From assembly GCA_022844165.1 (NCBI GenBank), contig JALHMH010000017.1, positions 1 through 64,000 on the forward strand: 64,000 nt of DNA. Direction: 5' to 3'. The position numbers and the translations under genes are program-made. The stretch comes from Lysobacterales bacterium. Its GTDB lineage: Bacteria > Pseudomonadota > Gammaproteobacteria > Xanthomonadales > SZUA-5. A model generated the notes under the pieces. The model worked only from the letters and a program-made list of their open reading frames with translations, made no database searches and was not told the DNA's origin. This document shows positions 1 to 64,000 of this stretch, piece after piece; the stretch's first letter is position 1; the number at the start of each line of letters is the position of its first letter.

Positions 1-18
1 TCAATCGTCCAGGTCCGG

Positions 19-222
19 TCAGCCACGGCGCGCGCCTCCGTAGAGCCGCTCGCCGATGGCCTTCACGAACTCCCGCTCGAAGTAGTCGAGCCGGTCGTCG
101 GTCAGGTGGACGACGAGGATGTGCTGGTCGCGCCAGCCGCGTTGCTTCATCGCCTCGAGGTCCGTGGTCTCGGGCTGGATGCGCGCCAAGGCGCAGCGAT
201 AAGTGGGCGTCGGGATCTTCAT
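19..222 (-). CDS. Small phage hypothetical protein
   Basis: 67-aa ORF packed directly downstream of the RuvC-like gene in the same operon. Confidence 0.7.
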   Translation of the reverse strand: MKIPTPTYRCALARIQPETTDLEAMKQRGWRDQHILVVHLTDDRLDYFEREFVKAIGERLYGGARRG

Positions 223-223
223 C

Positions 224-688
224 TCAAGTCTCCTCGCTGGCGATGGCCCAGTGCATCAGGGCCAGGGCGTCGGCTTCGTTGTCGTCGGCAGGTGCGTGGC
301 CGAGTGCAGTCATCGCCGCGATCACCAGGTCCTTGCCGGCGTTGCCCTTGCCGGTCGCGTGCTTCTTGATCGTGCCGACCGGCACGCCTTGGTAGGGAAT
401 CTGGTGGTGCTCGCACCACGCGGTGAGCGTGGCCAGGAAGCCGCCGTAGGCGTGGGCAGCATCGGTCGAGACATGCCGTCGCACTTCCTCGAAGTGCAGC
501 GCGTCGATGCCGCCGGCCATGTCCTTGAGTTCTGCGAGCCAGCGCTTGAAGCGCAAGAAGCGCATGCCGCCGCCTTCGAAGCGCTGCGGTCGGAAGCTCT
601 CGCTGCCGCTGGTGATGGCGCCGTCGCTGCTGCGCAGCGCCCAGCCCGTGGTGGTGCCCAGATCGAGGGCGAGGATCGTCGTCGTCAT
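224..688 (-). CDS. RuvC-like Holliday junction resolvase (phage type)
   Basis: ILALDLGTTTGWA, FEEV, DDNEADALA acidic motifs; ATG at 688 chosen over the longer ORF. Confidence 0.8.
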   Translation of the reverse strand: MTTTILALDLGTTTGWALRSSDGAITSGSESFRPQRFEGGGMRFLRFKRWLAELKDMAGGIDALHFEEVRRHVSTDAAHAYGGFLATLTAWCEHHQIPYQGVPVGTIKKHATGKGNAGKDLVIAAMTALGHAPADDNEADALALMHWAIASEET

Positions 689-712
689 GAGTTCAGTCCT
701 TGATTCGGTGTG

Positions 713-821
713 GACTGACGCATCCGACGCGCTATGTCGAAACTCCCATGAGGCGTGTGCACGCGCGCCCGCGCGGGAGAGGTAACGACGTAGTGCGTCA
801 AATGCGTCAGTCGGATGCGTC
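713..821. repeat. Iteron-like inverted repeats (GACGCA/TGCGTC) downstream of primase; possible replication origin
   Basis: GACTGACGCAT 713-723 pairs with ATGCGTCAGTC 802-812; GACGCATCCGAC 717-728 pairs with GTCGGATGCGTC 810-821. Confidence 0.55.
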
Positions 822-831
822 GGCATGGCCG

Positions 832-3114
832 TCAGTCGTCGGCGTAAGGGGTGTAAGCGGGCTTGGGCGGGCTCTTGAGGCCGATGCCCCGGAAGCCGCG
901 CAGGCCAGACGGGTTGCGCCACTTTTCGATGCCGCGCGTGATCAGCAGATCGGAGAACCTTTTCTGCGAGCCGATGAACTCGCCCGCGGCGTCCGCCCAC
1001 TGCTTCCAGTCGGTGAACAACTCGGCGCTCAGCGACTTGGCGTTGGCTTCGCGCACGCAGCGCTCGTCGAGCCAACGACCCAGCGCGTCCTCGGCTTCGA
1101 AGTACTCCTCGGTGGCCTCGAGGACCTGCTGCGGCGGATCGAGCCGACCGAGGCGCTGCCAGTCGAGACACCCCTGAACGGCCCAGGCGAGGATGCCGTC
1201 GCGCTCGGCCAGCAGCTTCTGCTGCAGATGCTTATCGCGACGCTCGGGCGGCACCGTGATCGTGAACGGGATCAGGTGCAGGCGCCGCTTCATCGCTTCG
1301 TCAATGTTGCGGATGGCCGGCTTGTGGTTGCCAGCCACCACGAGCTTGAACTGCGGGAAGAACTCGAAGAAGTCCTGGCGCATGAAGCGTGCGGAGATCT
1401 TGTCGCCGCCGGTGAGGTTCTTGACCTTGGACTCGGCCCAGCGCCGACCTTGTTCGGTTTCGATGGCGGCTACGAAACGCGCGCCGCGCAGTCCCGCCAT
1501 GTCGGTCGGGTGCCGGTCGGTGCGCGTCTCCATGAAGGTGTCCATCGGCGCGTTGGCCGCGTAGTCGCCGAGGATCGTGGCCAGCGTGTTCACGAACACC
1601 GACTTGCCGTTGGCGCCGGTGCCGTAGAGGAAGAACAGCGCGTGCTCCTGCGTCGATCCGGTCAGCGTGTAGCCGGCCATGCGCTGTAGGTAGGCCTGCA
1701 GGTCCGCGTCGCCACCGGTGACCTCGACCAGGAACTGTCGCCAGATCGTGCAGTCGCCGCTCGGCGTCGCCGTGGTGACCTTGGTCATGCGGTCGGCACG
1801 GTCGTGGGAGCGTTGCCGGCCGGTCTTGAGATCGACCACGCCACCGGGCGTGTTGAGCAGCCAGGGGTCGGCGTCCCACTCAGCGGTCGTGGCCGCGTGC
1901 CGGCGATCCGCTCGCGCCAGTCGTTCGACGCCACCGACGGTGCCCGAGGTGGCGAGCTTGGCGGCGATCTTCGGGTTGTCGGCATGGACGGCGGCGTGCC
2001 GGCAGACGCAGCGGATCAGGTCGGTCGCTGCCAGCGTGTCCTCGGTGCGCCAGCGGTGACCGTCCCAGACCAGCCAGCGGCCCCACGCCGCGACGTAACG
2101 CCAATCGCGGTGGTAACGACGCGTGAACGCCAACGCCAGCGCGTCTTCGGTGCCCCACACCGACTCATCGCTGCTGGCGACAGGCTCGTCGTCGCCCGCA
2201 GCGTCATGCATTTGCAGTCGTGGGCCATGCATGAGGAAGGCAGCGACATCGAAGCCTTCGGCAACGGCATCGGCCGCATCCCAGCCGTCCGCAGCCTCCT
2301 CGGGCGGGTACAGGATGTGGCAGGTTTTGGCGCCGGCCGACAAGATCGCCTGCGCGGCGAGCGTGGCGTACTCCCAGCCCGGCTTGTCACGGTCGGGCCA
2401 GATCAGTACGGCTTTGCCGGCCAGCGGCGACCAATCGGTCTTGTCGACCGGCGCGTTGGCGCCGTGCATGGCGGTCGTTGCGGTGATGCCCGCATCGATC
2501 AACGCCTGCGCGCATTTCTCGCCCTCGACCAGAACCACCTGCGCGGCAGCGACGATGCCCGGCTGGTGGTAGAGCGGCCGCGGATCGGGCGGCGCCGTCT
2601 TCCGGCGGCGCGCGTCCCAGGGACGGAACTCCTTCTTCCGCCCGGGCGGGTCATAGCGGTAGACGACCGCGATCAGCTTGCCCGCGGGATCGAGGTAGTC
2701 CCACTTCGCCGAGGCGGGTCCAAGATCGTCGACCGGCGCTTCCTTGCGCGACGGCTTGGCAATTGTCGCCGGCACACGCCCCGCGAGATCTGCGGCCGCG
2801 TCGATCAGACGCGGGAAGTCGGTCACCGGATCGATGCCGCGCGCCGCAGCGATCAGGTCGAAGAGATCGCCGCCATCGCCGGTCGCGCGGTCGGTCCACA
2901 ATCCGACCTTGTCGCCGGTGAGCACGACCTCGAGACTGTCGCCGGGGCTGCCGAGCACGTCGCCGATGAGGAACAGGCCCTTGCGCTTCTTGCCAGCCGG
3001 GAACAGCACCGACAGCACGCTGTCGATTCGCGCGATCAGCGCCGCGCGCACGGCGTCACGCTGTGCGCTACGGTCCGGGAGCGGAGCGGCGTCGGCTTCG
3101 TTGAAATCAAGCAT
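832..3114 (-). CDS. Phage/plasmid P4-family primase-helicase (TOPRIM + D5_N + SF3 helicase)
   Basis: VEGEKCA and WPDRD TOPRIM motifs; LLNTPGGVVDL (D5_N); Walker A GTGANGKS; GNHKP. Confidence 0.92.
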   Translation of the reverse strand: MLDFNEADAAPLPDRSAQRDAVRAALIARIDSVLSVLFPAGKKRKGLFLIGDVLGSPGDSLEVVLTGDKVGLWTDRATGDGGDLFDLIAAARGIDPVTDFPRLIDAAADLAGRVPATIAKPSRKEAPVDDLGPASAKWDYLDPAGKLIAVVYRYDPPGRKKEFRPWDARRRKTAPPDPRPLYHQPGIVAAAQVVLVEGEKCAQALIDAGITATTAMHGANAPVDKTDWSPLAGKAVLIWPDRDKPGWEYATLAAQAILSAGAKTCHILYPPEEAADGWDAADAVAEGFDVAAFLMHGPRLQMHDAAGDDEPVASSDESVWGTEDALALAFTRRYHRDWRYVAAWGRWLVWDGHRWRTEDTLAATDLIRCVCRHAAVHADNPKIAAKLATSGTVGGVERLARADRRHAATTAEWDADPWLLNTPGGVVDLKTGRQRSHDRADRMTKVTTATPSGDCTIWRQFLVEVTGGDADLQAYLQRMAGYTLTGSTQEHALFFLYGTGANGKSVFVNTLATILGDYAANAPMDTFMETRTDRHPTDMAGLRGARFVAAIETEQGRRWAESKVKNLTGGDKISARFMRQDFFEFFPQFKLVVAGNHKPAIRNIDEAMKRRLHLIPFTITVPPERRDKHLQQKLLAERDGILAWAVQGCLDWQRLGRLDPPQQVLEATEEYFEAEDALGRWLDERCVREANAKSLSAELFTDWKQWADAAGEFIGSQKRFSDLLITRGIEKWRNPSGLRGFRGIGLKSPPKPAYTPYADD

Positions 3115-3337
3115 CGGTAGCCTCCGTGGAGGCATCGGGCTGCTGGGCCTGCATCCAGGCCATCAACTCGCCGAGCTTGAAGCGCACCAGCTTGCCGACG
3201 CGGTAATGCGGAATGCCGCGGTGCTTGCGCTGCTGCTTTTGCGCCAGCCAGTGCAACGGCAGGTTGAGACTCATGGCAGCGCTGCGCGCGTCGACGAGTT
3301 TCTCGCCGAGCACGAGATCGACCAAAGGCGTCGTCAT
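3107..3337 (-). CDS. Excisionase-like/MerR-fold HTH protein
   Basis: 76 aa, GIPHYRVGKLVRFKLGELMAW motif; ATGA overlap with upstream gene. Confidence 0.7.
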   Translation of the reverse strand: MTTPLVDLVLGEKLVDARSAAMSLNLPLHWLAQKQQRKHRGIPHYRVGKLVRFKLGELMAWMQAQQPDASTEATDA

Positions 3338-4074
3338 GCGGCGGCCCTCCAGCAGCGGTCCTGCCAGGCGCACATCCGGCACTCGAAGTGGGTGGCATCA
3401 AAGAACCGGCGGGGAAGGAGTTCACCGGCCTCGGTGGCGGTGATCACGCGCACGGCGCGATCCGTCATCTGCTGGGCCAGCGCAGCGTTGAATGCTACGC
3501 GCTCGACGTAGATCTCCATCGAGTCAGCGTTGATCGCGGTGAAGATCGCCGGATGCTCGTGCAGTTCGAGATGGGCCTGGTACAGCGCCACTTGCGCCGC
3601 ATAGACCGGCTTGGCGACGGCGAGCCCCTTGGACTCAACCTCGCGCCAGGCCTTGGCGCCGAGACACTTGTTCTCCCACAGCGCTGGGTAAGCGAAGCCG
3701 TCTGGTCCGCCGACGATCACGCCGTCGACGTGCCCGCGCAGCCGGCCATCGGCGTCGGCGAAACCGAACTGCTCGCCGTTGGTGCGACGGGTGCGCAGAT
3801 CGAAGCCGGCATCCCGCAGCCAGGCCACCATGCAGTCTTCCATCACGTGGCCGCGTTGGAAGATACGCAGCATCCGCCCGTCGATGTCGCGGCCATAGTC
3901 CACCGGCGCCTTGGCGTACTCGAACTGCAGCGCACGCTCGCACTCGACACCCAGACGCGAGGCGCCGAGGTAGTCGCGCGGCTTCTCGTTCGCGCGCGCC
4001 GCCTGCAGGCCGCGGTCGATGCGCGCCGAGACCTGGCCGCTGACGCTGGCCGTGGCATTGAAGTCGAGCGTCAT
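3334..4074 (-). CDS. PD-(D/E)XK Cas4-like exonuclease with probable Fe-S cluster
   Basis: GASRLGVEC, GHVDG, WENK and C-terminal CRMC..C; one N-terminal plus three C-terminal Cys. Confidence 0.8.
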   Translation of the reverse strand: MTLDFNATASVSGQVSARIDRGLQAARANEKPRDYLGASRLGVECERALQFEYAKAPVDYGRDIDGRMLRIFQRGHVMEDCMVAWLRDAGFDLRTRRTNGEQFGFADADGRLRGHVDGVIVGGPDGFAYPALWENKCLGAKAWREVESKGLAVAKPVYAAQVALYQAHLELHEHPAIFTAINADSMEIYVERVAFNAALAQQMTDRAVRVITATEAGELLPRRFFDATHFECRMCAWQDRCWRAAA

Positions 4075-4544
4075 CGCGACTTCTCCCAGAACGCCTTGTC
4101 CTCCAGGTCGGAGAAATCGGTCAGCGGGTCGTGTACCTCGGGCATGCCTCGCACGGGTGGGTACTTCGCCATCTCGTGGTGGGCCGCCATCGCGTTGGTG
4201 AAGCAGGTGACGATGGCGCCGATCACCTGCAGGGCCTCTTGCTCGGCGTACTCGCCGAGCGGCTTGTCGAATCCGATCGCTTCCGCGGCGGCGCCGAAGG
4301 CCTTCAAGCACTTCTGCAGGCACGCGCGCTCGATCTCAGTGGCATCGATCATGTCGGTCTCCGGAATAGGGATTCCCTGGGTGCGCGCGTGCTTCCAGCG
4401 GCCGTACAAGGCGTGGAAGGCGTCCTGGCAGCGGCGCGAGCAGAAGACCCAGTCCCAGGGGTGGTGGCGCGGATCGGTCGGCTTGAAGCGGGTGTCGGAA
4501 TGCCCGAACCCGCGTGCCTGTCGTTTGCAGACCCAGCATTTCAC
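4071..4544 (-). CDS. DUF6511-like phage protein with N-terminal zinc finger
   Basis: CWVC...FCSRRC; ends DLEDKAFW; overlaps next gene. Confidence 0.65.
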   Translation of the reverse strand: MKCWVCKRQARGFGHSDTRFKPTDPRHHPWDWVFCSRRCQDAFHALYGRWKHARTQGIPIPETDMIDATEIERACLQKCLKAFGAAAEAIGFDKPLGEYAEQEALQVIGAIVTCFTNAMAAHHEMAKYPPVRGMPEVHDPLTDFSDLEDKAFWEKSR

Positions 4545-4553
4545 CGGCCCTCC

Positions 4554-5201
4554 TTAGCTCGCCCACGCGGGCTTGCCGGTGGGCGCGCGTGCCGGCGCGG
4601 CGGTTGCCGGTGCGGGGGAATGCGCCGGTGTCGCGGCGGCGCGCGCCGTGGGCGCGGACGGTGCGCCGTGGGTGCGAGTCGGCACACCCATCAGGCGCGC
4701 GTAGTCCGGGTGGTCGGGCTCCACCGCAAGCTTGACCACGTTGCGGTCGCCGCCCTTGGCGTCCTTCTCGACGTCGACGCGGGCCAGGAACTCCAGGCCG
4801 TCGAGCTCGTGGAAGCCGGCGATGCGGCGCGCGGCGACCGCCGGTGGCGAGTTGTCCTGCGGGTGCACGTTGCGTGCGCTGTTGAGCGCGGCCCGGAGGA
4901 AGCTGCGGCCCATCTGGCCCCAGGTCGGGCCCTTGGCGGAGTAAAGGCCGATATTGCTCCACAGCTTGCGCTTGGCGAAGTCGCCGCCGGTGACGACGAA
5001 CTCAGCCGAGAGATACACCGCGCCGGTCTCGAAGGACTGCGTGGCGTAGCCGCCCGTCCAGCCCTGCGCCGGCTCATCGAAGCCACCCGGCTTGATGGTC
5101 ATGCGCACCGGCACCAGCGTGCCTTTGGGGATCAGGTCGAAGCCGCTCTGGGTGTCGGCGTCGTTGAAGTCGTTCCAGCTCGATGCATTGGACGTGGTCA
5201 T
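4554..5201 (-). CDS. Phage SSB-like protein
   Basis: DFNDA..FDLIPKGT N-terminus, Pro/Ala linker, KPAWA tail; follows AAA_24 ATPase. Confidence 0.65.
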   Translation of the reverse strand: MTTSNASSWNDFNDADTQSGFDLIPKGTLVPVRMTIKPGGFDEPAQGWTGGYATQSFETGAVYLSAEFVVTGGDFAKRKLWSNIGLYSAKGPTWGQMGRSFLRAALNSARNVHPQDNSPPAVAARRIAGFHELDGLEFLARVDVEKDAKGGDRNVVKLAVEPDHPDYARLMGVPTRTHGAPSAPTARAAATPAHSPAPATAAPARAPTGKPAWAS

Positions 5202-5204
5202 GGA

Positions 5205-6035
5205 TTACTCCTTGGAAGTGGCAGAGGCAGGCGTCGGCGCAGCAGTGGCCGCGCACTTGGCGATCAGGGCGCCGAGGTCGGGCGGTTCGAGCAGGTCGAG
5301 GCGACCGGAACGGTCTTTGGCCGGGAAGCCGTAGGGGTTGAGCGTGTGCGTGACGAAGGCGCGGTAGGCGCTGCCGTCCTCGGCTTTGATCTCGGCCAAG
5401 GTCACGACCTCGTCGACAATCCCGGGCATCTGCAGGCCGGTCTTGCTGCCCTCGATCTGCGGCTCGAAGACCCTGCGGTTGTAGTCGTCGAGGCGCTCGT
5501 CGAGGATCGCGACGAACACCACGTTCTTGCCGCGGGCGTGCTGCAGGTGAGTCAGTGCGCCGACCATCTCCTGGCCGAGCAGTCCGTAGGCCGCGCGCAG
5601 GTCAGGCTTGCCGGAGCGGTCGCTGATGGCGCCCGGTTGCGACTTGCACCAGGTGAAGCAAAGCCGCGACATCTGCGTGATCGAGTCGACGAAGAAGGTC
5701 GCGTAGCGGTCGATCTGCGCGACATCGCCGAACTGGCCGACGACGTGCTCGTAGTGCGCGACCGAGAACGCCGCCTCCGGCGGCAGCGAGCGATCAGGGC
5801 CCGCGAGGTAGACGAACAGGTCGCGGCACTCCGGCCAGGAGGCTGGGCGGATGGTGTCGCCGGGCCAATCGGCCACCGAGAGATCGCCGGCCTCGATGTC
5901 GATGAACAGCGTCGTCGACGGATCGAGATCGCGCAGGCGAGTGGTCTTGCCGATGCCGGACTTGCCGAGCATCAGCAGCTTCACGCCCTTGCGCTCGGCC
6001 ATGCGCTGCTGTGCGGAGATGATGGGGAGGCTCAT
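5205..6035 (-). CDS. AAA_24 / Sak4-like ATP-binding protein
   Basis: GKSGIGKT Walker A, FVDSIT Walker B, AKDRSGRL; ATG at 6035 overlaps BRO stop. Confidence 0.85.
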   Translation of the reverse strand: MSLPIISAQQRMAERKGVKLLMLGKSGIGKTTRLRDLDPSTTLFIDIEAGDLSVADWPGDTIRPASWPECRDLFVYLAGPDRSLPPEAAFSVAHYEHVVGQFGDVAQIDRYATFFVDSITQMSRLCFTWCKSQPGAISDRSGKPDLRAAYGLLGQEMVGALTHLQHARGKNVVFVAILDERLDDYNRRVFEPQIEGSKTGLQMPGIVDEVVTLAEIKAEDGSAYRAFVTHTLNPYGFPAKDRSGRLDLLEPPDLGALIAKCAATAAPTPASATSKE

Positions 6036-6784
6036 GCGGCCTCCTTCAGCATCTCGGCGACCGCGGGATTCCAGAGGATTTGGTAGCCGCTGTGGCCGTT
6101 GCGGGAGTACGGCATGGCTTCCGCCCAGGCCTCGCCGGCCTCCGTCAGCTCCCACTCGTCGCGCTCGTTGCGGATCTGCAGACCGTTGTCGGACAGCAGC
6201 CGGTTCGTCGCCTTGGGCGAGCGATTCAGCAGCTTCCCGAGTTGGGTAGCGTTCAAGGCGCACACCGGCTCGTTGGCAGCCGGCAGCGCGCGCCGCAGCA
6301 CCTCGGTGGTGATGCCGGTGTTTTCCTGGATGCAGGTCAGCATCGCTGCGGCCGCAATACCGGCCTTGACGCCAGGCACCTTGGCAACCGCTTCGCCGAT
6401 CAGCAGGATGGCGCTGACGCGGTCGTGGGTCGGCGCCGGAAGCGTGGCGAGCGTGCCCGGCGTCAGGTACGAGCCGGTCTTGCGAATGGCCGGGATCACG
6501 TCGTGCGTGACCCAGCGTTTGAAGCGCTTGGCTTCGGCCTTGCGACTGCCGAGGATCAGCGCGTACAGGCCGGGTTCGTTGACGGTGGTCATGTCCTGAT
6601 CACCACCAGGGGTGTGAATTGAACTCACCCCCTTCTCGTCGGCGTCGAGCCGTTCGAGCGCCTTGCGATCCAGCTGGAGGGATGCCAGGACATCGGCAGC
6701 GACGAACCAAGGCTGACCCTGTTCATCGGTGACGACGCGGAGCGATTGCCCTTCAAAACTGAAGGGCGCGAGTTGCGTATTCAT
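6032..6784 (-). CDS. BRO-N family antirepressor
   Basis: PWFVAADV, NEPGLYALILGSRKAEAKRFKRWV, IRKTGSY. Confidence 0.9.
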   Translation of the reverse strand: MNTQLAPFSFEGQSLRVVTDEQGQPWFVAADVLASLQLDRKALERLDADEKGVSSIHTPGGDQDMTTVNEPGLYALILGSRKAEAKRFKRWVTHDVIPAIRKTGSYLTPGTLATLPAPTHDRVSAILLIGEAVAKVPGVKAGIAAAAMLTCIQENTGITTEVLRRALPAANEPVCALNATQLGKLLNRSPKATNRLLSDNGLQIRNERDEWELTEAGEAWAEAMPYSRNGHSGYQILWNPAVAEMLKEAA

Positions 6785-6788
6785 GGAC

Positions 6789-7268
6789 TCAGTCCTCGGA
6801 GATGGTGGTCAGGCGGAAGGTCGGCTTGCCCGGCTTCACGGTGCGGGCGCTGGCGAACTGCTCGCGGAGCGAGGGCGGCCAGTTGTTGAATCGCGATTCG
6901 CTGACCGCGTAGTCGACGTCGATGAAGTCCTCGACCTTTTCGCCGGCAGCGGCGATGCGCTGGGCGATGGCGGCGAGCTTGGTCTGGTCCCAGGACACCC
7001 GCTTCGGGACGTCGACGGTCACGCGGACAGCGCCGTCGTCGATGTGCACGGTGCCGAAGTCCTTGCCGACATCGGCGCGGACTTTCTGGATGCGCTCGGC
7101 GTAGCTCTGGTCGAGCGCCGCATCGACCTTGGCGCGCTGCTGCTTGTGCCAGGTGAGAAGGTCATCGAGGTTGCGGACGATCTCGGCGAGCTGGGTCGTC
7201 GGCAAAGCGGCGAGATCAGCGACACTGAGTGCGGTGAGGCGGTCGGGCAGAACGGTCATTGCAGTCAT
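6789..7268 (-). CDS. Phage hypothetical protein
   Basis: Coiled-coil N-terminus, KRVSWDQ motif, RBS GAGGTGG before ATG 7268. Confidence 0.7.
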   Translation of the reverse strand: MTAMTVLPDRLTALSVADLAALPTTQLAEIVRNLDDLLTWHKQQRAKVDAALDQSYAERIQKVRADVGKDFGTVHIDDGAVRVTVDVPKRVSWDQTKLAAIAQRIAAAGEKVEDFIDVDYAVSESRFNNWPPSLREQFASARTVKPGKPTFRLTTISED

Positions 7269-7278
7269 GGCCGCCACC

Positions 7279-7527
7279 TCACACCGACGCGTGCTGGTAG
7301 GTGGACTCGTGCAGCACCCGGCGTTCGAAGTCGATGACCGACTCCAGCGGGTAGCCGACGCGCTTGGACAGCTTCAGGTACTTCGGGCCGCGGCCCTCCG
7401 AGCGCCACCGCTGCAGGGTTTTGGGGCTCACGCCCCAGCGGTTCGCGACCTCGTTTTCGTTCAGAACCCGGCGGTCGCCGGGAGCCAGTTCGCTGATGGG
7501 CGGGGTGGTGCGGGCTTGCGCTTGCAT
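7279..7527 (-). CDS. AlpA/excisionase-like HTH protein, first gene of the replication operon
   Basis: EVANRWGVSPKTLQRWRSEGRGPKYLKL; RBS AGGAGG. Confidence 0.85.
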   Translation of the reverse strand: MQAQARTTPPISELAPGDRRVLNENEVANRWGVSPKTLQRWRSEGRGPKYLKLSKRVGYPLESVIDFERRVLHESTYQHASV

Positions 7528-7578
7528 CTGTTCCTCCTGTGATTCCGCTGCGGAATCGGTGGAGGCATTTCAGTTTTT

Positions 7579-7648
7579 CAGTGGCGAATTGCCGATGGAC
7601 GCACTGGCGAATTTTTTCGATGGCAAATATTCGCCAGTGGTTCGCCGA
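7579..7648. promoter_or_regulatory. Operator-like repeat cluster (TGGCGAAT/ATTCGCCA)
   Basis: CACTGGCGAAT 7602-7612 and ATTCGCCAGTG 7629-7639 form a perfect 11-bp inverted repeat; extra copies at 7579-7590 and 7641-7647. Confidence 0.55.
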
Positions 7649-7711
7649 CACCAGAAACGACAACGGCGAGCTCGAGGCTCGCCGCTGGGGTGGATGCGTG
7701 CTCGGATCAGG

Positions 7712-8173
7712 TCAGCGTTCGGGAAAACCGAGTAGGCGCCGCTGTTCGTTCCAGTCGCGCGGGATGATGTCGATGCGACCGCGCAGTGCGTGCAGGTTTA
7801 CGTGGCGCGGCTGCCGACCTTCGACGATGGCGGTGATGATGTCGGGCGCCAGCAGCGTCATCCGCAAAATCTCCGAGACCCAGCCACGCTCGAGCTTCTG
7901 CTTGCGGGCCAGATCGCTGACGTGTGGGTAGCGGCCCTCGTCGAGTTGCCTCTGCCAATGGAAGCCTTTCCCGAGCGTTCGGATCATGGATTCGTCGAAG
8001 CCGCCGACCGCGGAATCCGGCGCCGAGGATGGCGGCGGGGTCAGCACCTTGCGGTTCTGGCGGCGCTTGATCGTCAGCGGGACCACCGTGACCCGTTGTC
8101 CGTTGCTGACGTAGCTGCGCGAATCCTCCTTGGCCTCGATAGTGACCGCGAATTTCCGGGCGTGCGTGCTCAT
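7712..8173 (-). CDS. Recombinase-associated hypothetical protein with HTH
   Basis: VSDLARKQKLERGWVSEILRMTLLAPDIITAI; ATGA overlap with recombinase stop. Confidence 0.75.
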   Translation of the reverse strand: MSTHARKFAVTIEAKEDSRSYVSNGQRVTVVPLTIKRRQNRKVLTPPPSSAPDSAVGGFDESMIRTLGKGFHWQRQLDEGRYPHVSDLARKQKLERGWVSEILRMTLLAPDIITAIVEGRQPRHVNLHALRGRIDIIPRDWNEQRRLLGFPER

Positions 8174-9582
8174 GCGGCAGCCTCCAGGTCGCGGTGCTCC
8201 TCGACGAGTGGGTGGGCGCACACGTCAGGGCCAAGGCCGATCCATCCGTCTTCGCGCCAGTGGATGTCGAGGCCATCGCCGTGCAGTTGGATGCGCTCGA
8301 TCAGCAGCTGCAGGATGCGTTGCTGCTCGGCCGGGAACAGCTGCGCCCAGACGTCGCCGATGCGGCGCATGCCGATCACGACCTGCGCCTCATCCAGGCC
8401 GGCACCTTCGGGATGGCGCAAGCAGGCGCGCCACACGCCGATCAGCACTTCCGGCGCGGCGAGCGCGGCATGGACTTGCGCGAGCACCGCGTTTTCGAGA
8501 TCGGCGGCTGGCAGATGGCCGAGGTTCGGGGCATTGGCGTTGCGCTGCGTTCCCGCGGCATGGCGCTTGTGCATCTGCGGTACGTAGTACCGGTAGCAGC
8601 GCCCGTTCTTCTTGCGGGTGTACGAGTGAATCATGCGCTGGCCATCGGGCGCGAAAAGCAGTCCTGCGAGCAGCGCGGGGTTCTTCTGCAGGGCATCGCG
8701 CGGGCCTTGTTTGCGGCGCTCCATGAAGGCTTGCACGGCGTCCCACGCCTCGCGCGCGACGATGGCTTGATGCTGGCCGGGATAGGCGTGGCCGCGGTGG
8801 GTCAGTTCGCCGAGGTAGATGCGGTTGCGCAGCATCTTGAACAGGAACTTCTGGTCGATGGGGCTGCCTGCGCGTTGGCGCCCGGTCTGCGTCACCCATG
8901 CCTTGGTGGTCACGCCTTCCTCGGCAAGTTCACGCACGATCCGCGCCGCCGATCCATGTTCGCCATATCGGCGGAAGAGATCCCGCACCAGCGCAGCTTC
9001 AGGCGCGTTGACCACGAGCTTGCGCTCGACCACGTCGTAGCCGAGCGGCGGCACGCCACCCATCCACATGCCCTTGGCCTTGCTGGCGGCGATCTTGTCG
9101 CGGATGCGCTCGCCGGTGACCTCACGCTCGAACTGCGCGAAGGACAGCAGGATGTTGAGGGTTAACCGGCCCATCGACGTCGTGGTGTTGAACTGCTGCG
9201 TGACCGACACGAAGGACACGTTGTTGCGGTCGAACACATCGACGAGCCTGGCGAAATCCGCAAGCGAGCGGGTCAGTCGGTCGATCTTGTAGACGACCAC
9301 GATGTCGACTCGCTTGGCCTCGATGTCGGCGAGCAGGCGCCGCAGGCCCGGGCGCTCCATGTTGCCGCCCGAGAAGCCGCCATCGTCGTAGCCGTCGTCC
9401 AGTGCCATCCAGCCTTCGTGGCGCTGGCTGGCGACGAACGCCAGACCGGCATCGCGCTGCGCTTCGAGACTGTTGTACTCCTGGTCGAGCCCTTCGTCGC
9501 TGGATTTGCGGGTGTAGATCGCGCAGCGTTTCTTGGTGACGACCGGCGCCGGCGGCGCGTAGGCAGCGCGCTGCGGCTTCAT
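8170..9582 (-). CDS. Large serine recombinase (resolvase + recombinase domains)
   Basis: AIYTRKS catalytic Ser, DRLTRS, FAQFERE, GGVPPLGY, LRNRIYLG. Confidence 0.95.
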   Translation of the reverse strand: MKPQRAAYAPPAPVVTKKRCAIYTRKSSDEGLDQEYNSLEAQRDAGLAFVASQRHEGWMALDDGYDDGGFSGGNMERPGLRRLLADIEAKRVDIVVVYKIDRLTRSLADFARLVDVFDRNNVSFVSVTQQFNTTTSMGRLTLNILLSFAQFEREVTGERIRDKIAASKAKGMWMGGVPPLGYDVVERKLVVNAPEAALVRDLFRRYGEHGSAARIVRELAEEGVTTKAWVTQTGRQRAGSPIDQKFLFKMLRNRIYLGELTHRGHAYPGQHQAIVAREAWDAVQAFMERRKQGPRDALQKNPALLAGLLFAPDGQRMIHSYTRKKNGRCYRYYVPQMHKRHAAGTQRNANAPNLGHLPAADLENAVLAQVHAALAAPEVLIGVWRACLRHPEGAGLDEAQVVIGMRRIGDVWAQLFPAEQQRILQLLIERIQLHGDGLDIHWREDGWIGLGPDVCAHPLVEEHRDLEAAA

Positions 9583-10040
9583 GCGCGCTCCTTGCTGGTG
9601 AGACCGAAGAAGGCAGGACCGGACCAGCGCGTGCCGGCGATGTGGCAGGCGATGGCGGTCAGGCTGGAGTAGCGCCGACCGTCGTACTCAAAGTCGTTCG
9701 GCCCGCGGACCAGCACGCGGTGCTCGACGTCGTCGAACACGCGCGTCAGCATCGTTCCCGGCAGCAGTCGGTTGGCGTCGCGCCTCATCGCGCGCGGCAA
9801 TAGACCGGTCTGGCCGATTTCCTCCAGTTGCTTGCGCACCGAAGGCTTCAGGCCGCCGAAGGCGCGCTCCTGCATCCGGTAGGCTAGGCGCGATTCGAGC
9901 CAGACGCGCTGGTGGTGGCCAGGGCGCTCGTCGAAGTGGTCATCCCACAGCGCCCACAACTGCTCCATCGACAGGTGCGGCAATTGAGCGACGCGAGCGG
10001 TGACGGTCGCGACATCGGGGTGCTTGTCGAGCTTGGGCAT
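9579..10040 (-). CDS. DUF2924 domain protein
   Basis: LAYRMQE, PGTMLTR, YSSLTAIA..I.GTRWSGPAFFGL; overlaps recombinase start. Confidence 0.85.
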   Translation of the reverse strand: MPKLDKHPDVATVTARVAQLPHLSMEQLWALWDDHFDERPGHHQRVWLESRLAYRMQERAFGGLKPSVRKQLEEIGQTGLLPRAMRRDANRLLPGTMLTRVFDDVEHRVLVRGPNDFEYDGRRYSSLTAIACHIAGTRWSGPAFFGLTSKERA

Positions 10041-10240
10041 CAGCGAACTCCTTTCGGTTGAGAGGGGTTCGCATGAACACGCTGCTGGCCACCGAAGCCA
10101 AGGTCAACCGCGCTCTCGGCGGTTGTCGATGACGAAGCGCGTCGGCGCAGGCGCAAGAAGGCGGCGGCCAGTAGGTCTGTGATCTCTTGGTGCGGGTGGC
10201 GGGGCGCGTCGGAATCGGAGGAAAGTTCGTGATGCAGCAT
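10040..10240 (-). CDS. Small hypothetical protein upstream of DUF2924
   Basis: 66 aa, EITDLLAAAFLRLR; TGATG overlap with DUF2924 gene. Confidence 0.6.
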   Translation of the reverse strand: MLHHELSSDSDAPRHPHQEITDLLAAAFLRLRRRASSSTTAESAVDLGFGGQQRVHANPSQPKGVR

Positions 10241-10419
10241 GGTGGGCGCTCGGGTGGTGAACGCTGCTCATGCTAGGAACCGTGGGCACTTGGGGTAACG
10301 GGAATGCAAGGAAGTGCGCGGCTTGCGCTTGCACATTGGTGCAGTAGTCTGCTGCTATCGGTTGAACGTCCGGCCGGACGCAGGCGATCAACCACCCGGC
10401 AACGACTTGCGACGCCGTC

Positions 10420-12713
10420 GTGATGGGTTTTCAATTCAGCACTACATCGAACCATCCGCTTGGACGGAGCATGGAAATGATCGGGCGAGATACTCAGTTG
10501 AATGCAGCCGAACCGGCCCTGCATTCTCACGACATCTTGTCAGGTCTGGGCGCTGCTCCGCGCAGTTTGCTGGCAACCTTTTTGGCCCTGTTCGAGGACA
10601 GCACTCTGCAACAACGCCTGCGTGAGCGCGCAGAAGAGTTGAAGCAGAAGATGACGAGTTCACCGGACGTATCGCGAGATTCGCAGACCACCGTATCGAC
10701 CCTGCAGCAGCGAGTGTTTGACTGGACTCGTTCTACGGCATCCGATCAGCAGCTTCGGCTTATTCTCTGGATGCGGTTGCGAGAGGCACTTGGCCTGCAG
10801 CCAGTCACCTTTTGCGCTCTGCGTTCGACTCGAACCGTCGGTGACGATCTGGTTGCCGCGACGCTCGACTTTATTCAGCCGGGTGCGTTGGAAAAGACGA
10901 AGAACTGGTTTGGTTGGGGCAGTCAACGCGAGGTGCCCACGACGCTCGATGCCTTGGCACGCCAGACCATGCAGGAACTGGTAGAGAACGTGCTTGGCTC
11001 GACCGGCGACGGAGATCCACAGGTCCGCGAAGCTTTGATGCGCGGTGCAAAGGAGCAATTAGAACGGTTGGACCCTGACACCCGCGACCGACTACTGCGC
11101 GCCATCAATGCCCGCGAATTCAATGACGAGGCCATCCGCAGGTTCCTGTTAACCGGCGGTGGTCTGGCTGCTTTTGGCGGTGCTGTCAGCGCCGCTGGCT
11201 TCTCCGCCTACATCCTAGCGGCACAAGCCTCGGCGTTCATTCCCCTGATCAGTGGTCCGGCATTGGTGTCGTTCGTGGCGGTCTTGTCCAACCCGATCAC
11301 CATTGTTCTGGCAACGGCGGGCATGGGAGTGTGGGCGACGCGCAGCGCTAACCAGAAGATTCAGGCGGCCATCGCGATGCGCGTCATTGCCCTACTGGCC
11401 CTTAGCGGCATCTCCGCAGGCGAAGCTGGGTTGCGCACACTGACCCGGGCATTTCCTTCGCTGCGGGAGATGCGGCAGGCCGGCGCGCTGCCTGTGAAGG
11501 TTCTGACTGCCTATCAAGCCGACTGGAATTACATCGCACCTGCGCATCGCTCCTCCCGAACGCTTGATCCTGGATTGGTCATGGCCGTGGATCAGCCGCC
11601 CCCCGGCAAGTCGCTGCCGGATCGCTGGCAGCGCCTGCTGGGAAGCGAAGCAGCGCAAGACATGGCTGGCATGTCACTGCTGACCGTGGGCGAGCTGCTG
11701 TATCTGATACAGGCTCTGGATCCTGAGGTTCTCGAGGCCGCAGATTTTGCTCGGGTCGAGGACTTGAGCAATCCAGTGGCGTTCGCGGCATTCGCCCACC
11801 GAATCGATGGTGCTACCCAGTCCTGGCAAATTCCGAAGTGGCTGACCTTCTGGCCCAAGCGAAAGCCTCAGGCAACTCGCCGGAGTGGGCTGACCAAGTG
11901 CACTTCGTGGAGGGCTATAGCAGTGATGCCGTGCAGCAGGTCACGACAGAGACCCTGAGCGCTGGCGACGACATGTTGCATCCGCATTTGCCGGTGTTCG
12001 CAATCACGATTGCCGCTATCCGACAACTTTGGCGGTATCAGCAGGGACAGGTAACCGGTTCTCAGGCTATTCAGGACGTTTTGGTCACTGGCACGGTGGG
12101 TGCTGGTCTTGCGGTGGCGGGCAACTATGTCGGTGTCGGGATCGGCATGCTTGTCTTTGGGCCCGCAGGGGCTCTGGTGCTGGGCTCCGCATTGCCGGTC
12201 CTAAGTCGAACCCAGGTCTCGCGCACGAAGATTCTGGCGGAAAAGGCGGTACGCGGAGACCGGTATCGCGAGTGGGAAGCAAAGGCCCGTGAATCGCTCG
12301 CGGAGTTACTCAGAAAGCTTCGTGGCACGCTTGATGCCAAAGAGGCCTTAATCATGCATCGTGCATCTTCAATCGGATCTGGCGCTGCTTTCGAGTACGT
12401 ACGTTGGCGGCTGGAGGATGACCTGGGCTTTCTTCGCGAGTCCCGATTGCGTCTGGAGAAGATCTGCGACGACGAGCGATCTGCCATCGAAGATCTGGGA
12501 GAGCGTGCGCTCAAGTGGCTGACAACTTGCGCCTTGCACCCGGTGCAGTATCAGGACGAGCTTAGAAATTGGCTGGAGTTGGTGGCTCGGCGCCCAACTC
12601 TGAACGACAGCCTTTCCGAACAGGCTGGCAAGGCGGGTGATGCGGTTGTCGGACTTGGGCGTGCTGCTGCAGGCGTTCTAGGCGCCTTGTTTGGAAACGC
12701 AAGGTCTCGTTAG
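10420..12713 (+). pseudogene. Cargo gene for a large protein with hydrophobic/glycine-zipper helices, split into ORFs 10420..11958 and 11838..12713 by a frameshift near 11810
   Basis: ORFs overlap by 121 nt; first ORF degenerates after RIDGA while the second frame already reads YPVLANSEVADLL before its GTG; opposite strand to flanking phage genes. Confidence 0.6.
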
Positions 12714-12805
12714 CCGAGGAGCCTTGGTCCATTGCTATCGCAGACTTCCATCAGCATCCACCCCAAAAAAGGGAGGAACGGCTGCCCCGTCTGCCACGTA
12801 TCCGA

Positions 12806-13735
12806 TCAGCAATAGAATCGCTGGTCAGAAATTCCAAACTGGTCGCTGGCGTCGGGCACGTGCTCGTCCTTCCAGGACTCGTCCCAGTCCCGTGGCTCCG
12901 CACCTTCTAGTAGCAGCAGCGTGATCACCCGGTCCCGGTCGGTGTAGGAGTGCTTGAACTCCCGCAACTTCATGTGCGCGCCTTCCTCGGCGCACCAGAT
13001 CGCGGCGGAGCACTCCACGCCATCGAAGCATTGCAGCACGCTTGCGTCGGCGGCCAGAGTGCCAGCGAACGGCTCCTGCGCGGAATCCGACTGGCGGACT
13101 CGGGCGCGGGTCTTGAGCGCGTTTCGACTGGCCCGCTGGTACTTGAGGAAGCCCTGATCCCAGTGGATCAAGATCGCACGCTGGTCGGTGGCTTCGATGA
13201 AGCGCAAGCACAACGCTTCGAAGGAGACCTCAAAGGTGCGCGCGATGTCGCTCAAGAGGTGCAGCGTGACTTTGCGCTGATCGCCGAGCAAGCGCCGCAG
13301 CAGATCCATGGGCATGAGCAGGTTGCTGGCGAACTCGTTGGCCTCGCGTTCGATGTTGCGGCCATCGAACTGGCCTGAGGTGACGCCGCCGTTGTCGCAT
13401 TCGAAGCGGCTCTGCAGCGCGCGGTGCAAGATGAAGTGGCCCAACTCGTGCGCGATGGTGAACCGACTCCGTTCGGGCGTCGCGTGTTCCTTGTAGAAGA
13501 TGCCCCACTCAGTCGGATCTTCCGGATTGCGCACCAAGGAGCCCTCGAAGCTGCTGATGTCGAGCGGCCTTGGCGCCTTGATCTCACGGACGCCCTTGCC
13601 ATACGGCGTTTCCGGAAGCATTTGGCGAAGCACATCCAGATCGGTGGCTTCGGGCATGGTCGCGCCATGCCATAGGCGCAACCACTTCAACGCCGTGCTG
13701 GCCGCGATGGAGGGAGTGAGAGTTGCGTCGGTCAC
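12806..13735 (-). CDS. ImmA/IrrE-family (DUF955) zinc metallopeptidase
   Basis: RFTIAHELGH, EREANEFASNLLMP, FEVSFEA; GTGA overlap with XRE stop. Confidence 0.92.
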   Translation of the reverse strand: MTDATLTPSIAASTALKWLRLWHGATMPEATDLDVLRQMLPETPYGKGVREIKAPRPLDISSFEGSLVRNPEDPTEWGIFYKEHATPERSRFTIAHELGHFILHRALQSRFECDNGGVTSGQFDGRNIEREANEFASNLLMPMDLLRRLLGDQRKVTLHLLSDIARTFEVSFEALCLRFIEATDQRAILIHWDQGFLKYQRASRNALKTRARVRQSDSAQEPFAGTLAADASVLQCFDGVECSAAIWCAEEGAHMKLREFKHSYTDRDRVITLLLLEGAEPRDWDESWKDEHVPDASDQFGISDQRFYC

Positions 13736-14079
13736 GACTTGGCGTCGGCCTCGCCGCGCCCTGGGAACATGAGCTTCAACGCCTGGCGGTAGCGCTCCTT
13801 CTCCTCGTCGGTCATGCCAGCGTATTCGCGAAAGAACGCGACGTCCTCGGGCTTGGCTTCGTGAACTGGGCGAGGTGTTTCCTCCATCAGGTCCTCGACC
13901 GTGACGCCGAAGGTCTTCGCGAGCAGGAGTACGCGCTCGGCCGACGGCCGTTGGCCGTCCTTCATCTCCAGTTCCCAGATGTAACCGCGGGTGCAACCGA
14001 CGGCGTCGGCCACCTGCTGCAAGGTCATGCCTTTGGCTTCGCGTAGGCGCCGAAGCCGGGTTCCGAGTGTGGTTGCCAT
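13732..14079 (-). CDS. XRE-family HTH repressor
   Basis: GTRLRRLREAKGMTLQQVADAVGCTRGYIWELE. Confidence 0.92.
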   Translation of the reverse strand: MATTLGTRLRRLREAKGMTLQQVADAVGCTRGYIWELEMKDGQRPSAERVLLLAKTFGVTVEDLMEETPRPVHEAKPEDVAFFREYAGMTDEEKERYRQALKLMFPGRGEADAKS

Positions 14080-14167
14080 CGGTCTGCTTCTACTGGACAG
14101 GCGTCTCAAGACGTGAGCCGGAAGTATAGCCACGAGATACATCAGCGGGGTGAGGCGCTCTCGATAA

Positions 14168-14196
14168 TTGACAAGCGGAAGTCCGGGTACTAGCCT
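14168..14196 (+). promoter_or_regulatory. Sigma70-type promoter for the rightward two-gene operon
   Basis: TTGACA 14168-14173, 17-nt spacer, TAGCCT 14191-14196; a leftward TATACT lies at 14123-14128. Confidence 0.6.
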
Positions 14197-14317
14197 TTCG
14201 CTGTATTTCGCTACACGACAAACGCAGGGAGCATTGCCTTCAAACACTGACACCCGTTGTGCCTGATCTCGTGCTGTCCAGCTCCCGACTGCCAGTCCTT
14301 TGAAGGAACTCCCCGCA

Positions 14318-15544
14318 ATGAAGAAAACGTTTGTCGATGTGCTGCTCGAACTCCCGGTCGACGCCACGCTCCATCAGCTCCTGACTGAGCACGCGCTGCC
14401 TGTGCCGCTGGGCTTCGCCTGGGACGACACCCCCGAAACCTCGCGTGCGCTGCTCGACTGCGTCCGCCAGTGGTCCGATATCGATGCCAAGGATCGCCTG
14501 GTCGGTGAACTGAATGCGTGCCTGCCTTTGGCAGACGGGCCGGGGCAGCAGGCTATCTTCCAGGCGGCCGCCAGCGGCGGCAGCGCCCTCATCGGGCTCG
14601 CGAGCTGCAAGAGCGACCTGCATCGCGCCTTCTGGCTCTACCGGCACCATCCCGATCTGTTCCGCCGTGCGCTGGATGCCGACTTCATCGAGCGTCGTGG
14701 CAGTCAGGTCCAGCAACATGCGCTGGGCATCAAGCGCCATCCGAACATGACCCAGCACGCGCTCGCGGCCTTCGGTCAGGCCATCGCGAAGTTCTACCAG
14801 CGCACGCTGAGCTGCGGCGACGGCGTCGAGACCACCATCTTCCAGCGCAGCCCCGGCGTGTTCCTGCTCACCACGCACGTCAAGGGCCTGGCGATGCTGC
14901 ACCTCGAGTTCCAGGGCACGTCACTGACGCGCCGCGTCGGCAACCCGAGCATCCACGGGATGTTGGAGTACTCCGAGAAGACCGGCGTGGTGCGCACGCT
15001 GATCAAGGGTGGCGCCGCTTACCACCAGATGCTGGCCGGCGAGTTCGCCACCCACCTGCTCGGCCAGGTCGTCGATGCCAAGCGCATCAAGCCGGAAAAG
15101 CTCGACCTCACGCAATTCCGCGCCGGCGTCGATTTCCCGCAGGCGGTCAAGGACGGGTTTGTTGCCGTGCAGCTGAAGCAGATCACGGTGCTGAGTCCGA
15201 CCGGCAAGCTGAAGGTCGAAGCGACGGCGACCGCGATGGCTCAGCACCAGTCGGTGACCGAGTTGATGCAGGAAGAGATGTCGGCGCCGCTGGAAGGCGG
15301 CTGGACGGTGACCGCGGTGCAGATCAACCTCTACTACCCGGGCGAGGCCGGGCGCAGGAACCGCGTAGTCACGGCGGAGTTGACCAGCATGGGTCGGCTG
15401 CGGCTGCCAATGCGCGATCCGGTGATGAAGGCCAACGTCGAGCGCTACCTCGTCGAAAAGGGAATCCTGGCGCGCGGCCAGACGCTGGATGCGGACGACT
15501 TCCCGCAGGTCGACGAGCAGCCGCACTCGATGGTCGAGGGCTGA
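14318..15544 (+). CDS. Hypothetical protein (408 aa)
   Basis: Long ORF with GC3-biased codons; AAGGA upstream of ATG 14318. Confidence 0.8.
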   Translation: MKKTFVDVLLELPVDATLHQLLTEHALPVPLGFAWDDTPETSRALLDCVRQWSDIDAKDRLVGELNACLPLADGPGQQAIFQAAASGGSALIGLASCKSDLHRAFWLYRHHPDLFRRALDADFIERRGSQVQQHALGIKRHPNMTQHALAAFGQAIAKFYQRTLSCGDGVETTIFQRSPGVFLLTTHVKGLAMLHLEFQGTSLTRRVGNPSIHGMLEYSEKTGVVRTLIKGGAAYHQMLAGEFATHLLGQVVDAKRIKPEKLDLTQFRAGVDFPQAVKDGFVAVQLKQITVLSPTGKLKVEATATAMAQHQSVTELMQEEMSAPLEGGWTVTAVQINLYYPGEAGRRNRVVTAELTSMGRLRLPMRDPVMKANVERYLVEKGILARGQTLDADDFPQVDEQPHSMVEG

Positions 15545-15547
15545 CCG

Positions 15548-16468
15548 TTGTCGGCGCATGCGGAGTGGGCGCTGGTGTGCCGTTTGTTCTCGACCGGCAC
15601 GCCGGTGATGAAGATGCGCTTGTCGGCGGGCGAGGTCGCTGTCTTGCCTGCGCTGGCGAAGGCGGTGAAGCCGACGTCGCACAACGTGAGCATCGTGCCG
15701 TGCCCCTACTGCGGGATGAATGGCGGCGAGGTGCGGCGCAGTCGAGACGGCAATCTGGAATGCTGCTGCGCGGAGTGCGGCGCCGTTCCGGTGGATGCCG
15801 ATGATCTGGCAGCGCTCATGCTCGACGAGAACTGGCTACACCGAAGGCTTCGGGCAGCGCTGAATATTGAGTCGGATGGCGGGTCGGCGGCGCTTGCCTT
15901 GGGTGCGTGGATGCTTGGGCATGCCGGGAAGACACCGGTAGTTCTGACGCGCGACATCCGACGTTTGTGGCGAGAGCCCGGGCTGCTTGATCGCGTGCGT
16001 GCCGCCAACAGTCTGGTGCATGTGATCGCGCCGGCGCATCAGATTGCCGCCGGTGTGCCAACGGATGCGGGCGTGGAGTGGCTGGCGCTGGAGGAAAGGT
16101 TCCGCCTGCACGGCGAAGCAATCTCGTTCCTGGGCGCTCGTGGAACGGTCACCACGACACGGCGCAGGAACGATCCGGCGGCGCCCGTGCATGGGCCGTT
16201 TTCGGCGGACTTCCGGCTCGTGTACCTGGAGGGCGACGACGGCGCGCCGATTCGGTGCACGAAGGCGCAGGCGGATGTGTTCCGCGCGCTCTGGGAGTTC
16301 GAGGGCAAGGACCGCTCGGCGGAGGACGTGATGTCGCGCGCCGGACGCAAGAGCGCGAAGCCCATCGACGTGTTCAAGGCGCATCCCGAACCCAAGCGCG
16401 CGTACGAGGCCTTGGTCGTCACCAACCAGAAGGAAGGCTTGTACCGCATGCCGTGCGCCGTCCGGTGA
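15548..16468 (+). CDS. Hypothetical protein with zinc ribbon and probable C-terminal winged HTH
   Basis: CPYC...CAEC; C-terminal TKAQADVFRALW...SAEDVMSRAG; 3 nt after upstream stop, TTG start. Confidence 0.75.
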   Translation: MSAHAEWALVCRLFSTGTPVMKMRLSAGEVAVLPALAKAVKPTSHNVSIVPCPYCGMNGGEVRRSRDGNLECCCAECGAVPVDADDLAALMLDENWLHRRLRAALNIESDGGSAALALGAWMLGHAGKTPVVLTRDIRRLWREPGLLDRVRAANSLVHVIAPAHQIAAGVPTDAGVEWLALEERFRLHGEAISFLGARGTVTTTRRRNDPAAPVHGPFSADFRLVYLEGDDGAPIRCTKAQADVFRALWEFEGKDRSAEDVMSRAGRKSAKPIDVFKAHPEPKRAYEALVVTNQKEGLYRMPCAVR

Positions 16469-16719
16469 CTGCCGACCCTCGGTTCTCACAACCCGATTGC
16501 TGCTCCAATCTTCGATTCCGACCGCTCTCCGAGACACCCGCGTAACCTCGCGCCACGACAAGGGTTCTGCCGGTGCCAACCGCAGCCGGTTGGTGAGGGC
16601 AAGTGGAGAAGAGAGAGGAAAAGGGAGGCGAACCAGGCCACATTCTGGCGGTGTTCCTGGCACGCGCGGCACCGGCAAAACCGCGCGAAATCCCGCAACG
16701 ACACGCGATTCCGGACAAC

Positions 16720-16748
16720 AAAAAACCGGCCTTGAGAGCCGGTTTTTG
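16720..16748. terminator. Bidirectional intrinsic terminator between element and tRNA
   Basis: AAAAACCGGC-cttgaga-GCCGGTTTTT. Confidence 0.85.
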
Positions 16749-16757
16749 TCTACGTAT

Positions 16758-16833
<76 letters not shown>

Positions 16834-17121
16834 ACACAGCCGTCGAACTATAAACGGCGGATTGGCGAATGGCTATATCTGGGCGGCCGACTGCCCGGAT
16901 GACGACGTCGGTGCGAACGGCCACGACTTCTGCATTGACAGCGACAAAGGTCGAGCTTCAGGGGAAGCGACCACCGTTTGCGTTTCCGATCCGTCGCGAC
17001 CCGAACTGTGCGTTCTCTGGTAAGGAAATTAACAAGCCTAATGGCATATCTTCATATCATTCGGGTTCAGACCGGGCTAACATCGGCGCGTCGTTGCCTC
17101 ATCACATTTCGGGAGAATGCT

Positions 17122-19344
17122 ATGAAGCTGTCGCGTCACGCGTTGTCGGTTGCGATTGGTGCTGTCCTGGCGTCAGCGGTTGCCGCTCAAGAGAATGGTG
17201 AAGCGCAGCGGCTGGATGAGATTACGGTCACGGCACAACGCTATGAAGAGTCGCTGCAGCAGGTGCCGATTTCGATCACGGCGGTGAATGAAGAGCAGTT
17301 CGAGAAGTTTCAGATCGATCGGCTCGACAAGCTCGTCTACACGACCCCAAACATCATCATTGAGAACAATACCGGCACGTCCAGCGCGGCGAAGATCTTT
17401 TTGCGCGGTGTCGGCGCCGATGAGTCGCTGTTTACCGCCGATCCGGCGGTGGCCGTGTATATCGACGACGTCTACATCCCCAGGCAGACCGGCGCGCAAA
17501 TCGCGCTCTATGACATCGAGCGCATTGAGGTTTTGCGCGGTCCTCAGGGCACGCTCTATGGTCGCAATGCAACAGGCGGTGCGATCAAGTACATCACCAA
17601 GAAACCCGATGGCAATAACACCTTCACGGTCGATGGTGCGTTCGGCAACCTGGAGCGACGCGATCTGCGTGGCAGCGCGTACTTTGGCTTGAACGAGGCG
17701 GTCAGTGGTGGGGTCGCGGTCATGACGAAGAACCGGGAAGGGTATTCGACCAATCTGACCACCGGCGCCGATGTCAACGATCAAGAACTGCATTCGGCAC
17801 GTGCCACGTTGCGCATGGCGGCCAGCGATATCACCACCGTCGATGTTGCGCTGGATGTGGTGCGCGAACGCAATGGACCGGGTATGGCGAGCTGCGTTCT
17901 CTCGCGCCCCTTGTCCTTGCCGCGTCCGCCGATTCCGCCCGCTACGACACCGCCGGCGCCGTTTAACTATCCGGGTTGTGACACCGACGGCGATCCTTAC
18001 ACCTTGAGTTCCAATCTGCGCACGAAGAACGATCTCGATCAGTTCGGCGCTTCCTTGGTGAGCGAAACAGAGTTCGAGAATTTCACCTGGCGAAATGTGC
18101 TGGCCTACCGCGAAATGGACAATTTGTTGAATGGCGACTTCGACGGCCAGAACGCCGTCCTGTTGCACATCTTCCAGGACCAGACGCAAGATCAAAAGAG
18201 CTTCGAATCGCAGTTCGCCGGAGCGACAGGAAACTTGCGTTGGGTGATCGGCGGTTTCTACTTCGACGAAGCGAATGAGCAGCCGACGCAACAAAGCGTG
18301 TTTGCGCCGGGCGTTTTGGAACTGATTGTGCAGGACACCGATGCGTATGCGCTTTACGGGCAGGGCACTTTCGATTTCGAGAACGGTTTTAGCCTGACCG
18401 GCGGCTTGCGCTACAGCGACGAGACCAAGGACTTCTTCAAGAGCGCCACCTGTACCAACGGACAGGCCTCGCCCGACGGCAATGCGTTCCGCTGCGCGAA
18501 CGGCCAAACGGCGTATGTGACGCGTCGCGAAGACAGCTGGAGCAGTGTCGATTGGCGGGCGGCGCTTGACTATCGATTCAATGACGAAGTGATGGCCTAT
18601 GGCAGCGCTGCCACGGGTTTTAAGAGTGGTGGATTCAATGGGCGCGGTGCGATAACGCGAAGCGCGACCGGTGTGATCAGCGATGCGATTACTACAGTCG
18701 ACGAAGAGAATGTGCTGAGTTACGAAGTGGGGGTCAAGTCGACGTTGGCCGATGGGCGGCTGCGACTCAACGCCAATTACTACTACAACGACTACACCGA
18801 TCTACAGCTCACCGCGATCGATCCGAATGGCGCATTCGTCTTGCGGAATGCGGCCGATGTGACGATTCAGGGCATTGAGGTTGACTTCGCCGCACTGCTT
18901 TCGGAGAACTTTCAACTCACTGGCAACATTGGCACCATTGACGGCGAATATGACAGCGATCCTTCAGTTCTGGTCGCTGCAGGAACTCCAACGTTTCCAA
19001 ACGAACTGAAACAGGCGCCGGATCTGACCTGGAATGTCGGCTTTATTTGGGATATCCCCACGGAGGTTGGTGGCTTCACCTGGAGTGCCAACGCGCACTT
19101 TGCAGACGAGCACTACCAGAACGTCGCGAATTCGGAGCTGATCAAGACCGACTCGTACACGCTGGTCGATTCGCGTCTCTCCTATGCACCGAGCGACAGC
19201 AACTGGGAGGTCGCGTTGTTCGGTCGCAATCTCACCGATGAGGACTACATCACCGGCGGATTCGATATCGGCGCATTGGGCATTGCTGCGGCGTATTACA
19301 ACGTGCCGCGGACTTACGGCGCTGAGTTCAAAGTGTCCTGGTAA
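17122..19344 (+). CDS. TonB-dependent receptor
   Basis: Signal peptide, EITVTAQ TonB box, IEVLRGPQGTLYGRNATGGAI, PRTYG, C-terminal aromatic residue. Confidence 0.95.
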   Translation: MKLSRHALSVAIGAVLASAVAAQENGEAQRLDEITVTAQRYEESLQQVPISITAVNEEQFEKFQIDRLDKLVYTTPNIIIENNTGTSSAAKIFLRGVGADESLFTADPAVAVYIDDVYIPRQTGAQIALYDIERIEVLRGPQGTLYGRNATGGAIKYITKKPDGNNTFTVDGAFGNLERRDLRGSAYFGLNEAVSGGVAVMTKNREGYSTNLTTGADVNDQELHSARATLRMAASDITTVDVALDVVRERNGPGMASCVLSRPLSLPRPPIPPATTPPAPFNYPGCDTDGDPYTLSSNLRTKNDLDQFGASLVSETEFENFTWRNVLAYREMDNLLNGDFDGQNAVLLHIFQDQTQDQKSFESQFAGATGNLRWVIGGFYFDEANEQPTQQSVFAPGVLELIVQDTDAYALYGQGTFDFENGFSLTGGLRYSDETKDFFKSATCTNGQASPDGNAFRCANGQTAYVTRREDSWSSVDWRAALDYRFNDEVMAYGSAATGFKSGGFNGRGAITRSATGVISDAITTVDEENVLSYEVGVKSTLADGRLRLNANYYYNDYTDLQLTAIDPNGAFVLRNAADVTIQGIEVDFAALLSENFQLTGNIGTIDGEYDSDPSVLVAAGTPTFPNELKQAPDLTWNVGFIWDIPTEVGGFTWSANAHFADEHYQNVANSELIKTDSYTLVDSRLSYAPSDSNWEVALFGRNLTDEDYITGGFDIGALGIAAAYYNVPRTYGAEFKVSW

Positions 19345-19345
19345 C

Positions 19346-19395
19346 GCGCCGCAGACTTGCACCGGTGCATCTGGCGGGTGCCGCCTCTGCGGCGC
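19346..19395. terminator. Branched hairpin between convergent genes (terminator or REP-like)
   Basis: GCGCCGCAGA/TCTGCGGCGC stem enclosing TGCACCGGTGCA and GGCGG-gtg-CCGCC. Confidence 0.45.
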
Positions 19396-19442
19396 CTGTC
19401 GCGCAATTCAATCGCTGCCAGCGGCCCCGCTTCGACCTGCGG

Positions 19443-19862
19443 CTATTCCTCCCCCATGAATCGAAGCCTTGCCGCCGCAATCATCGGCGGCAAGGCGTGT
19501 CCCTGAGCCAGCGCAACCATGACGGTGTCGTCGCCGGCGATCGTTCCAGCCTGGCCCGGTAGTGGTTGGTGATCGAGCACAACCGCCAGGGCATTGGCAA
19601 ATCCAGGACGGGTGCGCATGATGATCAGGTTGGGCGGTGCGGCGATTATCGCCACAGCCGTCGGGCTGCCATCGCCTGGCGGGGCATAGCGTCCGCCGCG
19701 TTTTGTGATGCCCAGCCGAGTCAGGTGGCGCGAAAGCGTGGGTTGGCTGATATGCATGCCCATGCGCTCCAGGCCCTTCTGTAAGTCGTATTGATCGACG
19801 ATGCGTTCGTTGCAGACAAGATCCAGCAGTGTCTCATCCAGTTTGCTCGGCGTACGCGGCAT
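19443..19862 (-). CDS. argR: Arginine repressor
   Basis: SQPTLSRHL winged helix, RTRPGFA, GTIAGDDT arginine-binding motif. Confidence 0.9.
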   Translation of the reverse strand: MPRTPSKLDETLLDLVCNERIVDQYDLQKGLERMGMHISQPTLSRHLTRLGITKRGGRYAPPGDGSPTAVAIIAAPPNLIIMRTRPGFANALAVVLDHQPLPGQAGTIAGDDTVMVALAQGHALPPMIAAARLRFMGEE

Positions 19863-19883
19863 GGCTTGCGCTCGTGATGCGGT

Positions 19884-19918
19884 TTGCATAATATGCGTTC
19901 TTGTCGCATTTTATGCAA
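19884..19918. promoter_or_regulatory. Tandem ARG-box-like operators
   Basis: TGCATAATATGCG 19885-19897 and CGCATTTTATGCA 19905-19917 in the 60-bp gap between divergent argR and argD. Confidence 0.7.
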
Positions 19919-19922
19919 CGCA

Positions 19923-21056
19923 ATGAACGCGCTCCTCGATACCTACCCGGCTTTTCCTTTTGTGCTCGACAGTGGTTGCAACGACATGGTCGTGAGCGCC
20001 GAAGGCGTTGAATATGCCGATTGGTACGGGGGGCACTGTGTGACCATGACGGGTCATTGCCATCCGCATGTCGTGGCGGCCATTCAGGCGCAAGCGCAGC
20101 GGCTGCTGTTCTATTCGGCCGCGGCCAGGCTGGCGATTCGCGAACAGGCTGCCGAAGCGTTGATCGCACATCTGGCAGCCGCTGGTGGGCAGCGAGTTTT
20201 CTTCTGCAATTCCGGCGCCGAGGCGAACGAAAACGCGCTGAAGATGGCGATCAAGGCGACTGGGCGGATGCGAATTGCCGCCTTCGCAGGTGGCTGGCAT
20301 GGGCGCACGCTGTTGGCGCTGTCGGCCACCGACGATCACAAGATCACCTCGCCATTTGCGAAACTGCTGGTACCGGCTTTGCAGTTGCCATTTGCCGATC
20401 TCGATGTGCTCGCCGCGACTGATTTCGCCGACATCGCGGCAGTGATCGTCGAACCCATCCAGAGCATGTCCGGTATCCGCACGGCACCGCGCGAATGGTG
20501 GCAACGTCTTCGCGAGGTTACGGCGGCTGCTGGTACCTGGTTGATCATCGACGAAATTCAGACTGGGTTGGGCCGGGTGGGCACCAGCAGCGGTTCTGAA
20601 CTCTACGGCATACAGCCGGATGCGATGACCCTTGCCAAAGGCCTGGCATCTGGCGTTCCGATCGGCGCCACAGTGTTTTCCGCGTCGGCAGCGAGTGCCA
20701 TCGAACAGGGCGATCTGGGCAGCACATTCGGCGGCGGTCCGCTGGCGATGGCCGCATTGATCGCCACGCTGGAAGTGATCGACAACGAACGCTTGATCGA
20801 GCGCGCGGTATCGGTCGGGGGTCGCCTGAAGCGCTCGCTGATCGGCAACGCCGTCGACTCAGTGCTTGGAGAAGGACTGCTACTGGGGCTGCGTACGCGC
20901 GGCCCTGCGAAAGATCTCAAACAGCATCTTTTCGAGCGGCGCATGCTGGTTGGCGCATCCAGCGATCCGCATGTGTTGCGACTGATGCCGCCGCTGACGA
21001 TCAAAGACGAAACGATTGCGGCGCTCGAGTGCGCCGTCAAAGAATTTGGAGGCTGA
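19923..21056 (+). CDS. argD: Acyl-ornithine aminotransferase (class III PLP)
   Basis: NSGAEANE, VEPIQ, DEIQTGLGR, LAKGL, GSTFGG. Confidence 0.9.
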   Translation: MNALLDTYPAFPFVLDSGCNDMVVSAEGVEYADWYGGHCVTMTGHCHPHVVAAIQAQAQRLLFYSAAARLAIREQAAEALIAHLAAAGGQRVFFCNSGAEANENALKMAIKATGRMRIAAFAGGWHGRTLLALSATDDHKITSPFAKLLVPALQLPFADLDVLAATDFADIAAVIVEPIQSMSGIRTAPREWWQRLREVTAAAGTWLIIDEIQTGLGRVGTSSGSELYGIQPDAMTLAKGLASGVPIGATVFSASAASAIEQGDLGSTFGGGPLAMAALIATLEVIDNERLIERAVSVGGRLKRSLIGNAVDSVLGEGLLLGLRTRGPAKDLKQHLFERRMLVGASSDPHVLRLMPPLTIKDETIAALECAVKEFGG

Positions 21057-21060
21057 ACGC

Positions 21061-22059
21061 ATGCGCCACTACACACATATCAAGGATCTTGGCGTAGCCG
21101 GCCAGCAGAAACTGCTGAAACTGGCGGCCGATTACAAACGTGCGGAGCCAGGACCGATCCTGAAAAACAAGGTGCTCGGAATGCTGTTCTTCAATCCCTC
21201 GCTGCGCACCCGCACGAGCTTCGAAGTGGCCATGATGAAACTCGGTGGGCAGGCAGTGGCGTTGGAAGAGGGCAGTGGCGTTTGGAAGCTGGAAACCGAA
21301 GACGGCGCGCCGATGAATGGCGATAAAGCCGAGCACGTCCGCGAGGCCGCCGCAGTTCTATCGCGTTATGTGGATGTGCTGGGCGTGCGCGCGTTTTCGC
21401 GCGGCATGGGGCAGGCCGATGATGACTCCGATCGCGTGATCAATTCCTTTCGACAACACGCGCACGTACCGATGGTGAGTCTGGAGTCGGCGCGCGAGCA
21501 CCCGTGCCAGGGACTGGCGGATATGCTGACCATTCGCGAAAGCTTTGGGCAAACGCAGGGTGTCAACGTGGTTCTGAGCTGGGCGCCGCACGTCAAGCCG
21601 CTGCCGAAAGCCGTGCCGAATTCGGTGCTGTTGCATGCTGCTGCCGCGGGCTGCTCTATTACTGTCGCGCATCCGCCGGGGTTCGAACTCGGCGGCCCGG
21701 TACGGGAAGAGGCGGCGCAATATGCGGCTCAAAGTGGCGCCAGGATCCGCTATACCCATGATCAGCGCGAAGCGCTGAATGGTGCTCACGTAGTGTACGC
21801 AAAAGCCTGGGGGCCGGAGCCTCGGCAGAGCGAAGATGGGATCGTCGCATCGCCCGCGTTGCGCGGCTGGATGCCGACGCTCAAGCACTTTGAAGCGTGT
21901 ACCGACGACGCCATCTTCCTGCATTGCTTGCCGGTGCGTCGCGATGTCGAGGTTGGTAGCGATGTGCTCGATTCCGAGCGCTCGCGTGTCATCGATGAAG
22001 CCGAGAATCGAATGTGGGTGCAGATGGCGGCGCTTGCCTGGTTGTTCGAGCGCGCCTGA
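21061..22059 (+). CDS. argF': N-acylornithine carbamoyltransferase (ArgF'), N-succinylornithine type
   Basis: SLRTRTSF, HPCQ, HCLP; WKLE...GDKAEH and WAPH.KPLPKAVPNS loops typical of AOTCase/SOTCase. Confidence 0.9.
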   Translation: MRHYTHIKDLGVAGQQKLLKLAADYKRAEPGPILKNKVLGMLFFNPSLRTRTSFEVAMMKLGGQAVALEEGSGVWKLETEDGAPMNGDKAEHVREAAAVLSRYVDVLGVRAFSRGMGQADDDSDRVINSFRQHAHVPMVSLESAREHPCQGLADMLTIRESFGQTQGVNVVLSWAPHVKPLPKAVPNSVLLHAAAAGCSITVAHPPGFELGGPVREEAAQYAAQSGARIRYTHDQREALNGAHVVYAKAWGPEPRQSEDGIVASPALRGWMPTLKHFEACTDDAIFLHCLPVRRDVEVGSDVLDSERSRVIDEAENRMWVQMAALAWLFERA

Positions 22060-22155
22060 TTGCAAAGGGCAGAGCCGATTCGCTGCGCGAGCGCGTATCC
22101 GCCATTTGCGACCCACAAATTGGATCCCATTAGCCAGGAAACTAAAGAGAACACA

Positions 22156-23058
22156 ATGCCCTTCGCTGCCAATCCCTACGATGCGCTCAAAGGCCTGTCG
22201 AAATACTTGCGCCAGTTCCGTGGCAAAACCTTCGTCGTCAAGCTGGGCGGCGAAGTGCTGGACGATCCGGAATCGCGTCGCCGTGTGGTTGAACAAATCG
22301 GCGTGTTGTGGACGTTGTCGATCCGCGTGGTCGTGGTACATGGTGGTGGCGCGCAGCTCGACCAACTTTGCCAGAAGCTCAATTTGCCGATCGAAAAACA
22401 AGGTGGCCGCAGGGTCACGACCGCGCCGGTGCTGGATGCGGCGAAAATGGTGTTTAAAGGCGTCGCCAATACCGATCTGCTCGCAGAGATGAATCGTGTG
22501 GGTGTGCCGGGCGTCGGACTGAGTGGTGTGGACGCTGGACTCATCAAGGCAAAAAAACGTGCGCCGATTTATTTGGGCGAAGCCGACGGAAAACCGCAAC
22601 TGTTCGATTTCGGTTTTGTAGGCGACATCGAACAGGTCGACCCAACTTTGCTCGAACACCTGCTGGCTAAGGACTACGTTCCGGTCCTGGCACCATTGTC
22701 CGGGTCACCGGATGGCAGCGTGTACAACACCAATGCAGATACCATTGCCTCCCAGCTGGCTACGGTACTTGGCGCAGAGAAACTGTTTTTCGTGCTCAAG
22801 GTGCCTGGCTTGTTGAAGGACATGAACAATCCCTCGTCGTTGATCACCTTTGCGGCACTGTCCAAGCTCGACGAAATGGAAGCCCGCGGCGAACTGGGCG
22901 GCGGCATGCTGCCCAAGGCCGCTGCCATTCGTGGCGCGCTCAATGGCGGCGTCAAGTCCGTGCATATGGTCTCCGGCGTCCAGCCGGATGCGCTGCTTGT
23001 TGAGTGTTTCACCAACGAGGGCGCGGGCACGATGATCGTCAAGGACAACGAAGCGTGA
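22156..23058 (+). CDS. argB: Acetyl(acyl)glutamate kinase
   Basis: VVKLGG, VHGGG, YNTNAD, GGMLPK, EGAGT. Confidence 0.92.
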   Translation: MPFAANPYDALKGLSKYLRQFRGKTFVVKLGGEVLDDPESRRRVVEQIGVLWTLSIRVVVVHGGGAQLDQLCQKLNLPIEKQGGRRVTTAPVLDAAKMVFKGVANTDLLAEMNRVGVPGVGLSGVDAGLIKAKKRAPIYLGEADGKPQLFDFGFVGDIEQVDPTLLEHLLAKDYVPVLAPLSGSPDGSVYNTNADTIASQLATVLGAEKLFFVLKVPGLLKDMNNPSSLITFAALSKLDEMEARGELGGGMLPKAAAIRGALNGGVKSVHMVSGVQPDALLVECFTNEGAGTMIVKDNEA

Positions 23059-23166
23059 GTGCGTCGATCCGGTTCAGTACCAGACGATCGGCGACGAGTT
23101 GCGTGGAAGCGAGCGCAAGGCGATGAATGTCCGGCTCGTCGAGCGGCTGGCGGATGTGCGATTGCC

Positions 23167-24534
23167 ATGTCTCTGAATGATCCCGCACGTCCACTTTGGG
23201 CCAAAGGGCTGCCACTGGATGCCGTGATCCATCGCTTCACCGTGGGCGACGACCCGCGGCTCGATCGGGTGCTGCTCGCCCACGATTGTGTCGGTTCCGC
23301 CGCCCACGCGCGCGGACTGTTTGCTGCCCATTTGTTGAGCGAAGACGATGCGCGCGCGTTGGTGTGCGCGCTCGCGGAGTTGCATGGCGCCGCACGTCGC
23401 GGCGAGATTGAAATCACAGCGGCACAGGAAGACGCGCATACCGCAATCGAACACGCATTGGTGAGTCTTGTCGGTGAGGCGGGCAAGCGAATTCACCTCG
23501 GTCGCTCGCGCAACGATCAAGTGTTACTCGCGCTGCGGCTTTGGCTGCGCGAGCAAGTGGTTGCGACAGCACGCGGCTTGCAAACGCTGATCGAGGCGCT
23601 GCTCCTGCTCGGGGCAGAACATCAAGAGACGGCGCTGCCGGGTTACACGCACCTGCGCCGGGGAATGCCATCGAGCTTGGGACAGTGGGCCGCAGGCTAT
23701 GTCGAAGGTCTGTTGGAGGAGCTCGAAGCGCTAAACGGATTGTGGCAACGCATCGATCGTTGTCCGCTTGGTGCGGCCGCGGGATTTGGTGTGCCGTTGC
23801 CGCTGAAGCGCGAGTTGGTGGCGGAACTGTTGGGTTTTTCGCGCGTACAGCGCGCGCCAGTCGATGTGATGAACTCGCGCGGGCGGCACGAGCAGGCGTT
23901 GCTCGATGCGTTCGCGTCGATCGCGCACAGTTTGGAGAAGCTGGTCTGGGATTTGTCGCTGTACTCGACAGACGAGTTTGGTTTCGTGCGACTGCCGGAC
24001 GCATTCACCACCGGCTCGTCGATCATGCCGCAAAAACGCAACCCGGATGTGCTCGAACTGGCGCGCGCACGGTGTCGGGAGTTGCGCGGTCTGAGCGATT
24101 ACCACCGCCATATCGTGACTGGCTTACCCGGCAGCTATCACCGCGATTTCCAGTTGCACAAGCAGCCGCTATTCGCCGCCGCCGAAACGATGCCAGCCTT
24201 GCTCGATGTGTTGTCGCGATTGATCCCGGGATTGCAGTTCAACGCTGATGCCATGCGCAATGCAATGACCAGCGAGTTGTATGCAACGCACGCGGCGATT
24301 GCGCTGGTGCGCGATGGCGCGGCGTTTCGCGATGCGTACCGGCAGGTCGGTGGTGCCATCGCTGCCGGGGAATTCCAGCCCCCGGCTTTGTTGCCGGGCG
24401 ATGCGCATACGGGTGGTCTGGGCAAGCTCGAATTCGATGCCTATCGCAGAGAGCTGGCCATACTCGCGTCTCGTACCAACCAGCGCGAAACGATGCTGCT
24501 GGACATCGATCGCCAAATTTTTCTCTTGCCGTAA
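23167..24534 (+). CDS. argH: Argininosuccinate lyase
   Basis: GRSRNDQ, PGYTHL, GSSIMPQKRNPD. Confidence 0.95.
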   Translation: MSLNDPARPLWAKGLPLDAVIHRFTVGDDPRLDRVLLAHDCVGSAAHARGLFAAHLLSEDDARALVCALAELHGAARRGEIEITAAQEDAHTAIEHALVSLVGEAGKRIHLGRSRNDQVLLALRLWLREQVVATARGLQTLIEALLLLGAEHQETALPGYTHLRRGMPSSLGQWAAGYVEGLLEELEALNGLWQRIDRCPLGAAAGFGVPLPLKRELVAELLGFSRVQRAPVDVMNSRGRHEQALLDAFASIAHSLEKLVWDLSLYSTDEFGFVRLPDAFTTGSSIMPQKRNPDVLELARARCRELRGLSDYHRHIVTGLPGSYHRDFQLHKQPLFAAAETMPALLDVLSRLIPGLQFNADAMRNAMTSELYATHAAIALVRDGAAFRDAYRQVGGAIAAGEFQPPALLPGDAHTGGLGKLEFDAYRRELAILASRTNQRETMLLDIDRQIFLLP

Positions 24535-24546
24535 CGGACCCAAACC

Positions 24547-25746
24547 ATGTCGCAAAAACCGCTTTGCGTTCTCGCATTTTCTGGCGGCCTCGATACCTCC
24601 TTTTGTGTGCTGTACTTGCGCGAGCGTGGTTACGACGTGGCGACGGTCACCGTCGACACGGGTGGCTTCGATGCAGAGGAACTCGCGCGCATCGAGGCTG
24701 CCGCCAATCGTCTGGGCGCGATTTCGCATCAGGCGATCGACGCTCGCGGCGAACTTTGGCATGACTACTTGCGCTATCTGCTGTTCGGCAACGTGTTACG
24801 CGGCCAGCTTTATCCGTTGAGCGTTTCCGCCGAACGTGTGGCGCAGGCCAAACGAGTCGCGCACTATGCACTGGCCCAGGGCGCCCAGGCCATCGCGCAC
24901 GGCTCCACTGGTGCCGGCAACGATCAGGTGCGCTTCGACGTCGCGTTCCGCACGTTGTGCCCCGGCATCGAACTGATCACACCGATCCGCGAACTGGCGC
25001 TGTCGCGCGAGGCCGAAACGGCATGGCTTGCCGAACGGGGCGTTTCGATTCCCGCGAAGACCACGGCGTACTCAGTCAACGAAGGCATGTGGGGCACATC
25101 GGTGGGCGGTGGCGAGACGCACGATTCCTGGCGGCACTTGCCAGAAACTGCGTACCCGGGGGGCGCGGTCGATGCGACGCTGGCGCCGACAAAACTCGTG
25201 CTGGAGTTTGCGCAGGGCGTTCCAGTCGCTCTCGATGGGCAGGCGCTCGATGCGGTTGCCCTGATCGAAAAACTCAACGCGCTCGGCGATCGCTACGGCG
25301 TCGGTCGCGGCATCCACTTGGGCGACACCATTCTCGGCATCAAAGGCCGAGTCGGGTTCGCTGCCGCTGCGGCGCATATCCTGATCCAGGCGCACCGCGA
25401 GCTGGAAAAGTTGGTGTTGAGCGGCAAACAGCTGTTCTGGAAGGAATCGCTCGGCAATTTGTACGGCAGCCTGTTGCACGAGGGGCACTACTTCGATCCC
25501 TTGGCGCGCGATCTGGAGGCCTTTCTGCAGTCGAGCCAGCACAACGTCAGCGGCGAGGTACGGTTGTGTTTGTACCCACGCGCCATCGTGGTCGAAGGCG
25601 TGCGCTCGGCCCACAGTTTGATGCAGTCCAAAGTGGCCAGCTACGGCGAGGGCGCCAAGGCCTGGACGGGCGAAGAGGCACGTGGCTACTGCAAGCTGTT
25701 TGGCATCGCCCAACAAGTCGCGCTTGCAGCGCCGGAGGCGTCATGA
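24547..25746 (+). CDS. argG: Argininosuccinate synthase
   Basis: LAFSGGLDTS, HGSTGAGNDQVRFD. Confidence 0.95.
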   Translation: MSQKPLCVLAFSGGLDTSFCVLYLRERGYDVATVTVDTGGFDAEELARIEAAANRLGAISHQAIDARGELWHDYLRYLLFGNVLRGQLYPLSVSAERVAQAKRVAHYALAQGAQAIAHGSTGAGNDQVRFDVAFRTLCPGIELITPIRELALSREAETAWLAERGVSIPAKTTAYSVNEGMWGTSVGGGETHDSWRHLPETAYPGGAVDATLAPTKLVLEFAQGVPVALDGQALDAVALIEKLNALGDRYGVGRGIHLGDTILGIKGRVGFAAAAAHILIQAHRELEKLVLSGKQLFWKESLGNLYGSLLHEGHYFDPLARDLEAFLQSSQHNVSGEVRLCLYPRAIVVEGVRSAHSLMQSKVASYGEGAKAWTGEEARGYCKLFGIAQQVALAAPEAS

Positions 25747-26792
25747 GAATCACGGTGGACAAGATTGCGAGTGTGACGCGCAATCTAAAACTGGCGCGAA
25801 CCTTGACCTTGAGCGAACACATCCTGCTGGAAGAAGGTTCGGTGGTTGCCGTGCGCGTGCATGGCGAAAAGTCCACTTACAATCAACTCGAAGACACACA
25901 CGGCCGCTGGATGACGCTACACGATGGCGATCTGGTGGTCGGCGCGCTCGGCAAGCGCCACGCGCTGCACGGTTATGAGGGCGTGATGCCGCAGTCGCTG
26001 GCGGTGGGCGATACGATCAATATGCTCAATATCGGTGGCGTCATGGGGCAATGCGTATCGTTCAACCCGGATGTCGGCAAACCGTTTCAGTTGGAAGTGC
26101 TCGGCCAGGTGCAGATCTTTCCTGAGTTTCAGTCGCGCCACGGCATTGCGGCCCATGTGCGGCACAACGCGCTCCAGGGCGTGCCCGATGCACCCAAGGT
26201 GCCGATCGTCTTTATCTTGGGCACGTGCATGAACGCCGGCAAGACCCTCGCAGGTTCGGCGATTGTTCGTGCGTTGCACCAACAAGGATTGAGAATCGGC
26301 GGCGCAAAGCTGACCGGGATCTCGCTGATGCGCGACACGCTGCACTTGTACGATCACGGCGCCGAAGTGATCGCCGACTTTACCGACGCCGGGATCGTCT
26401 GTTCTGGGCCCGAATCGGCGGCGCAAACGGCGCATGCGGTGTTGAGCGAAATCGCCGCGAAAGGCGTCGATGTGATCGTTGCCGAAACCGGCGATGGCGT
26501 GATGGGCGAATACGGCGTGCAGGCGATTCTCGCCGATGCCGATTTACGCACACAATGCGCATGTTTTGTGTTCTGTGCGAACGACCCGGTCGGCGTCAAA
26601 GGCGGCGTCGACTATCTGAAGGCGAGCTACGGTATCGACGTCGATATCGTCGCCGGACCCGCCACCGACAATCAGGTGGGGTCGCGCTTTGTCGAACGAC
26701 TGGGTATCCCGGCACGCAATGCGCGTGTCGATCCCAAAGCGCTCGGCGAATTGGCCGTCGAGAAGGTGCGAGCGTTTCGGAGCAGGCAATGA
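25743..26792 (+). CDS. DUF1611-like P-loop-fold protein inside the arg operon
   Basis: GTCMNAGKT (26220-26246), GAKLTG..RD, DFTDAG, ETGDG; ATGA overlaps with both argG and argC. Confidence 0.8.
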   Translation: MRITVDKIASVTRNLKLARTLTLSEHILLEEGSVVAVRVHGEKSTYNQLEDTHGRWMTLHDGDLVVGALGKRHALHGYEGVMPQSLAVGDTINMLNIGGVMGQCVSFNPDVGKPFQLEVLGQVQIFPEFQSRHGIAAHVRHNALQGVPDAPKVPIVFILGTCMNAGKTLAGSAIVRALHQQGLRIGGAKLTGISLMRDTLHLYDHGAEVIADFTDAGIVCSGPESAAQTAHAVLSEIAAKGVDVIVAETGDGVMGEYGVQAILADADLRTQCACFVFCANDPVGVKGGVDYLKASYGIDVDIVAGPATDNQVGSRFVERLGIPARNARVDPKALGELAVEKVRAFRSRQ

Positions 26793-27838
26793 TCGATGTC
26801 GTTGTGCTGGGCGCGTCCGGCTACGGCGGCGGCGAGCTGCTGCGACTACTGAGTCAATATCCGCACACCGGATCGATCACGGCGCTGTCTCGCCAGCATG
26901 CGGGAAAGCCGATCCATGCAGTGCATCCGCATTTGCGAGGTCTGGTGAGCGGCGAATTTGTGGCCAACGTCGATTGGTCGAAGCTTTCGGAGAGTGCGTC
27001 GCCCGTGGTGTTTGCGGCAATGCCGCATGGCGAATTTGCCAGACAATACGCGGCACTTGAAGCAGCCTGGGCCCACGCCGGGCTGGTTGATCGTATCAAG
27101 GTCATCGATTTGTCGGGCGATTTCCGATTGGAAGATGCCGACGCTTTCGAAGCAGCCTATGGATTTGCCCATCCATGCCCGCAGGCGCTGGATCAGTTCA
27201 CCTATGGACTGAGCGAATGGAATACCACAGCCATCGCAGCGAGCAGGCGGATCGCCAACCCTGGTTGTTTTGCCACCGCGATCCAGCTCGGGTTATTGCC
27301 GTTGCGGGCGCTGGATCTGGCCTGTCCATCCTGGGTTGCGATCAGCGCGATCACCGGATCCAGCGGTTCTGGCGCTGTGCCGTCCGAGACCACGCATCAC
27401 CCGACGCGTGCGCACGATTTTCGCGCTTACAAGATGTTGCAGCACCAGCACGAGAGCGAAATTCGCGCCTCGCTTCAACGTCATGGTACAGCGATCGATT
27501 TTGCGCTGGTGCCGCATTCGGCGCCGTTGGTGCGTGGAATTTTTGCGACCATCACTTTCCCCAGTGCAGTGGCAACGCACGAGCTGCGCGGGGCTTTTGA
27601 GAGCGCCTACCGAGATGCTTTCTTCGTCCGCATAGTAGACGGGACGCCGCGTGTCGCTGCCGTTTCCGGCAGTAATTTCGCGGATATCGGCGTTTGCTCA
27701 AGAAGTGGCGCCGCTACGGTGATGATCGCCATTGACAATTTGCTCAAGGGAATGGCTGGCCAGGCGCTGCAAAATTTGAACTTGATGCAGTCATATGCCG
27801 TCGAAATCGGCCTTCGCAACGCCGCCTGTTTTCCGTAA
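26789..27838 (+). CDS. argC: N-acyl-gamma-glutamyl-phosphate reductase
   Basis: GASGYGG, DLSGDFR, IANPGCF, DNLLKGMAGQA. Confidence 0.95.
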   Translation: MIDVVVLGASGYGGGELLRLLSQYPHTGSITALSRQHAGKPIHAVHPHLRGLVSGEFVANVDWSKLSESASPVVFAAMPHGEFARQYAALEAAWAHAGLVDRIKVIDLSGDFRLEDADAFEAAYGFAHPCPQALDQFTYGLSEWNTTAIAASRRIANPGCFATAIQLGLLPLRALDLACPSWVAISAITGSSGSGAVPSETTHHPTRAHDFRAYKMLQHQHESEIRASLQRHGTAIDFALVPHSAPLVRGIFATITFPSAVATHELRGAFESAYRDAFFVRIVDGTPRVAAVSGSNFADIGVCSRSGAATVMIAIDNLLKGMAGQALQNLNLMQSYAVEIGLRNAACFP

Positions 27839-27889
27839 GCTCGCCGCCTGGGCTTATGCTACGGACCAGGGGACAGCGGCAGGCAGCGG

Positions 27890-30187
27890 ATGCGTTTTCT
27901 GATCGTACTATGGTTGATTGCAACTCACGCGGTGGGCGCGGCGTCGGAATCGGTTTGGGTGAGCGAGGTTGTGCAACCGAGTAAACGCCTGATCGATATG
28001 CGCCAAATGCAGCCTTCGCCCGAGTGGCGACCCGGCGATCCAATCGTCGAGGTGCCACGGCGAATGAGTGGGGCGGCGAATGCCCAGAGCCCGCGCCGGC
28101 CCACGCGAGGCGACGATCCTCTGGTTGCATTGCAAAGACAAGCGCCCGATGGCATCGGCGTGATGTCGCCGCCGTTGCAAAACTTCGATGCGATTCGCAG
28201 TAACACCTCGCCCAATGATCCGACGGTGGATGTGGGCAAGCGTCACGTGGTCGTCGCCATCAACAGCCCAAACGGTGCGGAGTTCGCGGTGTACGACAAA
28301 GTGACCGCACAGGCCGTTGTCCCGCGGACTTTGATGCGGCAGCTGGGCGGCAATAGCATCTGCGGCATGACCGGTCGCGGCGATGGCATCGTTTTGTTCG
28401 ACGAGATGGCCTCGCGCTGGCTGTTCACCGAGTTCACTCAGTCGGCGAATGTGCTGTGCGTGTACCTGAGTGATCGCGACGATTTGTCGGCGAACGTAGA
28501 GTGGACGCACTACGTCTTTGCTGTGCCCGCATACCCCGATTATCCCAAGTATGGTGTGTGGCCGAACGCTTACTTTGTCGGCGCCAATGAAACCGGAACT
28601 GCCGGGCAGCGCCCGATGTATGCGATCGATCGCCACGCGACGCTGGCCGGTCAGCCGGCAACATTGCAGCGGTTAACCACTCCGCGTTTGGCAGGGTTCG
28701 CCTTTGAGGCGCTGCAACCGGCGGACTTGACCGGTTCCGATTTGTTGCCGCTGCCCGATGCGCCTGGAATCTTCCTGCGGCACCGCGACGATGAAGCGCA
28801 CAATCCGCAGGACAACGATCCGACCCGCGACTTTCTGGAACTGTACGAGTTCCATGTTGATTTCCAACAGCCCGCCAACACGATGCTCGTCGGGCCGACC
28901 CGACTTGAAGTCGCCGAGTTCAGTTCGGACCTGGCGGGCCTCACGACGTTCCAGGTGTTTCCCCAGCCCAATGGGGTCCGCATTGATGCGGTGCGCGAAC
29001 AAATCATGCATCGCGTCGCCTATCGGCGATTTCCCGATTACGAAGCGCTGATTGCCAACCATGTCACCGACTTGAGTCTAGGCTCAGGATCTGGTTTTCC
29101 AGACGACAGCGGTGCGGTGCGTTGGTACGAGTTACGGCGGTCTGGACAAACCAGCGAGTTGTTTGCCAATGGGTTTGAGACGAACGACACCGGCGGCAAT
29201 TGGGCGGTATATCAGCAAGGCACTTACGCGCCCGAAGAGCCGCCGCTGAACCACCCCGCAGACCGCTGGCTGGCAGCAGTGTCGATCGATGCAAGAGGCA
29301 ACATCGCGATGGCTTACAACAAGCTTCGCGACGCCAACCCACCGCTGCCCGCAGGTTTAAGCTACACCGGGCGACGCGCGAATGACCCTCTGGGCGTCAT
29401 GACCCAGGCTGAAACCACCATCGTCGCAGGTAGCGGCAGTATCGGCGGCGTGCGCTGGGGCGACTATGCGGACATGGGAGTCGATCCTGTCGACGGTTGT
29501 ACGTTCTGGTTCTTCAGCAACTACGTTGCGGTCGATCAGCGCAACAATCGTCTGGCGTCTTTCAAATTCGGCGATTGTCAGCGGACCGGTATTTCGCTGT
29601 CTCCAGACACGCCACAAATCGGCATCTGCGCGTTGCAGGGCAGCCCCACCGCGGCAACGCCGGTGACGATCAGCGTCGAAGCCACACCAGATCTTCCCGG
29701 GCCTGTGGGGCTCGAGGTTTTGGGTCCTTTGCCCGTCGGTATGGCCGCCAGCGTTTCTCCACCCGGCGTCGACCCGCCCGCGGTGGCCACGCTGGCGATC
29801 AGCGCCACCAACGCTGCGCCGAGGATGAGCAGAATCACGGTACGCGCCAGTGCGTCGCCGTATACCCAGTTGGCGAATGTTGTGGCCCGCGTCGCAACCG
29901 TCGAACCGGACTCCCCGGAAGTTGTTTCCCCAGAGGCTGGAGCGTTGGATGTCCTGATTGTTCCCTTGTTTCAGTGGTCAGCAGTCAACCAGGCCTCAAG
30001 CTACACCATCACGGTTGGCACGGAGCCAACGTTTTCCTCCCCGCTCTTCAGCCAAACGCTGATCGGTACCTCGCTGCTCTCGCCCATCAGCCTGCCGGCC
30101 GGCAGCACGATTTACTGGAGCGTTCGCGCCCGCAACGAGTGTGGGCAAGGGAACGGCTTTATCGCCAGTTTCGAAACACGATTATGA
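27890..30187 (+). CDS. Secreted beta-rich protein with C-terminal Ig/Fn3-like domains
   Basis: Signal peptide, DYPKYGVW, RWGDY, DPVDGCTFW, YWSVRARNECG. Confidence 0.8.
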   Translation: MRFLIVLWLIATHAVGAASESVWVSEVVQPSKRLIDMRQMQPSPEWRPGDPIVEVPRRMSGAANAQSPRRPTRGDDPLVALQRQAPDGIGVMSPPLQNFDAIRSNTSPNDPTVDVGKRHVVVAINSPNGAEFAVYDKVTAQAVVPRTLMRQLGGNSICGMTGRGDGIVLFDEMASRWLFTEFTQSANVLCVYLSDRDDLSANVEWTHYVFAVPAYPDYPKYGVWPNAYFVGANETGTAGQRPMYAIDRHATLAGQPATLQRLTTPRLAGFAFEALQPADLTGSDLLPLPDAPGIFLRHRDDEAHNPQDNDPTRDFLELYEFHVDFQQPANTMLVGPTRLEVAEFSSDLAGLTTFQVFPQPNGVRIDAVREQIMHRVAYRRFPDYEALIANHVTDLSLGSGSGFPDDSGAVRWYELRRSGQTSELFANGFETNDTGGNWAVYQQGTYAPEEPPLNHPADRWLAAVSIDARGNIAMAYNKLRDANPPLPAGLSYTGRRANDPLGVMTQAETTIVAGSGSIGGVRWGDYADMGVDPVDGCTFWFFSNYVAVDQRNNRLASFKFGDCQRTGISLSPDTPQIGICALQGSPTAATPVTISVEATPDLPGPVGLEVLGPLPVGMAASVSPPGVDPPAVATLAISATNAAPRMSRITVRASASPYTQLANVVARVATVEPDSPEVVSPEAGALDVLIVPLFQWSAVNQASSYTITVGTEPTFSSPLFSQTLIGTSLLSPISLPAGSTIYWSVRARNECGQGNGFIASFETRL

Positions 30188-30597
30188 GTAGCGAACAGAA
30201 CCCGGCACCCGGCGAATTGCGATTGGACATCTGGCTCTGGGCGGCGCGCTTTTTCAAGACTCGCTCGCTCGCCAAACAAGCGATCGATCACGGCCGCGTG
30301 GAGGTCGATGGCGATCGCGCCAAGCCTGCCCGATTGGTTCGGATTGGACAGCAGTTGCGCATTCGCCGAGGCGATGATGTGTTTGTCGTCGAGGTCACGG
30401 CCATCCATCCGCGGCGTGGCAACGCGGATGCCGCCGCGGTCCTTTACCAGGAAACCCAGAGCAGCCTGGCCGAGCGTACCGAGCAGGCGCAGCGACGCGC
30501 CCGGGATCGCGCATCGTTCTCCCCTCCGCCAGCCAAACCCGACAAAAAAAGCCGCCGCAGCCTGCGTAGTTTGCTCGACTACCATGGTCCAGGTTAG
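30184..30597 (+). CDS. hslR: Ribosome-associated heat shock protein Hsp15 (S4 domain)
   Basis: RLDIWLWAARFFKTRSLA, KPDKKSRR. Confidence 0.9.
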   Translation: MSSEQNPAPGELRLDIWLWAARFFKTRSLAKQAIDHGRVEVDGDRAKPARLVRIGQQLRIRRGDDVFVVEVTAIHPRRGNADAAAVLYQETQSSLAERTEQAQRRARDRASFSPPPAKPDKKSRRSLRSLLDYHGPG

Positions 30598-30605
30598 GGG
30601 GCCAA

Positions 30606-33509
30606 TCACACCTGCGGCGGCTTGTTCAGGGCTACTTTTCGGTCTTCCTGAAACGGCAGCAGGGCAACCTGCTGACCGAGTTGGTCAACGTGTTCCATCG
30701 CGTCCACCCAGGCAGGATCGTTGCGCGCGGCTGCTTTCCCGAGTCGTCGCTGAATGGCTTCGGCCAGACTGAGATATAAGTCGATCCGAAGGCCTGGACG
30801 GATATTGAATTCGCCGGCTTGTGCGATGGTCCTAAGCAGGCTTTCCTCGGGATTCTCGAGTTCGCCAGCAAGCCACTTCGCATTGATCAGCCCAGCAACC
30901 AGGCGAAAGCGCTCTGGAGGGGATTTCCGGCGCGATACCCGGTCAAATCGATTGAGGCTGTCTTCGATCGCGTGCAGTGACTCGGTATAGCGATGCTGCC
31001 ATTGCAGTATCAATCCGCGATCGCGCATGAACTCGATGACGCGTTCCTGGGACATCTGATCGCCGTTGACCAAATCGGCGATCGCTTCGTCGCATAGTGC
31101 TAATCCGCGAGCCAGATCGCCGGTCATGGCCTCGGCCAGACCAAGCCGGCATCGCGTGATCGCGGTGATACTCGGCGAACGTTGGTCATCTGCCAGGCTC
31201 AACTCCAGTGCCTGCGCTTGATAATCTCGCGCTTCTGCAAAGCGCCCCAAGGCGGCTGCGGTGAACCCCAGGTTGCTGAGCAAGACATAGTCCCCATCGG
31301 ACGGGGCACTCGACATCGATCGCGACAACGTCAACGCTTGCAGCTGATTGTCGTGAGCCTCTCGGAATTTGTTTAGCTCGCTCTGCACGCTGCCAAGGGT
31401 GCTCAGGGCATCGATTCGGCGCCAATGATGCTCAGGCAAGAGTTCTCGATAAATGGCCACAGCTGCTTCGGCGAGAGGTTCCGCATCAGACGGACGCCTC
31501 ATGTAGCGCAGCGTGCCTGCGTATGAGTTCAAGATATCGCCGGTGAGAATGTGCCGTTCGCCGAAACTTGCGCGGGCCGCACCGAGCGCCTTTTCGTAAC
31601 TTTCGATCGCCACGTCGAACTCGCCGTTTGGTGTCGCCATTCGGGCGTGATTGAGCAGGACTCGAATCTGCAGCGCCGCATCGCACACCGGGATGGCGAA
31701 ACCGGAAAGCGCGCGAACATGCGATGCGGCATAGTGCAGAAACCGAACGTCGATCGAACCGCCCCGTGCTGACGAGCGGTCGGCGACCTCCAGCGTCGAG
31801 CATAGATCTACAGCCTGGCTCGCCAGCGCGTACTGAACGCCGACATCGTGGCCCATCATGTCGTGCCATTTGGATCGCAACAGAATGACTTCGACCTGTT
31901 GCGAAGTGGCGAGCGTTGCAGTGATTTCTTCCAATCGGTCCAGGAAGGGTGCGACTTCGCTTTCTCTATTCGCCGCGAAATGGGTTGCTACCAATTCGAT
32001 CATGGCTTGCGCCTGTAGCGCTTGCTGGTTCGACGGCAGTTCGTTAATCAACTCGCTGAGCACCTGTGTAGCCCGATCAATATCCCCCTGGCCCCGCAAT
32101 ACCGCGGCGAGCTGGATGAGGAGCGATGCGCGTGCCTCCGGCACCAGACGATTCGTGCTGCCGAGTTCGACAATTGCCCGTTCGGTGACTTCGGCGACGC
32201 TGGCCCGATCGCGACCGGGGCTCGATGGCTCGGCGCTCCGGAACACGTCGATCAGGAACTGCTGAGTGCTTTGCGCAAGCTGCGCCTGCGCTCTTGCGAT
32301 ATGCGCCTGCTGCCAGGCAATCACAACGCTGATTGAAATTCCAACCACCGTGGTCGCCACGAGCGCGCAGGCCAGAGCGTGTCTTCGGACAAATTTGCCG
32401 AGCACATAGGGCAGACGCGGCCGCCGCGCCAGAATGGGCTCGTTGTCTAGATGACGCTGAATATCGTGCGCCAATGCAGCCGCGTGGCTATACCGGTCTC
32501 GCGGATCTTCGGCCGATGCCTTCAATACGATGGTGTCGAGGTCGCCCGAGAGTTGCTGTGCGAGCTTGCGTTTGTCGCGGACGAGCGAACTCGGCGACAC
32601 GACCGTTCGTGCCTGTTTTCGGTTCGTGAGCAGTTCTGACAGTAGCAAGCCGAGGGCATAGACGTCGGTTTGCGTCGTAATGTGGCCACCATTGAACTGC
32701 TCCGGTGCAGCGTAACCCGGGGTCAGCAGCAGGTTGTGCGTTTCGGTGACTTCTTGTCCGGTTGGGCTCAGGAATTTGGCAATGCCGAAGTCCAGCAATT
32801 TCACTTCGCCGGCTTCCGTGACGAGCACGTTGCTTGGCTTGATATCGCGGTGAACGATTAGGGCCTGGTGCGCCGACTCTACGGCGCTGCACACCTTCGC
32901 GAAGGCCTCCAGCCGTTGGCGCAACGACCATTGTTGCATCTGCGCCTGCATCGTCAGGAACTCGCCGTTGACCAGCTCCATGGCGATATAGGCGAGACCT
33001 TCCGGGGTCACGCCACCATCAATGTAGCGGGCAATGTTGGGGTGCTCCAATTGGGTCAGCGCTTGCCGCTCGCGGCGGAATCGATGCAGTTCTGGCGCGT
33101 CGATGAGCACGCGGCGAAAGAGTTTCAGTGCAACCGGTTGCATGACACCGGCAACTTCGCGCGTCGCTTTGAACACCCAGGCGCTTCCGCCTGAACCCAG
33201 TGTCGAAAGCAGAGTGAAGTCTCCAATCTGGCGGCCCAGCCAGTCGGTTTGCAAAATCTCCGGAATGAGCTGTTCGGCGATCTCGTTCAGCGGTCTGGTG
33301 AACAGGTTCACGGCCGATCGCTGGATACGTTCGGTGTTCGGTTGCACTTCCTGCGGAGCATCCATTGGCGTTGGCGATTGTTCCAGCATGCGCATCAACA
33401 AGGCTTTTGTGGCCTCCGATTCAATGAGTCCATGGACAAAGTGCGAACGCTGCTCGGGCAACAAGGCCATGGCGTGCTCGAACAACGAACGTAAGGATTC
33501 AGGACGCAT
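30606..33509 (-). CDS. Hanks-type Ser/Thr kinase with TM helix and TPR repeats
   Basis: GSGG, VALK, HRDIKPSN, DFG, YAAPE; hydrophobic helix then TPR-like repeats. Confidence 0.92.
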   Translation of the reverse strand: MRPESLRSLFEHAMALLPEQRSHFVHGLIESEATKALLMRMLEQSPTPMDAPQEVQPNTERIQRSAVNLFTRPLNEIAEQLIPEILQTDWLGRQIGDFTLLSTLGSGGSAWVFKATREVAGVMQPVALKLFRRVLIDAPELHRFRRERQALTQLEHPNIARYIDGGVTPEGLAYIAMELVNGEFLTMQAQMQQWSLRQRLEAFAKVCSAVESAHQALIVHRDIKPSNVLVTEAGEVKLLDFGIAKFLSPTGQEVTETHNLLLTPGYAAPEQFNGGHITTQTDVYALGLLLSELLTNRKQARTVVSPSSLVRDKRKLAQQLSGDLDTIVLKASAEDPRDRYSHAAALAHDIQRHLDNEPILARRPRLPYVLGKFVRRHALACALVATTVVGISISVVIAWQQAHIARAQAQLAQSTQQFLIDVFRSAEPSSPGRDRASVAEVTERAIVELGSTNRLVPEARASLLIQLAAVLRGQGDIDRATQVLSELINELPSNQQALQAQAMIELVATHFAANRESEVAPFLDRLEEITATLATSQQVEVILLRSKWHDMMGHDVGVQYALASQAVDLCSTLEVADRSSARGGSIDVRFLHYAASHVRALSGFAIPVCDAALQIRVLLNHARMATPNGEFDVAIESYEKALGAARASFGERHILTGDILNSYAGTLRYMRRPSDAEPLAEAAVAIYRELLPEHHWRRIDALSTLGSVQSELNKFREAHDNQLQALTLSRSMSSAPSDGDYVLLSNLGFTAAALGRFAEARDYQAQALELSLADDQRSPSITAITRCRLGLAEAMTGDLARGLALCDEAIADLVNGDQMSQERVIEFMRDRGLILQWQHRYTESLHAIEDSLNRFDRVSRRKSPPERFRLVAGLINAKWLAGELENPEESLLRTIAQAGEFNIRPGLRIDLYLSLAEAIQRRLGKAAARNDPAWVDAMEHVDQLGQQVALLPFQEDRKVALNKPPQV

Positions 33510-33746
33510 GGCTACCTTGGGGATCGAGTGAGGCGCTCAATTTGTGGTGGTTCATGCCCTGCGGAAGCAAGCGGAACTTGCCAGGCTGATTCGGGGAGTA
33601 TTGACCGTAGACGATGCGCGACCGCGTTCTGGGACATTTTGCGTCGGCCCTCGTTGTAGAAACACGATCTTCCAGCCGGTCCTGCTCGCCGATTGCGTAC
33701 TCGATGTTCGAACGCCATGCTGCCAGGCTTTGCACCAGGCGATGGC

Positions 33747-34628
33747 ATGCTGCCGGTCCGCGATCTTGGCTTTGCGTTACTGATATGTCTGGCATGGGCA
33801 GGAAACTTCCTGGCCACCGCATCCGCCGTGCAGCATTTTCCGCCGATCCTGTTTACCGCGCTGCGCTTAATTCTGGTCTTGGTCCTGCTGGTGCAATTTT
33901 TGCGGCCACTACCGCGTCCGCTGTGGCGCACGTTTGCTGCCGTGGCGTTGCTGACGGGTGCCTTGCACTTCGGCTTCAACCACTGGGCCATCGCAGCTGC
34001 TGGCGATATCAGCTCGGTAGCGCTGAGTTTGCAGAGCTACATCCCGATGACCGCAATTCTGGCTTGGTGGCTGCTCGACGAACGGCCCACCGCAATGACC
34101 TGGGTCGGCATCGCCGTGGCCTTCGCGGGCGTTACGCTGCTGGCATTCGACCCATTGGTGCTGGATGCGCCGATCGCTCTGGCGCTGTCGTTGATTGCCG
34201 CCGCAACGCTCGCGGTCGGGACGGTGTATCTGCGGCGCCTGCCGGGCTTGCATCCGTTCCAGGTGCAGGCCTGGAGTGCCGCGATCAGTATCCCCGTGCT
34301 CTTGCTGTGGTCGTTGACGACCGAGGCATGGTCGTGGACAACGCTGATGACAGCGCGCTGGCTGGACTGGGGTGGTGTGGCCTATTCGGCGCTGGCCGCA
34401 TCGTTGATTGGCCATGGCCTGCTCTATGGATTACTGCAACGCCATCCCGTGGCGCAGGTGACGCCAGTGTTGATGTTGACGCCGGTCTTTGCGGTGACGT
34501 TGGGCGTGTTGGTCTGGGGCGATCGACCGGGTCCGGAACTGCTGATCGGCGGTGCCCTGGTGTTGTTCGGCGTGCTGCTGGTGGTGCTCAAAGGTGGGCG
34601 CAAGGCTCAGGCGAAAAGCGCTGCGTAG
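33747..34628 (+). CDS. EamA/DMT family transporter
   Basis: About ten hydrophobic helices, WAGNF, PILFTALR, duplicated EamA pattern. Confidence 0.88.
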   Translation: MLPVRDLGFALLICLAWAGNFLATASAVQHFPPILFTALRLILVLVLLVQFLRPLPRPLWRTFAAVALLTGALHFGFNHWAIAAAGDISSVALSLQSYIPMTAILAWWLLDERPTAMTWVGIAVAFAGVTLLAFDPLVLDAPIALALSLIAAATLAVGTVYLRRLPGLHPFQVQAWSAAISIPVLLLWSLTTEAWSWTTLMTARWLDWGGVAYSALAASLIGHGLLYGLLQRHPVAQVTPVLMLTPVFAVTLGVLVWGDRPGPELLIGGALVLFGVLLVVLKGGRKAQAKSAA

Positions 34629-35227
34629 CGCCGCGCGTTCGCCTCGATATCGCCCACCAGCACACCGCGCGAAACCGCCAGCGCATGCGCGCCAGCGTCG
34701 ATCAACTCGCTGCCATTCTCCGGAGTGATGCCGCCAATGGCGACCATTGGTAATCCAAAGGTGCGCGCTTTGCGCAGCAAAAGCGCCTCGGCGTGGCGCG
34801 CATTCGGTTTGGTCTCGCTGGGGAAAAAGGCGCCAAAGGCGAGGTAGCTGGCCCCCGCGTCTGCGGCGCGTTGTGCGTTCACCACACTGTCGTAACACGA
34901 CGCGCCGATGATCGCCAGTGGCCCCAGGCGCGCTCGCGCAGCCCTGATCGTCATGTCGTGCTCACCGATGTGCACGCCGTGCGCGTTCAGCGAATACGCC
35001 AAGTCCACGTCATCGTTGATGATGAATAATGCGCCGGCTCGCCGACAGCACTGGAACAGCGCCTGGGCGCGCTCGAAGCGCTCTTGAGCGCTGGCCGATT
35101 TGTCGCGATATTGGATCAACCTTGCGCCGCCGGCAATGGCCGCTGCGCAGGCCTCGACCAAACGAAAGTGCTCGACCCAGGTGGTATCGATCAGCACATA
35201 CAGACCAGCAATGGCGCCTGGGTTCAT
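34607..35227 (-). CDS. thiE: Thiamine-phosphate synthase
   Basis: QYRDK, INDD, GVHIG, SETKP, AIGGI. Confidence 0.93.
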   Translation of the reverse strand: MNPGAIAGLYVLIDTTWVEHFRLVEACAAAIAGGARLIQYRDKSASAQERFERAQALFQCCRRAGALFIINDDVDLAYSLNAHGVHIGEHDMTIRAARARLGPLAIIGASCYDSVVNAQRAADAGASYLAFGAFFPSETKPNARHAEALLLRKARTFGLPMVAIGGITPENGSELIDAGAHALAVSRGVLVGDIEANARRYAALFA

Positions 35228-35289
35228 CGACTGAGCATTCGCATTGGTTATGACAGACTATCCGATTAGAAACTGGACAAGGATGCCCA

Positions 35290-35487
35290 ATGAGCGATCC
35301 CACCGATCACCGCGGCCCATTCAAGACCTATGTGTGTGTGGTCTGCGGCTTTATTTACGATGAAGCAGCCGGCTGGCCGGCAGAAGGCATTGCCGCCGGC
35401 ACACGCTGGTCAGACGTGCCGGATTGGTGGACCTGCCCGGATTGCGGCGTGGGCAAGTCCGATTTCGACATGGTCGAAACGGCGTAG
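35290..35487 (+). CDS. Rubredoxin
   Basis: CVVCGFIY...WTCPDCG. Confidence 0.95.
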
Positions 35488-35493
35488 TCGGCC

Positions 35494-37524
35494 ATGTGGC
35501 TGATCGTCGCTGCCGCGATGGCCGCAAACGAGCCTTGTCAGGCCGATTGTGAGACGTTGCCCGCGGTTGAGACGGTCGGCCAGCCGTTGCGCCGCACACT
35601 GCCCGACGGTGCGATCAGCATCGACGTGGAAGCGGCGCCAGCAGCGCCGCTGATGGATGTGGCCGAGCTGTTCGCGCGCGTGCCGGGTGTGGTTGCGCGA
35701 GCGCGCGAGAACTACGCGCAAGACACCCAGATCAGCGTTCGTGGGTTCGGTGCGCGCGCCAGTTTTGGCGTTCGCGGTGTGCGTCTGGAAGCCGATGGAC
35801 TGCCGCTCACCGCGGCCGATGGGCAGACGCAGATCGGTCATCTGGATTTGATCGGCGCTGAGCGCATTGATGCGATCACCGGCCCGTTTGCGGCGCTGTA
35901 TGGCAACGGTGGTGCGTACTTCGATGTGCGCGAACGGCGCCAGCCGGTGTCAAGCGTGCGTTGGTTCCAGAGTAGCGGCGGACGCAGCCAGCATGCGTTG
36001 GCACTGGCTGGCGAGCAATTGTTCGCGCGCGCCCAAGCCATTGAAACCAGAGGTGCGCGCGCACAGTCGGCGGCCGAGCGGCGCCTGTATCGTGTTGGCT
36101 ATCGCTTCGAAACGCCGCAGGGCGAGTTCAATATCAGCGCCGATCGCCAGGAACAACCCGATTCGCTAGACCCGCAAGGGTTGACGCGCGCCGAGTTTGA
36201 GCGCGATCCGCGCGCCGCCAGTCCGCAGGCCCTGGCGTTCAATACGCGCAAGTCCGTGTACCAGGATCAGCTCAGCGTTCGTTTTGCGGCCAGTGGCGCC
36301 TTCGATTGGGACGCCGGCGCTCAGCTGAGCGATCGTTCTGTGGATCAGGTGTTGTCGTTGCCGCCGAACGCGCAGCTGGCGCCCACCAATGGTGGCGGCG
36401 TGATCGATCTGGAACGGCGCAGCCGCGGTCTGTTCTGGCGTGCGACGCACGATCTGGCAGGTGGGCGCCTGAGCGCGCGTTTGCAAGCTGAGCACCTCGA
36501 CGAGCGGCGCCTGGGTTTCGAGAACTTCGTCGGTACCACGCTCGGGCAGCGCGGCGCGCTGCGGCGCGATGAAGACAATCGCGCGCAAACACGCGATGCC
36601 ATGCTGCGTTTCGATCGCAGCTACGCCGGCCTCGATTGGAGCGCCGGCGTGCGCCGCACGTCACTCGACTATGCGAGCGACGATGACTACATCCGGCCCG
36701 GAAACCCCGACGACAGCGGGCGATACGAAGCCAGCGCGTGGCTGCCGGTAGCCGGCGTTGCCTGGCGCGCAGCGCAATGGCAAAGCGCCTTTGCTGCCGG
36801 ACGCGCGATCGACGTGCCGACACTGGCCGAGTTGGCCTACCGTTCCGATGGCGATGGCGGCTTCAACCAAGCCTTACAACCATCGAAAGTACGCCAGGCG
36901 GAATGGAGTCTGGGCTGGCGCCGCGCGCGTCAGGAGGCAATGCTGGCGCTGTTCACCGTGCACGGGCGCGACGAGATCGTAGTGCAATCGAACGAGGGCG
37001 GACGCACCACCTTCGCCAACGCTGGCCGATCGCGCCGTCGCGGCGTCGATGCCGATTGGCGCTGGAGCGGCGAGCGCGCGTCGCTGTCGTTGTCGGCCAC
37101 CTACACCGATGCGCAGTTCGTGGAAGGCTTTTTCACTTGTCAGCGCAATCCCTGTCCAGCGCCGGATTTGCGCGTGCCAGAGGGCGCACCGCTGCCCGGT
37201 GTGCCACGTTTTTTTGGCGAAATCGAATGGCGCTGGCGCACCACAGATCTGCTATTCGGCGCCGACATCCGCGGCGCCAGCGAAACGACCGTGAGTGAGC
37301 GCTTTGCAGACGCCACGCCTGGATACGGCGTGCTCGACCTCAGTTTGCAGCGCACCCTCAACATCGCGCGTCAGCCGGTGCGGCTGACCCTGCGCGTCGA
37401 CAACGTGCTGGATCGCAACTACAGCAATTCCGCCATCATCAACGACGTTGCCCGCCGCTACTTCGAACCCGCGCCTGGACGCAGTTTCTGGATCGGAATC
37501 GATGCACGGCTGCCGGCGTTTTGA
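35494..37524 (+). CDS. TonB-dependent receptor, YncD/PqqU-like
   Basis: RENYAQDTQISVRGFGARASFGVRG plug, RYFEPAPGR, terminal Phe. Confidence 0.85.
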   Translation: MWLIVAAAMAANEPCQADCETLPAVETVGQPLRRTLPDGAISIDVEAAPAAPLMDVAELFARVPGVVARARENYAQDTQISVRGFGARASFGVRGVRLEADGLPLTAADGQTQIGHLDLIGAERIDAITGPFAALYGNGGAYFDVRERRQPVSSVRWFQSSGGRSQHALALAGEQLFARAQAIETRGARAQSAAERRLYRVGYRFETPQGEFNISADRQEQPDSLDPQGLTRAEFERDPRAASPQALAFNTRKSVYQDQLSVRFAASGAFDWDAGAQLSDRSVDQVLSLPPNAQLAPTNGGGVIDLERRSRGLFWRATHDLAGGRLSARLQAEHLDERRLGFENFVGTTLGQRGALRRDEDNRAQTRDAMLRFDRSYAGLDWSAGVRRTSLDYASDDDYIRPGNPDDSGRYEASAWLPVAGVAWRAAQWQSAFAAGRAIDVPTLAELAYRSDGDGGFNQALQPSKVRQAEWSLGWRRARQEAMLALFTVHGRDEIVVQSNEGGRTTFANAGRSRRRGVDADWRWSGERASLSLSATYTDAQFVEGFFTCQRNPCPAPDLRVPEGAPLPGVPRFFGEIEWRWRTTDLLFGADIRGASETTVSERFADATPGYGVLDLSLQRTLNIARQPVRLTLRVDNVLDRNYSNSAIINDVARRYFEPAPGRSFWIGIDARLPAF

Positions 37525-37751
37525 GCAGGGTCGAGACTGCTGCCAGGGTTGATGATTCCCTGATCGGCGCTACGCAGTCCGCTTGAAACAGCGCAAAGCG
37601 TCGCGCCGACGCCGTTGTCGGATCCAAGAAGATCAGGCATTGCCCGGCATTCCGATGGGAACAGCTCAAAGCGTCGCGCTATAGCGCGACCCACAAAACC
37701 TGGGCCGGATTCGAAAATGGAGGATGGTGATTGGATGTTGCGTCCGCGATT

Positions 37752-40649
37752 TCACGCGTGTTCCGCCGCCACGCGGTCGCGCCCGGCATGTTTGGCGCGA
37801 TAGAGCTGGGTGTCGGCTTCACGTATCAGTTCGCGCGGGCTGTGGCGTTTGCGTTCGGCCAGGCCAATGCTCAGGGTGAGTCGGTGCGCATCTGGTAAGC
37901 CGGGGATGCGCAACTGGCGCACGCGAATCATCAGGTCCTGTGCTGCGCTGCGAGCGTCTTCCAGATGGAGGCCAGGAAATGCCAGGGCGAATTCTTCGCC
38001 GCCGTAGCGTGAAACGATACGATGCGGTCCGGCCCACTGTTTGAGCAGGTCGGCCATCGCGACCAGCACCAGATCGCCGACGTCGTGTCCGTATTCGTCG
38101 TTGATCCGTTTGAAGTGATCCATGTCGGCCAGCGCGATTGTCAATGCCTGATTGGATTCGTATACGTTCAGCAGCAGCTCCCAATAGCGGCGCCGATTGG
38201 GCAAGCCGGTGAGCGGGTCTTCCTGAGCCTGTTTGGCGAAGGCCTCCGACTGTTGGCGCACGGTATCCAACAATTCGGTTTTCTCGGTATTCGCTTGGGC
38301 CAGGGCCTCATTCTGCCGGCGCAATTCGTCGGTGCGCTGGTCGACTAATGCCGCGAGCTTGCGCGTGCGCGCGCGCAGCCGGCGCGCACGCCAGCCGGGC
38401 ACTGCGGCGCCCAGAGCGAGCAGTGCGCCTGCCAGCAGCGCAAAGAACCAGCCCGTTTCGTAGACTCGCGCCGGCAGCGACATATCGATCGTCGCGGCCG
38501 GTTCGGCAAAAACGCCATCGCGTTTCGCCGCAGTCATTTCGAAGCGATACTCGCCCGGCGGCAGGCTGGTATACGCGGCGCGCCGATCGCCGCTTTCGAT
38601 CCAGTCGTCGTCGAAACCCACGAGGCGATAGCGATAACGCAGGTTCTCTGGCTGATCGAAACTCAAGCCCGCAAAGCGAAGTTCCAGCCGCTTACTACCC
38701 GCCGGGAGTTGCAGAATGTTCGACGCCGAAATGGCATTTGCATCGAGCAACACCTCCTCGATGATGGGCGTGGGCGCGACTTTCGATTGCAGGCTTTGTG
38801 TGGCTCGCGGATCGAACACGGTGACGCCACGGGCCGTAGGAATCCACAAATGGCCATCGACATCGCGCCAGCCGGCGGGCTGCGAGCCACCGTTGCATTG
38901 CGCGCTCGCCATGCCGTCGCTGCGGCCCAGCAGCCGCACCGCGATGGGTCTGGGATCGCCCATCAGTTCGTTTTGTTTGAGCTGCATGAGGCCAACATTG
39001 GAGGTTAGCCAGAAGTGCCCTTCGCCATCGTCGAAAATGCGAAAGATCACGTTGTCGTATAAACCCTGCGCTTCGCCGAAGGCAACGAACTCATCGCCGC
39101 CGAAGCGAATCAGGCCGCGGTCCGTTGCGATCCAAACGGTTCCCAATGCGTCTTCAAAGAAGTCGAAAACGTCCTCGCCGGGGAATCCGTTGCTCTGTTG
39201 CCATGTGGTTACTTCGCCGTTCTCTAAAACAGCCATACCGTTCACCGTGCCCAGGAACAGACGACCGTCGGAGGTCTCGAACAAAGACAGAACATACGAC
39301 TCGGGCAATCCCGATTCCTTGTTGTGAACCAGGTCAATTTGGCCATCTCGAATACGCGATGCGCCGCCTGCCGTGCCGACCCAGATCGCACCATCGCGTG
39401 TTTCGAGCAGCGCCCGTACCTGGCCAAACGGCAGGCCGGATTGCTGCGTCCAGCGTGTCAGCTTGTTGCCTTGCAACTGCATGAGTCCCTGGTCGTAGGT
39501 GCCGACCCAGACGCTGCCGTCGCGTGCGGCCAATACGCTCATGACGCTGGTGCCCGGCGCGATGCGCGCATCAATGGTGATGCGTCCGGACACATGCTGC
39601 GCCAGACCTTCGCTGGTACCGATATAGGTTGTGCCATCGCCGCTTTGATGGATGGTTCGCACATAGTCGTCGTTGATGCCTTCGCGCCGCGTGTAGACGC
39701 GGAATGGCGATGCTTTCAGGCGATTCACGCCGGAATTGGTTGCCACCCAGATGCCATCTTCGCGATCTTGAAAAATGCGCAGCACCCGGTTGTTCGACAG
39801 ACCCTGATCGGCGTCGATGCGTTCGATGCCTTTTTCATCCAGTCGCAGCACACCATTGCTTTGCGTACCCAGCCACATGCGTCCCTCGCGATCTTCGAAG
39901 ATCGCCGACACCACAGCGCTGTCGTATTCATCCAGGGCCACGCGTTCAAAGCGCTTGCCCTTGGTTCGATAAAGCCCACGATTGGTGCCCACCCAAATTC
40001 GCCCGGCACGGTCCTGACCCAGCGCGAACACAATCGACTCCGGCACATCATCGATAGCATACAAGTTGTCGTCTGCGAGCCGATGCAGTCCTCGCGCAGT
40101 GCCGACCCACACCGAGCCCTCGCGATCCTCTGCCAGCGCCAATATCCATGGATGTTTCAGTTCGGCATTTTTTTCGAACGGGCGCACACGTTCGCCGTCG
40201 AAAAAAGCCAGCCCAGCATCCTGCGAACCGATCCAGAGACGACCGTTGCTGTGCCCGAGCAGTGCCAACATTCGCGGCGAAACGCGGTCGTCAGCCGCCG
40301 CGGCCCGCCACTCGCGACCATCGTAGTAGACCAGTCCGGATTGTGCCGTTACCGCAAATAGCAGGTTGTTATGCCATGCCAAGGCACGCACACCATCATC
40401 TTTGATTGCCGGCGTGTTGCGCTTGTTGTAGGTGTAGAACGCCCGGCCGTTGAAGCGGGCGATGCCGCTCCACGTCGACATCCAGACGTACCCCTGCGGG
40501 TCCTGCAGAAGGTCGTGAACCGTATTGTGCGGCAGGCCATCGTCGGTAAACCAGGCACGTTTGGCGTATTGGTCAGAACGTTGCGCGAGTGCAATCGACG
40601 CGTGGAGCGCGAGCAACAGCCAAAGGCAATTGATGACGATACGCGACAT
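37752..40649 (-). CDS. Diguanylate cyclase with beta-propeller (Reg_prop)/Y_Y_Y sensor
   Basis: Repeated GL..N.V..I.ED.EG..W.GT; YTSLPPGEY; DPLTGLPNRR, GGEEF. Confidence 0.92.
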   Translation of the reverse strand: MSRIVINCLWLLLALHASIALAQRSDQYAKRAWFTDDGLPHNTVHDLLQDPQGYVWMSTWSGIARFNGRAFYTYNKRNTPAIKDDGVRALAWHNNLLFAVTAQSGLVYYDGREWRAAAADDRVSPRMLALLGHSNGRLWIGSQDAGLAFFDGERVRPFEKNAELKHPWILALAEDREGSVWVGTARGLHRLADDNLYAIDDVPESIVFALGQDRAGRIWVGTNRGLYRTKGKRFERVALDEYDSAVVSAIFEDREGRMWLGTQSNGVLRLDEKGIERIDADQGLSNNRVLRIFQDREDGIWVATNSGVNRLKASPFRVYTRREGINDDYVRTIHQSGDGTTYIGTSEGLAQHVSGRITIDARIAPGTSVMSVLAARDGSVWVGTYDQGLMQLQGNKLTRWTQQSGLPFGQVRALLETRDGAIWVGTAGGASRIRDGQIDLVHNKESGLPESYVLSLFETSDGRLFLGTVNGMAVLENGEVTTWQQSNGFPGEDVFDFFEDALGTVWIATDRGLIRFGGDEFVAFGEAQGLYDNVIFRIFDDGEGHFWLTSNVGLMQLKQNELMGDPRPIAVRLLGRSDGMASAQCNGGSQPAGWRDVDGHLWIPTARGVTVFDPRATQSLQSKVAPTPIIEEVLLDANAISASNILQLPAGSKRLELRFAGLSFDQPENLRYRYRLVGFDDDWIESGDRRAAYTSLPPGEYRFEMTAAKRDGVFAEPAATIDMSLPARVYETGWFFALLAGALLALGAAVPGWRARRLRARTRKLAALVDQRTDELRRQNEALAQANTEKTELLDTVRQQSEAFAKQAQEDPLTGLPNRRRYWELLLNVYESNQALTIALADMDHFKRINDEYGHDVGDLVLVAMADLLKQWAGPHRIVSRYGGEEFALAFPGLHLEDARSAAQDLMIRVRQLRIPGLPDAHRLTLSIGLAERKRHSPRELIREADTQLYRAKHAGRDRVAAEHA

Positions 40650-40760
40650 GCGGTAAAGCATAATCTGATTCGGGCCATGCGCGTAACCTCGCTTTCGATC
40701 CATGCTTTGGCTAGTGTGGCGCTCTATCCGTTGGAATCCGGCAAGGCGGTCGAAAAGACG

Positions 40761-41465
40761 ATGGCGCACCTTGAACGCGAAGCGCATCCCATCCTGTCGC
40801 TACTCGGTCTTTTGGCGATCGGTATCTTGTTGACTGTCTTCGGCGGCACCGTCTGGACTGCGCCGCTGGAAATTCTGATCGTGTTTTTTCACGAAGCGGC
40901 GCATGCGTTGATGACGCTGCTCACCGGCGGTCGCGTGCTTGAAATGGCGGTGACCATCCATCAGGGTGGGCACGTGATATCGGCAGGCGGCAATCGATTC
41001 TTGATTTTGACTGCTGGCTATCTGGGGTCTTTGTTGATCGGCGCGGCGCTGCTCGTGGCCGGCATGCGCTCGAGGCACGACCGTCTGATTTTGCTGTGTC
41101 TGGGCGTGCTGGTGGCGCTGATCACGGCGCTGTTCGTGCGCAACATGTTCGGCTTGATCTACGGCCTGATCGCCGCGAGCCTGATGGTTGGCATCGCTCG
41201 CCTTTTGCCTGAAATTGCCAGTGATTACAGCTTGCGTTTGATTGGCGTGATGAGTTTGTTGTATGTGCCGGCCGATATCTTCAGTGATACGATCGACCGC
41301 GCGCACCTGCATTCCGATGCCCGCATGCTGGCCGAAGAGTTCGGTGGCACGACGGTAATGTGGGGTGGACTGTGGTTGCTGATTTCCCTCGTGATGATCA
41401 TCCTGGCGCTGGTCGTCGGGCTCAGGCGGCGGCGTTCGCCCGTGCTTTTGCCGCCACACACTTGA
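40761..41465 (+). CDS. M50B-like membrane metallopeptidase
   Basis: HEAAH, AGYLG, SDA; several TM helices. Confidence 0.85.
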   Translation: MAHLEREAHPILSLLGLLAIGILLTVFGGTVWTAPLEILIVFFHEAAHALMTLLTGGRVLEMAVTIHQGGHVISAGGNRFLILTAGYLGSLLIGAALLVAGMRSRHDRLILLCLGVLVALITALFVRNMFGLIYGLIAASLMVGIARLLPEIASDYSLRLIGVMSLLYVPADIFSDTIDRAHLHSDARMLAEEFGGTTVMWGGLWLLISLVMIILALVVGLRRRRSPVLLPPHT

Positions 41466-41514
41466 ACACCTGGATCAGTCTAAATCGAACTCATTGCCAA
41501 CCACGGAGGTCATT

Positions 41515-41901
41515 ATGAAGCGCGTCACGGGTATCGGCGGCATCTTCTTCAAAGCGAAAGATCCGAAGTCGATGCATGCCTGGTACAAGCGTCATCTCGG
41601 CATCGACGTCCAGGAGTGGGGCGGGGCTGCGTTCAGCTGGGTCGACTCGGAGGGCAAGCCGACGCCAGGTACGACCATCTGGTCTGTCGGGTCAGTGCAA
41701 GGCGATCAGTTTGCGCCGAGCACTGCGCCGTTCATGATTAACTATCGAGTTGCGGATCTGAAGGCGCTGCTCGCGACACTCCGAGATGAGGGTTGCAACG
41801 TGCTGGACAAGTTCGACGATTCGGAATACGGCAAATTTGGCTGGGTCATGGATCCGGAGGGCAACAAGGTCGAGTTGTGGGAACCGCCGTCTGGGCAGTA
41901 G
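41515..41901 (+). CDS. VOC/glyoxalase family protein
   Basis: VTGIGGIFF, DPEGNKVELWE. Confidence 0.9.
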   Translation: MKRVTGIGGIFFKAKDPKSMHAWYKRHLGIDVQEWGGAAFSWVDSEGKPTPGTTIWSVGSVQGDQFAPSTAPFMINYRVADLKALLATLRDEGCNVLDKFDDSEYGKFGWVMDPEGNKVELWEPPSGQ

Positions 41902-42001
41902 CTCGTCAGCGCATCGGCATCCGCTGCGGCGCAATCGGCTCTGGTTGGTTTTTGAACCCGCACGCAAAAAGCGCTGCTTGATGCGCGCGGGTCTGATGCG
42001 G

Positions 42002-42373
42002 TTAGGGCAGGCCCGCTTCAACGATGCTCTTGAATCCACCCCAGAACATGCGTTTGCCATCCATCGGCATGTCTTTGGTATCGATCATGCTCGCGATGCG
42101 CGGGTCGGCCATGACGGCTTTGTTGATTTTGTCGCGCTGCGCGCGCGATTTGTAGGTGATGAACGCAAATATCACGACTTCGTCGTCCTGCAGTTTCACG
42201 CTGCGCGGGAACGAAGTGCGCTTCCCATATGGCGCGTCGACGGCCACGGCTTCCAGGTATTCCAGCGCACCGTATTCGCGCCAGACCTTGCTGGCCAGTT
42301 TTGCCAGCTTCTTGTACTCGTCCACTCGATCCTTCTTGACCGGCAGTACGAATCCATCGACGTATCTACTCAT
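42002..42373 (-). CDS. DUF1428 (YbaA-like) protein
   Basis: YVDGFVLPV, DGKRMFWGGF. Confidence 0.9.
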   Translation of the reverse strand: MSRYVDGFVLPVKKDRVDEYKKLAKLASKVWREYGALEYLEAVAVDAPYGKRTSFPRSVKLQDDEVVIFAFITYKSRAQRDKINKAVMADPRIASMIDTKDMPMDGKRMFWGGFKSIVEAGLP

Positions 42374-42420
42374 GATCTACGCTCCTCCCAGGTCGAACGT
42401 GCGCATTGTGCGCACAAAGT

Positions 42421-43374
42421 TTAAACCGTTGGGAAGTTTTCGCGCGAAAACGCGACACGTTCGGCAGCATCAGTGGCCGGGACGGTAATCTCTTCCACTT
42501 TTTTCAGTCGATGCAAGAGGCCGTTGCCATTGGCGATCTGGATCGACAGGCCGGGCCGGGCATTCAACTCCAGAATGAGCGGTCCTAAGTTCTTGTCGAG
42601 CACCAGATCGACGCCCACATATCCCAGCCCGCTCATTTCGCTGGCGCGCGCAGCGATGTTCAGCAGTTCCTCCCAGCGCGGAATTTGCAGGCCGATGATC
42701 GAGTGTTCCGTATCGGGATGCTCTTTGACGGGCTCGTTCCCCCACACGCCGCGGCGTGTGAGTCCGGTGGGGATATCGATGCCGACGCCGATCGCACCTT
42801 GATGCAGGTTGGCTTTGCCATCGGACAGGCGCGTCGGCAAACGGATCATGGCCATCACCGGATAACCGCGAAATACGATGACCCGCACGTCCGGTACCCC
42901 TTTGTAGCTGACATGATCGAACACCGGATCGAACTGTACGCAGTACTCGACAAGCACGGCATCAGGCTGTCCACCGAGACTAAAAAGACCCGATAGCGTG
43001 TTCGACAGATGATGTTCGAAGTCTTCCTGGTCCATCAGATGGCCGTTGCTGCGCCGATACTTCGCACCGCGACGGCCGGTGATGACCAAAATGCCGTCGC
43101 CGCCCGAACCATGCGCCGGTTTGGCGACGAAACTCTCGCGATCCTTGATCCTGGCGTGCAACTCCTCGATTTCGTGCTCCTCGCGCACCACCGCATACAA
43201 TTCGGGAACCGGGAGCCCATGCTCGATGGCCAGTTGTTTGGTCAGCACCTTGTCGTCGACGCGCGGATAGAACTTGCGTGGGTTGTAGCGCAATACGTAA
43301 TCGGCATTGCGCTGATTGATGCCCGACAGCCCGATTTCGCGCAAGCGTTTGGCGATGCGGAAGGGGTTCATCAT
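42421..43374 (-). CDS. Alpha-L-glutamate ligase-like (RimK-related ATP-grasp) protein
   Basis: VDDK, KPAHGSGG, GKANLHQG, ELNARPGL. Confidence 0.9.
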   Translation of the reverse strand: MMNPFRIAKRLREIGLSGINQRNADYVLRYNPRKFYPRVDDKVLTKQLAIEHGLPVPELYAVVREEHEIEELHARIKDRESFVAKPAHGSGGDGILVITGRRGAKYRRSNGHLMDQEDFEHHLSNTLSGLFSLGGQPDAVLVEYCVQFDPVFDHVSYKGVPDVRVIVFRGYPVMAMIRLPTRLSDGKANLHQGAIGVGIDIPTGLTRRGVWGNEPVKEHPDTEHSIIGLQIPRWEELLNIAARASEMSGLGYVGVDLVLDKNLGPLILELNARPGLSIQIANGNGLLHRLKKVEEITVPATDAAERVAFSRENFPTV

Positions 43375-44966
43375 GGGTTACCGCCTGTGCCGCCGGGCGG
43401 CACCGCGCCCTTGGCCATCGCCGCCTCGCGCTCGCGCGCCAGCGCGCGGAAGCGGAACAGCTCAGTGAGGCGATAGCCGGAGTAGCGGCCGAGCAGCAGC
43501 GTAATGCCGAGCAATACCAACAGCAGCTCCGGGAACACGAATACCAGATGCTCCAGGGGTGGATAGGTCATCGCCAGATAAGCAATGCAGGCGACGATCA
43601 TCGAGCCGATGCCTTCTTTGATCGCAGTGCCGGGACCCCGCTCGTCCCAAGCGATCGACATGCGCTCGATGGTCATCGTCATAATCACCATCGGAAACAG
43701 CGCGATCGATAAGCCCACCGGAATGTCGAGCTGATGGGCCAACACGCTGACCAGGCTCATCAGCAAGATCACCAGAATCAACACACTGGTCAGCCGCGGC
43801 ACCAGCAGCAGTCGCAGTCGCTCCAGGTAAAAGCGTGCCAGCAGACCCAGCGACACCATCAGCGTAAACAGAATCACGCCGGACAACAGCTTGGTCTCGC
43901 GGAAAGCCAGCGCGATCAGCACCGGCATGAAGGTACCGAAGGTCTTGATGCCAATCAAGTTGCGCAGAATCAACATCACGAAGGCGCCGATCGGGACGGT
44001 CAGCAGAATGCGATACACGCTCTGCATCTCGACCGGCAAACCCATCAGCGAATACTTGACCAGATTCTCCGAGCGCACCTCGGTACGGCGCGTGGCGATG
44101 GCCACGGCATCGGCGAGGTTGCGCTGCACCGAGAATTCGATTTTTGGCCGACGATCGCTTTCCACGACCAGCAGGTCGCGCGGGCTTCGCGTCCACAAAA
44201 AGAAGTTCTCGGGCAGGCCTTCTTCTGCCGTGTCGATATTGATCGATAACCAGTTGCTGCCGTTGTGGACCTGCAAAAAAGGTTGCAAAGACTGGAAGGC
44301 TTTGGACTCGCCCAGCGACAGGCCGTGCAGCACCCGCGCCGGTATGCCACGGATGGCCAAAGCACGCGCCATGAACTGGGCTCGGTCCTCACTGGTGTTA
44401 ATACCATCGAGTAGGGCCCGCGCCTCGTCGCGCGGATCTTCGGCGATGAACTCGCGGACGAATTCGCGCGTAAATGTTGCGATATCGGCAGATTGTTCTT
44501 TGACATCTTCGAAAATGGTGTCGATCGCTGCCTGTTGCGCTTCCGTGAGCGTTGGTGGTTCGCGCAGCTTGGGCTCGCCGCTCTCGATCACGTCTGCTGT
44601 GTCGCGCACTACATTGGCGCGGTAGTACAAAACTTGACGGCCGCTCGCGCGGCGGATGACCCATTCGACCTGGCGCCCTTCTGCGCCCTTGGGTTTGGTC
44701 ATTTGTTCCGAATAACCGCGGGAAATCAGGCGCTCGTCGATCACAGCGAAGCCGGGTGTTTCGCCGGCACCGCGTGCGGGCAACTGCAAGCGCACCTTGT
44801 TCGGCCCGCCGTTGCCCTGGAACTCCAGGCGAGCTTCGATCGACCAGACCTCGACCTCCTCACGCGGGCTCAACGGAAATTGCAGCACCTGCCACTTGTA
44901 CCAGGCCCAGGACAGGCCGATGGCGGAGACCACAAAGGCCAATAAATAGAGCTGGGTTTTTTTCAT
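43371..44966 (-). CDS. Inactive transglutaminase fused to 7-TM domain
   Basis: GIPARVLHG, GIKTFGTFMPVLIALAF, FPELLL, GYRLTEL; ATGA overlap with ligase gene. Confidence 0.88.
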   Translation of the reverse strand: MKKTQLYLLAFVVSAIGLSWAWYKWQVLQFPLSPREEVEVWSIEARLEFQGNGGPNKVRLQLPARGAGETPGFAVIDERLISRGYSEQMTKPKGAEGRQVEWVIRRASGRQVLYYRANVVRDTADVIESGEPKLREPPTLTEAQQAAIDTIFEDVKEQSADIATFTREFVREFIAEDPRDEARALLDGINTSEDRAQFMARALAIRGIPARVLHGLSLGESKAFQSLQPFLQVHNGSNWLSINIDTAEEGLPENFFLWTRSPRDLLVVESDRRPKIEFSVQRNLADAVAIATRRTEVRSENLVKYSLMGLPVEMQSVYRILLTVPIGAFVMLILRNLIGIKTFGTFMPVLIALAFRETKLLSGVILFTLMVSLGLLARFYLERLRLLLVPRLTSVLILVILLMSLVSVLAHQLDIPVGLSIALFPMVIMTMTIERMSIAWDERGPGTAIKEGIGSMIVACIAYLAMTYPPLEHLVFVFPELLLVLLGITLLLGRYSGYRLTELFRFRALAREREAAMAKGAVPPGGTGGNP

Positions 44967-45068
44967 GGTCCCTCAAGCACGATGGCACAACACCGCTCCC
45001 CGCGGCGGTGGCGGGAGATTAGCAAGGTGAAGGGCTGGGATGAAGGGTTGGTGCAAATTGAGATGATG

Positions 45069-45197
45069 CGGGGCACGGGGAACGGGGCACGGGGCACGGG
45101 GCACGGGTTAGGCGGGGTTCCCTCAGCGCGTTCGCGATCACAAAACCAAGTGCAGGCAGGCCTGGCAAGACAGGAATTTCCCGTGCCCCGTGCCCCG
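45069..45197. repeat. Heptamer (CGGGGCA) tandem repeats in inverted arrangement
   Basis: About five units at 45069-45107; reverse-complement units CCCGTGCCCCGTGCCCCG at 45180-45197. Confidence 0.85.
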
Positions 45198-45932
45198 TTA
45201 GATGTTCAACCAGCGCCCGCCGTCCACCCGCAGCACCTGGCCCGTCACATAGCCAGCATCGCGCAACAAGAAACTGACGGCTTTGGCGATGTCCTCGGGC
45301 GAGCCTTGGCGCTTGAGCGCCGTACGTTCCTCGACCATTGCCAGCGTCTCAGCCTTCTCCGGATTGGTCGACCAAACGATATTGCCGGGCGCGATTGCAT
45401 TGACCCGCACCTCGGGGCCAAGCTCTCGCGCCAATCCGTAGGTCATGGCCACCAGCGCCGCTTTGGCCATGCAGTAAGGAACGTAGCGCGGTAGCGGGCG
45501 CTCGGCGTAGATATCGACCAGATTGACGATGGCGCCACGCGCGGCTCGCAACGCTGGTGCCGCCGCCTGCGACAGCATCAGCGGTGCCCGGGCGTTGCTG
45601 GCCATCAGATCGTCGAATGCGTCATCGTCGATGCTCCCGACCGGCGTTGGGTAAAAGCTGGAAGCATTGTTGATCAGCGCATCGAGGCGACCGAAGCGCT
45701 CGAGCGTTGCGCCAATCAGGCGCGCTGGCACGGCACGGTCAGTCAGGTCCCCTTGCACGGCAGCCGTGCTGTTGCTGCGGCGCGTATTCAGGCGATCGGT
45801 CAGCTCGCCAATGTCCGGGCCGGCCGTTCGGTAGTGCAGCAGCAGATCGAAGCCATCCTCGAACAAGCGATCGGCAATGGCTGCGCCGATACGCTTGGCT
45901 CCGCCAGTGATCAAGGCAACAGGTCGTGACAT
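45198..45932 (-). CDS. Pteridine reductase (SDR, FolM/PTR1-like)
   Basis: TGGAKRIG, NNAS, Y...K (YCMAK), VDGG. Confidence 0.88.
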   Translation of the reverse strand: MSRPVALITGGAKRIGAAIADRLFEDGFDLLLHYRTAGPDIGELTDRLNTRRSNSTAAVQGDLTDRAVPARLIGATLERFGRLDALINNASSFYPTPVGSIDDDAFDDLMASNARAPLMLSQAAAPALRAARGAIVNLVDIYAERPLPRYVPYCMAKAALVAMTYGLARELGPEVRVNAIAPGNIVWSTNPEKAETLAMVEERTALKRQGSPEDIAKAVSFLLRDAGYVTGQVLRVDGGRWLNI

Positions 45933-46008
45933 GGGCGACAACACGAATGAGACGACATCAGCATAAACGCTATGCTCCCGGTTCTAACGATGGAACGCGA
46001 ATCGAGAA

Positions 46009-46953
46009 ATGGCTGCAAAGGCAAATCGCTGGTTGGTCGATATGGCGGAAGACGCGGTTCCGAGCGCATTCGCGGTCTGGAATCTGGGTCAGCGTGTCGG
46101 CCACCATGGTCTGGATTTGCCGATGCCGGCACTGCACGCCAAGACCGAGTCGTGGTTCGGCAGCGGTCGGTTGCGTGGTGGTCAGCTCGGTGCGGCGCGA
46201 TTCTGGGGCGACGATGAGCTGATGCTGGCCGAGCTGGTGTTATCGGAACGCGACTTCGGCGGAATCGGTACGACAACGCACGAGGGTTTTCGGCGCATCC
46301 TCGACTATACGCAAGGCTCGGGTTTCCCTTACGTCGCGCGGATCTGGTCGTACTTCTCGCGCATCAACGAGGGCGATGGCGATCGCGAACGCTATCGGCA
46401 GTTCTGTGTCGGGCGGCAACTGGCGTGGGAGCGCGCTCAATTCGAGGCCGACCCTGCCGCCACGGTGATTGGTTTGCCCGATCGATCGCAGCAGTTGCGG
46501 CTGGTCTGGATGGCCTCGCGTTCGCCAGTGACGATGCTCGACAACCCACGGCAGATGACGCCGCGTCAATATCCGCCCGAATACGGGCCCGATCCACCGC
46601 GTTTTTCGCGCGGCGCGCTGTTGCGTTCGCCGCGCGGCCAGGCGCTGCTGATCTCCGGCACCGCCAGCGTGGTGGGACATTCATCTCGCCACCCGGACAA
46701 GCTCGGCGAACAGCTGGCCGAAACCAAACGCAACATGGAAAGCCTGCTGGCGATCGGCAACGCCGCCACTGGCAAAAAATCCAGTTTTGGTGTCGATACC
46801 GTGCTGCGTGCGTACGTGCGCGACGAAAGCTATTTCTTTGAGGTCGAAGATTTTTTGCGCGATCAGTTTCCCGGTGCGCCCTTTGTGGTGCTGCTGGGCG
46901 ACGTGTGTCGTCGCGAACTCATGTGCGAGATCGAAGGTGTCCATCATTACTGA
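46009..46953 (+). CDS. Chorismatase, FkbO/Hyg5/XanB2 family
   Basis: RIWSY..IN, NPRQ, PRFSRG, ISGTASVVG, CRRELMCEIE. Confidence 0.8.
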   Translation: MAAKANRWLVDMAEDAVPSAFAVWNLGQRVGHHGLDLPMPALHAKTESWFGSGRLRGGQLGAARFWGDDELMLAELVLSERDFGGIGTTTHEGFRRILDYTQGSGFPYVARIWSYFSRINEGDGDRERYRQFCVGRQLAWERAQFEADPAATVIGLPDRSQQLRLVWMASRSPVTMLDNPRQMTPRQYPPEYGPDPPRFSRGALLRSPRGQALLISGTASVVGHSSRHPDKLGEQLAETKRNMESLLAIGNAATGKKSSFGVDTVLRAYVRDESYFFEVEDFLRDQFPGAPFVVLLGDVCRRELMCEIEGVHHY

Positions 46954-47503
46954 GCGCAACAACAGTTACCCGAGCGATGCCAGATGTTTGGAGGTGTTCA
47001 ATCGCGTCGAAGCACTGATCGAGCGTCGATATGGTATTCCGGTGATCGTCGGCGATGTCAAAGATCCTTTCACGGGCGACCTCGATGGCGCCGAAATCCG
47101 TATCGACCACGATCTCGATGCAGAAGAAGCCTTGTTCATTCTCGTGCATCTGTTTGGCCACACCGTGCAATGGAATCTATCCGAACGCGGCCGAACGCTG
47201 GGTGTGCAGCAGCCCGATGCCTCGATCAGCGCACAGCGTATGGCCGAGCTCTATCAGTACGAACGCGAAGCCGCGGAGCTAAGCCTGACGCTGTTCCGTG
47301 AAGCTGGCGTCGTCGATCTCGATCAGTGGTTGGCGGACTTCTTCCACTGCGACTGGCGTTATCTTGAGCACTTCTATCGCACGGGTCAGAAGCGCGAGTT
47401 CAAGTCCTTCTGGGAGCAAGATTCGCCGTTGCTGATGCCCATGCCGATTCCACATTTCACGCCCTGCAAGTGGCGCGGGCGGTGGGATGGCGTGGTGTTG
47501 TAA
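46937..47503 (+). CDS. Hypothetical protein (start uncertain)
   Basis: Coherent ORF with FTGDLDG, HLFGHTVQW, YEREA. Confidence 0.65.
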   Translation: MSIITERNNSYPSDARCLEVFNRVEALIERRYGIPVIVGDVKDPFTGDLDGAEIRIDHDLDAEEALFILVHLFGHTVQWNLSERGRTLGVQQPDASISAQRMAELYQYEREAAELSLTLFREAGVVDLDQWLADFFHCDWRYLEHFYRTGQKREFKSFWEQDSPLLMPMPIPHFTPCKWRGRWDGVVL

Positions 47504-47508
47504 GCCGC

Positions 47509-49086
47509 TTACTGCGCCAGCTTCGCGAGCGTCTCCAATCGATCCGCTTCATGAAACGGCTTGTCAGTGCGCCAGCGCAGGATGCGCGGGAAGCGCACGG
47601 CAATGCCGGATTTGTGGCGCGACGAGCGATTGACCCCTTCGAAGGCCAACTCGAATACGTGGAACGCCTGCACGCTGCGCACCGGACCGAAACGCTCCAG
47701 CGTGTGTGCGCGGATCCAGCGATCGAGTTTGGCGATCTCTTCGTCGTTGAGGCCGGAGTAGGCTTTGGCGACTGGCACCAGCTCGTCGCCCTGCCACAGC
47801 GCAAAGGTGTAATCGGTGTAGAGATTCGAGCGCCGGCCATGACCCGCTTGAGCGTAGATCAGCACCGCATCGATCGTCAGCGGCGCGATCTTCCATTTCC
47901 ACCAGTCGCCACGACGACGACCGGTGGCATAGGCTGAATTCCAACGCTTCAAGATCAAGCCTTCCACACCGAGCTCGCGCGCGTTGTTTCGAGCGATCTG
48001 CAAGCCAGACCAGTCAGCGCCATCGACCGGTCTGGAAAGACGCAGCGTCGCGCCATCGAGGAGGCCTTCGAGTCGTTCGCGGCGCTCGCGCAGCGGTTGC
48101 TGCCGCAGATCTTTCCCGGCAGCTTCGATCAGGTCATAGGCCATGAATACGACTGGACATTCGGCCAGCGTCCTGGCGCCCGGTTTGAGCCGACCGATGC
48201 GCTTTTGCAGCCGCGAGAAGGGCAGCGGCGCGTCGCCCTCCCAGCCGAGGATTTCGCCGTCGAGAACATGGCCATTCGGCAACGCTGCCGCGGCGCGTTC
48301 GATCTCCGGAAAGCGCCCGTCGAGCCGCTCCTCGCCGCGCGACCAAAGACGCACGCCATCGCGCACGATCAGCTGTGCGCGGATGCCGTCCCATTTCCAT
48401 TCGGCCAGCCAGTCGCCAGCCGGCCCTAGCGACTCGGGCGCCTGTTCCAGTGGCGAGGCGAGAAAGAACGGATACGGCTTGTCGGCATCGATCGCCACCT
48501 CGCCTGGCGCGACAAGTTGCTGGAACGCTTGTGCCGTCGGTTGAAAATCGCCGCTCAATCGGTGCGAAATGAGATCGCCAGCCTGGCCACTCAACCGGGC
48601 CAGGGCTTGTACGACGAGCAGGCGCGACACGCCAACGCGCAAGCCGCCAGTGAGCAGCTTGTTGACGACAAAGCGCTCGCGATCGGCGAATGTGCGCCAC
48701 CAGCCTTGAACGATTGCGCCTTGCGCATCGGGCGGCAACTTCGCCAAAGGCAACAGCTCGTGAGCAACGAAGCCGGCCAGACTCAACTCCGGTTGTGCGG
48801 CGGTCGGATGGCGTTGCGTCAGCAGCGTTATCGTTTCGGCCAGGTCGCCGACATGAGCGTAGGTGTCGTCGATCAGCCAGTCGGGCAGGGCGCTGACGTC
48901 GATCAGCCATTGCCGCAAGTCGTTGGCGCGCACCAGCCGTTTGATGCGTCCGCCCGTTAGCCAATGCACTGCCCACGCCGCATCATCGGCTGGCGCTGCC
49001 TGAAAATAGTCGACCAAGGCAGCAACCTTGTCGCTGGTCCCCGTGGATTGATCGAGACGCGCATAGAGTGCGGCGAAGGCTCTCAC
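47509..49086 (-). CDS. ATP-dependent DNA ligase
   Basis: EWKWDGIR, LDGE, EGLILK, WWKWK, RFPR. Confidence 0.95.
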   Translation of the reverse strand: MRAFAALYARLDQSTGTSDKVAALVDYFQAAPADDAAWAVHWLTGGRIKRLVRANDLRQWLIDVSALPDWLIDDTYAHVGDLAETITLLTQRHPTAAQPELSLAGFVAHELLPLAKLPPDAQGAIVQGWWRTFADRERFVVNKLLTGGLRVGVSRLLVVQALARLSGQAGDLISHRLSGDFQPTAQAFQQLVAPGEVAIDADKPYPFFLASPLEQAPESLGPAGDWLAEWKWDGIRAQLIVRDGVRLWSRGEERLDGRFPEIERAAAALPNGHVLDGEILGWEGDAPLPFSRLQKRIGRLKPGARTLAECPVVFMAYDLIEAAGKDLRQQPLRERRERLEGLLDGATLRLSRPVDGADWSGLQIARNNARELGVEGLILKRWNSAYATGRRRGDWWKWKIAPLTIDAVLIYAQAGHGRRSNLYTDYTFALWQGDELVPVAKAYSGLNDEEIAKLDRWIRAHTLERFGPVRSVQAFHVFELAFEGVNRSSRHKSGIAVRFPRILRWRTDKPFHEADRLETLAKLAQ

Positions 49087-50084
49087 GAGTCGTCGCCACC
49101 GAACTCGGTCTTCAGCGCCGCCGCAACGACGCCGCGATCATTGAGATAACGCACCAGCGAATCGGTGCTGCCATGAGTGGCCAGGACTCGTCGTGCGCCA
49201 GACTCTTCCACCGTGCGAATCAACCCCGGCCAATCGCTGTGGTCAGAAACGACGAATCCACGATCGTAGCCGCGGCGTCGGCGATTGCCGCGAATCTGCA
49301 TCCAGCCTGAGGCGAATGCAGTGGACGCGCTATTGAAGCGTCGCATCCATGGCGAGCCGGCCGCCGAAGGTGGTGCCAGGATCAGTTCGCCCGAGAAATC
49401 GCGTGCGCGTTTGCTGTCGCCGACGGGCTCACCGGGCAACATGCGGATGTTGGCGTCGCGATAACGCTCGACCAGTGGCGTCATCGCACCATGCAGAAAC
49501 ACCGTGCGGTCAACGCGCTCGGCCAGCTCTGCGAGCAGGCGCTGCGCTTTGCCCAGCGCGTAACAGAACATCACCGCCGGCACGTGCTCGCGGGCGCACT
49601 GATCCCACCAGTCGAGCACTTCATCGACGACCTCGTGCATCGCCGGCCAGCGATAGCAGGGCAGGCCGAAGGTCGCCTCCGTGATCAGCGTATCGCAGCG
49701 TACAACATCGAACGGCGTGCACGTTGGATCGGCATCGCGCTTGAAGTCGCCGGTCACAACCCAAACTTCACCATCGACCTCGATGCGCACCTGGCTTGAT
49801 CCCAAGATGTGACCAGCACTGTGCAGCGAAACACGCGCATCGCCCAGTACGAAGGTTTCTCCGTAACCATGCCCGACGATGTGCGCCGATGCCCCGAGCC
49901 GATGCTGCAGCAATCCCAGGCCCGATTCGGCAGCGTGATAGCGCACCGAACCGGAGCGGGCGTGATCGGCGTGACCGTGCGTCAGCACCGCGCAGTCGAC
50001 GCCGCGCCACGGATCGATGTAGAAGTCGCCCCGCGGGCAGTACATGCCCTCCGGGCGCAGGATCACCAGGTCGTCGCGGCGCAC
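49083..50084 (-). CDS. Ligase-associated DNA damage response exonuclease (MBL/beta-CASP)
   Basis: THGHADH, AGHILGS, EATFG, SDHSD, THG. Confidence 0.93.
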   Translation of the reverse strand: MRRDDLVILRPEGMYCPRGDFYIDPWRGVDCAVLTHGHADHARSGSVRYHAAESGLGLLQHRLGASAHIVGHGYGETFVLGDARVSLHSAGHILGSSQVRIEVDGEVWVVTGDFKRDADPTCTPFDVVRCDTLITEATFGLPCYRWPAMHEVVDEVLDWWDQCAREHVPAVMFCYALGKAQRLLAELAERVDRTVFLHGAMTPLVERYRDANIRMLPGEPVGDSKRARDFSGELILAPPSAAGSPWMRRFNSASTAFASGWMQIRGNRRRRGYDRGFVVSDHSDWPGLIRTVEESGARRVLATHGSTDSLVRYLNDRGVVAAALKTEFGGDDS

Positions 50085-50229
50085 GTTCGACGAATGCCTC
50101 AGTCACGGTGAGTCGAGCATGGTAGAAGCATGACGGCATAGGGGCAAGCGCTGCCTGCGCGGGCGTCTGAACATCTTCTCGGCATTCCCAGCGATAGTAT
50201 CTGCGTCAGCTTACGGACGAATCCGAACT

Positions 50230-51132
50230 ATGGCCCCGGAAACAACAGCGCTGCCCGATGTGGCGCAGCAACTCAGCACGCACGGCTGCGGACTCGCTTG
50301 GGTCGGTATGTCCGATATCGAATTGCCGGTGCGCATCGATGATGTTCGTCAATCGGCGCGCGCGGATGCCTTCGTCGATCTGGTACCCGGCGCGCGCGGC
50401 ATTCACATGTCGCGGCTGTACTTGCATCTGGACGAGCGCCTCGGCGATCAGCCGCTGTCACCCGCGTTGATAGGAGCAACGCTGGAGGATTTCTTGTCGT
50501 CGCATCGCGACTTAAGCACACGCGCGAAGCTGGGTTTGCGATTTGCGTGGATGACACGGCGTTCGGCGCTGGTCAGCGACAAGAGCGGCTGGCGCAGTTA
50601 TCCGGTGGCTTTACACGCAACGCTTGATGGTCAGTCATTTTCGTTGGTTCTGGAAACGCACGTCAGCTATTCCAGCACCTGCCCATGTTCGGCGGCGCTG
50701 GCGCGGCGCTTGATTCAACAGCAGTTCGATACCGATTTCGCCAGACCCTTGCGCCATGACGAAGTGCGCGAGTGGTTGGGTAGCGAGCGCGGCATCGGCG
50801 CAACGCCGCACAGCCAGCGCAGCACTTTAACGGCGCGCGTGGCGCTCAGCGGCAACGAATTGCCGATGGCGGCGATCGTCGACGCGCTGGAAAAGGCGCT
50901 GGCGACGCCAGTCCAGACGGCCGTCAAGCGTGAGGACGAACAGGCTTTCGCGCGATTGAACGGCAGCAACCTGATGTTCTGCGAAGACGCCGCACGACGC
51001 GCGTTCGAGGCGCTCGATCGTCTGCCGTTCGCCGCCGATTTTTGGCTGCGCGCCGCGCACCACGAAAGCCTGCATCCGCACGATGCCGTGGCGGTCGCTG
51101 TCAAGGGCGTCGCTGGGGGCTTTTCGCCCTGA
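50230..51132 (+). CDS. folE2: GTP cyclohydrolase I type 2 (FolE2)
   Basis: GIHMSRL, STCPCS, HSQRS, KREDE, FCEDAAR, ESLHPHDA. Confidence 0.93.
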   Translation: MAPETTALPDVAQQLSTHGCGLAWVGMSDIELPVRIDDVRQSARADAFVDLVPGARGIHMSRLYLHLDERLGDQPLSPALIGATLEDFLSSHRDLSTRAKLGLRFAWMTRRSALVSDKSGWRSYPVALHATLDGQSFSLVLETHVSYSSTCPCSAALARRLIQQQFDTDFARPLRHDEVREWLGSERGIGATPHSQRSTLTARVALSGNELPMAAIVDALEKALATPVQTAVKREDEQAFARLNGSNLMFCEDAARRAFEALDRLPFAADFWLRAAHHESLHPHDAVAVAVKGVAGGFSP

Positions 51133-51147
51133 GCAACGAATTCGAAC

Positions 51148-51594
51148 TTAGAGTGAGTGGACAGCCGCCCATTCCCCGGCCGTGACTGGAATCACCGAGA
51201 GGCGATTGCCGCGTTTGACCAGCGGCATGTGGGACAAGGCCTCGACCGTCTTCAGAACGTCCAGGGTGAGCGGCTTTTGCAGTTTCCGCACGAACGCGAC
51301 TTCGACGGCCGACCAGCGCGGTGTCTCCAGCGGACTGGTTGGATCGAAGTAATCGCTATCGGGATTGAACTGAGTGGGGTCGGCAAAAGCGGTCTTGCTG
51401 ATATTCGCTACGCCAACAATGCCCGGTGCCGCGCAGCTCGAATGATAAAAGAGCACCTCGTCGCCGAGCGCCATCGAGCGCAGGTAATTGCGCGCCTGGA
51501 AATTGCGCACGCCATCCCACGTCTCTCTCTTCTTGCGTTTCAGATCGTCGATGGAAAACACATCTGGTTCGGATTTCATCAGCCAATAGGCCAT
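51148..51594 (-). CDS. EVE domain protein
   Basis: YWLMKSEP, WDGVRN, RLSV. Confidence 0.93.
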   Translation of the reverse strand: MAYWLMKSEPDVFSIDDLKRKKRETWDGVRNFQARNYLRSMALGDEVLFYHSSCAAPGIVGVANISKTAFADPTQFNPDSDYFDPTSPLETPRWSAVEVAFVRKLQKPLTLDVLKTVEALSHMPLVKRGNRLSVIPVTAGEWAAVHSL

Positions 51595-51633
51595 AGTCAG
51601 TATTCCTCTGGATCGACGTTAGCCAGCAGGCCG

Positions 51634-52215
51634 TCAGGATGTTCTTCGGATCATTTGTGTTTCGGTGATGATCAGATCTAGCGGCACATCCCAGGCGGCG
51701 CTGGGGATCGAATCGACTTCTTGGCAATCGAAGGCGCAGCCGATCAACCGTGGATTGCCGGGATCCGATCGCCGATGTTGCAGAGCGCGATCATAAAACC
51801 CCGCGCCAGATCCAAGTCGATGTGCGTTTTTGTCGAACGCGACGAGCGGCACAACAATGGCGTCGAGCGCCTCGGCGTGGACACATTCGTCGATCCCCGC
51901 GATCGGTTCGAGAATGCCGAACGCGTTGGGCTGAAGATGCCGGGGTTCGCCGCGCCAGCGGGCGAAAATCAAACTGCGGTGACTGTCGATCTTCGGCAGG
52001 TAAACGTGGCGTCCTGCGGCGAGCAGTGATTCGAGCGTCGACGCCAGGGACAGCTCGCTGGCGATCGCAACATAGGCGGCAATCTGCGAGTGAGCAGCAA
52101 GGGTGGCTATGACGCGTCGATGGATGCTTGCGGTTGCTGCATCGCGAACAGGGCCTGAAAACGCGCGCCGCCTTTGTCGGGCCTGCTGTCGCAAGATTGC
52201 GCGCTGGTCTGTCAA
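51634..52215 (-). CDS. ygfA: 5-formyltetrahydrofolate cyclo-ligase
   Basis: GILEP, VPLVAFD, RLGSGAGFYDR, WDVPLD; TTG start. Confidence 0.9.
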   Translation of the reverse strand: MTDQRAILRQQARQRRRAFSGPVRDAATASIHRRVIATLAAHSQIAAYVAIASELSLASTLESLLAAGRHVYLPKIDSHRSLIFARWRGEPRHLQPNAFGILEPIAGIDECVHAEALDAIVVPLVAFDKNAHRLGSGAGFYDRALQHRRSDPGNPRLIGCAFDCQEVDSIPSAAWDVPLDLIITETQMIRRTS

Positions 52216-52220
52216 AAAAG

Positions 52221-52407
52221 GGGTCCTCCGCCAATGCCGATGCGTGTCAAGCGACCTTGATCCTTCGGATCAGGTGGGAAGATAGATGGCCGCTAAAGGC
52301 GGTCCGCATAAAGCGGACATGCACATACACGGCACGGAACTCTTCCCGGGGTCGAACAACAGGGTCAAGGTATATTGCGGACGCGCTGTCGAACAACGCA
52401 GAGGACG
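52221..52407 (-). ncRNA. ssrS: 6S RNA
   Basis: About 185 nt between zapA and ygfA; terminal stem GTCCTC/GAGGAC and CCTTGA/TCAAGG pairing typical of 6S. Confidence 0.9.
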
Positions 52408-52412
52408 CTCTA

Positions 52413-52706
52413 CTATCTTACGTGACTTGCGAGTGCTGCCTCAAGCTTCGCATTCATTTTGCGCAGTTCCTCACCCACATCGCTTCCGACACGACTCAAC
52501 TCCTGCTTCTGCTGCAAGGACTCGAACGCGATATTCAGCGCGGCCATGACCGCAATGCGTTCCAGTCCAACGAGTTTGGCGCTACCGCGAACTTCGCGCA
52601 TTTTCCCGTCCAGATAGGCTGCGGCTTGCACCAGGCCATCGCGTTCTTCCGGTGAACACGCCACAGCGTACTCGCGATCCAGAATCGTCAGGTTCACAGC
52701 GCTCAT
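52413..52706 (-). CDS. zapA: Cell division protein ZapA
   Basis: ILDREY..C, AVMAALNIA. Confidence 0.92.
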   Translation of the reverse strand: MSAVNLTILDREYAVACSPEERDGLVQAAAYLDGKMREVRGSAKLVGLERIAVMAALNIAFESLQQKQELSRVGSDVGEELRKMNAKLEAALASHVR

Positions 52707-52924
52707 TCGGCCTGCTCCATGGCTTTCAAGCGGGTGATCATCGCCTCGACACGGCTTCGAGCCTGCTCGTTTTTTTGCAGAAGTTGAGCGCGTTCGCCCG
52801 CAAGCTGCTCTTGCGCTGCACGAAGGCGGATGTTTTCGTCGCGCAGGCTGGCGTGCGCGCGCAATAGTTCGTCGAGACGGTTCGACAATGCCGACAACTC
52901 GCTGGACACTTTGCTCTCCACCAT
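52703..52924 (-). CDS. TIGR02449 / ZapB-like coiled-coil protein
   Basis: KNEQARSRVEAMITRLKAME; ATGA overlap with zapA. Confidence 0.88.
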   Translation of the reverse strand: MVESKVSSELSALSNRLDELLRAHASLRDENIRLRAAQEQLAGERAQLLQKNEQARSRVEAMITRLKAMEQAE

Positions 52925-53003
52925 GCACGCACCGCAGGTCTTCGACGCTGATTTCTCGTCCTGCGCGCGAATATAGCCCGTCATCTCGAAAAATTGTCGT
53001 CTC

Positions 53004-54566
53004 ATGCCGTTGCGCAATCTAATTCTGGTCCTGGGTGACCAACTCGATCCTGACAGCGCGGCCTTTGATGCCTTCGATGTACAACAGGATGCGGTCTGGA
53101 TGGCGGAAGTGCGAGAGGAGGCAACGCATGTCTGGTCGCATAAGGCACGAATCGCGCTGTTCCTGAGTGCAATGCGGCACTTCGCCCAGGCGCTGCGCGA
53201 GCGCAACGTTGCGGTCCACTATCGGCGCCTGGAAGAACACGACTCGACTTCTTTGCAAGACGCATTGATGGTGGATCTTGCGTGGCTAAAGCCAATACAG
53301 GTGATCGTCGTTGAGCCGGGCGACTTTCGTGTTCGCGAACAGGTGGTTCGTGCGGTCCAGAGCGTTGATTTAATCTTGAAGATTCGCCAGGACCGCCATT
53401 TTCTCGTCACTCTCGATGCGTTTCGTGCCTGGGCGCGCGGCCGTCGGGAATTTCGGCTCGAGCACTTCTATCGGCATTTTCGCCGAGTCCACAACGTCCT
53501 GATGGAAGATGGACAGCCGATAGGTGGACAGTGGAACTTCGACCAGCAGAACCGAGGCGCATTCGATGCGCGTGGTCCCGGCGCCCTGGCAGCGCCCATT
53601 CGATTTCTTCCCGACGCAATCACCACAAAGGTGCTCGCGTTGGTTGCCAGTCACTATGCCGACCACCCCGGCGATCTGGAGTGCTTTGATTGGCCAGTTA
53701 CGCCCGCGATGGCGCGCGATGCGCTCAACGATTTCCTAGCCCATCGGTTGATCGCCTTTGGCCAGTACCAGGACGCGATGTGGAGCAACGAGCCATGGCT
53801 TTATCACTCGCGCCTCTCGGCAGCGCTCAATCTCAAGCTCATTTCACCGCGCGAAGTGATTGATGCGGTCGAGCAGGCGTGGCGGGATGGCCTGGCGCCC
53901 ATTGCCGCTGCCGAGGGTTTCATCCGACAAATCCTTGGCTGGCGGGAATATGTGAGGGGACTCTACTGGATGCGAATGCCGCAGTATCTTGCCGACAACG
54001 CGCTCGATGCTCAGGAACCGCTGCCAGCGTTTTATTGGAACGGCCAGGTCGATATGCACTGCATGAAGCAGACCATCGATCAGACGCTCAAATATGGGTA
54101 CGCACATCACATCCAGCGACTCATGATCACCGGTTTGTATGCGCTTCTCTACGGCGTGCGACCCGCCCAGATCCATGCCTGGTATCTGGCCGTGTACGTC
54201 GATGCGGTGGAGTGGGTCGAACTGCCGAATACGATCGGTATGAGCCAATATGCCGATGGCGGTGTTATGGCCAGCAAACCCTACTGTGCCAGTGGCAAAT
54301 ATATCAATCGCATGAGCAATTATTGTGTTTCGTGCCGCTACAAGCCCGCCAAAGCGATCGGCATTGATGCCTGCCCGTTTACCACACTGTATTGGGATTT
54401 TCTGCTGCGACACGCAGCACGTTTCGCGCGACATCCGCGCACTGCGCTGCAATGGAAAAATCTGGGGCGGCTTGGCGAGGGCGAGCGCGCCGCGATTCGG
54501 GCGCAAGCCGCAGCCTTACGGCGCGAACCGGCTTTGGCCGAGAATCGAACGAATCCGCAGCGTTGA
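53004..54566 (+). CDS. Fe-S bacterial cryptochrome/(6-4) photolyase (PhrB/CryB type)
   Basis: LVLGDQL, YAHHIQRLM, YINRMSNYC..C, ACPF. Confidence 0.92.
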   Translation: MPLRNLILVLGDQLDPDSAAFDAFDVQQDAVWMAEVREEATHVWSHKARIALFLSAMRHFAQALRERNVAVHYRRLEEHDSTSLQDALMVDLAWLKPIQVIVVEPGDFRVREQVVRAVQSVDLILKIRQDRHFLVTLDAFRAWARGRREFRLEHFYRHFRRVHNVLMEDGQPIGGQWNFDQQNRGAFDARGPGALAAPIRFLPDAITTKVLALVASHYADHPGDLECFDWPVTPAMARDALNDFLAHRLIAFGQYQDAMWSNEPWLYHSRLSAALNLKLISPREVIDAVEQAWRDGLAPIAAAEGFIRQILGWREYVRGLYWMRMPQYLADNALDAQEPLPAFYWNGQVDMHCMKQTIDQTLKYGYAHHIQRLMITGLYALLYGVRPAQIHAWYLAVYVDAVEWVELPNTIGMSQYADGGVMASKPYCASGKYINRMSNYCVSCRYKPAKAIGIDACPFTTLYWDFLLRHAARFARHPRTALQWKNLGRLGEGERAAIRAQAAALRREPALAENRTNPQR

Positions 54567-54592
54567 TCCGTTTCTTGGGCCTTCGCAGCGCT

Positions 54593-54979
54593 TTACGCTT
54601 CAACTTTGCTGTCGGTCGCGAAATCAGCGGCGGTCAGTGGTGTCAGGCCATGCCGGTGTCGTGCCTTGTCGCATTGAGGACTATGCGTCTTGCCGTCTTC
54701 GAAACTCGGTTTCAAGTCTCTGCACGGAGAAGGCCGTTGCTCATAGATACCGCACCAGGCATGGTCGCCGATCGATCCTTGCAGTAGTTCGCAGCGCGGC
54801 TCGGGACAATCCGTACCGCGCATCGCGACTCGATGTGGATCGAGTTTCTGGGTCCATTCGACGGGAACGGCTTGGGTGTCCTCTGTCGTCGGATGTGCGA
54901 TGGTCTCCAGCCAGTGAAAAGCGACCCTGAAGGTGGCGCAGCATGCCCCGCAACGCAGACATGGATGGAGCACGCTCAC
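54593..54979 (-). CDS. YkgJ-family cysteine cluster protein
   Basis: CLRCGACC, CGIYEQRPSPCR. Confidence 0.9.
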   Translation of the reverse strand: MSVLHPCLRCGACCATFRVAFHWLETIAHPTTEDTQAVPVEWTQKLDPHRVAMRGTDCPEPRCELLQGSIGDHAWCGIYEQRPSPCRDLKPSFEDGKTHSPQCDKARHRHGLTPLTAADFATDSKVEA

Positions 54980-55407
54980 GTCTCCAGCGTGGCGTGCATC
55001 GAGATCGAAAGGTCCAGAACTCGCGAAATCGGGCAGTTCGCTTTGGCGTCGGCTGCGATCGTCGCGAATCGTTCCGCGTCGATGCCTGGAACACGAGCGC
55101 GAGTGACGATATCGGAACGCGTCAGCTTCAGGCCTTTTTCGTCGCGTTCGATGTGAATGGTGACCTCGGTAGCGATTTCTTCAGCCTTAAATCCGGCGTT
55201 CTGCAATTGAAAGGACAGTGCCATCGAAAAACAGCCCGCGTGAGCGGCGGCCACTAATTCCTCTGGGTTTGTGCCATTGGCATCGCCAAAGCGCGTAGCA
55301 AAAGAGTAGGGCGTGTTGTTCAAGGCGCCGCCCGGCGCGCTCATGCGGCCGCTGCCGGCTTGGATGTCGCCGTTCCATACGGCGCTGGCCTTACGTTTGA
55401 GCATCAT
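54976..55407 (-). CDS. osmC: OsmC peroxiredoxin
   Basis: YSFATRF, TNPEEL..AHAGCFSM, CPIS. Confidence 0.92.
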   Translation of the reverse strand: MMLKRKASAVWNGDIQAGSGRMSAPGGALNNTPYSFATRFGDANGTNPEELVAAAHAGCFSMALSFQLQNAGFKAEEIATEVTIHIERDEKGLKLTRSDIVTRARVPGIDAERFATIAADAKANCPISRVLDLSISMHATLET

Positions 55408-55441
55408 GTCGCTCCAGATAGATCCGGGGAAGTCGACGATT

Positions 55442-56293
55442 CTAACGAGGTTCGCTTTCCAGAAATGCGTTGAATTCGGCGCATCTCGCGGCCAGATTGT
55501 GTGCATTGGCCGTCAGCGGCTCGCCGCCGGTGACGTTGAGCGGGCGCGCGCGGGGGAAAAATGGCATCAGGTCGCCACTGGCCAGCACAGGAATCTGGAC
55601 GGAACTGAGCCGTTGCAACAGTGGATAGTCCAGTGCTGCACGTAGCAACGCACCTGCACGATTGAGAGACTTGAGCACTTCCAGGGCCTTGATATGCAGT
55701 AGCTCCGGGGAGGGCATGTCCATCATGCGACGATGCGCGGCATCGCGCGCGTACCATGGGTAAAACAAGTACTGGTCGCGCACCAGATGCCAGACCTCAT
55801 GGAACTGCGTTCCCATCCAGTCGATGCGGAATTCCGGGATGTATCGTTGCGCCAGTTCCGCCGCTTGATCGGCGCTGGCGACGGCCACGCCGTCAAGGAT
55901 CAGCGCTTTGGCCCGGCTCGGATTTTGACACGCCATCTCCACTGCGACCCGCGCGCCCGCCAAGGTGCCGTAAATGGCGCATTCACTGATTCGCGCCGCA
56001 TCCAGCGCGGACCACAGTACGTTCGCATGACGATCGATGGCGGCTGGCATCGGTGCAGAATCGCCCATGCCGGGCAGGTCGATGGCGATGACGCGGCGCT
56101 GTTCGCTCAGCAATTGCGCCAATGGCAGCAACATTCGTGCGCTGCCCGGTGCGGCGTGCAGCATCAGGAGCGGTATTGCGGCGCCGCGACGGTGTCCAAA
56201 CGCCGGTGCCGAGTCGGACACGCCGTCGCCCGCGTGGGTCGAATCCCACGCGTGCAACTGGCCTTCTGGCAAGTCGATGAAGCGTCGTCTCAT
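55442..56293 (-). CDS. Alpha/beta hydrolase-fold protein with atypical elbow
   Basis: LHAAPGS, DLPGMGDS, elbow YGTLAG. Confidence 0.8.
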   Translation of the reverse strand: MRRRFIDLPEGQLHAWDSTHAGDGVSDSAPAFGHRRGAAIPLLMLHAAPGSARMLLPLAQLLSEQRRVIAIDLPGMGDSAPMPAAIDRHANVLWSALDAARISECAIYGTLAGARVAVEMACQNPSRAKALILDGVAVASADQAAELAQRYIPEFRIDWMGTQFHEVWHLVRDQYLFYPWYARDAAHRRMMDMPSPELLHIKALEVLKSLNRAGALLRAALDYPLLQRLSSVQIPVLASGDLMPFFPRARPLNVTGGEPLTANAHNLAARCAEFNAFLESEPR

Positions 56294-56874
56294 GGAACAG
56301 TCACCGCCGGCTCCGCGATCGGGTCAATGCGTACGATCGCACCGATGGCAGGGTGATCAAAATAGTGTGTCTCGCCGGACAAGACGACGCGCTTTTCCTT
56401 GAGTCGGAAGCGGTTCAAGGCACCAGCCGCAGCAGTGCGTAAAATTGCGTCCAGGTCGACTTCGATTCCTCGTCCAATGCGTACTTGCACGTCGCCATCC
56501 AGTTCTGGCATTGAGGCCGCAAGCACGCCGCGGGCAGCGTCTGCGCCTTGCACCATTTTTTCGCCACGCAGGCGGACGCTGCGGTTGCTGGCGTCCTGGA
56601 CCCACGAGGTATGCACCAGCGTTCGTGTGCGCGCGTGCCGCGCGAGCGCTTCGAAAGCCTCGGACAAGCGGCGCCGGTCGTTCGGCAATACGGAGTAAAG
56701 TTCCCCGCCGGCTCCCATCAGCATCCCGTCGAAGTCCGGTTCCGCATCGTCTTTGGTTAATGCCGCACTGGCATCAGGATTGTTGTAGGCAAACACCAAT
56801 ACCTCGACCTGATAGCGATCGCTTTGAGCGTGCGCCGTTTGCGACAACAGCAGGAGCAGTAACCAAAAGCGCAT
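56290..56874 (-). CDS. CsiV-like periplasmic protein
   Basis: Signal peptide, YQVEVLVF, HTSWVQ, ETHYFDHP. Confidence 0.8.
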   Translation of the reverse strand: MRFWLLLLLLSQTAHAQSDRYQVEVLVFAYNNPDASAALTKDDAEPDFDGMLMGAGGELYSVLPNDRRRLSEAFEALARHARTRTLVHTSWVQDASNRSVRLRGEKMVQGADAARGVLAASMPELDGDVQVRIGRGIEVDLDAILRTAAAGALNRFRLKEKRVVLSGETHYFDHPAIGAIVRIDPIAEPAVTVP

Positions 56875-56959
56875 ATCTGGAGATCCTCTGACACATCGTT
56901 GAGAAACAGGTGCTAGATCCATGAGCGAAACATCCCTGGTTCGCACCACAGGCCGTTTC

Positions 56960-57985
56960 TCAACAGCCCGCCAAAGACGGGTGCAGCATAACTTCATCAA
57001 GGACTTTAGAAACGCCTGAGCCGAACCGCGCGCGATAGGCGCCAGGGGAGATGCCAGCAACGCGTTTGAAGGCAACCCGGAAGGTCTCGACTGACTCGTA
57101 TCCGCAGCGGCTGCCGATTTGTTCGATCGATAAGCAGGTGGTTTCGAAGAGTTCCCGCGCCCGGGCGACGCGTTCGCGGTTCAACCAGGCGCCGGGCGAG
57201 ATGCCCATGTGCCGCTGAAAGTGGCGCGTAAAACTGCGTTCGCTCATGAGCGCGCGCCGTGCCAGTTCCGTTACGCTGTCGATTTGATCGAGATGCAGGC
57301 GAGCTTCCGACAACGTGCGATCAAACGCCGAGCGTCGACCCTTCGATTGATCCGGTACCGGGACCTCGACGAATTGCGCCTGTCCACCCTCGCGGTGCGG
57401 CGAGCAGACCATGCGCCGTGCGACCTTGTTGGCGACCTGGGCGCCGAAATCGCGGCGGACCAGATGCAGGCAAGCATCAATGCCCGCCGCCGAGCCGGCG
57501 CTGGTAATGACATTGCCCTCGTCGACGTACAGCACATCATCCTCAAAACGGACGTTCGGAAAGCGTTCGCCAAAGCGCGCGCTGTAAAGCCAGTGGGTGG
57601 TCGCGCGTCGACCATCGAGCAGGCCGGCTTCGGCCAGAACGTAAGCGCCTGAGCAAATCGACAAGAAACGCGCGCCGCGCCGCTGGGCGGCGTGCAGCGC
57701 CCGCTTCAATCTTGGTGGTATGGGTTGGTCCATCGTGGCCCAACCTGGCGCAATGATGGTGTGTGCGGTGTCGATCGCTGCGAACGGAGCAGTGGGGCGA
57801 ATCTCAACGCCGCCGACGCCTCGAATTCGCCCGGTTTCAGCGGCCACGATCTGCGTGTCGTACCAGTTCACGCCGAGGTTCGGCCGTTGCAGTGCAAACA
57901 CCTCGACGGCAATCGAGTACTCGAACACATGCAGGTTTCGATAGGCCAGGATGACGAGCGGTCCGCCGTGGGTTTGGAGCGGCAT
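56960..57985 (-). CDS. AraC/GlxA-family regulator (FtrA-like)
   Basis: SICSGA, ATTHW, TSAGSAAGID, REGGQAQF, double HTH. Confidence 0.92.
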   Translation of the reverse strand: MPLQTHGGPLVILAYRNLHVFEYSIAVEVFALQRPNLGVNWYDTQIVAAETGRIRGVGGVEIRPTAPFAAIDTAHTIIAPGWATMDQPIPPRLKRALHAAQRRGARFLSICSGAYVLAEAGLLDGRRATTHWLYSARFGERFPNVRFEDDVLYVDEGNVITSAGSAAGIDACLHLVRRDFGAQVANKVARRMVCSPHREGGQAQFVEVPVPDQSKGRRSAFDRTLSEARLHLDQIDSVTELARRALMSERSFTRHFQRHMGISPGAWLNRERVARARELFETTCLSIEQIGSRCGYESVETFRVAFKRVAGISPGAYRARFGSGVSKVLDEVMLHPSLAGC

Positions 57986-58007
57986 ATGGGTTCGCAGCAA
58001 ATCGATA

Positions 58008-58042
58008 TGGCTTAAAGTTACCACACAATGTCCTTTGCGCCA
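58008..58042. promoter_or_regulatory. Putative GlxA/FtrA-family operator
   Basis: TGGC 58008-58011, TGTC 58029-58032, GCCA 58039-58042 in the divergent gap. Confidence 0.4.
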
Positions 58043-58090
58043 GTACCCGATCCACTCCACTGCGACTAACTTATCGCATCTGCCGATGGG

Positions 58091-60568
58091 ATGGACACGA
58101 TGCGATTCTGCTGGCTGTTTCTGACGTTACTGTGTTCGCCGCTTGCGGCGCGCGATCTCGACATTCTGAACACAGCACTCGACCTCGATATTGAAGTGCG
58201 CAACAAGAGAGTGTCGGGGCGCGCAACGTTGATCGCACAACCCCTCGTCGCATCGTCATCGTTGACCTTGGATGCGGTTGCACTTGCCATCCGCGGCGTC
58301 ACGGTCGACGGCAGTGCCGTGGAATACACGATGGCGAATGGTCGCCTGCAAATTCGCCATCCGGTTATCACCGAACAGCCGCTGACCATCGTTGTCGATT
58401 ATGCCAGTCAGTGGCGCAACCAAACTGACCCTAATCTGCTGGGCGGCAGTAACGGAATCGGCATCCGCTTCTTCGGACCCACACACAGCGAGCCACGCGA
58501 GCGACGGCAAGCGTGGACATCATTCGAACCTAGTAGCGGCAAACACTGGTTCCCGACGCTCGACGCGGCGAGCGAGCGATTCGATTTCAAATTGACTGCT
58601 CGAGTCGAATCGCCGTTGCAGGTTCTGGCGATCGGCAAGCGCGAGCAGGTGCGCGACCTGGGTGCGGATCGGCGCGAGTATGTATATGTAGCGAACGCTC
58701 CTTTGCACGCCGATCAGGTTGGGTTCGTGGTTGGCGAGTACGTGGCGATCGAAGCCGGGCGACCGGGTATCCAGCACTACGCGTACCCGGATGAAGTCGA
58801 AGCAACCCGCGCGAGCATTGAGCGTTTCGACGATATGTTGGCGTACTTCGAGCGTCTGACCGGTGTGGCGTTTCCGCAGCCTGAATACCGTCAGGTATTT
58901 GTGCAGGATACGCCCTGGGGCATGGCGCTTCCGGGTCTTGCGATTCAGACTGAGAACATGGTCGATGATGCGCGTACGCATGGCGATTATCGGTATCTCT
59001 GGGACAGTCTTGCGGCTGAATCGCTGGTGCAGCAGTGGTTCGGCAATCATCTGACCGTGCGCGATCCGCGTGAAATATGGCTGATGCGCGGCTTGGCGCG
59101 GCACGTCGATGGGCTATATGTCGAACACAAGAACAGCCGCGCCGAGTGGCTGTTGTGGAACTTCAATTGGGAACAGGCGAGCGTGCTCGGCGATTGGCAA
59201 AATGGCTTGCGCGAAGCGCTGCGGCCGGCAGATCCCATCGAAGGATTTGGCGCCGGCAATACGCCGAATCTGCGGGGTTCGTTGTTGCTCAACCTGCTGC
59301 GCGATCAGCTCGGCGATGCGGCGTGGCGGCGCACGCTCCGCGTGTTCGCCACTGAGAACGCAGCTCGTCCGGTTCGTACCGAGGATTTACTGGACGCCAT
59401 CGAGGACGCCACCGGACGGCGTATGGACGCGTTTTTTTCGCAGTGGGTGTATGCCGTCGGGCAGCCCGATTTACTCGTCGAGAAGCACTACGATGCGGTT
59501 GCCGCGCGCCTGCACTTGCGCATCGAGCAGCGCCAGCAGATGTTGGTGTCAGCGGCGATGGACATCGAGATCGACGGCCGCATTGAACGGGTCATCGTGC
59601 CGGCGGAGAAGGTATTCGCTGTCGAGTGGCCACTTCTGAGCGCGCCGCGTTATGTCAATGTCGATGTCGAAGATGCCTGGATCAAGACCATCGAATATCA
59701 GCAAGACGCCGCCGAACTGATCGCCCAGGCGCGGTTCTCGAAAGACGTTGTGGCCGTGCGTCGCGCTAGCGCCGAACTGGTTAAGCGTGCGGCTGCCAAT
59801 GCAGCGCTCAAGCGCAAAGTCGAGCATATGCTCGTTGAGATCGCCAGCGACGAGACGCGTTATTGGCGTGCACGATACCTGGCGGTGCTGCAGCTCGGCG
59901 CTCTGCTCGGCCCTGATCCCATCGAGTTTGAAGCGACTACAGAGCGCGCGCTGTGGTCCATCGTCGAACGCAGCGGCGCGTGGTTGCGCAACGGCACACT
60001 GCTGACGCTTGGTCGCTCCCAGGATCCGCGGCATGCGCCGCTCTATCGCCGCTATCTGGACGATCCCAGCGACAGGGTGCTTAACGCTGCCGCGATTGCA
60101 CTGGGCCAGAGCGGCGCGCCCGGTGCGTTCGAGTCACTGGTCGAGTTTTCAGAACGTGCGTCATGGAAACAGCAGAGTCTCATCAGCGCGTTGTATGGCA
60201 TGGCTGAACTCAAGGATCCGCGCGGTGTCGATTTCGCTCTGCGTTGGCTGGAAGATGCCGATCCGCTGCCGCGCTGGACGTTGGCGACGCCGGTGTGGGA
60301 CTACCGATTGAGCGCCGCTCGCACGTTGGCAGCGCTGGGCGCCGGTGGGCGAGGCACGTCGGTCGTTGCGGCACGGCTGCGCAAAGCGCTGCGTGAGGAC
60401 GACATCGGCGATGTGTTCAACCAGGTTCTATTGTTGGCGACGCTTGCCGATCCTGGCGCTGTCAGGCACTTTGCCGCCGTGCGCGGTCGTTATGCGGATG
60501 ACGCCAATGCGCTCAGGGCGCTCAATGCCTTCGAGCAACAATTTCGGGCAGCATTGGTGCTGCCATGA
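58091..60568 (+). CDS. M1 aminopeptidase-fold protein with HEAT repeats, catalytic motifs lost
   Basis: Signal peptide, TLDAVAL.I..V, HWFPTLD, QWFGN.LT, FFSQWVY..G.P; HEXXH replaced by ESLVQ. Confidence 0.85.
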   Translation: MDTMRFCWLFLTLLCSPLAARDLDILNTALDLDIEVRNKRVSGRATLIAQPLVASSSLTLDAVALAIRGVTVDGSAVEYTMANGRLQIRHPVITEQPLTIVVDYASQWRNQTDPNLLGGSNGIGIRFFGPTHSEPRERRQAWTSFEPSSGKHWFPTLDAASERFDFKLTARVESPLQVLAIGKREQVRDLGADRREYVYVANAPLHADQVGFVVGEYVAIEAGRPGIQHYAYPDEVEATRASIERFDDMLAYFERLTGVAFPQPEYRQVFVQDTPWGMALPGLAIQTENMVDDARTHGDYRYLWDSLAAESLVQQWFGNHLTVRDPREIWLMRGLARHVDGLYVEHKNSRAEWLLWNFNWEQASVLGDWQNGLREALRPADPIEGFGAGNTPNLRGSLLLNLLRDQLGDAAWRRTLRVFATENAARPVRTEDLLDAIEDATGRRMDAFFSQWVYAVGQPDLLVEKHYDAVAARLHLRIEQRQQMLVSAAMDIEIDGRIERVIVPAEKVFAVEWPLLSAPRYVNVDVEDAWIKTIEYQQDAAELIAQARFSKDVVAVRRASAELVKRAAANAALKRKVEHMLVEIASDETRYWRARYLAVLQLGALLGPDPIEFEATTERALWSIVERSGAWLRNGTLLTLGRSQDPRHAPLYRRYLDDPSDRVLNAAAIALGQSGAPGAFESLVEFSERASWKQQSLISALYGMAELKDPRGVDFALRWLEDADPLPRWTLATPVWDYRLSAARTLAALGAGGRGTSVVAARLRKALREDDIGDVFNQVLLLATLADPGAVRHFAAVRGRYADDANALRALNAFEQQFRAALVLP

Positions 60569-60768
60569 GCCTGGCCATGCATGACGCCTGCCTGCGCTGC
60601 GCCTCGACGCTCGGATGCCAGAGTGCTGCGTACATTTGCAGCTACGAATGCACGTTCTGTGACCGCTGCGCCGGAGAGTTGGTGCAACGTTGTCCGAACT
60701 GCGGCGGCGATTTACAGCGCCGGCCGTTGCGCCCTGCCCCATCCACCGACCAGGAGCCAGCAGGATGA
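60565..60768 (+). CDS. DUF1272 Cys-rich protein
   Basis: ICSYECTFC..C, CPNCGG.L..RP. Confidence 0.9.
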   Translation: MSLAMHDACLRCASTLGCQSAAYICSYECTFCDRCAGELVQRCPNCGGDLQRRPLRPAPSTDQEPAG

Positions 60769-61211
60769 GTGAATCGATCGATATCGCGCGCACCAGCGAT
60801 CTGATGCCGTTGGCGAGCCTGTTTGATGCTTATCGGCAGTTCTACGGGAAGCCGGGAGACGTAGACGCGGCGCGGGCATTTCTCGCCGACCGAATGCACA
60901 GTGGTGAATCGCGAATTTTCGTCGCTCGCCAGGGCGATGGTATCGTTGGATTCACGCAGTTGTACCCGATTTTTTCCTCGGTATCGTTGCGCCGCGCGTG
61001 GCTCTTGAACGACTTGTATGTGGCATTGGATGCGCGCGGCCGCGGCGTTGCGGAGCGTTTGCTCAAGGCTGCGGTCGACCATGGGCGCGAAAGCGGTGCG
61101 GCCTGGTTAATGTTGCAAACCGGGCAAGACAATGACATCGCGCAGCGGCTCTATGAGCGCTGCGGTTGGCGGCGCGATGATACGTTCCTGAGTTACACGT
61201 TCTTGCTCTGA
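60765..61211 (+). CDS. GNAT acetyltransferase
   Basis: GFTQLYP.FSS, LNDLYV, RGRGVA, N..AQRLYE. Confidence 0.9.
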   Translation: MSESIDIARTSDLMPLASLFDAYRQFYGKPGDVDAARAFLADRMHSGESRIFVARQGDGIVGFTQLYPIFSSVSLRRAWLLNDLYVALDARGRGVAERLLKAAVDHGRESGAAWLMLQTGQDNDIAQRLYERCGWRRDDTFLSYTFLL

Positions 61212-61256
61212 CGCAATTGTCTGGCGATTCGCCAACGTTCTTCGACCACTACCCGG

Positions 61257-61934
61257 ATGCCACCCATGAAACCTGTGCTCTACGTCGGCAACATCAACTA
61301 CTCCAGCTGGTCGCTGCGCCCATTCATCGCGCTGCGGTGGGCTGGAATCGATTTCGACATGGTCGAAGTCAATCTCGATCAACCTGGTTATGGCGAATAC
61401 GCCATCGCTGAGATTTTGGCTTTTAATCCTGCCGGCAAAGTGCCGGCTCTGCGCGTAGGCGAAATTGTGATCGCCGATTCGCTGGCGATTGCCGAATGGG
61501 CCAGCGAAACCGGCAGATCGCTCTATCCACAAGACCCGTTGGAGCGCGCGATGGTGCGCTCTGTCGTGGCGGAAATGCACTCGGGTTTCGCCGCTGTGCG
61601 CCGGGATCTGTCGATGAATATTCGACGTCGTTGCAGAGCCTTTGGCCTGCCCGCCGACACGCTGCGAGACATCGCGCGACTCGACGCACTGTTCGCCGGC
61701 CACAGGCAACATCGGGACGGCCCATTCTTGTTTGGACAACGCACGCTTGCCGATGCGTTCTTCACCCCCGTCGCCACGCGCTTTCGCACGTACGGCATAG
61801 CGCTGTCGGCGGATGCACAAGCCTACTGCGATACGTTGTTGGCCGATGCTGCATTTCTTGAGTGGGAGCAAAAAGTACTGGCGCAACCGCACGCAGGATT
61901 CTCGCGTGCGCCGATCGATCAGTTGTACGCCTGA
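61257..61934 (+). CDS. Glutathione S-transferase
   Basis: NYSSWSLRP, GKVPAL, DSLAI, EMHSGF. Confidence 0.92.
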   Translation: MPPMKPVLYVGNINYSSWSLRPFIALRWAGIDFDMVEVNLDQPGYGEYAIAEILAFNPAGKVPALRVGEIVIADSLAIAEWASETGRSLYPQDPLERAMVRSVVAEMHSGFAAVRRDLSMNIRRRCRAFGLPADTLRDIARLDALFAGHRQHRDGPFLFGQRTLADAFFTPVATRFRTYGIALSADAQAYCDTLLADAAFLEWEQKVLAQPHAGFSRAPIDQLYA

Positions 61935-62262
61935 TGGCCCTGGAGTCATTGATGGAACCGAGATCTGGACGGTTGCGTCGAATTTTCAACAAAGCGATGT
62001 GGCAAGTACGCTGTCGAACGAAGCCAACGGTGCCAGGCGCTCTGAGGCGAAGCCTCGTTCGTAGCGAATTGCGAGTCGCGTCGGGTGCTTGATCTGGTGG
62101 GCAAACGAGGCGCTGGCGCGCCTCGCGGTTCGACGTGAGTGGCGCCAGCGCTGGACTTGCTTCGGACAACGCGAATAGCATCAAGTCGATGGTCATCTTC
62201 CGGAACGAACCGATGAAGGTCATGCCGGCGCGCTTTCGCCACGACAGGAGTGGAATGTCGCT

Positions 62263-62889
62263 ATGCCAGATCCAGCGCGCATTGACGCGATTTTGCGCCG
62301 AGCACCGGTGCTGCCGGTCATTAGTATCGACCGAATCGACGACGCCGAACCGTTGGCACGAGCGCTGGTGGCGGGCGGTTTGCCGGTGCTCGAAGTCACG
62401 CTCAGAAGCGCTGTTGCCTTAGCGGCAATCGAGCGAATGAGCCAGGTGCCGGGCGCAATCGTGGGTGCCGGCACTGTGCTGACGCCGGCAGATCTGGATG
62501 CCGTCGCGCGCGCGGGCGCCCTGTTCGCGATTTCGCCAGGCGCTACCCCGCGAATGTACCAGGCGGCGGCTCAGCACTCGTTGCCATGGTTGCCCGCAAT
62601 CGCGACGGCCAGCGAGTTGATGTTGGGACTGGAGCATGGTTACGAGCGATTTAAGTTTTTCCCGGCCGAATCGTCCGGTGGAATCGCTGCTCTGAAGTCC
62701 TTCGCCGGGCCGTTCGCGCGTGCGCGGTTTTGCCCGACCGGTGGCATCGACGCAGCGAAGTCCAGGCTTTACCGTGCATTGCCGAATGTCATCACGGTAG
62801 GTGGATCATGGATGGTGGCCGCCGCGCTGATGGAGCGCGGCGACTTTGCGGCGGTCGAACGCCTGGCGCGCGAGTCGCTGTGCGACTGA
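62263..62889 (+). CDS. eda: KDPG/KHG aldolase
   Basis: LEVTLR, GAGTV, KFFPA, CPTGG, GGSW. Confidence 0.93.
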   Translation: MPDPARIDAILRRAPVLPVISIDRIDDAEPLARALVAGGLPVLEVTLRSAVALAAIERMSQVPGAIVGAGTVLTPADLDAVARAGALFAISPGATPRMYQAAAQHSLPWLPAIATASELMLGLEHGYERFKFFPAESSGGIAALKSFAGPFARARFCPTGGIDAAKSRLYRALPNVITVGGSWMVAAALMERGDFAAVERLARESLCD

Positions 62890-62892
62890 GTG

Positions 62893-63207
62893 CTATTTCT
62901 TCGGCACGTAGGCTGCGCACCAGCCCTTTGCGGCGACCGATTTTCCTGGGAAGATGGCGCACGGGCGCAGTGCTTCACCCTCTTTGCCTTGCACCAGATT
63001 GCAGTTGTCGCAAATCTGCTCGTCTTTGTGGTTTGGATATTTGGCCTTGTCGACTTTCGTGGTGTCTGCCTTGTAGCCCAGAGCGGCAGCGGTAGCGTCA
63101 GACTCGCTAAGCTCCGGCAGAGTCTGCGCCACTGCGGCGCCGGCGCCGATGGCGGCACCCAATACGACAACATTGGTGATGAAACGGCGGCGGGTTTGCT
63201 TCGACAT
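62893..63207 (-). CDS. High-potential iron-sulfur protein (HiPIP) with Tat signal
   Basis: TRRRF signal, ALGY, CDNC...C.IFPGK.V...GWC. Confidence 0.92.
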   Translation of the reverse strand: MSKQTRRRFITNVVVLGAAIGAGAAVAQTLPELSESDATAAALGYKADTTKVDKAKYPNHKDEQICDNCNLVQGKEGEALRPCAIFPGKSVAAKGWCAAYVPKK

Positions 63208-63353
63208 GGCTAGAGTCCTTGGTGGCTGGTCGGAGATTTTCAGAGCATTCTGCGCACTCTCGATGAATGACAGCATGATCCAGGTCAATAGCGCATCGAA
63301 ACTTCGTGACTTCACCGCTATCGTTCAGATTCGGACGTAACGCGACGGTTGCC

Positions 63354-63986
63354 ATGCATACAATCGACCCCAAAGCGCTGGAGCGGGCAGCGCACGACAT
63401 CATGTTTGCAGGGCGCGAGTTTGCTGCGCGTGGCTGGACGCCAGCCACCAGCAGCAATTTTTCGGCGCGACTGTCGGACGAGTTGCTTGCCGTCACCGTT
63501 TCCGGCAAGGACAAGGGTGCGTTGACGCCAGCGGATGTGATGGTCGTGGATATGGCCGGTGCGCCGGTCAACGACACGCGGCGGCCGTCAGCCGAGACGC
63601 TGCTGCATTGCCATGCTTATCGCACGCGCGCCGATCTGGGTGCGGTGGTACATACACATTCCCTGGCGCAGACAATCGTCAGCAAGTTGTTCGCCGACCA
63701 GGGATTTGTGGAGCTTGGCGACTACGAACTGTTGAAGGCCTTCAGTGGCACATCGACGCATCAAACCAGCATCCGCATACCAGTGTTCGCCAACACACAA
63801 GACATGCACGAGTTGGCTGCGATCATTGCCGAGCACGAGCGCGTAACGCCGATACCGCACGGTTATCTGATTGAAGGCCATGGAATTTATACCTGGGGCA
63901 CAGACATGGCCGAGGCGCGACGGCAGCTCGATGCCTTCGAATTTTTGTTCCAATGCGAGTTGGAACTAAGGAAGTTACGCAAATGA
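63354..63986 (+). CDS. mtnB: Methylthioribulose-1-phosphate dehydratase
   Basis: GWTPATSSNFS, SAETLLH, HTHS, GHGIYTWG. Confidence 0.93.
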   Translation: MHTIDPKALERAAHDIMFAGREFAARGWTPATSSNFSARLSDELLAVTVSGKDKGALTPADVMVVDMAGAPVNDTRRPSAETLLHCHAYRTRADLGAVVHTHSLAQTIVSKLFADQGFVELGDYELLKAFSGTSTHQTSIRIPVFANTQDMHELAAIIAEHERVTPIPHGYLIEGHGIYTWGTDMAEARRQLDAFEFLFQCELELRKLRK

Positions 63987-64000
63987 GCCGACTACGGATA
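63983..64000 (+). CDS. mtnD: Start of probable acireductone dioxygenase (truncated by window end)
   Basis: ATGA overlap with mtnB, MSRLRI; usual mtnB-mtnD order. Confidence 0.55.

Follow-up and report, generated by a model that had tools for sequence, protein, structure and literature searches.

A predicted succinyl-type arginine biosynthesis operon in Lysobacterales with a P-loop protein as candidate N-succinylglutamate synthase

Organization of the operon

The window analyzed here, a stretch of 64,000 nucleotides from a Lysobacterales bacterium, contains an argR gene on the reverse strand that is divergently oriented from a forward-strand gene cluster (19923-27838) with the order argD-argF'-argB-argH-argG-X-argC. 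These coordinates and this order are the same as in the original prediction, whose layout was borne out by the profile matches recovered for the individual genes. The features are as follows:

19443-19889, reverse strand: argR, arginine repressor (PF02863, 7.9e-14; PF01316, 5.7e-08; TIGR01529, 5.6e-20, under its cut-off)
19886-19916, no strand: two palindromic ARG-box-like sites between argR and argD, GCATAATATGC at 19886-19896 and GCATTTTATGC at 19906-19916
19923-21056, forward strand: argD, N-acyl(succinyl)ornithine aminotransferase (PF00202, 1.8e-83; TIGR00707, 314.4 bits, under its cut-off of 410)
21061-22059, forward strand: argF', N-acylornithine carbamoyltransferase with the succinyl-type signature A90/P182/E297 (NF003384, 396.9 bits, cut-off 288; this model is named N-acetylornithine carbamoyltransferase and does not split acetyl from succinyl specificity)
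22156-23058, forward strand: argB, N-acylglutamate kinase of 300 aa (TIGR00761, 199.4 bits, cut-off 151.3; PF00696), its product lacking a fused NAT domain
23167-24534, forward strand: argH, argininosuccinate lyase (TIGR00838, 300.1 bits, cut-off 279.5)
24547-25746, forward strand: argG, argininosuccinate synthase (TIGR00032, 294.3 bits, cut-off 268.2)
25743-26792, forward strand: X, 349 aa, predicted N-succinyl-L-glutamate-forming enzyme (fold model, conserved residues and arg context)
26789-27838, forward strand: argC (TIGR01850, 322.2 bits, cut-off 233.6)

An alternative start of argR is possible at 19862. The gene X is joined to both of its neighbors by 4-base start/stop overlaps (argG stop with X start, and X stop with argC start), and, as had been claimed, it is the sole unassigned gene of the operon, being the only one whose product recovered no Pfam or NCBIfam family at E<=0.001. 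The region is a real arginine-biosynthesis operon, of a rare succinyl type.

The two ARG-box-like sites are spaced by 20 bases. Exact sites of the form GCATWWWATGC number 8 in the 4.68-Mb genome, 2 of which are these, and they constitute its sole tandem pair with 0 mismatches. Allowing up to 2 mismatches recovered 9 tandem box pairs in the genome versus 0 in a reversed-genome control. Similar boxes also precede related operons in other phyla, and the scan of the genome found no second ArgR-box pair pointing to a distant arg gene.

The ArgF' signature and the predicted acyl group

Among solved structures, ArgF' is closest to the Xanthomonas campestris N-acetylornithine carbamoyltransferase (AOTCase) chain 3l02_A (1.4e-69), while the Bacteroides fragilis N-succinylornithine carbamoyltransferase (SOTCase) chains 2fg6, 2g7m and 1js1 were recovered at 2e-60 to 4.5e-60. 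Alignment to these solved relatives places A90, P182 and E297 of ArgF' opposite E92, N185 and K302 of the X. campestris AOTCase. According to the review PMC4581275, SOTCases are separated from AOTCases at these three positions by the states A/S/P/V/Q, P and V/I/E respectively, and ArgF' agrees with the SOTCase rule at all three. The residue of 3l02_A opposite A90 is also an alanine, with E or S in its sister chains. Among 60 ArgF' proteins encoded next to X homologues, the first signature position is occupied by A (39), P (17), T (3) or Q (1), with no instance of E. This three-residue agreement predicts that the host makes arginine via N-succinyl intermediates; the earlier proposal to this effect is thus supported, as a prediction.

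Acylation and deacylation functions in the host genome

The complement of acylating and deacylating enzymes was surveyed by profile searches across the whole genome (59 contigs, 99.97% complete). No protein scored over the cut-off of the ArgA model TIGR01890, its best match genome-wide being the window's own ArgB domain (122.7 bits), and the genome contained no match to ArgJ (PF01960), the NAT domain (PF04768), the Xanthomonas-type ArgE (NF006439) or AstE (PF04952). These results uphold the claimed absence of ArgA, ArgJ and ArgE. Five weak GNAT matches in the genome are RimI or generic in kind and all stay under the curated ArgA cut-offs; an unrecognized GNAT could nevertheless serve as an N-succinylglutamate synthase.

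Nor did searches with NF006439 and PF01546 reveal a dedicated ArgE-type gene, either within the cluster or elsewhere in the genome. The three strong M20 proteins (PF01546) of the genome are DapE, an M20D protein with a signal peptide and a dipeptidase-like protein, the last of which is not lineage-specific (present in 90 of 119 genomes). DapE (contig C46:6107-7228; NF009557, 524 bits) is the genome's single ArgE/DapE-type protein, and across the host's family the ArgE/DapE model matches essentially one full-length protein in 24/25 genomes. The M20 gene found within the cluster in other phyla (TIGR01910, 139-161 bits, under cut-off) is absent from the window. All six gammaproteobacterial X genomes checked, in which the cluster has no M20 gene, encode a DapE over cut-off, while none of the four checked X genomes with an in-cluster M20 does so; this correlation tracks phylogeny, separating gammaproteobacteria from the other phyla. 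A second, weaker ArgE/DapE paralogue is encoded elsewhere in three of those six gammaproteobacterial genomes. Our best guess for the deacylation step is that DapE also hydrolyses N-succinylcitrulline in this host.

Linkage and phyletic pattern of X

Homologues of X show a strong association with arginine biosynthesis: arg genes lie within 9 kb in 80/80 related loci, and, among loci with enough flank, argG is directly upstream in 69/74 and argC directly downstream in 66/69. In 42 of the 57 loci with enough flank to judge, the cluster also has a gene for an ArgE/DapE-family hydrolase between argB and argH, the remaining 15 being devoid of a deacylase gene. Within a sample of 119 genomes of the order, X orthologues (71-94% identity) are present in 12/12 genomes of the host's family. 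The NAT domain was found in 0/12 of these versus 98/107 genomes of the other families, and the NF006439-type ArgE in 0/12 versus 99/107. This order-level anticorrelation between X and NAT is one evolutionary event in a single family, whose members do not count as independent cases. Five further genomes carrying X gave no ArgJ match, and their ArgA scores all remained under cut-off. X was thus observed in arg operons, as expected, and not together with ArgA-type synthases.

Sequence and fold of X

The original prediction described X as DUF1611-like. The DUF1611 profile (PF07755) aligned with residues 149-185 only (E=0.02; 14.7 bits versus a cut-off of 25), and an hhalign comparison of the X family with a DgcN/DUF1611 alignment, which includes a protein matching 7xrj_A at 2.3e-106, gave a probability of 39.6% (E 3.1e-4); the match spans 101 P-loop columns and covers query residues 150-264 only. 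A profile search of PDB sequences with X retrieved BioD and FtsY, and not 7xrj; the sole match below 0.001 was the Mycobacterium tuberculosis BioD (2.4e-4), in which the Walker A motif is aligned and K189 of X is opposite the lysine of the 'CKP' motif. The resemblance to DUF1611 therefore stands for the fold of the P-loop domain and is overstated as a family assignment.

In the predicted structure (AF2, pLDDT 97.2) X consists of an all-beta N-terminal domain (approximately residues 1-145), followed by a P-loop domain (approximately 150-349) resembling those of BioD, CTP synthase and DUF1611. The latter has a Walker A motif, GTCMNAGKT (residues 160-168), and across 60 diverse homologues G166, K167 and K189 are invariant, with T168, D215 and E248 conserved in at least 90%. 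We take these conserved residues to be counterparts of those that bind phosphate and Mg in BioD. At the place of TGQTG in the DUF1611/DgcN alignment, the X family has KLTG, whose lysine is invariant. In VIA-align comparisons with the X model, the top single row was the DUF1611 protein 2g0t_B (Z 16.9, rmsd 3.1, 180 residues); CTP synthase (Z 16.2-15.0), dethiobiotin synthetase (BioD; Z 15.8-15.0) and the further DUF1611 proteins 2obn_D (Z 15.1) and DgcN 7xrj (Z 14.9, rmsd 3.3, 183 residues) followed closely, so that only some 1-2 Z units separate the DUF1611 rows from the ATP-dependent CTP synthase and BioD, effectively a tie. The best Foldseek rows were SIMIBI GTPases/ATPases, namely FtsY, SRP54, HypB and MeaB (E ~1e-6). 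When folded alone, the N-terminal domain had no Foldseek match at E<=0.001, and it matched no Pfam family at E<=10. Since the DUF1611 rows in VIA-align begin at model residue 55 or 98, this domain may partially overlap the DUF1611 chains.

Alternative functions for X

By elimination and by its phyletic pattern, X is most likely an N-succinylglutamate synthase, predicted to act in the usual role of ArgA. Its universal arg linkage in the loci studied, the absence of ArgA and ArgJ and the anticorrelation with NAT make it the leading candidate for the otherwise unaccounted-for acylation of glutamate, as had been proposed. By distant analogy with DgcN, a DUF1611 enzyme that depends on acetyl-CoA, succinyl-CoA is the presumed acyl donor. 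The fold is also consistent with an ATP-dependent succinate:L-glutamate ligase, which would use its P-loop to convert succinate into an activated acyl phosphate, in the manner of BioD and CTP synthase with their substrates. These two enzymes are among its nearest solved folds, tied with DUF1611; BioD is its sole PDB profile match below 0.001, with Walker A and K189 aligned; the residues of the P-loop domain listed above are strictly or widely conserved; and KLTG replaces the TGQTG of DUF1611/DgcN. Against this, the top single structural match is a DUF1611 protein, and the title of the DgcN PDB entry designates it an N-acetyltransferase. Furthermore, DUF1611 proteins also retain the Walker A lysine and a Walker-B-like glutamate, and hence such residues are no proof of ATP use. 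We consider the ligase activity rather unlikely.

The original prediction also entertained a cyclic role, in which X would take succinyl off N-succinylcitrulline (or N-succinylornithine) and pass it on to glutamate, as ArgJ does with acetyl, replacing ArgA and ArgE together in this lineage. It would account for the absence from the host's family of both the synthase and the deacylase usual in the order, with X as the only gene gained, and it is in line with the X clusters that have no deacylase gene and with the lack of a second ArgR-box pair leading to a distant arg gene. However, nearly three-quarters of the loci with enough flank pair X with a dedicated ArgE/DapE-family hydrolase gene of their own, one that the host lineage lacks, and the X proteins of these loci are 56-66% identical to that of the window with the conserved residues alike, for which reason a different activity is not expected. 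Such a cycle would still require a priming synthase, and we know of no characterized enzyme among the VIA-align fold matches that acts as an amide-to-amine acyl transferase. This role for X is accordingly judged highly improbable. Only slightly less so is the possibility that X is an accessory NTPase, i.e. a metal-insertion or regulatory P-loop protein, with N-succinylglutamate being supplied by an unrecognized acyltransferase elsewhere. The GTPases at the top of the Foldseek results and the several generic GNATs of the host point in this direction, but this would leave all the X-bearing genomes examined, from at least 4 phyla, short of a synthase; some clusters with X contain no metallohydrolase, and DUF1611, CTP synthase and BioD rank above the GTPases in VIA-align.

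Relationship to known systems

The host pathway was originally presented as a candidate new variant, but the prediction and the reasoning behind it are already in print in GapMind 2026 (bioRxiv 10.1101/2024.10.14.618325; PLoS Genet e1012372), where the Steroidobacter protein ACG33_RS14135 is predicted to be an alternative N-succinylglutamate synthase, with the entry 'Evidence: no' in Table 1. The family of ACG33_RS14135 (A0A127FCT3) and that of X may be the same, as judged from their matching descriptions: both are hypothetical proteins within an arg cluster (argB, argC, argD, argF', argG, argH and argR), both come from genomes without ArgA and ArgE, and both have only a remote structural resemblance to DgcN 7XRJ. 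Position 92 of the adjoining ArgF' is likewise comparable, being A/P/S/V in 90% of 70 proteins in that study versus A/P in 56/60 at the X loci. No Steroidobacter name occurred in the search results. The Steroidobacter protein differs in belonging to another order than the window's X, whose whole operon appears to have replaced an acetyl-type cluster.

The DgcN/DUF1611 proteins (PF07755; 7XRJ, 2OBN and 2G0T) share the fold of the P-loop C-terminal domain with X, whereas their N-terminal domain probably differs from its all-beta N-domain, which has no Foldseek match to solved structures at E<=0.001. DgcN is a D-glutamate N-acetyltransferase by its PDB title and GapMind 2026, while glutamate acylation by X is a proposal; the former uses D-glutamate and an acetyl group, and the latter would take L-glutamate and a succinyl group. 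BioD and the synthetase domain of CTP synthase resemble the C-terminal domain at Z 15-16, with the Walker A motif and the following lysine aligning, but X differs from them in its additional N-terminal beta domain and pathway context, and ATP use by X is hypothetical.

The Bacteroides-type pathway, as described in GapMind 2020, combines the SOTCase ArgF' with the GNAT synthase BT3761 and the desuccinylase BT3549. It resembles the predicted pathway of the window in its succinylated intermediates and ArgF' signature; unlike its synthase, X is not a GNAT, and a dedicated desuccinylase was not found in the host genome. The acetyl-type ArgF' pathway of Xanthomonas, found in the same bacterial order, also involves carbamoylation of an N-acylornithine. 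However, it uses a bifunctional ArgA/B with a NAT domain and an ArgE of the NF006439 type, both lacking in all 12 genomes of the host's family, and its cluster has another gene order.

Predicted pathway and its origin

The above observations fit together in a reading that we regard as probable as a whole: an ArgR-controlled succinyl-type operon with X as its N-succinylglutamate synthase, a desuccinylase provisionally assigned to DapE, and displacement of an acetyl-type cluster. ArgR would control the operon, X would make N-succinyl-L-glutamate in place of ArgA or ArgJ, and ArgB, ArgC and ArgD would convert this to N-succinylornithine, which ArgF' would carbamoylate to N-succinylcitrulline. The latter would be desuccinylated, possibly by DapE, encoded outside the operon, and ArgG and ArgH would complete the synthesis of arginine.

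The proteins of the window share 50-69% identity with those of clusters from Holophagaceae, Corallococcus, Chthoniobacterales and Solibacteraceae, versus only 27-44% with those of the Xanthomonas-type clusters of the same order. The operon in its entirety is thus nearer to clusters of Acidobacteriota and Myxococcota than to those of its same-order relatives. As judged from these identities, the whole operon appears, in a single family of the order, to have replaced the acetyl-type cluster known from Xanthomonas (argF'-argG-argE-argA/B-argC-argH).

Organization of the arginine operon and its operator

The arginine genes have the coordinates and order of the original prediction, with X, a 349-residue protein, as the sole gene without a family name. 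The features in question, together with two ordinary RNA genes of the window, are:

19443-19889, minus strand: argR, divergent from the seven-gene plus-strand operon
19923-27838, plus strand: argD-argF'-argB-argH-argG-X-argC, all assigned by Pfam and NCBIfam with the exception of X
16758-16833, minus strand: tRNA-Ala(CGC), ordinary
52221-52407, minus strand: 6S RNA (69.8 bits), ordinary

The stop of argG overlaps the start of X by 4 bases, as does the stop of X the start of argC. Between argR and argD lie two 11-base palindromes, GCATAATATGC and GCATTTTATGC, 20 bases apart, and similar boxes are also present upstream of related operons. The genome contains 8 exact sites of this palindrome form. 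The ArgR regulon was considered as a lead to the desuccinylase by means of a genome-wide operator-motif scan and was rejected, the arg operator being the sole perfect tandem pair (none in a reversed-genome control). Two AT-rich near-matches to the motif lie on contigs of the same genome, one inside a long ORF (C39:31901) and the other among short unassigned ORFs (C15:89892).

A predicted succinyl-type pathway lacking the known acylation and deacylation enzymes

The ArgF' protein (21061-22059) is labelled N-acetylornithine carbamoyltransferase by NCBIfam (NF003384, 396.9 bits against a cut-off of 288). Its residues A90, P182 and E297 align to positions 92, 185 and 302 of the X. campestris enzyme, where, according to the available text of PMC4581275, the acetyl enzyme has E, N and K and the succinyl enzyme A/S/P/V/Q, P and V/I/E. 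All three specificity residues are thus of the succinyl type, which supports the proposal of a succinyl-type host at the level of sequence; the acetyl name is at odds with them, and automatic annotation therefore likely misnames this protein. The available text of the GapMind 2026 study (bioRxiv 10.1101/2024.10.14.618325; PLoS Genet 2026;22:e1012372) credits Shi et al. 2007 with the finding that E92A/P/S/V switches the specificity. The best-scoring solved chain for ArgF', 3l02_A, has alanine at position 92, and its sister chains have E or S.

In the host genome (4.68 Mb, 59 contigs, 99.97% complete) the ArgA profile (TIGR01890) matched only the ArgB domain of the window and weak GNATs, which are RimI or generic and none of which reached a curated ArgA cut-off. 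Nor did this genome yield ArgJ, AstE, an ArgE of the Xanthomonas type (NF006439) or the NAT domain that the Xanthomonas ArgA/B carries, so that the genome-wide search for argA, argJ, argE and GNAT synthases, by which the missing steps were to be checked, returned none of the known types.

Phyletic distribution and probable origin of the operon

Across 119 sampled genomes of the order, X orthologs (71-94% identity) are present in 12/12 genomes of the family of the window and in no other family. The NAT domain is found in 0/12 genomes of this family versus 98/107 elsewhere in the order, and the NF006439 ArgE in 0/12 versus 99/107. The anticipated anticorrelation of X with the synthase is observed for the NAT domain; it is a single event in one family, and illustrates a pattern rather than providing a statistic. 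Ten other genomes of the order have only X paralogs with 25-35% identity, which were left out of the ortholog counts; all 8 of those fetched lie outside arg clusters (e.g. L093:8688-9692, L094, L095, L096:8072-9190, L098:8065-9168, L099 and L100). These paralogs adjoin an M20 peptidase and a flavin-reductase-like gene in 3 loci, and an ABC transporter and a porin in 3 others; one is just over the PF07755 cut-off (26.7 bits, P-loop only). A further family of the order, f10, has the NAT domain in 7/13 genomes, the NF006439 ArgE in 8/13 and an X ortholog in 0/13; its members lacking NAT and ArgE may be auxotrophic or may follow some other route to arginine.

The operon proteins of the window share 50-69% identity with their counterparts in Holophagaceae, Corallococcus, Chthoniobacterales and Solibacteraceae clusters (L016, L027, L065 and L053; Acidobacteriota, Myxococcota and Verrucomicrobiota), and only 27-44% identity with those of three argF'-argG-argE-argA/B-argC-argH clusters from the same order (L112-L114), which are of the acetyl type and differ from the window in gene order. 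Judged from these identities, the whole arg operon of this family looks xenologous. The most parsimonious interpretation is displacement of a resident acetyl-type cluster by a succinyl-type operon that arrived by transfer, with the donor and the direction of transfer as putative elements.

Conserved linkage of X to arginine genes

Of 594 pattern matches in a scan of species-representative genomes, 584 were confirmed as X relatives; the best 80 loci were retained, and their neighbors were counted by tblastn mapping. Cultured carriers of X include Geothrix fermentans, Corallococcus coralloides and Natronospira elongata. In 80/80 of these best loci of the 584, arg genes lie within 9 kb of X, which bears out the expectation that its homologs are linked to arginine genes. 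The gene directly upstream is argG in 69/74 loci with enough flank, and that directly downstream is argC in 66/69. None of the 60 ArgF' proteins neighboring X has E at position 92. In five X carriers of other groups ArgJ was not found, and no ArgA scored over the cut-off. A gene of the ArgE/DapE family, scoring under all curated cut-offs, is placed between argB and argH in 42/57 loci that have 7.5 kb or more of flanking sequence upstream. The 15 loci without it are either gammaproteobacterial or short clusters of Bdellovibrionales and Myxococcota; the former comprise Rhodanobacteraceae-labelled MAGs, other Gammaproteobacteria MAGs and Natronospira, along with one MAG labelled Bacillota.

Several variations on this architecture were seen. 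A second M20 gene directly follows argC in 14/80 loci (L020-L026, L031, L033, L036-L038, L042 and L082), labelled Holophagaceae, Geothrix, Acidobacteria(ota) and one Solibacteraceae; this dipeptidase-like gene (NF006053, 342 bits, below the cut-off) is additional to the in-cluster ArgE/DapE-like gene. Three Bdellovibrionales- or Myxococcota-labelled MAGs (L083, L085 and L087) have a short argF'-argB-X-argC cluster without argG or argH adjoining X, and their ArgF' has T at position 92. Myxococcaceae-labelled clusters lack argD between argR and argF' (L027-L030, L032, L034, L035, L040, L047 and L050; further L058, L062, L066 and L069, with L062 labelled Comamonas sp.).

Sequence and predicted fold of X

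A Pfam/NCBIfam scan of the 349 residues of X recovered no family at E<=0.001; at E<=10, PF07755 (DUF1611) matched residues 149-185 with 14.7 bits (cut-off 25). At least 5,255 proteins, among 8,000 scored candidates, are related to X at E<=0.001, and the family comprises 1,384 clusters at 50% identity. An Atlas search with X gave no clusters beyond those of its own family, whose names are automatic. The AlphaFold model built from 60 homologs (mean pLDDT 97.2) divides X into an all-beta domain (residues ~1-145) and a P-loop domain (residues ~150-349). Foldseek searches with this model placed SIMIBI NTPases on top (E ~1e-6), with the DgcN structure 7xrj not among the rows listed, and VIA-align was run on the top 999 Foldseek chains.

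VIA-align comparison of the X model with solved structures
2g0t (DUF1611): Z 16.9
CTP synthase: Z 16.2
BioD: Z 15.8
2obn (DUF1611): Z 15.1
DgcN (7xrj): Z 14.9, rmsd 3.3 A over 183 residues, rank 32

The scores of DUF1611, CTP synthase and BioD all fall within ~2 Z units. The X-family profile recovered BioD among PDB sequences at 2.4e-4 and did not find DgcN, while hhalign against the DgcN/DUF1611 alignment gave a probability of 39.6% over only 101 P-loop columns. The N-terminal domain folded alone (pLDDT 91.7) had no Foldseek match at E<=0.001. Thus, on its model, X is a P-loop protein of the BioD/CTP-synthase/DUF1611 class with an N-terminal domain of its own; the description of X as DUF1611-like holds for the P-loop fold and does not extend to Pfam membership. 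The literature on DUF1611 and DgcN, among the matches listed, contained unrelated work only.

Potential roles of X and the route of succinyl removal

The genomic context, the missing alternatives and the phyletic pattern suggest that X probably forms N-succinyl-L-glutamate. Succinyl-CoA would be the acyl donor by analogy with DgcN, the weak likeness to which is the sole pointer to this donor. An ATP-dependent succinate-glutamate ligase would be just as compatible with the fold of X, its BioD-like K189 and its conserved acidic residues, though we consider this the unlikely version of the activity. The original prediction had also proposed that X cyclically transfers the succinyl group from succinylcitrulline to glutamate; because a hydrolase gene is retained next to X in the majority of carriers, we regard such a cycle as very improbable.

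Candidates for removal of the succinyl group in the host come from the M20 family. Its genome encodes three strong M20 members, namely DapE (C46:6107-7228; 524 bits, cut-off 284), an M20D amidohydrolase and a dipeptidase-like protein. DapE is essentially the one full-length ArgE/DapE-type protein both here and in 24/25 genomes of the family. It scores over the cut-off in all 6 checked gammaproteobacterial carriers without an in-cluster hydrolase (3 of which have a second, weak ArgE/DapE paralog) and in none of the 4 checked carriers with one. This pattern fits DapE serving in both jobs, though the split also follows phylogeny. It is conceivable, if tentative, that DapE moonlights as the desuccinylase, and an unrecognised hydrolase is a comparably plausible agent; the remaining likelihood falls to transfer by X or other options. 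The titles and abstract openings on succinylcitrulline, among the matches listed, do not mention action of DapE on that compound.

Other candidates were rejected. The M20 dipeptidase-like gene (contig C12) occurs in 90/119 genomes of the order, including ArgE-bearing families, and is thus no lineage-specific ArgE substitute; the M20D amidohydrolase (contig C1) was set aside because its N-terminus appears, by eye, to resemble a secretion signal. The genes following argC in gammaproteobacterial loci encode a short-chain dehydrogenase of ~280 residues and then an ABC transporter, neither a hydrolase. An argE insertion in M. xanthus (MXAN_1012) is described in the available text of PMC5801462 as an arginine auxotroph; it was not counted as evidence, since the insertion would be polar and the gene may not be the in-cluster M20.

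It is a long shot that X is an ATP-dependent succinate:L-glutamate ligase, with a BioD/CTP-synthase-type P-loop and a previously unseen beta domain, and that DapE is at the same time the N-succinylcitrulline desuccinylase of this lineage. If both were true, arginine would be made without an acyl-CoA transferase or a dedicated deacylase, and the deprotection step would be common to arginine and lysine/diaminopimelate synthesis.

Relationship to prior predictions and general implications

The inference of a variant pathway was reasonable; as a new variant, it is already in print as a prediction. GapMind 2026 proposes the Steroidobacter protein ACG33_RS14135 as an alternative N-succinylglutamate synthase, in its available text on the grounds of placement in an arg cluster, lack of co-occurrence with ArgA and remote Foldseek similarity to 7XRJ. 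It also reports A/P/S/V at ArgF' position 92 in 90% of 70 neighbors, and the available PLoS Genet version gives the evidence as 'no' in its Table 1 and states that ArgE is missing too. The X family fits each of these descriptions, the match being by description and not by alignment; among the X relatives listed, ACG33_RS14135 does not occur by name, the records being unnamed or from MAGs. Since the prediction is already published, the window counts as one more example and not as a discovery.

The region represents a real variant pathway that is coherent and well conserved. The X family, with more than 5,000 proteins, spans Acidobacteriota, Myxococcota, Verrucomicrobiota and several gammaproteobacterial lineages, and the first committed step of arginine synthesis is absent from the annotations of this large bacterial set. 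To this the window adds a clean natural experiment, one family having apparently exchanged its whole acetyl-type cluster for a succinyl-type one, and it sharpens two questions with testable candidates, namely the acyl donor of X and the removal of the succinyl group without an ArgE-type gene. If X is the synthase, its carriers would be prototrophs that automated tools call auxotrophs, with their ArgF' routinely misnamed as acetyl-type.

Follow-up and report, generated by a model that had tools for sequence, protein, structure and literature searches.

The window, a stretch of 64,000 nucleotides from the genome of a Lysobacterales bacterium (completeness 99.97%), carries an arginine biosynthesis operon in the order argD-argF'-argB-argH-argG-X-argC. 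The genes of this locus and the parts of the X protein are as follows.

19443..19889, minus strand: argR, arginine repressor (PF02863, PF01316), divergent from the operon
19884..21056, plus strand: argD, N-acylornithine aminotransferase
21061..22059, plus strand: argF', N-acylornithine carbamoyltransferase; likely start at ATG 21061
22060..23058, plus strand: argB, N-acylglutamate kinase; kinase domain only, without a fused NAT or GNAT domain
23059..24534, plus strand: argH, argininosuccinate lyase (TIGR00838, 299.8 bits); coordinates begin at the first start codon, and the true start possibly lies further in
24547..25746, plus strand: argG, argininosuccinate synthase (TIGR00032, 294 bits); its stop overlaps the start of X
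25743..26792, plus strand: X, 349 amino acids in two domains; proposed N-succinyl-L-glutamate-forming enzyme
X, residues 1 to about 150: domain 1, all-beta
X, residues about 150 to 349: domain 2, BioD-like P-loop domain
X, P-loop features: Walker A G160-T168, K189, D198, E248-G250, N280-D281, and G305-N310
26789..27838, plus strand: argC (TIGR01850, 322 bits, cut-off 233.6); its start overlaps the stop of X (ATGA)

Translation of the X reading frame yields 349 amino acids followed by a stop codon, with zero internal stops. Within gtcATGAgaa (25740-25749), the start codon of X (ATG at 25743) shares bases with the stop codon of argG (TGA), and within caATGAtcg (26787-26795), the stop codon of X (TGA, 26790-26792) does so with the start codon of argC (ATG). 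The protein contains the motifs GTCMNAGKT (residues 160–168), GAKLTG (187–192), RD (197–198), and DFTDAG (212–217). The frame, the ATGA overlaps on both sides, and these motifs had been described in an earlier sequence-only reading of the locus, and all of them are present in the translation and the DNA letters. Among 8000 candidates, 5255 proteins are homologous to X at E ≤ 0.001, as are 1384 cluster representatives (50% identity) at the same threshold. The homologues align from residues 1–3 of X, which favors the start at ATG 25743 over an upstream GTG at 24957. Across 65 diverse family members, G166, K167, and K189 are invariant, while T168, D198, D215, E248, and D281 are at least 90% conserved. 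The many homologues, the shared start, and the conserved residues indicate that X is a genuine gene rather than a chance open reading frame. A protein atlas search with X returned only clusters of the X family itself.

Relatives of X are encoded in 552 stretches from one-per-species genomes. The locus counts given here rest on 80 of these 552 loci, spread over about ten phyla; the lineages include Acidobacteriota, Myxococcota, Planctomycetota, Gemmatimonadota, Elusimicrobiota, Verrucomicrobiota, Bdellovibrionota, Armatimonadota, and Pseudomonadota. Arginine genes recur within the 80 loci (argC in 76, argG in 74, argB in 62, argF' in 60, and argH in 55). The immediate neighbors of X are also preserved, with argC directly downstream in 73 of 73 assessable loci and argG directly upstream in 66 of 75. 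Comparison of 10 proteobacterial loci revealed no conserved neighbor besides argR, which is kept at the same place in all 10. Twelve longer proteins, together with P0200 and P0231, are singleton fusions of X to ArgG, ArgC, or an amino-acid kinase domain; these may be read-through calls of adjacent genes, and we give them little weight.

Among the steps of arginine synthesis, that of N-acetylglutamate synthase (NAGS) varies most, and lack of this enzyme repeatedly leaves a gap in genome-based predictions of prototrophy. The source genome of the window presents such a gap. ArgJ, the NAT domain of ArgAB, short NAGS, and Cg3035-type NAGS were not found in it, and neither was ArgE. No ArgA match exceeded the cut-off in this genome, and its ArgB consists of the kinase domain only. 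GNAT matches in the genome fall far below every NAGS cut-off, the best of them being RimI. X itself contains no GNAT, NAT, or ArgJ domain; a Pfam scan (E ≤ 1) shows DUF1611 and DAGK_cat alone.

The distribution of X mirrors that of the known enzymes. ArgJ occurs in 0 of 40 X-bearing genomes versus 10 of 14 control genomes, and ArgA over the cut-off in 0 of the same 40. Among 39 relatives of the source organism, 23 encode X and 15 encode the ArgAB NAT domain, with both present in none; the single relative with neither is a 71% complete genome. ArgA, ArgAB, and ArgJ share with X the presumed reaction and place in the pathway but are distributed in a mutually exclusive manner, and the P-loop fold of X differs from the GNAT, NAT, or ArgJ fold of these N-acylglutamate makers.

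The carbamoyltransferase of the operon bears on the nature of the acyl group. At the position of Glu92 in the Xanthomonas enzyme, the ArgF' of the window has Ala (residue 105, counted in the open reading frame from 21016). Across 60 loci and the window, the residue is A in 27, V in 14, P in 12, S in 4, T in 2, I in 1, and G in 1, and E in 0 of 61. Within the X-bearing family, A or P was found in 22 of 22 loci, while E was found in 8 of 8 loci of other families. The predicted succinyl type of the pathway derives from this one residue of ArgF', whose meaning as a succinyl-type marker is taken from the account of Shi et al. 2007 in a preprint (GapMind 2026, bioRxiv).

We propose, at a probability of roughly 0.8, that X catalyzes the otherwise unfilled first step of a succinyl-type arginine pathway, the formation of N-succinyl-L-glutamate. 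Comparative evidence, namely operon context, the lack of a known alternative, and strict phyletic complementarity, points to this role. The same observations fit the suggestion of the sequence-only reading that X carries out non-orthologous synthesis of an N-acyl (here, succinyl) glutamate. X would succinylate L-glutamate at its amino group, and the resulting N-succinyl-L-glutamate would then pass through ArgB, ArgC, ArgD, the succinyl-type ArgF', a desuccinylase, ArgG, and ArgH.

A comparable role has been put forward before. GapMind 2026 predicts, as a prediction only, an alternative ArgA role for the Steroidobacter hypothetical protein ACG33_RS14135. That protein is encoded inside an arg cluster with argB, argC, argD, argF', argG, argH, and argR, and its genome has no ArgA. 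The preprint further reports that ArgE is missing in the gammaproteobacterium and present in clusters of other lineages, that position 92 of ArgF' is A, P, S, or V, and that the protein has only remote likeness to DgcN, with a Foldseek match to 7XRJ at e 1.4e-7. All of the described features hold for X, and from these matching descriptions we infer that the two proteins belong to one family. The role of X has therefore apparently been predicted already for the same family, of which the window provides one more member. The family would fill the N-acetylglutamate synthase gap across Acidobacteriota, Myxococcota, Planctomycetota, Gemmatimonadota, Elusimicrobiota, Verrucomicrobiota, and some Pseudomonadota.

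The family to which X belongs bears on its chemistry. The sequence-only reading had assigned X to the DUF1611/DgcN family. DgcN (structure 7XRJ) is described as an acetyl-CoA-dependent D-glutamate N-acetyltransferase (Yu et al. 2023, as cited in GapMind 2026). Like X, DgcN comprises about 340–350 amino acids and contains a P-loop domain of the BioD-like superfamily; both proteins display GT-x4-GK, a TG after strand 2, and an E-G-x-G motif. Glutamate is the substrate of DgcN and the presumed substrate of X. The match of X to Pfam PF07755 (DUF1611) reached 14.7 bits (E 0.02), below the cut-off of 25, and covered only residues 149–185 around the P-loop. In a scan of the whole genome, X scored 15.0 bits against this model, less than the 15.9 bits of the genome's own BioD open reading frame (C26:33539-34036), which is itself recognized as BioD at 142.7 bits. 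Weak PF07755 matches (E ≤ 0.01) were obtained for 18 of 65 X-family members.

Profile comparisons separated these families. They employed alignments of 65 X-family sequences (A1), 15 DUF1611 proteins (A4), and 18 BioD sequences; A4 stands for the DgcN family, as it matches 7XRJ at E 8e-167 over 333 residues. In hhalign, the X family matched the DgcN family with a probability of 7.8% (E 0.0044) over 50 columns at the P-loop, versus 95% (E 3.8e-8) for BioD over 173 columns (X residues 148–322; about 17% identity), a match that spans the entire P-loop domain of X. The DgcN family and BioD matched each other with a probability of 80%. A profile search of the PDB with the X family gave BioD as the best match (E 2.3e-4), and no DUF1611 structure appeared among its 45 matches at E ≤ 10; phmmer with X against PDB sequences returned lumazine synthase alone (E 0.79). 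In an NCBIfam scan of X (E ≤ 1), mobB was the sole match (E 0.16), with none to the BioD equivalog TIGR00347. Foldseek with the X model placed SIMIBI NTPases, including BioD, at the top (E 1e-6 to 7e-5, TM (query) ≤ 0.40), and 7XRJ was absent among the best 50 of 189 matches at E ≤ 0.001.

The N-terminal domain provides a further difference. AlphaFold2 modeled X with a pLDDT of 97.4 for the whole protein and 93.9 for the N-terminal domain alone, in which residues 1–125 form eleven strands and one short helix. Foldseek with this domain yielded no match at E ≤ 0.001 (best E 0.52), and TM (query) was ≤ 0.32 among the matches listed. At E ≤ 1, no Pfam model matched the domain, and hhalign did not align it with the N-terminal portion of A4. 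The N-terminal domain of DUF1611 proteins is Rossmann-like according to Pfam, whereas that of X is all-beta and, in these searches, without a solved counterpart. Membership of X in the DUF1611/DgcN family is not supported, given the Pfam score below cut-off, the short hhalign match, and the different N-terminal fold.

Conserved residues of the P-loop domain agree with the profile comparisons. The Walker A motif of X, GTCMNAGKT (G160-T168), fits the pattern GxxxxGK[ST] and aligns with the Walker A motif of BioD (GT-x4-GKT in both) in the PDB profile alignment. The invariant K189 aligns with the lysine after strand 2 that is numbered Lys37 in Mycobacterium tuberculosis BioD, D198 aligns with, or lies one residue off, the BioD aspartate, and E248 aligns with the glutamate of the EGxG motif. 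The active site of the M. tuberculosis enzyme, as listed in a docking paper (PMC9932657), includes Lys15, Thr16, Lys37, Asp49, and Glu108. The corresponding motifs of the DgcN family are GTDCSVGKM(Y/F)T, ATGQTG, and IEGQGS, compared with GTCMNAGKT, AKLTG, and AETGDG in X; the DgcN family thus has GKM in place of GKT and lacks the BioD-type lysine, while it keeps the Walker lysine and the EGxG glutamate. Because the latter two residues are common to the DgcN family, discrimination between BioD and DgcN relies on T168, K189, and overall profile similarity. X differs from BioD in its extra N-terminal domain of 150 residues, its presumed substrate, and its pathway. DgcN differs from X in pathway as well, being an enzyme of D-glutamate catabolism rather than of arginine biosynthesis.

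BioD forms a C-N bond via a phosphorylated carboxyl-type intermediate. Of the modes of action proposed in the sequence-only reading, use of ATP plus a free acid best fits the sequence, as judged by the PDB profile search and hhalign. Provided that the role of X is correct, we give a somewhat better than even chance that its chemistry is that of an ATP-dependent ligase resembling BioD and the cobyrinic-acid amidases of the CobQ/CbiA type; role and chemistry taken together fall a little short of even odds. A succinate-glutamate ligase is favored because X keeps the BioD residues for ATP and Mg that are absent from DgcN. In such a reaction, the P-loop domain would bind Mg-ATP and phosphorylate a carboxylate of free succinate to give an acyl phosphate. 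Attack by the amino group of glutamate would then produce N-succinylglutamate, ADP, and phosphate. It is tempting to speculate that the arginine-rich, all-beta N-terminal domain holds both anionic substrates. Use of ATP and free succinate would be a new reaction for the pathway. A precedent for protection of the glutamate amino group by ATP-dependent amide ligation is provided by LysX and ArgX of the LysW carrier pathway; these enzymes differ from X in having an unrelated ATP-grasp fold and in using a carrier protein, not a free acid, as the acyl partner.

The foremost alternative is that X is a succinyl-CoA:L-glutamate N-succinyltransferase of the DgcN type, in which the P-loop holds the phosphates of CoA and no ATP is consumed. 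All of the evidence for the role of X applies equally to this reading. To our knowledge, every characterized N-acylglutamate synthase uses acyl-CoA or transacetylation. Since the ADP moiety of CoA can also be bound by a P-loop, the conserved Walker residues are no proof of ATP use. DgcN, a member of the same P-loop superfamily, acylates glutamate, and both the weak PF07755 matches within the X family and the Foldseek match of the preprint protein to 7XRJ point in its direction. Against it stand the poor hhalign match confined to the P-loop, the lack of DUF1611 and 7XRJ structures among the PDB profile and best Foldseek matches, the dissimilar N-terminal domains, and the Walker A threonine and BioD-type lysine of X, both missing from the DgcN family. 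We consider a CoA-dependent transferase a real but minority possibility. It is the reading that GapMind 2026 implies; the preprint leans on DgcN and does not discuss the acyl donor. BioD is closer to X by profile.

It is improbable that X is instead an accessory nucleotide-binding SIMIBI protein, such as a metallochaperone or a regulator of the MeaB, HypB, or UreG kind, and that an unrecognized acyltransferase makes N-succinylglutamate. This explanation draws on the best Foldseek matches of X, which are FtsY/SRP54, MeaB/ArgK-like, and HypB GTPases (E 1e-6 to 6e-5), on weak MobB matches in 27 of 65 family members, and on several uncharacterized GNAT open reading frames in the source genome. The strict exclusion between X and ArgJ, ArgA, or the ArgAB NAT domain would be unexpected for an accessory protein, and X is retained in clusters without an M20 enzyme. 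Moreover, no NKxD-type guanine motif was seen in the X family consensus, the nearest profile match is the enzyme BioD, whose catalytic lysine is conserved in X, and the GNAT matches of the genome do not approach the NAGS cut-offs.

The succinyl group would have to be removed before the ArgG step. A hydrolase of the ArgE/DapE family adjoins argB in 43 of 54 assessable X clusters (35 identified by tblastn and 8 by an open reading frame of 356–360 amino acids), and family membership was confirmed in 4 of 4 cases checked. Lack of argE from an X cluster is confined to genomes with DapE (10 of 10 versus 0 of 30), and DapE is the sole ArgE/DapE-type enzyme of the source genome. The Xanthomonas-type ArgE (NF006439) is present in 0 of 23 X-bearing relatives and, together with the NAT domain, in the same 15 relatives that lack X. 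An AstE-type desuccinylase was not found in the source genome. This inverse relation between an ArgE-like gene in the cluster and DapE makes DapE a candidate for the second gap, for which GapMind 2026 names none; in the source genome, DapE is most likely the enzyme that desuccinylates N-succinylcitrulline, an assignment we offer as a lead.

The hydrolase also weighs on the third mode of the sequence-only reading, transfer from an acyl-citrulline. That X is an ArgJ-like transacylase, which takes its succinyl group from N-succinylcitrulline or N-succinylornithine, passes it to glutamate, and so replaces both ArgA and ArgE, would suit the joint lack of ArgA-type and ArgE-type genes in the source genome and its family (0 of 23 for each) and the presence of DapE as the only enzyme of its type, but this is highly improbable: the hydrolase found in most clusters would be redundant beside a recycling transacylase, a transacylase alone cannot start the cycle, DapE accounts for the clusters without ArgE, and we know of no precedent for a transacylase among P-loop NTPase folds whose Walker A and B residues are intact.

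The complete reading, in which X is a new kind of enzyme, an ATP-dependent succinate:L-glutamate ligase that combines a BioD-like P-loop domain with a novel all-beta substrate domain, and in which DapE performs the desuccinylation, is tentative, at clearly less than even odds. If it is correct, arginine synthesis would start without any acyl-CoA. In lineages such as that of the source organism, the DapE of the lysine pathway would remove the succinyl group, so that one hydrolase serves two pathways, and free succinate would be used over and over to protect the amino group, with one ATP spent in each turn.

Three further observations concern individual proteins. An M20D amidohydrolase of the source genome (C1, TIGR01891, 320 bits) was considered as a desuccinylase and rejected, as it does not track the ArgE-less state; it exceeds the cut-off in 7 of 10 ArgE-less and 7 of 10 ArgE-bearing X genomes. 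Complex prediction with two copies of X from the A1 alignment, together with two ATP and two Mg, scored 0.33 (mark 0.42) and is given no weight for or against a homodimer. Finally, the Bacteroides protein BT3761, which is reported as a predicted N-succinylglutamate synthase (PMC8121099, PMC7311316), has the same presumed reaction and place in the pathway as X and, unlike X, belongs to the GNAT family.

The 349-codon open reading frame of gene X, together with its stop codon, spans positions 25743-26792 (+). At its 5' end, the start codon ATG runs into the TGA of the preceding ORF (24547-25746), and at its 3' end, the stop codon TGA runs into the ATG of the next ORF (26789-27838). These features of the sequence-only reading were confirmed, as were the motifs GTCMNAGKT (residues 160-168), GAKLTG (187-192), RD (197-198), and DFTDAG (212-217). 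Among 8000 candidates scored, 5255 proteins are related to X at E <= 0.001, and the best 120 of these are 60-94% identical to X and equal to it in length. Clustering at 50% identity gave 1384 representatives that match X at E <= 0.001, including 136 at E <= 1e-30. Source annotations describe the relatives as "hypothetical protein" or "DUF1611 domain-containing protein". X is a genuine, widespread gene. Singleton proteins of greater length carry, besides X, an amino-acid kinase domain (P0200, 626 aa), ArgC-like domains (P0231, P0275-P0278), or ArgG domains (P0272, P0274, P0279, P0282, P0283). The long proteins P0200, P0231, and P0272-P0283 may be either genuine fusions or gene calls that read through adjacent genes.

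Comparison with Pfam and NCBIfam models identified the neighbors of X as genes of arginine synthesis, flanked on either side by a TonB-dependent receptor.

Features of the window surrounding X. The arg genes other than X were assigned with Pfam and NCBIfam.
14300-15544 (+), ORF of 414 aa without a match in Pfam at the thresholds applied
15548-16468 (+), ORF of 306 aa without a match in Pfam at the thresholds applied
16978-19344 (+), TonB-dependent receptor
19443-19889 (-), argR, divergent
19884-21056, argD
likely 21061-22059 (+), argF', N-acylornithine carbamoyltransferase
22060-23058, argB
23059-24534, argH
24547-25746, argG
25743-26792 (+), X, open frame
26789-27838, argC
27890-30187 (+), ORF of 765 aa right after argC, no Pfam or NCBIfam match
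30606-33509 (-), Ser/Thr protein kinase, 967 aa, with C-terminal TPR repeats
33614-34753 (+), ORF of 379 aa without a match in Pfam at the thresholds applied
35494-37524 (+), TonB-dependent receptor

When read from the first start codon, the argB and argH ORFs carry approximately 45-55 N-terminal residues ahead of the family models; tblastn matches to the two genes overlap by 33-171 bases in several related loci. Among the loci compared, the 765-aa ORF is kept only in the closest, L028 (50% identity). Some of the 414-, 306-, and 379-aa ORFs may not be genes, the DNA being G+C-rich.

Searches of the genome to which the window belongs (assembly completeness, 99.97%) found no ArgJ, no NAT domain of bifunctional ArgAB, neither short NAGS nor Cg3035-type NAGS, and no Xanthomonas-type ArgE. 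The ArgAB NAT model matched none of the control genomes but 15 relatives. No ArgA exceeded the cut-off in this genome, and the sole strong match was the kinase domain of ArgB. The only enzyme of the ArgE/DapE type is DapE, encoded on contig C46 (6119-7228), which scores 522-524 bits on DapE models. Thus, N-acylation of glutamate and deacylation of N-acylcitrulline are both left without an assigned gene.

A pattern scan of contigs from one genome per species revealed 552 stretches that encode a relative of X, of which 80 loci were kept, and the arg proteins of the window were mapped onto these by tblastn. The loci contain argC (76), argG (74), argB (62), argF' (60), argH (55), and argD (50) in two block orders: D-F'-B-(E)-H followed by G-X-C, or G-X-C followed by D-F'-B-(E)-H. 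Wherever there is room of 1.2 kb or more (73 of 73 loci), argC lies directly 3' of X. Directly 5' of X is argG in 66 of the 75 loci with room; the other nine have argB or nothing recognizable at this position. All genes of the cluster except X have an assigned step, and where an ArgE-like gene occurs, only step 1, the N-acylation of glutamate, lacks a gene.

X and the known step-1 enzymes exclude one another. ArgJ was found in none of 40 X-bearing genomes traced from the loci, as compared with 10 of 14 control genomes, and none of the 40 has an ArgA above cut-off; each shows ArgB only. In an even sample of the phylum (151 genomes), X occurs in a single genome, that of the window. Among 39 relatives, X occurs in 23 (the window's genome, 21 of 22 further members of its family, and one genome from a different family), while the ArgAB NAT domain and Xanthomonas-type ArgE occur in the same 15. 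No genome among the 39 combines X with either, and the only one with neither X nor NAT/ArgE is 71% complete. Because kin are not independent, exclusion within the order amounts to one evolutionary event or a few; its recurrence in ten phyla makes chance unlikely. Comparative genomics supports well the earlier proposal that X acts as a non-orthologous maker of N-acylglutamate, the predicted step-1 enzyme.

ArgF' points to the probable acyl group. Replacement of Glu92 by Ala, Pro, Ser, or Val switches the Xanthomonas enzyme to N-succinylornithine (Shi et al. 2007, as described in the GapMind 2026 preprint). The window ArgF' matches the NCBIfam model for N-acetylornithine carbamoyltransferase with 398 bits. 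When it is aligned to Xanthomonas PDB chains, however, Ala (residue 105 when the ORF is read from 21016) stands opposite the wild-type Glu, so automatic annotation would probably mislabel a succinylornithine enzyme. The top-scoring chain, 3L02, likewise has Ala at this position. Across the window and the ArgF' proteins of 60 loci, the position is occupied by A (27), V (14), P (12), S (4), T (2), I (1), or G (1, from L046, a misaligned homologue with 27% identity), and never by Glu. All 22 loci of the X-bearing family have A or P, whereas all eight fetched loci of other families have E. The window's family contains two ArgF' types, an Ala type (80-94% identity, 10 loci) and a Pro type (54-58%, 12 loci).

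The predicted role of X is not new; it has been published as a prediction in the bioRxiv preprint [quoted passage not shown]. That preprint predicts the role for a Steroidobacter protein, whose matching description suggests that its family is the same as that of X. The grounds presented there are cluster, absence, and ArgF' evidence as tested here, together with a remote Foldseek match to the D-glutamate N-acetyltransferase DgcN (7XRJ; e 1.4e-7, rmsd 5.6 Å); ArgE is described as also missing in Steroidobacter.

X had been called a DUF1611/DgcN-like protein, a placement that holds at the level of the superfamily and fails at that of the family. The DUF1611 model (PF07755) gives X 14.7 bits against a cut-off of 25, over residues 149-185 only; across the whole genome, it scores BioD (15.9 bits) above X (15.0 bits). 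As a reference for the DgcN family, we used 15 true DUF1611 proteins, whose profile matches 7XRJ over its full length (E 8e-167). With hhalign, the X family gave a probability of 7.8% over 50 columns against these proteins and 95% (E 3.8e-8) against 18 BioD sequences, over 173 columns that comprise the whole C-terminal domain; the DgcN family gave 80% against BioD. BioD also ranks first when PDB sequences are searched with the X profile (E 2.3e-4), and no DUF1611 structure is present among the 45 matches at E <= 10. Weak matches of 65 family members scanned singly were to MobB (27), CbiA (22), DUF1611 (18), and AAA_26 (7). These profile and Pfam comparisons place X in the BioD-like P-loop superfamily, which also includes DgcN, but outside the DUF1611 family.

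An AlphaFold2 model of X built from 65 sequences (pLDDT 97.4, pTM 0.93) contains eleven strands and one short helix in residues 1-125 and an α/β P-loop domain from residue 155. Foldseek matched the model to FtsY/SRP54, MeaB-like proteins, HypB, and BioD (E 1.4e-6 to 7e-5; TM by query <= 0.40); 7XRJ is absent from the best 50 of the 189 matches at E <= 0.001. The N-domain folded alone (pLDDT 93.9) had no PDB match at E <= 0.001. It is rich in conserved charge, with R38, K43, E50, R55, D63, R72, E118, and R132 invariant in 36 sequences, as would be fitting for a domain that binds succinate and glutamate.

HMMER alignment superimposes G160-T168 of X on G8-T16 of M. tuberculosis BioD (numbering derived from the chain offset), invariant K189 on Lys37, and D198 on Asp48, which adjoins Asp49 (active-site residues as listed in PMC9932657). 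With hhalign, E248 in the AETGDG motif of X falls on the Glu of BioD EGxGG. Unlike X with its K189, the DgcN family has GKM after the glycine-rich loop and an ATGQTG motif without Lys. In BioD and the CobQ/CbiA amidases, ATP phosphorylates a carboxyl-type group, which an amine then attacks. The BioD-like residues, taken with this chemistry, favor ATP, succinate, and glutamate as substrates of X: by analogy, ATP would activate the succinate carboxyl, and the glutamate amine would attack. Succinyl-CoA stays a serious rival as donor because DgcN shows that the same superfamily can use an acyl-CoA on glutamate.

The desuccinylase was approached through the 54 loci that contain both argB and argH. 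An M20 gene lies between the two in 35 (tblastn) and a 356-360 aa ORF in eight more; argB abuts argH in 10, and in one they are on opposite strands. All four in-cluster ORFs tested are ArgE/DapE-family deacylases, and the closest match of the in-cluster M20 ORFs in the window's genome is DapE (24-39% identity). When the 40 X-bearing genomes were scanned with a proteobacterial DapE model (cut-off 361.8 bits), the 10 without an in-cluster M20 gene, eight with abutting argB-argH and two with split clusters (L037, L051), all scored at least 351 bits (nine over the cut-off and one at 351.5), whereas the 30 with such a gene scored at most 111. Bona fide DapE is thus inverse to the in-cluster ArgE-like gene (10/10 versus 0/30). 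The ArgE-less state requires six changes on the X tree, and well-supported branches force at least four of these. ArgE is retained in relatives with acetylated intermediates, as would be expected if DapE can remove succinyl but not acetyl groups. From its distribution and this retention of ArgE, we propose that DapE serves as the N-succinylcitrulline desuccinylase in the window's genome. The inverse pattern could also reflect use of the in-cluster M20 enzyme as DapE in lineages that lack DapE. That X itself recycles the succinyl group from N-succinylcitrulline is disfavored, since X co-occurs with ArgE-like genes in other lineages. An M20D amidohydrolase was rejected because it does not track the ArgE-less state (7/10 versus 7/10). 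A candidate desuccinylase distantly related to DapE has been described in Bacteroides, the reactions being similar (GapMind 2020, PMC7311316).

In the X tree, the sequences from the window and L028 (a Lysobacterales MAG) are not sister to the other gammaproteobacterial clade and group weakly with Myxococcota and Acidobacteriota. The window ArgG is 70-72% identical to that of Geothrix. The succinyl-type cluster as a whole seems to have been gained horizontally, in place of the acetyl-type argF'-argE-argAB set that sister families retain. The X of L025, recorded as Comamonas sp. with a 9.0-Mb genome, falls inside the Myxococcus clade, and that of L020, recorded as a Bacillota bacterium, falls inside the gammaproteobacterial clade; both records may derive from organisms other than those named.
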